Source of the DNA: an uncultured virus (IMG/VR IMGVR_UViG_3300020469_003958)
Lineage: Duplodnaviria; Heunggongvirae; Uroviricota; Caudoviricetes
IMG/VR virus record: IMGVR_UViG_3300020469_003958
Length of the DNA stretch: 20,000 nucleotides
Direction: 5' to 3' (one strand)
In this document: piece by piece, positions 1 to 20,000 of the stretch
How positions within the stretch are numbered: position 1 is the stretch's first letter
Layout: every line of letters begins with the position of its first letter
Program-made: the position numbers and the translations under genes
Notes under the pieces: model-generated
Told to the model about the DNA's origin: nothing
What the model saw: the letters and a program-made list of their open reading frames with translations, nothing else
Database searches by the model: none

Positions 1-230
1 ACATCACTAACTACTGCATTTACTTTTTCAGCTTCTGCTTTAATTGTAATTACATCCTCAGTAACATCTAATTCCACATTTTTTGGGTTATGCCCTACAA
101 CATTGATTAGAAGTTTTTGTTTATTATCTTCATTTGTAATAGAATACTGCCCCTTTTGGTGATTAATTTGAAGTGGTTTGAATCCTTTTTCAAACACATC
201 ATCAAATATGTTGTCAATTGTATAAATCAT
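1..230 (-). CDS. Small heat-shock protein (Hsp20/alpha-crystallin family), runs off the window edge
   Basis: Not in ORF track. Manual translation from ATG at 230: MIYTIDNIFDDVFEKGFKPLQINHQKGQYSITNEDNKQKLLINVVGHNPKNVELDVTEDVITIKAEAEKVNAVVSD...; 'IFDDVF' N-terminus and 'INVVGHNPKNVELDVTEDVITIKA' fit the alpha-crystallin (lpG..kedi.v.v....L.I.g) pattern. Confidence 0.75.
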   Translation of the reverse strand, partial: MIYTIDNIFDDVFEKGFKPLQINHQKGQYSITNEDNKQKLLINVVGHNPKNVELDVTEDVITIKAEAEKVNAVVSD

Positions 231-267
231 ATTTTTTATTTTTAAGTTAAACATACAATGTATATAT

Positions 268-341
268 TACCAATTTCATACCAATTGAAGTTATATGACT
301 ATTTGTCAGTTTATCTTAAAAATTAACTGAAAAATTGTCAT
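268..341 (-). promoter_or_regulatory. Putative hsp20 regulatory region: sigma54-like element plus two imperfect TGACA-N3-TGTCA palindromes
   Basis: Minus strand TTGGTATGAAATTGGTA at 268-284 (GG-N10-GT, near the GG-N10-GC consensus); ATGACTATTTGTCAG at 295-309 and CTGAAAAATTGTCAT at 327-341. Confidence 0.4.
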
Positions 342-1002
342 ATATACCCATCTTTTGTTTGTACTCAGAGTTTTCTATAACTGTACTCATATGGTCTGCC
401 CAATGTAAAATCATTGGTAAGTTTGTTTTTAACTGAAAATCTTCGTTGTAAGAAATCCAATATTTCTTAGTTGCTTCATTATACAAACCATCAGCCATAT
501 GAATACCCAGTTGTTCTTTCTGAGTATATGTGATTCCATATTGATTTAATAACCAAAATGCTCTATCAGTTACATCAAAGTATTGTAACTTTGGGTTATG
601 AGTAAAATACTCTTTTCTATTTTTTTGATGCCATTCTGATTCTTGTGGGATATAATATGGTTCTGAACCATCTCCTAATTTACCTAAATCGTGGTGGAAT
701 GCAGCAAATAATAATTCTTCATCAGTAAAGTTTACAATTCCTCCACCCTCTTCAAACATCTTTTTTAGTTTGTAAGAATTTCTAGCTACATTTAAAACAT
801 GGTCTATGTAACCACCAACATAACAACTATGGAAGTTCAACTTACCACTCGCTGGAGCTATAGCTAATTCAGTTCCTAATTCTTCTGGGGAATACATATG
901 GAGAAGTTTTTCTAATCGTTCTCCAGTAAAAACTTTTTTAATAGCTTCTATAAACTTATTATAGTTTTCTTCTATTTGTTTTTCAGTATAATTTCTAATC
1001 AT
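316..1002 (-). CDS. HD-domain phosphohydrolase (YhaM/Cbf1-like HD domain)
   Basis: APAS..FH..YVGGYIDHVLNV, AAFHHDLGK, HMADG, LHWADHM give the H...HD...D metal-binding signature. Confidence 0.85.
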   Translation of the reverse strand: MIRNYTEKQIEENYNKFIEAIKKVFTGERLEKLLHMYSPEELGTELAIAPASGKLNFHSCYVGGYIDHVLNVARNSYKLKKMFEEGGGIVNFTDEELLFAAFHHDLGKLGDGSEPYYIPQESEWHQKNRKEYFTHNPKLQYFDVTDRAFWLLNQYGITYTQKEQLGIHMADGLYNEATKKYWISYNEDFQLKTNLPMILHWADHMSTVIENSEYKQKMGIYDNFSVNF

Positions 1003-1373
1003 TCTTCTATATATTTTGATGTTAATGCTCTATATAATACTTCTAATTCTTCTTCGGTTGTACAAAACCCCAATCCATCGAAATCTAATATTTCAACAAA
1101 ATATTGGTTTGGCTTTAATCCCATATTTCTTAACTCCATATCATCATCAGATGAGTTAGTTACAAAACGTGCTGCATATTTATCAGTTCTTTCTTTTGGA
1201 ATGGGTAGTGTCCAAAAATATGCTTTATCTAATTCATCACCATCCTCTATATCTTCTCTGTTATCTATGAAATCAGGTGTACCATTATAATCATTAGAGA
1301 TATGTTTTGACCAACCTTGCCTTTTGAAGGTTTCATCAGTTAGTGGTGTTGCTTGTAACTTTACCTTTCTCAT
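999..1373 (-). CDS. Hypothetical acidic protein, 124 aa
   Basis: ORF with 4-bp overlaps to both neighbours; no recognised motif. Confidence 0.75.
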   Translation of the reverse strand: MRKVKLQATPLTDETFKRQGWSKHISNDYNGTPDFIDNREDIEDGDELDKAYFWTLPIPKERTDKYAARFVTNSSDDDMELRNMGLKPNQYFVEILDFDGLGFCTTEEELEVLYRALTSKYIEE

Positions 1374-1933
1374 TCTAATATGATTCTGATAGTTTCTTCT
1401 ATATCTTCAAATCTTGCTTTTACAATAAGTGTATCACCAACCATTTCATCTATTGGTGCAATTACTGTATTTATTTCTCCACCATCTCCACTATAAGAAA
1501 ACTCATTAATAGTTGGTACAATACTTCCAGCAAATCCAGTTACATATGTAGTATCTACATCTACCCAATCACCTAATACATTTATGGTTCTTCGAATGAA
1601 TACATAAGCAGTATCATTTAAAGTCCATTGATGAGATGATTCCCATTCAACTAATTGTGGATATGGTTCTTCACCATTATTTAAGAGTTTACCTGTAATT
1701 CTATGGATTGTTTGAATAGAATTATCAGTTGAGTTTAATTCTAATTTATATAAACCATCATTGGTTGTATCTAATCTACCATCTAACTCCATTGTGTAAT
1801 TATCAGGTAAATCTGATAATGGGTCAGTTGTACAAGATGTGAGAAATGAGAATAATACCAATACTACAAAGAGTATTCCACAAAAAGCCAATCCGTTTAT
1901 TGCAAATTTTTCTGTTTGTTCTTTTCTATTCAT
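1370..1933 (-). CDS. Putative lipoprotein, beta-rich/Ig-like
   Basis: Start reassigned to ATG at 1933 (TAATG overlap with the upstream stop); MNRK, hydrophobic stretch, lipobox LTSC, acidic mature part. Confidence 0.7.
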   Translation of the reverse strand: MNRKEQTEKFAINGLAFCGILFVVLVLFSFLTSCTTDPLSDLPDNYTMELDGRLDTTNDGLYKLELNSTDNSIQTIHRITGKLLNNGEEPYPQLVEWESSHQWTLNDTAYVFIRRTINVLGDWVDVDTTYVTGFAGSIVPTINEFSYSGDGGEINTVIAPIDEMVGDTLIVKARFEDIEETIRIILE

Positions 1934-2418
1934 TATAATAAGTAATTTAAAATTGAATCCCAATCAGGGTATTCGTTTGGTTTGTTATCATTTTCCCAAT
2001 CATATCCGAATCTCAATAACTCTCCACTAAACTCACCAGCACCATTTTTCAATCTATCATCGATAAGGTAATCACCCATCAACAAATCTTTTCTATGTGT
2101 TGTGAACAATCTTTTGTGGAAGATGTTATCAAAGTAATCCTCTAACCAAAATCTTTTATCAGTAAGGGATTGTGGGTTACCCCAAGGGGCAGAAGTAGCA
2201 ATAAATAATTCATACTTACCACTATCATTTAATTTCTTAATAGCATCGATAGCCCCCTTAATAGGAGGTGCGATTCTAAATAAACCTTGAATGTGGTCAG
2301 GGTGAGTTTTGTATCTTTCTTCTAAATGTGGATGTTTAACGAACCAATCTTTGATTGCTTTACCGAAGTCAACGATTACTCCATCCATGTCAATGTAAAC
2401 TATTTTCTTTTTTATCAT
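1933..2418 (-). CDS. 5'(3')-deoxyribonucleotidase, NT5C family (HAD superfamily)
   Basis: YIDMDGV (HAD motif I), IATSAPW, DKRFWL, YLIDDR. Start at 2418 or 2427 because the track start (2445) lies inside a promoter motif. Confidence 0.88.
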   Translation of the reverse strand: MIKKKIVYIDMDGVIVDFGKAIKDWFVKHPHLEERYKTHPDHIQGLFRIAPPIKGAIDAIKKLNDSGKYELFIATSAPWGNPQSLTDKRFWLEDYFDNIFHKRLFTTHRKDLLMGDYLIDDRLKNGAGEFSGELLRFGYDWENDNKPNEYPDWDSILNYLL

Positions 2419-2434
2419 ATCACTCATTAGAGTA

Positions 2435-2466
2435 CTAATATACAAAATTTATTTGAATCATGCAAG
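2435..2466 (-). promoter_or_regulatory. Bacteroidota-type -33/-7 promoter
   Basis: CTTG-N20-TATATTAG on the minus strand; same geometry as four other copies in the window. Confidence 0.65.
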
Positions 2467-2477
2467 CTTTTTCTCAA

Positions 2478-2705
2478 TTATTTTAACCATAAATTATACA
2501 CATAATCATAGGGAGCATCAAGTATTTCAGCAAGTTTTGAGAACAATCTTTCTCTTACTAAACTATCGTAAACTCCGATGTATCTATAAACATCATTTGC
2601 TGTATATAGGTTGTTTAACAAACCTGTAAAGTTTGTATCATCTCTAAGTTCAATTCCCAACTCATCAGTTGGATATTCGTTTAAATAAAATTCTTTAATA
2701 TTCAT
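2478..2705 (-). CDS. Hypothetical protein, 75 aa
   Basis: Clean ORF preceded by the leader motif TTAAACCCTAAA. Confidence 0.75.
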   Translation of the reverse strand: MNIKEFYLNEYPTDELGIELRDDTNFTGLLNNLYTANDVYRYIGVYDSLVRERLFSKLAEILDAPYDYVYNLWLK

Positions 2706-2721
2706 ATCGTTTAGGGTTTAA

Positions 2722-3033
2722 TTATACTAAATAGTTTGGTCCGTAATAACTCCAACTAGCGGTTCCATCGAAGATGTTTCCTCTACTATGTTTGGCAGGT
2801 GTTTTCCAACCAGCAGGTTTCAATAGGTCTCCTTTTTTAATTGGTGATTGTTTTAATTCACCATCTACCATAGAAATGAATCCCCAACAAGAAGTTCCAT
2901 CCCATAATCTAATGTATTTTCTACCTTTATCAACTGTTAAAGGTTCGTAGGGTTTGTAGGAAAATTTCTCATCCCAATACTCTTTTCTTTCTTTATTAAC
3001 TTTCTCAAGCCACAAATCAAATTTACTTTTCAT
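2722..3033 (-). CDS. Phage-type hypothetical protein, 103 aa
   Basis: Motifs GRKYIRL and GDLLKPAGWKTPAKHSRGNI, recalled from small phage proteins of unknown function; lies directly downstream of a promoter. Confidence 0.75.
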   Translation of the reverse strand: MKSKFDLWLEKVNKERKEYWDEKFSYKPYEPLTVDKGRKYIRLWDGTSCWGFISMVDGELKQSPIKKGDLLKPAGWKTPAKHSRGNIFDGTASWSYYGPNYLV

Positions 3034-3076
3034 ATTTTAGTGTTTTAGGGTTTAACTCTTTAACTCAATTACAGTA

Positions 3077-3108
3077 CTAACATACGAAAAAAAGTTGAGA
3101 CTACCAAA
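3077..3108 (-). promoter_or_regulatory. Bacteroidota-type -33/-7 promoter
   Basis: TTTG-N20-TATGTTAG on the minus strand. Confidence 0.7.
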
Positions 3109-3127
3109 TGTTTTCTCAACTTTTTTT
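3087..3127. terminator. Intrinsic terminator downstream of phoH, possibly bidirectional
   Basis: Perfect 14-bp inverted repeat AAAAAAAGTTGAGA-N13-TCTCAACTTTTTTT, giving a T7 tract on either strand. Confidence 0.6.
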
Positions 3128-3148
3128 AATAAATTTTACTAAATTTTT

Positions 3149-3811
3149 CTATTGATATGCGCTCAATAATCTGAGTAATTCATCCAATGCTTCATGCCTA
3201 TGATTATCCATTAGATTGGTGTAGTAAACAAATTGTGAATCCTTTAATTTAGGAACTTCATGTATTGCTGAATCATTAGCAAACTTTAAATCAATTTGTT
3301 GTGGGTCTCCAGTTAGAATCATTGTGGAACGTTTACCCAATCTACCTAATACCATTCCTAATTGAGATTTGGTTAGGTTTTGAAATTCATCAACTATTAC
3401 AATAGAGTGTTCAAATGTTCTTCCTCTAAAGTGAGATAACGATACTAATTCAATGTGCTCATCCCTTTCCATCTTTTCTAAAATGGCTGGTTTGTTATAA
3501 ACCTTTCTCATATTAGAACGAATTGGTACTAACCAAGGCTCCATCTTTTCATCCAAAGAACCAGGTAGAAATCCATTATCTTCATTTGATATGGTTGGTC
3601 TTGTTATAACTATCTTATTTACTTGCCGAGTAAAAAACATATCTAATGCTATTTGTACTGCTAATAACGTTTTTCCAGAACCAGCTTTACCTTGAATAAA
3701 ATTGTAGGGGTGATAAAGTATTGCCGTTTTTGCTAACTTTTGTTCATCTGATAAAGATAAGTTAAATTTAATCTTACCTTTGGGTGGAACCTTATTAATG
3801 TTCTCTGCCAT
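3149..3811 (-). CDS. phoH: PhoH-family ATPase
   Basis: GKAGSGKT Walker A, ITRP, GFLPG..EKMEPW, FRGRTF, VDEFQN, TGDPQQID. Confidence 0.95.
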   Translation of the reverse strand: MAENINKVPPKGKIKFNLSLSDEQKLAKTAILYHPYNFIQGKAGSGKTLLAVQIALDMFFTRQVNKIVITRPTISNEDNGFLPGSLDEKMEPWLVPIRSNMRKVYNKPAILEKMERDEHIELVSLSHFRGRTFEHSIVIVDEFQNLTKSQLGMVLGRLGKRSTMILTGDPQQIDLKFANDSAIHEVPKLKDSQFVYYTNLMDNHRHEALDELLRLLSAYQ

Positions 3812-3815
3812 ATTT

Positions 3816-4175
3816 TTAATTAATAGTTGTTATCTTATGCGATTTTTTAGTTAGAGAGTTTCTTTTTGGTTTAATTGTTTTTTCATAATTTACAATCTCT
3901 GCGCAAATTTCATACTTCTCCATTCGTTCACATAAATGTAATAATCGATGTAATGCTGACATGTAATCCTTCTTTTCTACTACCGCAACAATATCGTGAA
4001 CAGTAAACTCAATCAATATAATTGATGATAAACTTTGTTTATGTGCGTTGATAAGAAGGGCTAGGGTTTGATACAGAAAGGCATCTCCGTAATCATACAA
4101 ATACTCATTAAGTGTGGTATTATTGAGAGAGATATATTTTCTCCAATCAACATTTGCTAATGGTCGTTTCTTCAT
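3816..4175 (-). CDS. Hypothetical helical protein with C-terminal UVR-like motif
   Basis: 'CERMEKYEICAEI' resembles the UvrB/UvrC 'E.YE.AA.I' hairpin motif; ATATTTATA motif upstream. Confidence 0.65.
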   Translation of the reverse strand: MKKRPLANVDWRKYISLNNTTLNEYLYDYGDAFLYQTLALLINAHKQSLSSIILIEFTVHDIVAVVEKKDYMSALHRLLHLCERMEKYEICAEIVNYEKTIKPKRNSLTKKSHKITTIN

Positions 4176-4203
4176 AAAACCCGAAATGTTTAAGCGTTAC
4201 TAT

Positions 4204-4212
4204 TATAAATAT
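4204..4212 (-). promoter_or_regulatory. Recurring ATATTTATA motif, candidate phage-specific promoter (also 5387-5395, 7645-7653, 16853-16861)
   Basis: Exact 9-mer in four short intergenic gaps, each upstream of a minus-strand gene start. Confidence 0.5.
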
Positions 4213-4228
4213 AAGAAAGGATGAGTTT

Positions 4229-5371
4229 TTAATCCATATATGTTGGTCTCCCAGTACCAGTACCAGGACTTCCACCAGTGTTACCATTCGAGCCATCACC
4301 ATCAGTTGGTGGGTTACCTTGACCTGGTGTTGAACCATCATTAGGGTTTTGACCATTATTACTTAAATCAATTACCCACTCTTCATTAACAGCATCCCAC
4401 TCCCAATATTTACCATTGAAAAGTACAGTCTCACCTGGCTGAACTCCTCTTCTACCAATTGGTAAGAAGGTTTTTGGGTTGGGGTCTTTTGGATTGCCAT
4501 TATCATCAGTTTGTGTATCCTTTTCATTTGATGGTGAATCAGTATTAGTATCTGCTTCTTTTTCTTCTTTAGTGTATCCATCATAATCACCCAATTCATT
4601 AGTTGGTATTAATCTATCATCATAGTTTGCCGCTGGTTTGCTTACTACCCAAGTTATGTATTTAATTAATTCGTTTATATCATATGTGGGATTTGCCTCT
4701 AATACTCCGCCAGACCCTACTTGATAATTAGAATATACAAATAAGTTTTTTCTAACTTCAACTTGTCCGGATATTTCGTTTCTATTTAGATTAATACTAA
4801 GTTCTTTTGCTCTTAATTCTTCAACTTTTTCTTTTATGGGTTTTATATCAACTACCACAATGTTCTTTTCTTCTATAATATCGTTTACAGCAAATGGACT
4901 ACCATCTACTCTATATTCTTTCATTAGTGTTTGAAAGAAACGAGCTGATGCATATAATTGAGGTTCGGAATCTGCTCCCTCTTTTAAACAAAGTATAAAA
5001 TCAAATTCAATATCTTGGTCTAATAGTACATTTACTTTGGATAAATCGTATCTTGGGATATCTACAAAGTTTTGTGGATATTCACCATACAATCTTATTT
5101 GAGCTATCTCTGAAAAATTACCTACTCTTTGTTTTTGGACCTGTTCCTCATCTTGATTGTATATTTCTCTAATGGATATAAATTCATCATTAGATGATGT
5201 GTTCGATTCTCCTACTGGTGTTGATTGGGTTGTAACACCATCTGATACTTTTTCTGGAGGAGATGTGATTGCAGATAGGGTTTTGGATTGTTTAGCTGCA
5301 GCTGCGGCATTTCGTTTTCTCCTTTTCTCTCTTCTAGCTTTTCTTCTTTCTCTGGCTTTTTTACCGAACAT
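4229..5371 (-). CDS. Hypothetical protein, 380 aa, basic N-terminus and G/P/T/N/D-rich C-terminus
   Basis: KKARERRKARREKRRKRN N-terminus, globular-looking middle, low-complexity tail. Confidence 0.8.
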   Translation of the reverse strand: MFGKKARERRKARREKRRKRNAAAAAKQSKTLSAITSPPEKVSDGVTTQSTPVGESNTSSNDEFISIREIYNQDEEQVQKQRVGNFSEIAQIRLYGEYPQNFVDIPRYDLSKVNVLLDQDIEFDFILCLKEGADSEPQLYASARFFQTLMKEYRVDGSPFAVNDIIEEKNIVVVDIKPIKEKVEELRAKELSINLNRNEISGQVEVRKNLFVYSNYQVGSGGVLEANPTYDINELIKYITWVVSKPAANYDDRLIPTNELGDYDGYTKEEKEADTNTDSPSNEKDTQTDDNGNPKDPNPKTFLPIGRRGVQPGETVLFNGKYWEWDAVNEEWVIDLSNNGQNPNDGSTPGQGNPPTDGDGSNGNTGGSPGTGTGRPTYMD

Positions 5372-5411
5372 TATAATTCCTTTCTATATAAATATTGGAA
5401 TTTAAGAAAGA

Positions 5412-5879
5412 TTATATTCCGTTATGTCCTTCATCGTAGAATTGAACATTTACACCAGCTTCTTCAAACATAGTCCAACTACGTTCAGCTGATTCATCCC
5501 ACTTCTTACCTTCAGCACCATAACCAGCCTTTTCACAAAAAATACGAGTAATTCCAGCATTGATAATTCCTCTAGCACAATCGGAACAAGGGATACCACA
5601 ACTTAGATACATCGTACACCCTTTGGTGGAAACTCCAATACGAGCTGCATTATAGATAGCGTTTCTTTCAGCATGTTCGAACCAAAAATACTTTTCAGGT
5701 CTTTCTTGTCTTTCCCTTATATTATCATCGATACCTCTTGGGAACGAATTGTAACCAGTAGATACAATCTCTTTATCTTTACCAACGATTACTGCTCCAA
5801 TCTGAGTTCTCTCATCTTTGGATTTAAGTTTAACTTGGTGTGCTAAGTTTTGGAAATATACTACCCATCTCATACTCAT
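5412..5879 (-). CDS. Deoxycytidylate (dCMP) deaminase
   Basis: KSKD..TQIGAVIV, STGYNSFPRG, HAERNAI and PCSDC zinc-binding motifs. Confidence 0.93.
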   Translation of the reverse strand: MSMRWVVYFQNLAHQVKLKSKDERTQIGAVIVGKDKEIVSTGYNSFPRGIDDNIRERQERPEKYFWFEHAERNAIYNAARIGVSTKGCTMYLSCGIPCSDCARGIINAGITRIFCEKAGYGAEGKKWDESAERSWTMFEEAGVNVQFYDEGHNGI

Positions 5880-5897
5880 AAATATGTAACTTATAAA

Positions 5898-6245
5898 TTA
5901 CTTTGCCCACTTATCTCTTTGGACAAGTTGAGAGATTATGCCATATACGGATAAATCCTCATAGGTATCTTGAATGTTTTCACCAACCTCATCTGGTTGT
6001 CCTTTAACAACTAACTGAAGTAATCTTTGGATTTTATCATTCTTTCTGAACCATAATCCAGTTAAAGCAACCTTCTTATCATCATCAGTTTCTAACGTTG
6101 AACCAACTGATATATTACCAGGTCCATAATTTCTTTGTTTTTTACAAAAGGTAATATACATCTCATCTAAAATCTTTTTAAATTCAGATGTTGTTTGAGG
6201 ATAAGTTTTTTCACAAAACTCAACTGCTGTTTCTTTCTTTGCCAT
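5898..6245 (-). CDS. Nucleotide-modification-associated domain 1 (DUF1599-like, all-alpha MazG-like fold)
   Basis: FCKKQRNYG, NDKIQRL, ENIQDTYEDLSVYGII fit the KK..dYG / DK..R / E.i.DT..DL..Y pattern. Confidence 0.75.
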   Translation of the reverse strand: MAKKETAVEFCEKTYPQTTSEFKKILDEMYITFCKKQRNYGPGNISVGSTLETDDDKKVALTGLWFRKNDKIQRLLQLVVKGQPDEVGENIQDTYEDLSVYGIISQLVQRDKWAK

Positions 6246-6268
6246 AATTATACTTTATTGTTTACCAA

Positions 6269-6300
6269 CAAAGATACAAAAAATATTTTTAATATCCAAA
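6269..6300 (-). promoter_or_regulatory. Bacteroidota consensus -33/-7 promoter
   Basis: TTTG-N20-TATCTTTG, an exact match to TTTG...TAnnTTTG, just upstream of the ATG at 6245. Confidence 0.8.
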
Positions 6301-6554
6301 CGTTTTCAACTAAATTTAAAAAAAGTCAAAAAAGTTTAGATTTTTTTTACGTTTGGGGAATGTGGTGTATATCTATATATACTCACATAAGATACTCTAA
6401 GGTGATGCTATGAGTTTAAACGCATCTAAACTTCAATCAGAAACGATTGTTGGACCGAGCAAATATTCTTTTTGATTTTTCAGACACAGTGACACGGTGC
6501 AAGACAAGACAAGTGTTAAATAAAAAAATTAAAATAAAAATTTAGACAAGACAA

Positions 6555-6788
6555 CTAAAGCACTTCATAGTTAAATTGGTCTATTCTTCTTACTACCCTA
6601 TATACTCTTTGTGTCGGGTCGTTAGAATCCAATTCATCTCTTTTACTTTGCGCTTCAGCTTCGGTATCAAATTCATCTAAGGAATCTTCTGAATTTAATT
6701 TATAAACCCAAATCTGTCTTTTTGCCCAATTAGGGTCAGTTCCATTATCAACAGGAACTAATTGTTTTTGTACTGCAAATTCTTTCAT
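6555..6788 (-). CDS. Hypothetical protein, 77 aa
   Basis: ORF with a 4-bp overlap to the upstream gene. Confidence 0.7.
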   Translation of the reverse strand: MKEFAVQKQLVPVDNGTDPNWAKRQIWVYKLNSEDSLDEFDTEAEAQSKRDELDSNDPTQRVYRVVRRIDQFNYEVL

Positions 6789-6985
6789 AGTTGTACTCCT
6801 CTTTTTTGAAGTTCTCTTTTAATCATTTGTTTTTTCTTTTTATAGGAAGGTGTGCCATATAACTTTATCAACTCATCTGTACTCTCTCCACTTAAAGTAT
6901 AATGCTTCCAAAACCATCTATTGGTCATTTTACCATTCTTATCTCTAAGATATTCTTTTGTGCTTGGTTTTAATTTTGCTGGCAT
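6785..6985 (-). CDS. Hypothetical basic protein, 66 aa
   Basis: TAATG overlap with the PAP2 gene; Lys/Arg-rich. Confidence 0.7.
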   Translation of the reverse strand: MPAKLKPSTKEYLRDKNGKMTNRWFWKHYTLSGESTDELIKLYGTPSYKKKKQMIKRELQKRGVQL

Positions 6986-7641
6986 TATATTAATTTATTA
7001 TCTTTTAAATAGTTGAACATATCGTTTCCAATCGATTTACCTAAATCTACATCTGATTGATAATGTACTTTTGCTATTACCCTACTCTTAGCTATATCCT
7101 TACCTAACTTCAAAAACTCCCACTTATATTCAGGATATTTGTGAGCCATATAGTTTGATATTAAAATACCTTGAGCAGCATGACCAGATGGATACGATGG
7201 TGAATCCGATGTTGTATCTTCAATTTTGTTAGTATCCAATTCTATATTAAGTAGGGGTGCAAGTTTGTAAGGTCTGGGTCTATTGAAGTGATATTTTAAA
7301 TCTAACACAACTCCACTAGCAGAATTTTTTAATTCTTTTACCATTTTCTCAGGGAACTTTACATCCAACTCTTTACACAATTTATTAAAAGAATCTCTTA
7401 CCTTATCCATTTCATAAGAAAATTCATCATTAGTTGGAATTTGTGATAATCTGATTAACTCTGTCATTGTTCTCAATGATTCGTTTCTATAAGGTTTTAA
7501 AGTCTTATACCCATCATATTTGAATCCAGCTAAGATAGAATCAGATACTTCAGCAATACGTTTAGCATGTTTTGGTTCAACCGAATCATTATTGGTTAAA
7601 TCATATATCTGTCCTATATTTTTGTAATCATATACTAACAT
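6985..7641 (-). CDS. PAP2-superfamily phosphatase (soluble, acid phosphatase/haloperoxidase-like)
   Basis: All three motifs present: KYHFNRPRP (KX6RP), PSYPSGH, SRVIAKVHYQSD (SRX5HX3D); no transmembrane segments evident. Confidence 0.92.
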   Translation of the reverse strand: MLVYDYKNIGQIYDLTNNDSVEPKHAKRIAEVSDSILAGFKYDGYKTLKPYRNESLRTMTELIRLSQIPTNDEFSYEMDKVRDSFNKLCKELDVKFPEKMVKELKNSASGVVLDLKYHFNRPRPYKLAPLLNIELDTNKIEDTTSDSPSYPSGHAAQGILISNYMAHKYPEYKWEFLKLGKDIAKSRVIAKVHYQSDVDLGKSIGNDMFNYLKDNKLI

Positions 7642-7654
7642 ATCTATAAATATG

Positions 7655-7996
7655 TTAATCTACAATAATAATAGTTTTTTTGATTTCCTCTTCAGATAAA
7701 ATTAAAATTAAGTTTAATTCTCCTTTAGGTAAAGACTTTGTATAAAGTATTTTTGTGTTTAATCCTACTATTGGTGTGAACAATTCTTTTGCTATTACCG
7801 AATTGTTTAGATGAGATATAATTAACATATGTTCATCAGTAGATGATACTTCAAATGAAAACTCTTGTCCATCAACTACATTAGATATTGATTCCTCAAA
7901 TATCATTTCGTATTGTGGCATAGGTTCTACAACCATTAACTCTTCTGGTTGACAAGATAATATAACGAATAATATTAATACTATATACTTTCTCAT
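7655..7996 (-). CDS. Small lipoprotein with Ig-like domain, paralog of 14090-14467
   Basis: MRKY + hydrophobic + ILSC lipobox; 'IAKELFTPIVGLNTKILYTKSLPKGELNLIL' aligns with 'VSQEKLDANEGDNILKVYVSSLENNGYTLEL'. Confidence 0.75.
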   Translation of the reverse strand: MRKYIVLILFVILSCQPEELMVVEPMPQYEMIFEESISNVVDGQEFSFEVSSTDEHMLIISHLNNSVIAKELFTPIVGLNTKILYTKSLPKGELNLILILSEEEIKKTIIIVD

Positions 7997-10062
7997 TTTA
8001 TTTTATGGTCTATTCCACCTCCATTTTGTTTTACTAATTCTGATTTTGTAACTGATAGTAATCCTAATATAGATTCAAAAGTTTGTTGTGGTGAAAAGTA
8101 AATCTTATATTGTACACCACCATTTAGATTTTGAGAACCATCAGTAGATATAGAACCTAACTTTATGTAGTTTGTTCTTTCAGCTGAAAACGATTGTAAG
8201 CTAGAAGTAGTTTCTATTCTATCAAACTCCACTCTAGTGTTATCATATCCTATTCTAAACTCAGAACCTACAATGTTATGATTGTTTTGCGGCACATCTA
8301 ATGTTACCACAAATTTATCTTCTTCCTTACTGATATCCAATAACACCTCTAATTCATTTGATTTTTGAGAAGATGATTTTCTAGCTGATGTTGATTGTAC
8401 ACCGGGTGAATTTGTTGATTGTGGTGCAGAATGTGAAAGATTTACATCACCTATAAATGAAACTTTATATTCTAAGGTTTGTATCGTATCTATAATACTA
8501 AAGGTAAAATTTGTTGATGGTGATTTATTTGTTTGTGTTTTCCAATTAGAGGTTGTAGTATTATCATATTCTGATTTAGGAACTATTCTCATTATCTCAG
8601 ACAAAGTTCCATTAAACGGAGTATCTCCACCATTTAAGAAAGATAATCCTATCTGACTATCTTGAAAATCAAAGTTACCATCTTGATTCACATCGGAATT
8701 TTGTAATTGAACCCCACTCAAATCTCCCTTATATCCTCCATTAATTCCACCACCAGCTAATTCATTAAATCCTGCAACCACATCTGCAACTGTAATATAA
8801 TCATCCATAAATTCTTCAGCTGTCCACCCCTCTATATTATCAGATGGATTATTAACAACTATTCTATGTCCTTTATATATTTCAACATCTTCAAATGAGA
8901 ACTCTGCTTGTAATCCATAATACCCATTAGCATCTCTGATATTAGATGAAAAGTTTGAGTTTGTGAAATCAAGTTCATCATCAGTAGTAATGTAATAGTT
9001 TGCCCAATATGAATCATCTGATACATAAGTTATAGTACCATCCCATAAATCAAATAATTGTAATTTTTTCAAATCGGTAAAAGTAAATCCATTTGGAAAT
9101 TCTCTTTTATCAATACCAACTTGATATCTTTTATTAGTATTATCATAATCATATAATACACACCACTCTACCGAACCACCAGTTGTAGTTGCCTTCTTAC
9201 CATCACTCATCGTAACTAAGTTTAAATAATCAGTTATATCTTTACTCCCATCATCATCTAAATAATATTTTGAATTCATTGTAGAAGTATTGTAATATGT
9301 TGAACCATCTTGTTCATTTGATGCATCATAATACACACCAAATCTATATTGTTCTGGTGATAATTGAGAATGGAATTCTAAATCTAAATCAACTTCAGGT
9401 TCTGTTGTAGTAGTTCCACCACTTGGGTCTACATTTGTCCAAGTTCCAAATTGATGATTGGAACTTATCCAATTGTAATTTGGTGAACTTGAATTTGCTG
9501 GTATTGAATAACCAAAATAGTAATAATCCCCTCCACCATATTCTTGGTATCTAAATTCAAATTCATACCATTTAGTATTATCTAAATTTGCAGTACCATA
9601 TCGATTAGAACAACAACCCCATTGAAATGTAATTGTTTGCCAAGTAGTAGTTCCTACTTCTCTATATCTAGTTTCTGATGAATCATCTGCATAAGTTTTG
9701 AAATTATAAGTTCCATTTTTATTTGGTTTGAACCAACCCGAATAGACTATTGCAAAAAATGAATTACCCCATCTCGGTGGGTGTCCTCCATTTAAACCAC
9801 CTGAACTCCATGGTGTTGCTTCACCAACATGAGTTAATGTTGTACCTGGTTGGTTTGTATCAACCATTGCATCAAACTCAGCAGTTGAATTAGCTCCACC
9901 ACTATACGATACATTATTATAACTTGATGTTGCGCCATTTCCAGAGTGAGTTTTGTAGGATTTATAATTTATTTTTCCTTCACCACTTGGAGTATAACCA
10001 GCACCAGTCTGACCAAACACTAAAGTTGGTAATAACAATATTAAAAATAACCATTTTTTCAT
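7993..10062 (-). CDS. Secreted PA14 + dockerin-like + cohesin-like protein, 689 aa
   Basis: Signal peptide (..LVFG/Q); PA14 motifs FAIVYSGWFKPNKNGTYNFKTYADD and YQEYGGG; EF-hand-like SDVNQDGNFDFQDS; C-terminal IVGSEFRIGYDNTRVEF cohesin-like strand pattern. Confidence 0.75.
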   Translation of the reverse strand: MKKWLFLILLLPTLVFGQTGAGYTPSGEGKINYKSYKTHSGNGATSSYNNVSYSGGANSTAEFDAMVDTNQPGTTLTHVGEATPWSSGGLNGGHPPRWGNSFFAIVYSGWFKPNKNGTYNFKTYADDSSETRYREVGTTTWQTITFQWGCCSNRYGTANLDNTKWYEFEFRYQEYGGGDYYYFGYSIPANSSSPNYNWISSNHQFGTWTNVDPSGGTTTTEPEVDLDLEFHSQLSPEQYRFGVYYDASNEQDGSTYYNTSTMNSKYYLDDDGSKDITDYLNLVTMSDGKKATTTGGSVEWCVLYDYDNTNKRYQVGIDKREFPNGFTFTDLKKLQLFDLWDGTITYVSDDSYWANYYITTDDELDFTNSNFSSNIRDANGYYGLQAEFSFEDVEIYKGHRIVVNNPSDNIEGWTAEEFMDDYITVADVVAGFNELAGGGINGGYKGDLSGVQLQNSDVNQDGNFDFQDSQIGLSFLNGGDTPFNGTLSEIMRIVPKSEYDNTTTSNWKTQTNKSPSTNFTFSIIDTIQTLEYKVSFIGDVNLSHSAPQSTNSPGVQSTSARKSSSQKSNELEVLLDISKEEDKFVVTLDVPQNNHNIVGSEFRIGYDNTRVEFDRIETTSSLQSFSAERTNYIKLGSISTDGSQNLNGGVQYKIYFSPQQTFESILGLLSVTKSELVKQNGGGIDHKIK

Positions 10063-10072
10063 ATTTTAAAAA

Positions 10073-10618
10073 TTACTTTTTATCTGGATTATCTATTCTG
10101 AAATATATTGAACCACCAACATACGGTCTTAACCTTCCTACATTAGTTTCCTTATCTAATAAATCATGTCTAAATCCAACATCTAAACTAAACATTTTAT
10201 CTTTAGGTGTTTTGTGTAATAGTTTTATATTAGCCCCACTAATATAGTTTTCTAAATCATATTGATATCCAAACCCTAAGAACCACTTAGGTTCTACAAC
10301 AGGTACATTAACAAACCTATCAACAGGTTTATCAACATAAACTTTTTTGATTATGGGTACTTGTGTTTCAACAATGACCTCTTTTATTACCTCCACACTT
10401 ACAGTATCTCTTTCGATTTTTGTAATGTATTTTGGTACATATATTTTTTCTTCTATGATTTTATCTACATAGATAGTATCAGTTACTATTACTTCTTTTA
10501 TTACTTCAACATATTCTATCTTAGCTGGTCTTTGGTATTGAGTTAAATACCCAATCAACCAAAACCCTATTATTAACAAACAAAGAAGCCATACGGAAAT
10601 TTCTATTTTTTTATTCAT
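10073..10618 (-). CDS. Membrane-anchored protein with V/I/E/K-rich repeats and C-terminal amphipathic beta-strands
   Basis: N-terminal hydrophobic helix; VEVIKEVIV occurs twice; C-terminal WFLGFGYQY, FSLDVGF, YVGGSIYFRI. Confidence 0.75.
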   Translation of the reverse strand: MNKKIEISVWLLCLLIIGFWLIGYLTQYQRPAKIEYVEVIKEVIVTDTIYVDKIIEEKIYVPKYITKIERDTVSVEVIKEVIVETQVPIIKKVYVDKPVDRFVNVPVVEPKWFLGFGYQYDLENYISGANIKLLHKTPKDKMFSLDVGFRHDLLDKETNVGRLRPYVGGSIYFRIDNPDKK

Positions 10619-10620
10619 AA

Positions 10621-12375
10621 TTAAAATGGTATTTTAGAACCTATCATAAACGAATTCATTATTGGAACAAATTCATTTGTACTATATATAACCGTCCATC
10701 CAATATTAAACGAAAAACTATTTGTTAATTGTATTGTGAATGGGTTTGCTAATATAACCATTAAATCTTTATTCATTGTAGAAAAATCTACAATATCATC
10801 TTCTTGCATTTGAGTATAAGATAAAGGTGCACTAACCCCAACCAATGCAGGTGTGTACATAATTCTATCAGTTATCTTAACTACATTAGAATAAACAACG
10901 TTATATCCTAACATCCAAGACTTAGGCAGGTCTCCACCCAACTGGTCTTTACCCATCATATAAGAATAGTTGATACCTAATCCAATTGTTCCCCACTTAC
11001 CTAATGGTTTCATCCTACTTGCTGATGCTGAAAATGCATTCATCTTATAGTTTCTCATATAAGAAACCGAAACACCATCTACCCAAGTAACTTGGTAATT
11101 ATCATTTAATGTTACACCTGATGTACTAAGTGAAAGGTTTGCTTGTTTTAAGTTATCATATATCATAAGGTTAGCACCATAACTTCTATCACCATAGATA
11201 GAACTCATAGATGCACCTACATTAAGAACTGTATTATAATCCAACGTTAATGCTTGTTGTTGAAGTAAATCAGCTTTTAATTGTATAGGTAGAAACTTCT
11301 TTTTCTTTTCTTCTTCCTCTTCCTCTTCTTCTTCATCACCATCCTCTTTATCTTCATCTTCCTCTTCTTCCTCTTCTTCCTCTTCGGATTCTTCTTCCTC
11401 TTCTTCATCCTCATCACTCTCTTCTTCCTCTTCTTCTTTTTCCTCCTCCTCTGATTCTTCTTCTTTTTCCTCCTCTTCGGATTCTTCGGATTCTTCTTCA
11501 GTTTCCTCACTATCTTCCTCGCTATCAGAATCCTCTTCACTATCACCTTCATCACTATCGCTATCATCATCACTATCCCCATCAGAGTCATCATCACCAT
11601 CTCCACCAGAGTCATCATCACTATCCCCATCTCCATCTCCATCAGAATCAGAATCACCATCTCCATCACCATCGGAATCGCCATCTCCACCAGAGTCATC
11701 ATCACCTCCACCATCAGAGTCACCATCTCCATCACCACCACTATCATCACCACCACTATCATCACCACCACTATCATCACCGCCGGAATCTCCTCCACTA
11801 TCTCCATCACCACCGGAATCTCCTCCACTATCTCCATCACCACCAGAACCATCACCTCCTGAATCACCGCCAGAGTCTCCTCCACTATCACCGCCAGAGT
11901 CTCCTCCGTTACCTCCTGAATCTCCACCACTATCACCGCCAGAGTCTCCTCCGTTACCTCCTGAATCTCCACCACTTCCATCTGAACCTCCACTACTTCC
12001 ACTTCCATCCGAACCACCAGAAGAACCAGAAGAACCAGAAGAACCTGATGAACTTGAATTAGTGTTGTTAGTTGCGTTGTTAGCTGTGTTAGTTGCGTTG
12101 GTAGTTTGTGTTTGTGTGGATGAACAAGGAGATAATGCTTGCCACCAAGCATATGTAGTTAATAACCATTGATGTAATTCACCATTGGTGTATTGTTGAT
12201 AAGTAAATACTCTAACTCTATTATAGAAAGATACTACTGCTGAACCCGTAGTAAAATCAGCAGTAACTACTTGTACTTCACCAGTACATCTATCCACAAA
12301 TGTCTGAGTGAAAGTTTGTGAATAACTAAGTTGTGTTATACACAGAAAGAAAAGTATCGTTAAAAGTTTTTTCAT
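10621..12375 (-). CDS. Secreted protein with long acidic low-complexity stalk and C-terminal outer-membrane beta-barrel-like domain
   Basis: Signal peptide (..LSYS/Q); small N-terminal domain with two Cys; ~250 aa of G/S/D then E; ~220 aa of alternating strands ending in Phe (IGSKIPF). Confidence 0.8.
   Translation of the reverse strand: MKKLLTILFFLCITQLSYSQTFTQTFVDRCTGEVQVVTADFTTGSAVVSFYNRVRVFTYQQYTNGELHQWLLTTYAWWQALSPCSSTQTQTTNATNTANNATNNTNSSSSGSSGSSGSSGGSDGSGSSGGSDGSGGDSGGNGGDSGGDSGGDSGGNGGDSGGDSGGDSGGDSGGDGSGGDGDSGGDSGGDGDSGGDSGGDDSGGDDSGGDDSGGDGDGDSDGGGDDDSGGDGDSDGDGDGDSDSDGDGDGDSDDDSGGDGDDDSDGDSDDDSDSDEGDSEEDSDSEEDSEETEEESEESEEEEKEEESEEEEKEEEEEESDEDEEEEEESEEEEEEEEEDEDKEDGDEEEEEEEEEKKKKFLPIQLKADLLQQQALTLDYNTVLNVGASMSSIYGDRSYGANLMIYDNLKQANLSLSTSGVTLNDNYQVTWVDGVSVSYMRNYKMNAFSASASRMKPLGKWGTIGLGINYSYMMGKDQLGGDLPKSWMLGYNVVYSNVVKITDRIMYTPALVGVSAPLSYTQMQEDDIVDFSTMNKDLMVILANPFTIQLTNSFSFNIGWTVIYSTNEFVPIMNSFMIGSKIPF
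11300..12060. repeat. Coding low-complexity region with nested tandem repeats
   Basis: 15-bp ATCACCACCACTATC x3 (11731-11775); 30-bp unit x2 (11783-11842); 45-bp unit x2 (11882-11971); 9-bp GAACCAGAA run from 12011; TCT/TCC triplet runs. Confidence 0.9.
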
Positions 12376-12378
12376 CCA

Positions 12379-13095
12379 TTAGTTTTCGAATATACCTTTT
12401 CGTATCATTCGTGCAACAATTCTTGCTGATGCAGTTTCTAATGCCTTTCGGGTAGATACTCCTATACCCGATTCTCTAAATTTGATTTCATCTACATCTA
12501 AACCTATTAACCCTTCTTGAGTTTTAACAGTCTTAGCAGTACCTAAACCAGAACCAACCAAATACCTACCTGTTTCGGCATCGGTGAACCTTACTTGTAA
12601 TCCCAAACGAGTTGTTTGTGTTTGTTTAGAACCATCTTTAAGAGAAAGAACTTCATCTTCAGATACCGAAAAATCATATATCTCAATTGTTACAAAGTAT
12701 TTAGCAAGTGTAATCTTACCCATACCATAAACCTTATTTTCAGATACACCTTTTCTTGATGCAATCCATTGAGATTTCATTCTATCTTTAATAGCTGATT
12801 TCTCCTCAACGAACTCAAATCTATTTGTCCAATCTAAGTATTCGATTACAATGTTAGTTAACCCTAATCCAACTCTACCATCCCTTAACTCAGGGTAAGT
12901 TTCATATAAATCATCAGAGATACCCACATCCAATAAAGCAACAGGCAACATATCACCCCAATAATCCGAAACATCATCAATTGATTTTTTCTTTTCGAAT
13001 TCAGCAACATATTCCTCTGCCTTAATACTTCCAACTTGTGCAAATGTGGTTTGTGTTAAAAATACACATACCACTAATAGTAATAATTTTTTCAT
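12379..13095 (-). CDS. CsgG/HfaB-like protein (curli transport channel fold)
   Basis: Signal peptide (TFA/Q); VGLGLTNIVIEYLDWTNRFEFVEE, AKYFVTIEIYDF, LGLQVRFTDAETGRYL follow the CsgG pattern (G....L...L..t.rF.vvER ... a.y...G.i..f ... v.lRlvD..TG.i). No lipobox Cys. Confidence 0.8.
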   Translation of the reverse strand: MKKLLLLVVCVFLTQTTFAQVGSIKAEEYVAEFEKKKSIDDVSDYWGDMLPVALLDVGISDDLYETYPELRDGRVGLGLTNIVIEYLDWTNRFEFVEEKSAIKDRMKSQWIASRKGVSENKVYGMGKITLAKYFVTIEIYDFSVSEDEVLSLKDGSKQTQTTRLGLQVRFTDAETGRYLVGSGLGTAKTVKTQEGLIGLDVDEIKFRESGIGVSTRKALETASARIVARMIRKGIFEN

Positions 13096-13193
13096 TATTC
13101 TTCGTTATCCAATATTTTTTTGAATTGTTCATATAATACGAACATAACTGTAACAATTGCTAATGTGAACACTATCACATCTAATAGTACCAT
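13095..13193 (-). CDS. Micro-protein, 32 aa, single transmembrane helix
   Basis: Not in track. MVLLDVIVFTLAIVTVMFVLYEQFKKILDNEE*; TAATG overlaps at both ends. Confidence 0.65.
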   Translation of the reverse strand: MVLLDVIVFTLAIVTVMFVLYEQFKKILDNEE

Positions 13194-13294
13194 TATTTTT
13201 TCCTCATATGATTGGTTAGGTTGGGATATAAACTGAATCCCAACTCAATTAACCAATTATCGATTCTTATTAATATGTCTATAATCTTTTTCAT
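13193..13294 (-). CDS. Micro-protein, 33 aa, amphipathic
   Basis: Not in track. MKKIIDILIRIDNWLIELGFSLYPNLTNHMRKK*; TAATG overlaps at both ends. Confidence 0.6.
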   Translation of the reverse strand: MKKIIDILIRIDNWLIELGFSLYPNLTNHMRKK

Positions 13295-13488
13295 TAATAT
13301 CCAAGTGTATCGAATACACCAAAGGTTGCATTATCCATTACGGATGGGTCTGATATAATATGAAACAATAGTGTACCCATTCCAAGTACCCACATTGTAA
13401 ACAACCCAGCAATCCATATCTTTAGAATAACATCCACCAGTTTATAATCTGAATGTTTACCCGTAAAAATTGTCATAAAATTCTCCAT
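13294..13488 (-). CDS. Small membrane protein, 64 aa
   Basis: Hydrophobic segment VILKIWIAGLFTMWVLGMGTLLFHII. Confidence 0.7.
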   Translation of the reverse strand: MENFMTIFTGKHSDYKLVDVILKIWIAGLFTMWVLGMGTLLFHIISDPSVMDNATFGVFDTLGY

Positions 13489-13510
13489 AGTTATTATTTT
13501 TGTAAAATTA

Positions 13511-13741
13511 TTAATGTGTATCTTTTATACTCTTAGGTAATCTCCAACCATGTATTCTCATTTGCCAAGAATACCAACCAGCAAACCCAAAGAATGATAT
13601 AACCCAAATAAGGGATAACCATTCATAGGTGTGCATTAAATCACCCAAAATTATAAAGTAAGCATTGAGGTAGATGATACCAGACAAAAATCCTATTAAT
13701 TGTCCCCATACTTTCCACCATTTCCTAAATCCATTTAACAT
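13511..13741 (-). CDS. Small membrane protein with two predicted TM helices, 76 aa
   Basis: Two hydrophobic segments, basic N- and C-termini, Trp-rich. Confidence 0.7.
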   Translation of the reverse strand: MLNGFRKWWKVWGQLIGFLSGIIYLNAYFIILGDLMHTYEWLSLIWVISFFGFAGWYSWQMRIHGWRLPKSIKDTH

Positions 13742-13775
13742 AGTCTTATAATTTAATGTAAACCAATATAACTGA

Positions 13776-14078
13776 TTACCAGTCTATCTCCTCTTCTTTT
13801 TCTTTCTTCTCCTTAACAGGCACTTCTTTTATTATAACTCTCTCTTGTGCAGGTTTTTGTTCTGGGATATTGATAATAATTTCAGGCCCAGTTACATTAA
13901 CCTCTTGTTTTTGTTCTACTTGAACTTGTTCGGTTTGCTCTTCATCAGATTCTATTCCTACAAATGATTTAACCTCATCTATAAAAACACCACCCAATGT
14001 AGTTAGTATGATACCAACTCCAGCTATTATTTGATTCTTTATTTGTGCAAAAAACCCTTCTTTTTTTTCTTCACTCAT
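13776..14078 (-). CDS. Membrane-anchored protein, 100 aa
   Basis: IIAGVGIILTTLGGVFI segment followed by an E/Q/K/V-rich tail. Confidence 0.75.
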   Translation of the reverse strand: MSEEKKEGFFAQIKNQIIAGVGIILTTLGGVFIDEVKSFVGIESDEEQTEQVQVEQKQEVNVTGPEIIINIPEQKPAQERVIIKEVPVKEKKEKEEEIDW

Positions 14079-14089
14079 AATTGTATATT

Positions 14090-14467
14090 TTAATTGTTAA
14101 CAACAATAGAAGCTATACCTATGATGTCGTGATTATCATCAGTTAACTCCAATGTATATCCATTATTTTCCAACGAAGATACATAAACCTTTAATATGTT
14201 ATCTCCTTCGTTAGCATCTAATTTCTCTTGAGATACCAAATTTTTTGAAATATCTCTAATTTTAACTCTATATGTTCCTGTGTAAGGTAATTTAATATTC
14301 ATTCTTACTTCATCAGAAACAATCGTTGATTCTACTTTTAATCCTTGAACATCTTCTATTTGTAAAGATTCAGGAACTTCTACTATATCATCAATAGGTG
14401 AGATGATATCATCATCCATACAACCCACTAACAAAAATACCGATAATAATAATAATACTTTTTTCAT
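14090..14467 (-). CDS. Small lipoprotein with Ig-like domain resembling a T9SS C-terminal sorting domain
   Basis: LLVGC lipobox followed by acidic MDDD; 'YRVKIRDISKNLV...GDNILKVYVSSLENNGYTLEL' resembles the 'v.IyD..G.lV...G.n...idvs.L..G.Y.l' pattern. Confidence 0.75.
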   Translation of the reverse strand: MKKVLLLLSVFLLVGCMDDDIISPIDDIVEVPESLQIEDVQGLKVESTIVSDEVRMNIKLPYTGTYRVKIRDISKNLVSQEKLDANEGDNILKVYVSSLENNGYTLELTDDNHDIIGIASIVVNN

Positions 14468-14469
14468 TC

Positions 14470-16200
14470 TTATTCCATTATAAAATTAATTTGTGTACCA
14501 TCTGCTTTAACACCTTCATTAACTTTGAAAGTGATTAGACCAGATGTATTTTGTAACTGAACTATTGGTGTAAAGATTAACTTATAAGGAGTACCTGTTT
14601 TAACAGTTGCCTCAAAGTTTTGGTCAAATGAACCAATATTTATTTTTCCATCTTCTTCAATGTGATTTGAGAAGTTAGTCATAGTATTACCAGTATCGAA
14701 GATAACGTTATCTAATACTAATCTTGTTCTATCGTATATGATATTAAACTGAGCTCCAATCATTTCTTCAACTTGTGAACCGATTGTGAATTCTACCAAC
14801 CCATCCTTTAACTCAGATGTTAAATCTAAATTAGCCTCCTCAGCAGTTCCACTAAACTTAGAACCAGCAGCCATACTCATTCTTGCAACTGATGCATTTG
14901 CTTGTTGTGATGTTGGTATTGCAGTACCTTCAGTATCAGGTTCCCAAGAGTGTGAGAAGTTAACATCACCCATAAGAGCGTGTACAAAGTTAAATGATTT
15001 ATTTGAATCAGTTGGTTTGAATGTTGCATCAATACCAGCAAAATAACTTCCATTCTCATCTATTGTACCAAACGTTGATTCGTTACCACCCGATTGTATT
15101 GCTCTACCTTTGTAAGTTATATAAGTTGTGTTATCACTACTAACCCCTTGTAGATAAGCAAGTATCTCATATGAATCTTGGAAATCAATCTTACCATCAA
15201 ATGCTTCATCGTGGAATATATTTGCTAGGAATGTTTGAATGTAATAATCAAATGTGGTTGTTGACCCATTAGGTGAATTACCCCCACCAATTGCCTCAGC
15301 GAATACTAATGCTAAATCAGATACAGTTACTACATTATCCATATAATCTTTTGATTGGTCAGCGTAATTCCAAACAAAATATTCTTTATCATTTTCTAAA
15401 CCAGTTATAACTGCTTGGCCAGATGCATCATATTGACCTGTTGCAACTGCTGATGCTCCATCATTTACTTGATTACCAGCACCGATATCAGATTTGTTGT
15501 AAACATTATAAGTGAAGTGAGTACCATCTCCAATATTATCATCAATGATGTTTGATAATATAGTAAGGGTTACATTACCTGCATCACCACCTTCAATGTT
15601 TGAAAGAGATAAGTTGAAATTTGAAGTACCCTTAGTAACACCTATTTGTGTATTATCTGATTTCTTTAAGTTAACCCAGTTAGCATTTAATATACTTGAA
15701 TAGTTTGAATAGTTTGAATTTGCCTTATCTTTGATTATAAACTTATATTTAATAATCTCAGAACCATCTCCTAATGCAGTTACATCTTGATATGTTATTC
15801 TTTCAACACTCCAATCAGAGTTTGTTGGATAACTACTATTAGAACCTAACCAATATGTATATTGTCCATCATAATCATCTACATCCTTATTTGAATCAGG
15901 ATTAAACTTATAACCATTCCAACTGTTAATTGCCTTTTGAGCTGATGTTGATGTTGGTTGCCAAGTTGATGATATTTTATTTAATAACTTGTTGTTGTAC
16001 TGAAAGTCAAATTGATAAAGTGATGCATCTATATCAGCACCATTTGCATCCTTTGCCTTAAAGTAATTGAACTTTACTTCTAATGTATCACCCACCTTAG
16101 TAACTGAATTTACAGATGAGTAATCAAGTTTCGCATCGGTTTGTCCGAATACGTTTAGTGTACAAAGTACACTTACGAATAATAATAAAATTTTTTTCAT
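14470..16200 (-). CDS. Secreted cohesin-like + dockerin-like + cohesin-like protein, 576 aa
   Basis: Signal peptide (NVFG/Q); N-terminal KVGDTLEV...YQFDFQYNNKLL; VTVSDLALVF, DGKIDFQDSYEILAYL, GDVNFSHS; C-terminal MIGAQFNIIYDRTRLVL...KINIGSFD; clearly paralogous to the C-terminal part of 7993-10062. Confidence 0.75.
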   Translation of the reverse strand: MKKILLLFVSVLCTLNVFGQTDAKLDYSSVNSVTKVGDTLEVKFNYFKAKDANGADIDASLYQFDFQYNNKLLNKISSTWQPTSTSAQKAINSWNGYKFNPDSNKDVDDYDGQYTYWLGSNSSYPTNSDWSVERITYQDVTALGDGSEIIKYKFIIKDKANSNYSNYSSILNANWVNLKKSDNTQIGVTKGTSNFNLSLSNIEGGDAGNVTLTILSNIIDDNIGDGTHFTYNVYNKSDIGAGNQVNDGASAVATGQYDASGQAVITGLENDKEYFVWNYADQSKDYMDNVVTVSDLALVFAEAIGGGNSPNGSTTTFDYYIQTFLANIFHDEAFDGKIDFQDSYEILAYLQGVSSDNTTYITYKGRAIQSGGNESTFGTIDENGSYFAGIDATFKPTDSNKSFNFVHALMGDVNFSHSWEPDTEGTAIPTSQQANASVARMSMAAGSKFSGTAEEANLDLTSELKDGLVEFTIGSQVEEMIGAQFNIIYDRTRLVLDNVIFDTGNTMTNFSNHIEEDGKINIGSFDQNFEATVKTGTPYKLIFTPIVQLQNTSGLITFKVNEGVKADGTQINFIME

Positions 16201-16703
16201 TCTAATAAATCTTTAATAATAGCTTCACAAACTCGTTTAAGAGCTATCGAAGCGGTTTGTTGATTAAATTTCCCGTCCTCTGCAATGACAAGTGTAGTTG
16301 TGGATATTTGTTTCGAACTTCCTCTTTGTTTCGAAGTTTTTATTACTTTCCCATCCTCAACCAATTCTCCAATTGCAGCGATTTGTGTTAGGGCAACGCC
16401 CTTTCTATAAACAGCGATAGAAGTTCCCATATTCTTTATATCAAAGAATATTAATCTAACGTTAATTCGTTTAGAAGCACCATCATATAAATCATAATCA
16501 TATTCTAAGATGATTTCTTCTAAGATATTTGTCATACCAAGTGCTAGATTACGATTACCAGCAAACTTACCCATACGAATTTCGTTGGTAACTTCACCGA
16601 TTGCAATCTCCTTTGGCTCGTAAAAATCTTGTTGTGCGTGAGTAGGTACACTCAATAGAAGAGATGTAACTACTAACAAAAACAATTTTATAGCAGCATT
16701 CAT
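16197..16703 (-). CDS. Secreted protein, divergent CsgG-like fold (putative)
   Basis: Signal peptide (THA/Q); NLALGMTNILEEII resembles RVGLGLTNIVIEYL, and TASIALKRVCEAII resembles STRKALETASARIV, of 12379-13095. Confidence 0.6.
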   Translation of the reverse strand: MNAAIKLFLLVVTSLLLSVPTHAQQDFYEPKEIAIGEVTNEIRMGKFAGNRNLALGMTNILEEIILEYDYDLYDGASKRINVRLIFFDIKNMGTSIAVYRKGVALTQIAAIGELVEDGKVIKTSKQRGSSKQISTTTLVIAEDGKFNQQTASIALKRVCEAIIKDLLE

Positions 16704-16870
16704 TTGCTATACCTTTTTTAGTTCAGGTAAAACAATTGATAAAACAATTAAAAAACGATTAATAAAACATTAGGGCAGAACCCCTAATATAACTCTATTG
16801 AGATAACGATTGAACCCAATGAGTATTAGATACTAAACATTGAGTATTTGATTATAAATATATCTAAGTT

Positions 16871-18250
16871 TTAAATACCAATGTTTTTGAGTCTTAAAAT
16901 TTCATCCTTTATCTTTTGATTAAAAGGAGTCCACTTAAAATTCTCCAACATCCACTCTCTATAATGAGCAGGTATTTGAATAATATTCTTTCCAGCATAT
17001 TTACCGAATGGCATTTTTACTGAAGGACCTACAGCGGCTTTTTCGTATGGTGATGGTTCACCTTCTATATGTAATCCAATCTCTTTAATAGGAATACCTG
17101 TTAATAGTTTCTTTCCTTCTCCATACATACTCCACCTTCCCTTATCTTCTTTGAAGTATATATCTTCAACCTTTCCAAACTTAGGAACTGCTCCTACGAA
17201 ATCTACAACCAATCCTTCTGACTTGTTAGGGTGAATACGAGTAACTCTACCAACAAACTGATACCACCAACTTAAAGAAGCAGTTGGTCTACCAGTAATA
17301 ATACAATCTAACTCTGGGTAATCAAAACCAACTGATAATATATTAACTTGAGCAATACATCTTAACCTACCAGCTTTGAAATCCTCTAAAGTTTCTTTTC
17401 TTTCTTGAGGAGGCATATCAGAGTAAACTGCTTTACAACTTGGAATCATTGTAGTTAGTTCCTTAGCTTCATCAATTGATGGCACAGCTATTAAGATAGA
17501 ACGCCTATTGTACAACTCTTCTACTTTTTTTACAATCTTTGATGAGATTTTCTGGTTTTTGTATGCTTTCTTAATAGATGAATTAGAATATTCAGCACCA
17601 GTTGTATTATAAATTAAATCACCAGTATTGAAATCATATGATTGATATTCCAATCTACTCCAAAACTTTTCTTCAACCATTTGTTGAATTTGGGCAACGT
17701 GAATAATCTTCTTAAAGAAGTTACCCTTCTTAGAACGATTAGTTAACATAACCAACTTAGAGAAAGGTTTACCATCAGCTCCCATATTGGTTTGAAGTTT
17801 TAGAGGAGTAGCAGTTAAACCTAAAGTATGAATAATACCAGCTCCCTTTAAGAACCTTCTTAACATTCCGTTAGGTTCTCTGGGAAATCTATCACACTCA
17901 TCTATAATTACCTTAGTGATACCATACTCTTTAAACTTCCAAGCTATATTAACAATAGAACCAATGGTAGCATATGTTACATCACCAATTTCTTTTTCAC
18001 CCATAGAAGCTGAATAGATGGTTGCATCACCACCTAAGTTAATAAACTTCTCATAATTTTGTTCTAATAATTCTTTTGATGGTTGGATTACCAATACTTT
18101 TTCACCCACACCTTTTGCTATATGGGCAATAACAATTGATTTACCGAAAGCAGTAGGTGCTACGATAATAGAAGGTACTGGTTTCTTTTCAGAAAAGTAT
18201 GCAATTCCCCTCTCAACGGGTTCTATTTGGTTATTTCGTAATGTTAACAT
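16871..18250 (-). CDS. Superfamily 2 DNA helicase (RadD/YejH-like) with C-terminal MPFGKY domain
   Basis: APTAFGKS (I), PSKELLEQ (Ia), IIDECD (II), LTATP (III), ILSVGFDYP (V), QFVGRVTR (VI); tail MPFGKYAG..I.QIPAHYREW (DUF3820-like). Confidence 0.92.
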   Translation of the reverse strand: MLTLRNNQIEPVERGIAYFSEKKPVPSIIVAPTAFGKSIVIAHIAKGVGEKVLVIQPSKELLEQNYEKFINLGGDATIYSASMGEKEIGDVTYATIGSIVNIAWKFKEYGITKVIIDECDRFPREPNGMLRRFLKGAGIIHTLGLTATPLKLQTNMGADGKPFSKLVMLTNRSKKGNFFKKIIHVAQIQQMVEEKFWSRLEYQSYDFNTGDLIYNTTGAEYSNSSIKKAYKNQKISSKIVKKVEELYNRRSILIAVPSIDEAKELTTMIPSCKAVYSDMPPQERKETLEDFKAGRLRCIAQVNILSVGFDYPELDCIITGRPTASLSWWYQFVGRVTRIHPNKSEGLVVDFVGAVPKFGKVEDIYFKEDKGRWSMYGEGKKLLTGIPIKEIGLHIEGEPSPYEKAAVGPSVKMPFGKYAGKNIIQIPAHYREWMLENFKWTPFNQKIKDEILRLKNIGI

Positions 18251-18292
18251 TCGTAATACTTATATATGTATATACATAAATATACAATAATA

Positions 18293-18323
18293 CTAATATA
18301 CGAAAAAAAATTGACATAGCAAA
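18293..18323 (-). promoter_or_regulatory. Bacteroidota-type promoter for the helicase
   Basis: TTTG-N19-TATATTAG on the minus strand. Confidence 0.7.
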
Positions 18324-18355
18324 ATAAATTAAATGTTAAATTTTTCCTAATTTTG

Positions 18356-18387
18356 TTTGGTTATTACAAAAATTATTCGTATATTAG
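18356..18387 (+). promoter_or_regulatory. Bacteroidota-type promoter for the TonB-dependent receptor
   Basis: TTTG-N20-TATATTAG on the plus strand, back-to-back with the helicase promoter. Confidence 0.7.
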
Positions 18388-18512
18388 TATCAAAATATGT
18401 TCAAGTGAATTTCTTCTTTTAGAAGTTCGTTATACATATTCAAAGAAACCCCTTTATGGGGTTTAGTTATATTAATTAGTTATATTATATTATGAACAAA
18501 AATCAAGCAATT

Positions 18513-20000
18513 ATGAAGCAATTTTTAGTTGGGTTATTGATGGTATTCACCTCAATGACCGGATTCGCACAAATCACTGGAACAGTGGTTGATGCAGAAT
18601 CGAACTCTCCTCTACCCGGTGCAACGGTAGTAATCAAAGGGACCCAAATAGGTACAACAACCGATTTTGATGGTCTCTTTTCTATTTCTGATGCATCTGA
18701 AGGGGATACTTTAGTAATTACTTTTATCGGATTCGATGCAGCAGAAGTTGAGGCATTTGATGGTATGGAAGTAGTTTTAGAAACGGCATTAAATCAATTA
18801 TCAGAAGTAGTAGTTACTTCAGGTGTAATTGATATCGCCAAAGTAAGGGAAACTCCAGTAGCAGTTTCAGCAATCTCTGTATCAGAGATTACTCTAAAGA
18901 CTGGTAACTTAGAATTTCCTGAAATTATGAACAAAACTCCAGGTGTGTACGCTACCAAACAAGGTGGTGGTTATGGTGATTCAAGAATCTCTCTTAGAGG
19001 GTTTGACCAAAGGAACACATCTTTCTTGATAAACGGACAACCAGTCAACGATATGGAGAATGGTTGGGTTTATTGGAGTAACTGGCAAGGTTTAACTGAT
19101 GTTGCTAGTGGTATCCAAATCCAAAGAGGATTGGGTGCATCTAGATTAGCAGTACCTTCAGTTGGTGGAACTGTTTCTATTTTTACTAAAGCCGCTCAGA
19201 AGAGTGAGGGTGGTAAGGTATTACAAATGGTTGGTAACGATGGTTACGTTAAGACCGGTGTATCTTACAATACAGGTAAAAATGAAAAAGGATGGGCATC
19301 ATCTTTCTTACTATCGAGATGGCAAGGAGATGGATACATCTATAATACAAGTGGAGAAGGTTATACTTACTTCGCAGCAGTTGGTTACGCACCCGAAGGT
19401 TCAGCTCATGAGTTGAACTTTTCTTTTTTAGGGGCTGGTCAATGGCACCATCAAAGAGATGTATGGGTATCTATTAGAGATTATCAAAACTTCGGTAGTG
19501 AAGGAATTGATAGAAGATGGAACTCAAATGGTGGTACGTTAAATGGAGAAGAATTCTCAATGAGAAGAAACTTCTATAACAAACCTCTTGCAACTTTCAA
19601 CTGGGATTGGGAAATTTCCGATAACCTTAAACTAGCTACATCATTATATGGTTCAGCTGGTAGAGGTGGAGGAACAGGTCCTCGTGGTAATAACTATCGT
19701 GCAGGCGCATCTGATATCCTTCCATTTAGAAAGGATTTAACTGAACACTACTTAGAAAATGGTAGAGGTTCAAGAGATGCAAATGGATTCATCGATTTCG
19801 ATGCAGTTGTTGCTCACAACCAATCAACTACTCAAGGATACACTGGTGATATTAGTGGATACGAAGGGTTATTAATTGGTTCTAATGGATTTAGAGATTT
19901 CAACGTAAACAGAGAGGTACTAATAAGAAGAGCATCTATGAACTCACACAATTGGGTTGGTGGTATCTCTAACTTAGAAGGTCAGTTCGGTAAATTTAAA
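18513..20000 (+). CDS. TonB-dependent receptor (CarboxypepD_reg-like N-domain + plug + start of barrel), runs off the window
   Basis: Not in track (no stop in window). MKQFLVGLLMVFTSMTGFA/QITGTVVDAESNSPLPGATVVIKGTQIGTTTDFDG...LSEVVVT...TPGVY..KQGGGYGDSRISLRGF...LINGQPVNDMENG...IQIQRGLGAS...SVGGTVSIFTK; alternative in-frame ATG at 18492. Confidence 0.93.
   Translation, partial: MKQFLVGLLMVFTSMTGFAQITGTVVDAESNSPLPGATVVIKGTQIGTTTDFDGLFSISDASEGDTLVITFIGFDAAEVEAFDGMEVVLETALNQLSEVVVTSGVIDIAKVRETPVAVSAISVSEITLKTGNLEFPEIMNKTPGVYATKQGGGYGDSRISLRGFDQRNTSFLINGQPVNDMENGWVYWSNWQGLTDVASGIQIQRGLGASRLAVPSVGGTVSIFTKAAQKSEGGKVLQMVGNDGYVKTGVSYNTGKNEKGWASSFLLSRWQGDGYIYNTSGEGYTYFAAVGYAPEGSAHELNFSFLGAGQWHHQRDVWVSIRDYQNFGSEGIDRRWNSNGGTLNGEEFSMRRNFYNKPLATFNWDWEISDNLKLATSLYGSAGRGGGTGPRGNNYRAGASDILPFRKDLTEHYLENGRGSRDANGFIDFDAVVAHNQSTTQGYTGDISGYEGLLIGSNGFRDFNVNREVLIRRASMNSHNWVGGISNLEGQFGKFK

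What the first reader, a model, noticed from the sequence alone, without database searches (positions are those of the whole stretch)
7655..16703. Candidate phage-encoded surface-assembly system: CsgG-like pore(s), cohesin/dockerin-like subunits, lipoproteins and a beta-barrel anchor
Seen: 13 co-oriented ORFs with gaps of at most ~35 bp or overlaps, behind one structured leader; nearly all have a signal peptide, lipobox or TM helix. They include two CsgG-like proteins, two paralogous dockerin+cohesin-like proteins, two paralogous lipoproteins, a stalked beta-barrel protein and small membrane proteins, but no curlin (CsgA/B) repeats. Known: CsgG forms the oligomeric outer-membrane channel for curli, its relative HfaB anchors the Caulobacter holdfast, and cohesin-dockerin pairs assemble cellulosomes. 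Inferred: a self-contained, non-curli export/anchoring machine that builds a modular structure on the infected cell surface (adhesion/aggregation, receptor masking, superinfection exclusion or grazer defence). I know of no described system with this composition, though I cannot check the literature.
Basis: partly seen in the sequence, partly recalled or inferred. Interest (0 to 1): 0.9.

Follow-up and report, generated by a model that had tools for sequence, protein, structure and literature searches.

The report
Phage cassette that rebuilds host envelope
A large uncultured marine phage of Flavobacterium-type bacteria carries a tightly packed block of thirteen genes for exported and membrane proteins, whose five-gene core recurs in every related phage examined; it probably installs sugar-binding proteins in the infected cell's outer envelope, but its purpose is untested.

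Summary
Window 7655-16703 (minus strand) has 13 co-oriented ORFs with gaps of 34 nt or less. All of them look exported, lipidated or membrane-anchored.

Folds recovered:
- 12379-13095 is CsgG-fold (VIA Z 13.4).
- 16197-16703 is a trimmed paralog of it (hhalign 97%).
- 10621-12375 is an N-domain, a roughly 250-residue acidic disordered linker and a 12-stranded barrel of autotransporter/FapF/KdgM type (Z 19-22).
- Two paralogs carry cohesin-like and dockerin-like modules.
- Each paralog is followed by a lipoprotein homologous to a T9SS C-terminal domain.

Distribution: five families (cohesin protein, small inner-membrane tether, both CsgG-fold proteins, barrel) co-occur in 40 of 40 dereplicated phage loci with full flanks. 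They also occur in cultured Flavobacterium phage immuto (gp013-gp019). I found no close copy in 400 sampled genomes of the likely host phylum.

Relatives use the host T9SS, so the machine is not always self-contained. In 24 of 40 loci the block adjoins endolysin genes, though not in this lineage.

Function is untested. I found no paper describing it. This scan has noted the same cassette before on other DNA (97 notes).

The parts
16767..16790 (-).
   Evidence: 9-bp stem followed by a T run. Spacer fold z -2.5. No Rfam family.
16197..16703 (-). G2: 168-aa secreted, trimmed CsgG-fold paralog
   Evidence: A 17-sequence family profile against the G1/CsgG profile gives hhalign 97.3%, E 2.7e-11 over 125 columns. 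No Pfam or PDB sequence hit. Present in 40/40 loci. Not folded here.
14470..16200 (-). COH1: 576-aa secreted protein with a cohesin-like N-domain, a dockerin-like segment and a cohesin-like C-domain
   Evidence: C-terminal profile against PDB: the top ten hits are cohesins, best 4ums at 1.7e-4. N-terminal profile: top hit is cohesin 5lxv_A at 0.0016. Orthologs reach Pfam Cohesin at 3.3e-4 and Dockerin_1 at 0.0068, both below threshold. The window protein itself has no Pfam hit.
14090..14467 (-). LP1: 125-aa lipoprotein (Cys followed by MDDD) with a T9SS-CTD-like beta-sandwich
   Evidence: Por_Secre_tail E 0.0022, 18.7 bits, below the cut-off of 27. The family against the CTDs of relatives' cohesin proteins gives hhalign 93.4%, E 2.5e-7. 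Acidic residues after the Cys fit the lipoprotein export signal.
13776..14078 (-). TM100: 100-aa bitopic inner-membrane protein with a charged periplasmic tail ending in an invariant Trp
   Evidence: Alignment. The family lies within 1.5 kb upstream of G1 in 37/40 loci and is present in 40/40. No family hit.
13511..13741 (-). tm76: small membrane protein, accessory
   Evidence: Hydrophobic segments. Present in 7/40 loci.
13294..13488 (-). tm64: small membrane protein, accessory
   Evidence: Hydrophobic segment. Present in 7/40 loci.
13193..13294 (-). 33-aa ORF overlapping both neighbours by TAATG
   Evidence: Read. Conservation not checked.
13095..13193 (-). 32-aa ORF with one hydrophobic helix, overlapping both neighbours by TAATG
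   Evidence: Read. Conservation not checked.
12379..13095 (-). G1: 238-aa secreted CsgG-fold protein, the best-conserved member, not lipidated here
   Evidence: AF2 pLDDT 83. Foldseek top hits are all CsgG, best E 5e-9. VIA Z 13.4 to 4uv3_C with 194 residues aligned; the next family is PelC at 9.8. 16 of 33 relatives hit Pfam CsgG. The hairpin is 32% charged.
10621..12375 (-). BAR: 584-aa protein with a Cys-bridged N-domain (21-85), an acidic disordered repeat linker (about 107-360) and a 12-stranded outer-membrane barrel (361-584, ending in Phe)
   Evidence: AF2: barrel blocks pLDDT 77-90, linker below 50. VIA Z 22.0 EstA, 21.6 NalP, 19.6 KdgM (rmsd 1.7), 18.5 FapF. Foldseek NanC 1.9e-7, FapF 2.4e-7. 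Tandem repeats. Starts within 1.5 kb after G1 in 38/40 loci.
10073..10618 (-). P181: membrane-anchored protein with a Val/Ile/Lys/Glu repeat region and a beta-rich C-terminus, accessory
   Evidence: Sequence. Present in 8/40 loci. No family. Not related to the 'KNRFYY' membrane protein of other lineages.
7993..10062 (-). COH2: 689-aa secreted protein with a PA14-type head, a dockerin-like Ca loop and a cohesin-like C-domain
   Evidence: Orthologs hit PA14/GLEYA down to 4.8e-18. Paralogous to COH1. Canonical D-x-N-x-D-G...D loop at residue 457. Profile hits to dockerins and cohesins.
7655..7996 (-). LP2: 113-aa lipoprotein (Cys followed by QPEE), overlapping COH2 by 4 nt
   Evidence: Lipobox. 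Family membership through intermediates.

Best explanation
The block is a phage-specific module that remodels the host envelope.

Shown:
- All products carry export or membrane signals.
- The folds are those listed under parts.
- Five families travel together: a cohesin protein, TM100, G1, BAR and G2.

Inferred, step by step:
1. The host BAM machinery inserts BAR's 12-stranded barrel into the outer membrane. BAR's disulfide-bridged N-domain and long acidic tether stay in the periplasm, as in FapF.
2. G1 and its trimmed paralog G2 form ring-like assemblies under or at the outer membrane, next to the barrel. This would resemble CsgG-fold partners of barrels such as PelC with PelB or LptE with LptD. 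Because the window's G1 has no lipid anchor and polar hairpins, it would depend on BAR or G2 for its place.
3. TM100 ties the assembly to the inner membrane through a tail that ends in an invariant Trp.
4. COH1 (cohesin, dockerin-like, cohesin) and COH2 (PA14, dockerin-like, cohesin) bind each other through cohesin-dockerin contacts. They are the only carriers of these modules in a complete relative genome.
5. They are held at the cell surface by the lipoproteins LP1 and LP2. These carry a Bacteroidota surface-export signal and are homologous to the T9SS sorting domain that is fused to the cohesin protein in other lineages.

The output would be a coat of fast-evolving sugar-binding proteins on the infected cell and its debris. 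My committed guess for its use is to occupy surface glycans, so that further phages and the phage's own progeny do not adsorb to the infected cell and its debris. Making cells stick to neighbours or particles is the close second.

How COH crosses the outer membrane in this lineage is open.
For: - Phage origin and abundance: 4374 close homologs; 394 of 600 candidate stretches confirmed.
- Co-conservation: COH, TM100, BAR and G2 are each present in 40 of 40 dereplicated loci with full flanks. BAR follows G1 in 38/40 and TM100 precedes it in 37/40.
- Folds: G1; G2; BAR.
- Cohesin and dockerin. Relatives are above the Pfam cut-off (Cohesin in 9 of 12, Por_Secre_tail in 12 of 12 first-position proteins; immuto gp015).
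- The lipoprotein and the CTD replace each other: the lipoprotein is found in 16 of 18 layout-A loci and 0 of 22 layout-B loci. They are homologous: hhalign 93.4%.
- Surface-export signal: 35 of 40 distinct lipoproteins have two or more Asp/Glu within six residues after the Cys. The published signal is K-(D/E)2 or Q-A-(D/E)2 (PMC5080379, abstract).
- Swappable heads: PA14, C-type lectin with LamG, and GEVED.
- Conservation gradient: median identity to relatives is 82% for G1, 36-52% for the COH proteins.
- In the complete relative G001, the dockerin-like and cohesin-like profiles hit only the two cassette proteins, and no T9SS CTD is found.
- In a sister lineage, polysaccharide-modification genes lie directly upstream.
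- FapF has the same three-part build with a periplasmic N-terminus (PMC5557850, passages).
Against: - No experiment or expression data exist.
- The window's COH proteins have no recognised signal for crossing the outer membrane, so they may stay in the periplasm.
- G1's charged hairpins and missing lipid anchor argue against a CsgG-type channel.
- The window's own COH, LP, G1 and G2 hit no Pfam, PHROGs or NCBIfam family at threshold. The module calls therefore rest on profiles built from relatives, and the dockerin alignment was selected with a motif.
- 24 of 40 loci lie next to endolysin genes, which fits a lysis role as well.
- PADLOC finds nothing resembling known exclusion or defence proteins.
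- BAR's best structural matches are autotransporters, so its N-domain could instead be displayed outside the cell.
Confidence: 0.45

Rival explanations
1. Lysis accessory. The core (TM100 spanning the periplasm from the inner membrane, plus G1, G2 and BAR at the outer membrane) would be the outer-membrane step of lysis or its timer in Bacteroidota phages, standing in for spanins. The cohesin and lectin proteins would be add-ons.
For: - Endolysin genes (PG_binding_1 + GH19; phrog_181 at 1.4e-72) lie within -7/+8 kb of G1 in 24 of 40 loci. They sit inside the block in L022, L032 and L074.
- Small membrane proteins with no family hit, which I guess could be holins only from their size and their place beside endolysin genes, lie within -7/+8 kb of G1 in 17 of 40 loci.
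- A second lysin family is present in 8 of 40 loci.
- Chance expectation for a 15-kb span in 100-270 kb genomes is roughly 5-15% (my estimate).
- Melnitz authors proposed a lysis-timing role for phage CsgG (PMC9004378, passages).
- GH19 with a peptidoglycan-binding domain is the flavophage endolysin type (PMC8776804, passages).
Against: - In the window's own lineage the block is not near lysis genes. In the complete relative G001 the only PG_binding_1 protein (with Amidase_2) lies at 169.8 kb and the block at about 25-33 kb.
- The window's neighbours are a helicase, PhoH and nucleotide-metabolism genes.
- The cohesin protein is as universal as the other core members (40/40), so it is not an add-on.
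- TM100 has no predicted coiled coil like i-spanins, judged by eye.
- Nine kb is large for this task.
Confidence: 0.2
2. Periplasmic assembly. Nothing reaches the surface. The CsgG/LpoB-fold proteins, TM100 and the cohesin-dockerin-lectin proteins would form a periplasmic scaffold that binds peptidoglycan or periplasmic glycans and alters envelope biogenesis during infection.
For: - The window's COH proteins lack a T9SS CTD, and none is found in G001.
- G1's hairpins are polar.
- Bacterial relatives of the G1 domain are periplasmic modules fused to Ser/Thr kinases, caspases or C1q.
- LpoB and TolB_N families are hit by relatives.
Against: - Relatives send the cohesin protein out through the T9SS (CTD in 12 of 12).
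- The lipoproteins carry the acidic surface-export motif (35 of 40).
- BAR is an outer-membrane barrel.
- PA14 and C-type lectin heads are typical of surface adhesins (general knowledge).
Confidence: 0.15
3. Nutrient capture. Together with the adjacent phage-encoded TonB-dependent receptor, the lipoproteins and glycan-binding proteins would work like the surface glycan-binding proteins of a polysaccharide-utilisation locus, feeding the infected cell.
For: - A full-length SusC-like receptor (906 aa; CarbopepD_reg, Plug, barrel) lies next to the block in the window and in 7 of 11 close relatives.
- Surface lipoproteins and carbohydrate-binding heads are present.
Against: - The receptor accompanies the block only in this sublineage. 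The family was found in 5 of 88 loci by my profile.
- It is divergently transcribed, beyond the helicase gene.
- No SusD-like gene was seen beside it in L001.
- The core is conserved without any receptor.
Confidence: 0.08

Closest known systems
Flavobacterium phage vB_FspM_immuto (NC_055915), gp013-gp019
   Same: A cultured phage with the same core in order: lectin protein, cohesin+CTD protein (gp015), TM100-like (gp016), G1 at 57% identity (gp017), BAR (gp018) and G2 (gp019).
   Different: - Layout B: the cohesin protein carries a T9SS sorting domain, there is no lipoprotein, and G2 lies downstream.
- The genes are annotated only as hypothetical, cohesin or lectin proteins.
- None of the papers citing the phage that I listed is about this block (listing only).
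Curli channel CsgG (type VIII secretion; PDB 4uv2, 4uv3, 6l7c)
   Same: G1 has the same fold (Z 13.4, 194 residues aligned to the membrane form). The conserved Tyr-Pro loop aligns with the CsgG segment that I recall as the constriction loop (alignment; the role of the loop is recalled).
   Different: - No lipid anchor in the window's G1.
- Charged hairpins.
- No CsgE, CsgF, CsgA or CsgB.
- The window protein does not reach Pfam CsgG.
- Oligomer state not tested.
csgG-csgF clusters of pelagimyophages (PMC7029224) and Methylophilales phage Melnitz (PMC9004378)
   Same: They are phage-encoded CsgG-family proteins in marine phages with unknown function. Sibling capture, uptake and lysis timing have been proposed (passages read).
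   Different: - Those are canonical CsgG with CsgF in phages of Proteobacteria.
- Here there is no CsgF, and there are two divergent CsgG-fold proteins, a barrel, cohesin proteins and a tether, in phages of Bacteroidota-type hosts.
FapF (Pseudomonas amyloid exporter) and type Va autotransporter barrels
   Same: BAR has a 12-stranded barrel (Z 18.5 FapF, 21.6 NalP, 22.0 EstA). As in FapF, an N-terminal domain is joined to the barrel by a disordered linker (PMC5557850, passages).
   Different: - No sequence similarity.
- The linker is about 250 residues against 42.
- The N-domain is a small beta/alpha domain with a conserved Cys pair, not a coiled coil.
- Trimer state and plug helix are not shown.
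- No FapA-E partners.
Cohesin-dockerin assemblies (cellulosomal and non-cellulosomal)
   Same: Cohesin-like and dockerin-like modules lie in secreted proteins that could bind one another.
   Different: - No enzymes are attached.
- The dockerin-like part has only one canonical Ca loop in the window.
- Both module types sit in the same proteins.
- The carrier is a phage of a Gram-negative host.
Phage-encoded T9SS cargo ('Cryophage', PMC7468147)
   Same: Phage genes with T9SS sorting domains, including a variable PA14 protein, are presumed to be secreted by the host system (passages).
   Different: - That paper mentions neither cohesin nor CsgG (0 occurrences each).
- In the window the sorting domain is replaced by separate lipoproteins.
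PelC-PelB and LptE-LptD (a CsgG-fold-like lipoprotein paired with an outer-membrane barrel)
   Same: The G1 model matches PelC (Z 9.8) and LptE (Z 8.6). G1 is always encoded next to a barrel.
   Different: - The scores are well below those for CsgG.
- BAR's barrel has 12 strands and is too small to hold G1.
- Pairing is inferred from gene order only.

Membership tests
CsgG/HfaB family (PF03783; curli-type channel) | CsgG alpha/beta fold | tested here: met
   G1: Foldseek top hits are all CsgG, best E 5e-9. VIA Z 13.4-13.6, standing above PelC at 9.8. G2 is supported only by profile homology to the G1 family.
CsgG/HfaB family (PF03783; curli-type channel) | Sequence match to the family model above its cut-off | tested here: not met
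   The window's G1 and G2 have no Pfam hit at E<=0.1. 16 of 33 homologs of G1 do match, best 3.7e-23. The profile against PDB CsgG gives only E 0.047.
CsgG/HfaB family (PF03783; curli-type channel) | N-terminal lipid anchor (lipobox Cys) | tested here: not met
   The window's G1 has a signal-peptidase-I type end (..TFAQ|V), where bacterial relatives have G-C. 7 of 71 distinct phage G1 sequences have a lipobox-like motif.
CsgG/HfaB family (PF03783; curli-type channel) | Amphipathic transmembrane hairpins able to face lipid | tested here: inconclusive
   The model has long hairpins that align with the membrane form (194 residues aligned to 4uv3_C, against 169 to the pre-pore form). The distal hairpin is 32% charged (range 23-41%), with near-invariant E146-D147-E148.
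CsgG/HfaB family (PF03783; curli-type channel) | Oligomeric (nonameric) ring | not testable with these tools
CsgG/HfaB family (PF03783; curli-type channel) | Curli partners CsgA/B/E/F nearby | tested here: not met
   No such Pfam or NCBIfam family hit among the 28 window proteins.
Cohesin (PF00963) | Match to the cohesin model or to solved cohesins | tested here: inconclusive
   The window proteins have no Pfam hit. Family profiles hit solved cohesins first (1.7e-4; 0.0016). Relatives are above the cut-off in 9 of 12 layout-B and 1 of 4 layout-A proteins scanned.
Dockerin type I (PF00404) | Two tandem Ca-binding loop-helix repeats | tested here: inconclusive
   COH2 has one canonical loop and COH1 a degenerate one; the first repeat keeps only the helix. 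Pfam hits in relatives are all below the cut-off (E 4e-4 to 7e-3). A motif-selected profile hits solved dockerins first (8.7e-6), mixed with EF-hand proteins.
T9SS cargo (C-terminal sorting domain, PF18962) | CTD at the C-terminus of the secreted protein | tested here: not met
   The window's COH proteins have none, and there is no match in the complete relative G001. The CTD-like fold sits in separate N-terminally lipidated proteins. Layout-B relatives do meet this feature (12 of 12).
Type Va autotransporter | C-terminal 12-stranded translocator barrel | tested here: met
   VIA Z 22.0 (EstA, 270 aligned), 21.6 (NalP, 237 aligned, rmsd 3.0), 19.9 (AIDA-I).
Type Va autotransporter | Sequence membership and a pore helix directly before the barrel, with the passenger displayed outside | tested here: inconclusive
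   No Pfam hit for BAR or for 9 orthologs. The only helix just before the barrel (348-354) has low confidence. The conserved Cys pair in the N-domain argues for periplasmic folding (inference).
FapF-type amyloid exporter | Periplasmic N-domain, disordered linker and plugged 12-stranded barrel | tested here: inconclusive
   The architecture matches (against PMC5557850). Z 18.5. There is no sequence similarity, and the plug, trimer state and Fap partners are not shown.
Two-component spanin | An inner-membrane protein and a small outer-membrane lipoprotein encoded with holin and endolysin | tested here: not met
   In this lineage the endolysin is about 137 kb from the block. The lipoproteins are beta-sandwich, CTD-like proteins. 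Other lineages do place the block beside lysis genes (24 of 40).

The most novel reading that the evidence does not exclude
The five-gene core is a previously unrecognised, phage-only trans-envelope apparatus of Bacteroidota phages. It would consist of an inner-membrane tether, a pair of CsgG-fold rings and a FapF/autotransporter-like barrel. Together these would export or anchor a self-assembling cohesin-dockerin lattice with exchangeable lectin heads. The phage would thus build its own coat on the dying cell and its debris to control who adsorbs there. Anchoring would have switched in evolution between the host T9SS and a split-off lipoprotein.
Probability: 0.3. Interest if true: 0.85.

Novelty: categorically new. 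Interest (0 to 1): 0.7.

Why it matters
If the module works as a unit, phages of one of the ocean's and lakes' main groups of polysaccharide-degrading bacteria carry their own outer-membrane assembly kit. That is a class of phage function not covered by current annotation: the core proteins hit no PHROGs family.

It is abundant. There are thousands of close homologs of one member in metagenomes, and hundreds of phage contigs carry it. This makes it relevant to how infected cells interact with other phages, neighbouring cells and particles.

It also offers natural examples of three things:
- a CsgG-fold protein without a lipid anchor;
- a FapF-like barrel with a very long acidic tether;
- a T9SS sorting domain turned into a surface lipoprotein.

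A cultured phage-host pair (immuto with Flavobacterium sp. LMO8) makes all of this directly testable.

Tried and rejected
- Megablast of the window against GenBank phages found no match.
- No whole genome is held for the window.
- phmmer of G1 and G2 against PDB sequences gave nothing meaningful.
- G2 profiles against PDB sequences gave nothing.
- A first shallow G2 profile against A1 gave hhalign 3.8%. It was superseded by the 17-sequence profile.
- A1 was too diverse for a locus scan, so I used A3 instead.
- The BAR C-domain profile against PDB sequences gave no hit. Against 5.8 billion proteins it gave 88 hits, none named and none with a Pfam family. hhalign against the DUF481-like barrel of other lineages gave 0.5%.
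- The BAR N-domain profile against PDB gave nothing meaningful. The N-domain was not folded alone, so I cannot say it has no known fold.
- My own strand count for BAR from hydrophobic alternation was crude, giving 8 segments. It is superseded by the model.
- P181 against the 'KNRFYY' membrane protein family gave hhalign 0.7%, so they are not related.
- PADLOC on 13 window proteins gave nothing below E 0.004.
- Rfam at gathering threshold gave nothing in the window.
No oligomer or pairing was tested.
The small word shares in six RNA runs (0.07-0.17) are no evidence of expression.
- A note look-up for this genome returned nothing.
- I considered and rejected a virion-component reading for the lectin and cohesin proteins, because all have Sec signal peptides (inference).
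- I considered PorP/SprF-type barrels for BAR. No Pfam hit was seen, which does not exclude a distant relation.

Full report
**What is in the window**

The minus strand is coding almost throughout. Outside the finding lie typical large-phage genes:
- an HD phosphohydrolase, a 5'-nucleotidase, PhoH and dCMP deaminase (PHROGs);
- a soluble PAP2-type phosphatase (6985-7641);
- an SF2 helicase (16871-18250; phrog_16 at 1.3e-64);
- on the plus strand, the start of a SusC-like TonB-dependent receptor (18492 onward).

The finding itself is 13 co-oriented ORFs with a largest gap of 34 nt and five overlapping junctions. Two of them are 32-33-aa ORFs that I read by eye. The 167-nt spacer upstream holds a terminator-like hairpin directly after the helicase gene. 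It folds only moderately better than shuffles (z -2.5) and matches no Rfam family. I therefore read the 'structured leader' as the helicase terminator plus an AT-rich spacer. At the other end the next gene follows after 13 nt, so no terminator sets the block's 3' limit.

**It is a phage**

- Megablast finds no GenBank phage.
- The 238-aa protein (G1) pulls out 11 IMG/VR loci at 77-96% identity with the same gene order. One lies on a 252,603-bp contig that CheckV rates 100% complete.
- Near-identical DNA (93-95% of sampled words) is in 14 DNA runs, many labelled viral metagenome.
- G1 has 4374 homologs at E<=0.001 in the 5.8-billion-protein set. The best 120 are all 85% identical or more, and none has a Pfam family.
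- One cultured phage has it: Flavobacterium phage vB_FspM_immuto, gp017 at 57% identity.

In bacterial genomes the picture is different.
- A pattern scan of 185,579 species representatives confirmed 2 loci out of 34 stretches. Both are low-GC, phage-like contigs inside metagenome bins that carry the same block, and one of them (L093) also has an endolysin and tail-collar-like genes beside it.
- Among 401 genomes sampled from the phylum of one of those bins, only that bin had a close match. Five others had weak matches (E 1e-4 to 8e-6). These five are ordinary 316-332-aa CsgG-family proteins (PF03783 at 1e-28 to 1e-41).
- So this is not a host operon in the genomes searched.

**G1 and G2**

- The window's G1 hits no Pfam, PHROGs or NCBIfam family.
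- The protein atlas pointed to CsgG/HfaB clusters (0.94).
- A search of 1.84 billion representatives gave 240 hits at E<=0.001.
- Of 33 aligned full-length homologs, 16 match Pfam CsgG (best 3.7e-23) and 8 match LpoB.
- The family profile's best PDB sequences are CsgG, but only at E 0.047.
- The AF2 model (pLDDT 83, pTM 0.76) matches CsgG in every top Foldseek row (best E 5e-9).
- VIA gives Z 13.4-13.6, with 194 residues aligned to the membrane-bound form. This is well above PelC (9.8), LptE (8.6) and TraT (7.5).
- In BFVD the best match is a phage protein named CsgG (1.7e-9).

G2 (168 aa) looked unrelated by BLASTP (E 0.15) and with a shallow 8-sequence profile (3.8%). A 17-sequence profile including freshwater relatives aligns to the G1 family at 97.3%, E 2.7e-11 over 125 columns. 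G2 lacks the segment around helix 2. G2 was not folded.

Three things weaken the word 'pore'.
- Bacterial relatives have a G-C lipobox where the window's G1 has a signal-peptidase-I site. Only 7 of 71 distinct phage G1 sequences have a lipobox-like motif.
- Across 70 distinct G1 sequences the protruding hairpin (residues 143-164) is 32% charged, with a near-invariant Glu-Asp-Glu that puts acidic residues on both faces. The second hairpin region is 30% charged.
- The same domain occurs in bacteria fused to Ser/Thr kinases, caspase domains and C1q. There it is a periplasmic module.

**BAR**

The 584-aa protein has a signal peptide and an N-domain with an invariant Cys pair, Gly and Trp. The middle is a low-complexity stretch made of tandem repeats, which is acidic in marine relatives and Ser/Thr/Asn/Pro-rich in others. 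The C-terminal part is a conserved region of about 220 residues ending in Phe or Leu.

- Sequence methods gave nothing. The atlas pointed to small outer-membrane barrels.
- The structure job could be run only late. The model has a confident C-domain (pLDDT 77-90) of twelve long strands, a disordered 107-360 and a modest N-domain (60-79).
- Foldseek finds NanC (1.9e-7), FapF (2.4e-7), KdgM and autotransporter barrels.
- VIA over 48,161 chains gives EstA 22.0, NalP 21.6, AIDA-I 19.9, KdgM 19.6 (rmsd 1.7 over 166 residues), NanC 18.6 and FapF 18.5.

So BAR carries a 12-stranded outer-membrane barrel. Its overall build (N-domain, disordered linker, autotransporter-like barrel) is that of FapF, whose N-terminus stays in the periplasm (PMC5557850, passages). 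The conserved disulfide pair makes the periplasmic placement more likely than autotransporter-style display. That is inference.

**The cohesin/dockerin proteins and their lipoproteins**

- The 689- and 576-aa proteins are paralogs over their last 290 residues (E 1e-16).
- Neither hits Pfam. Orthologs of the larger one have PA14/GLEYA heads (down to 4.8e-18).
- A profile of the C-terminal domains hits solved cohesins in its first ten rows (best 1.7e-4).
- A profile of the N-terminal 200 residues of the 576-aa family also hits a cohesin first (0.0016; 8 of 11 rows are cohesin-type).
- The dockerin-like segment has one canonical Ca loop in the 689-aa protein and a degenerate one in the other. A profile of such segments hits solved dockerins first (8.7e-6), but I chose the rows with a motif, and EF-hand proteins are mixed in.

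In freshwater relatives:
- The first large protein reaches Pfam Cohesin above its cut-off in 9 of 12 and carries a T9SS sorting domain in 12 of 12.
- The second large protein has C-type lectin plus LamG (6 of 12), C-type lectin alone (1), PA14 (1), GEVED (1) or nothing recognised (3).
- Immuto gp015 is Cohesin plus Por_Secre_tail.

The two window lipoproteins show no mutual BLASTP similarity. They fall in one family whose profile aligns to those sorting domains at 93.4%, E 2.5e-7. One member reaches the Pfam cut-off (27.0 bits).

The lipoprotein and the fused sorting domain replace each other. The lipoprotein is present in 16 of 18 loci with G2 upstream and in 0 of 22 with G2 downstream. Of the 40 distinct lipoproteins, 35 have two or more Asp/Glu in the six residues after the Cys. 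This fits the Bacteroidota surface-export signal K-(D/E)2 or Q-A-(D/E)2 (PMC5080379, abstract).

In the complete relative, the cohesin-like and dockerin-like profiles each match only the two cassette proteins, and no sorting domain is found.

**The conserved core**

I called ORFs in 88 loci and built iterated profiles from the window proteins. After dereplicating G1 at 95%, 51 loci remained. Forty of these had at least 5 kb upstream and 5.5 kb downstream, and I dropped the other 11 for lack of flank. In those 40:

| Feature | Loci |
|---|---|
| Cohesin protein, TM100, BAR and G2 (each) | 40 of 40 |
| BAR starts within 1.5 kb after G1 | 38 of 40 |
| TM100 ends within 1.5 kb before G1 | 37 of 40 |

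- TM100 has a conserved N-terminus and membrane helix, a low-complexity tail with a Pro-Val-Ile-Asn-Ile motif and an invariant C-terminal Trp.
- P181, tm76 and tm64 are lineage-specific (7-8 of 40).
- G1 is the most conserved member (median 82% identity to 12 relatives). The cohesin proteins are the least conserved (36-52%).

**Link to lysis**

- Endolysin genes (PG_binding_1 + GH19; phrog_181) lie within -7/+8 kb of G1 in 24 of 40 loci (8 of 18 and 16 of 22 by layout). They sit inside the block in some loci.
- A second lysin family and small membrane proteins often accompany them. The small proteins hit no family, and calling them holin-like is only my guess from their size and place.
- In the window's lineage this link is absent. 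The complete relative has its PG_binding_1 + Amidase_2 gene at 169.8 kb and the block at about 25-33 kb.
- In another marine sublineage the block is preceded by UDP-glucose dehydrogenase, glycosyltransferase, methyltransferase and epimerase genes.

**Reading**

I favour an envelope-remodelling module that ends in a coat of glycan-binding proteins (0.45). A lysis-accessory role (0.2), a purely periplasmic scaffold (0.15) and nutrient capture with the neighbouring receptor (0.08) are the rivals.

- No binding, location or timing was tested.
- How the window's cohesin proteins would cross the outer membrane is unexplained.

**Literature**

- Phage csgG-csgF clusters are described for pelagimyophages and for Melnitz, with function unknown (PMC7029224, PMC9004378; passages).
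- Phage T9SS cargo, including a PA14 protein, is described for 'Cryophage', with no mention of cohesin or CsgG (PMC7468147; passages).
- A search for CsgG, phage and Flavobacterium gave 7 papers, none on this by title.
- A search for bacteriophage, cohesin domain, dockerin, Bacteroidetes and outer membrane gave 28 papers holding four of the five terms, none on this among the 15 titles listed.
- A search for CsgG, cohesin and phage gave 0 papers.
- The library lacks most subscription journals. I saw no supplements.

**Earlier notes of this scan**

Earlier notes describe the same cassette on other DNA: 97 notes in at least 79 genomes. I had found immuto and the CsgG fold before reading them. They gave me the leads to the three papers and the lysis-slot idea, all of which I checked.

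Noticed in passing
window 18492-20000 (+); full length in L001:2172-4892 (-): The phage encodes a complete SusC-like TonB-dependent receptor (906 aa in the relative; CarbopepD_reg, Plug and barrel domains). It is conserved at 61-93% identity in 7 of 11 close relatives, and no SusD-like gene was seen beside it.
   Followed up: partly
window 6985-7641 (-): A PAP2-superfamily phosphatase with no signal peptide or membrane helix directly follows the block. The family lies near the block in 8 of 40 loci.
   Followed up: partly
window 11001-12000; nested ORF 11277-12152 (-): GC jumps to 0.43 with GC skew -0.59. The cause is the tandem-repeat acidic linker of the barrel protein. The 291-aa nested ORF is an out-of-frame reading of these repeats.
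   Followed up: partly
L010:47-6295 (also L018-L020 by gene sizes): In a sister marine lineage, genes for UDP-glucose dehydrogenase, two glycosyltransferases, a methyltransferase and an NAD-dependent epimerase lie directly upstream of the block, in place of the helicase and receptor.
   Followed up: partly
proteins P0206, P0228, P0229, P0258, P0261, P0266, P0179: The G1-like CsgG/LpoB-type domain occurs in bacteria or metagenomes fused to Ser/Thr protein kinases, to caspase (Peptidase_C14) domains and, once, to a C1q domain.
   Followed up: partly
L094:7815-8507; P0132: Some phage G1 proteins do carry a lipobox (for example ..LFAC), so lipidation has been gained or lost within the phage family.
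   Followed up: partly
window 4229-5371 (-): A 380-aa Gly/Asn-rich protein with no family hit is conserved at 41-55% identity in relatives.
   Followed up: no
G1 model: The decameric plasmid surface-exclusion lipoprotein TraT appears among weaker structural matches (Z 7.4-7.5). This is a possible functional hint, but it is within the range of common arrangements.
   Followed up: no
L027:12348-13558 and 36 other loci: Layout-B blocks are often followed by a roughly 150-aa secreted protein with an 'IDDVGDGWK' motif (37 of 88 loci). In 13 loci a DUF481-type outer-membrane barrel follows as well.
   Followed up: partly
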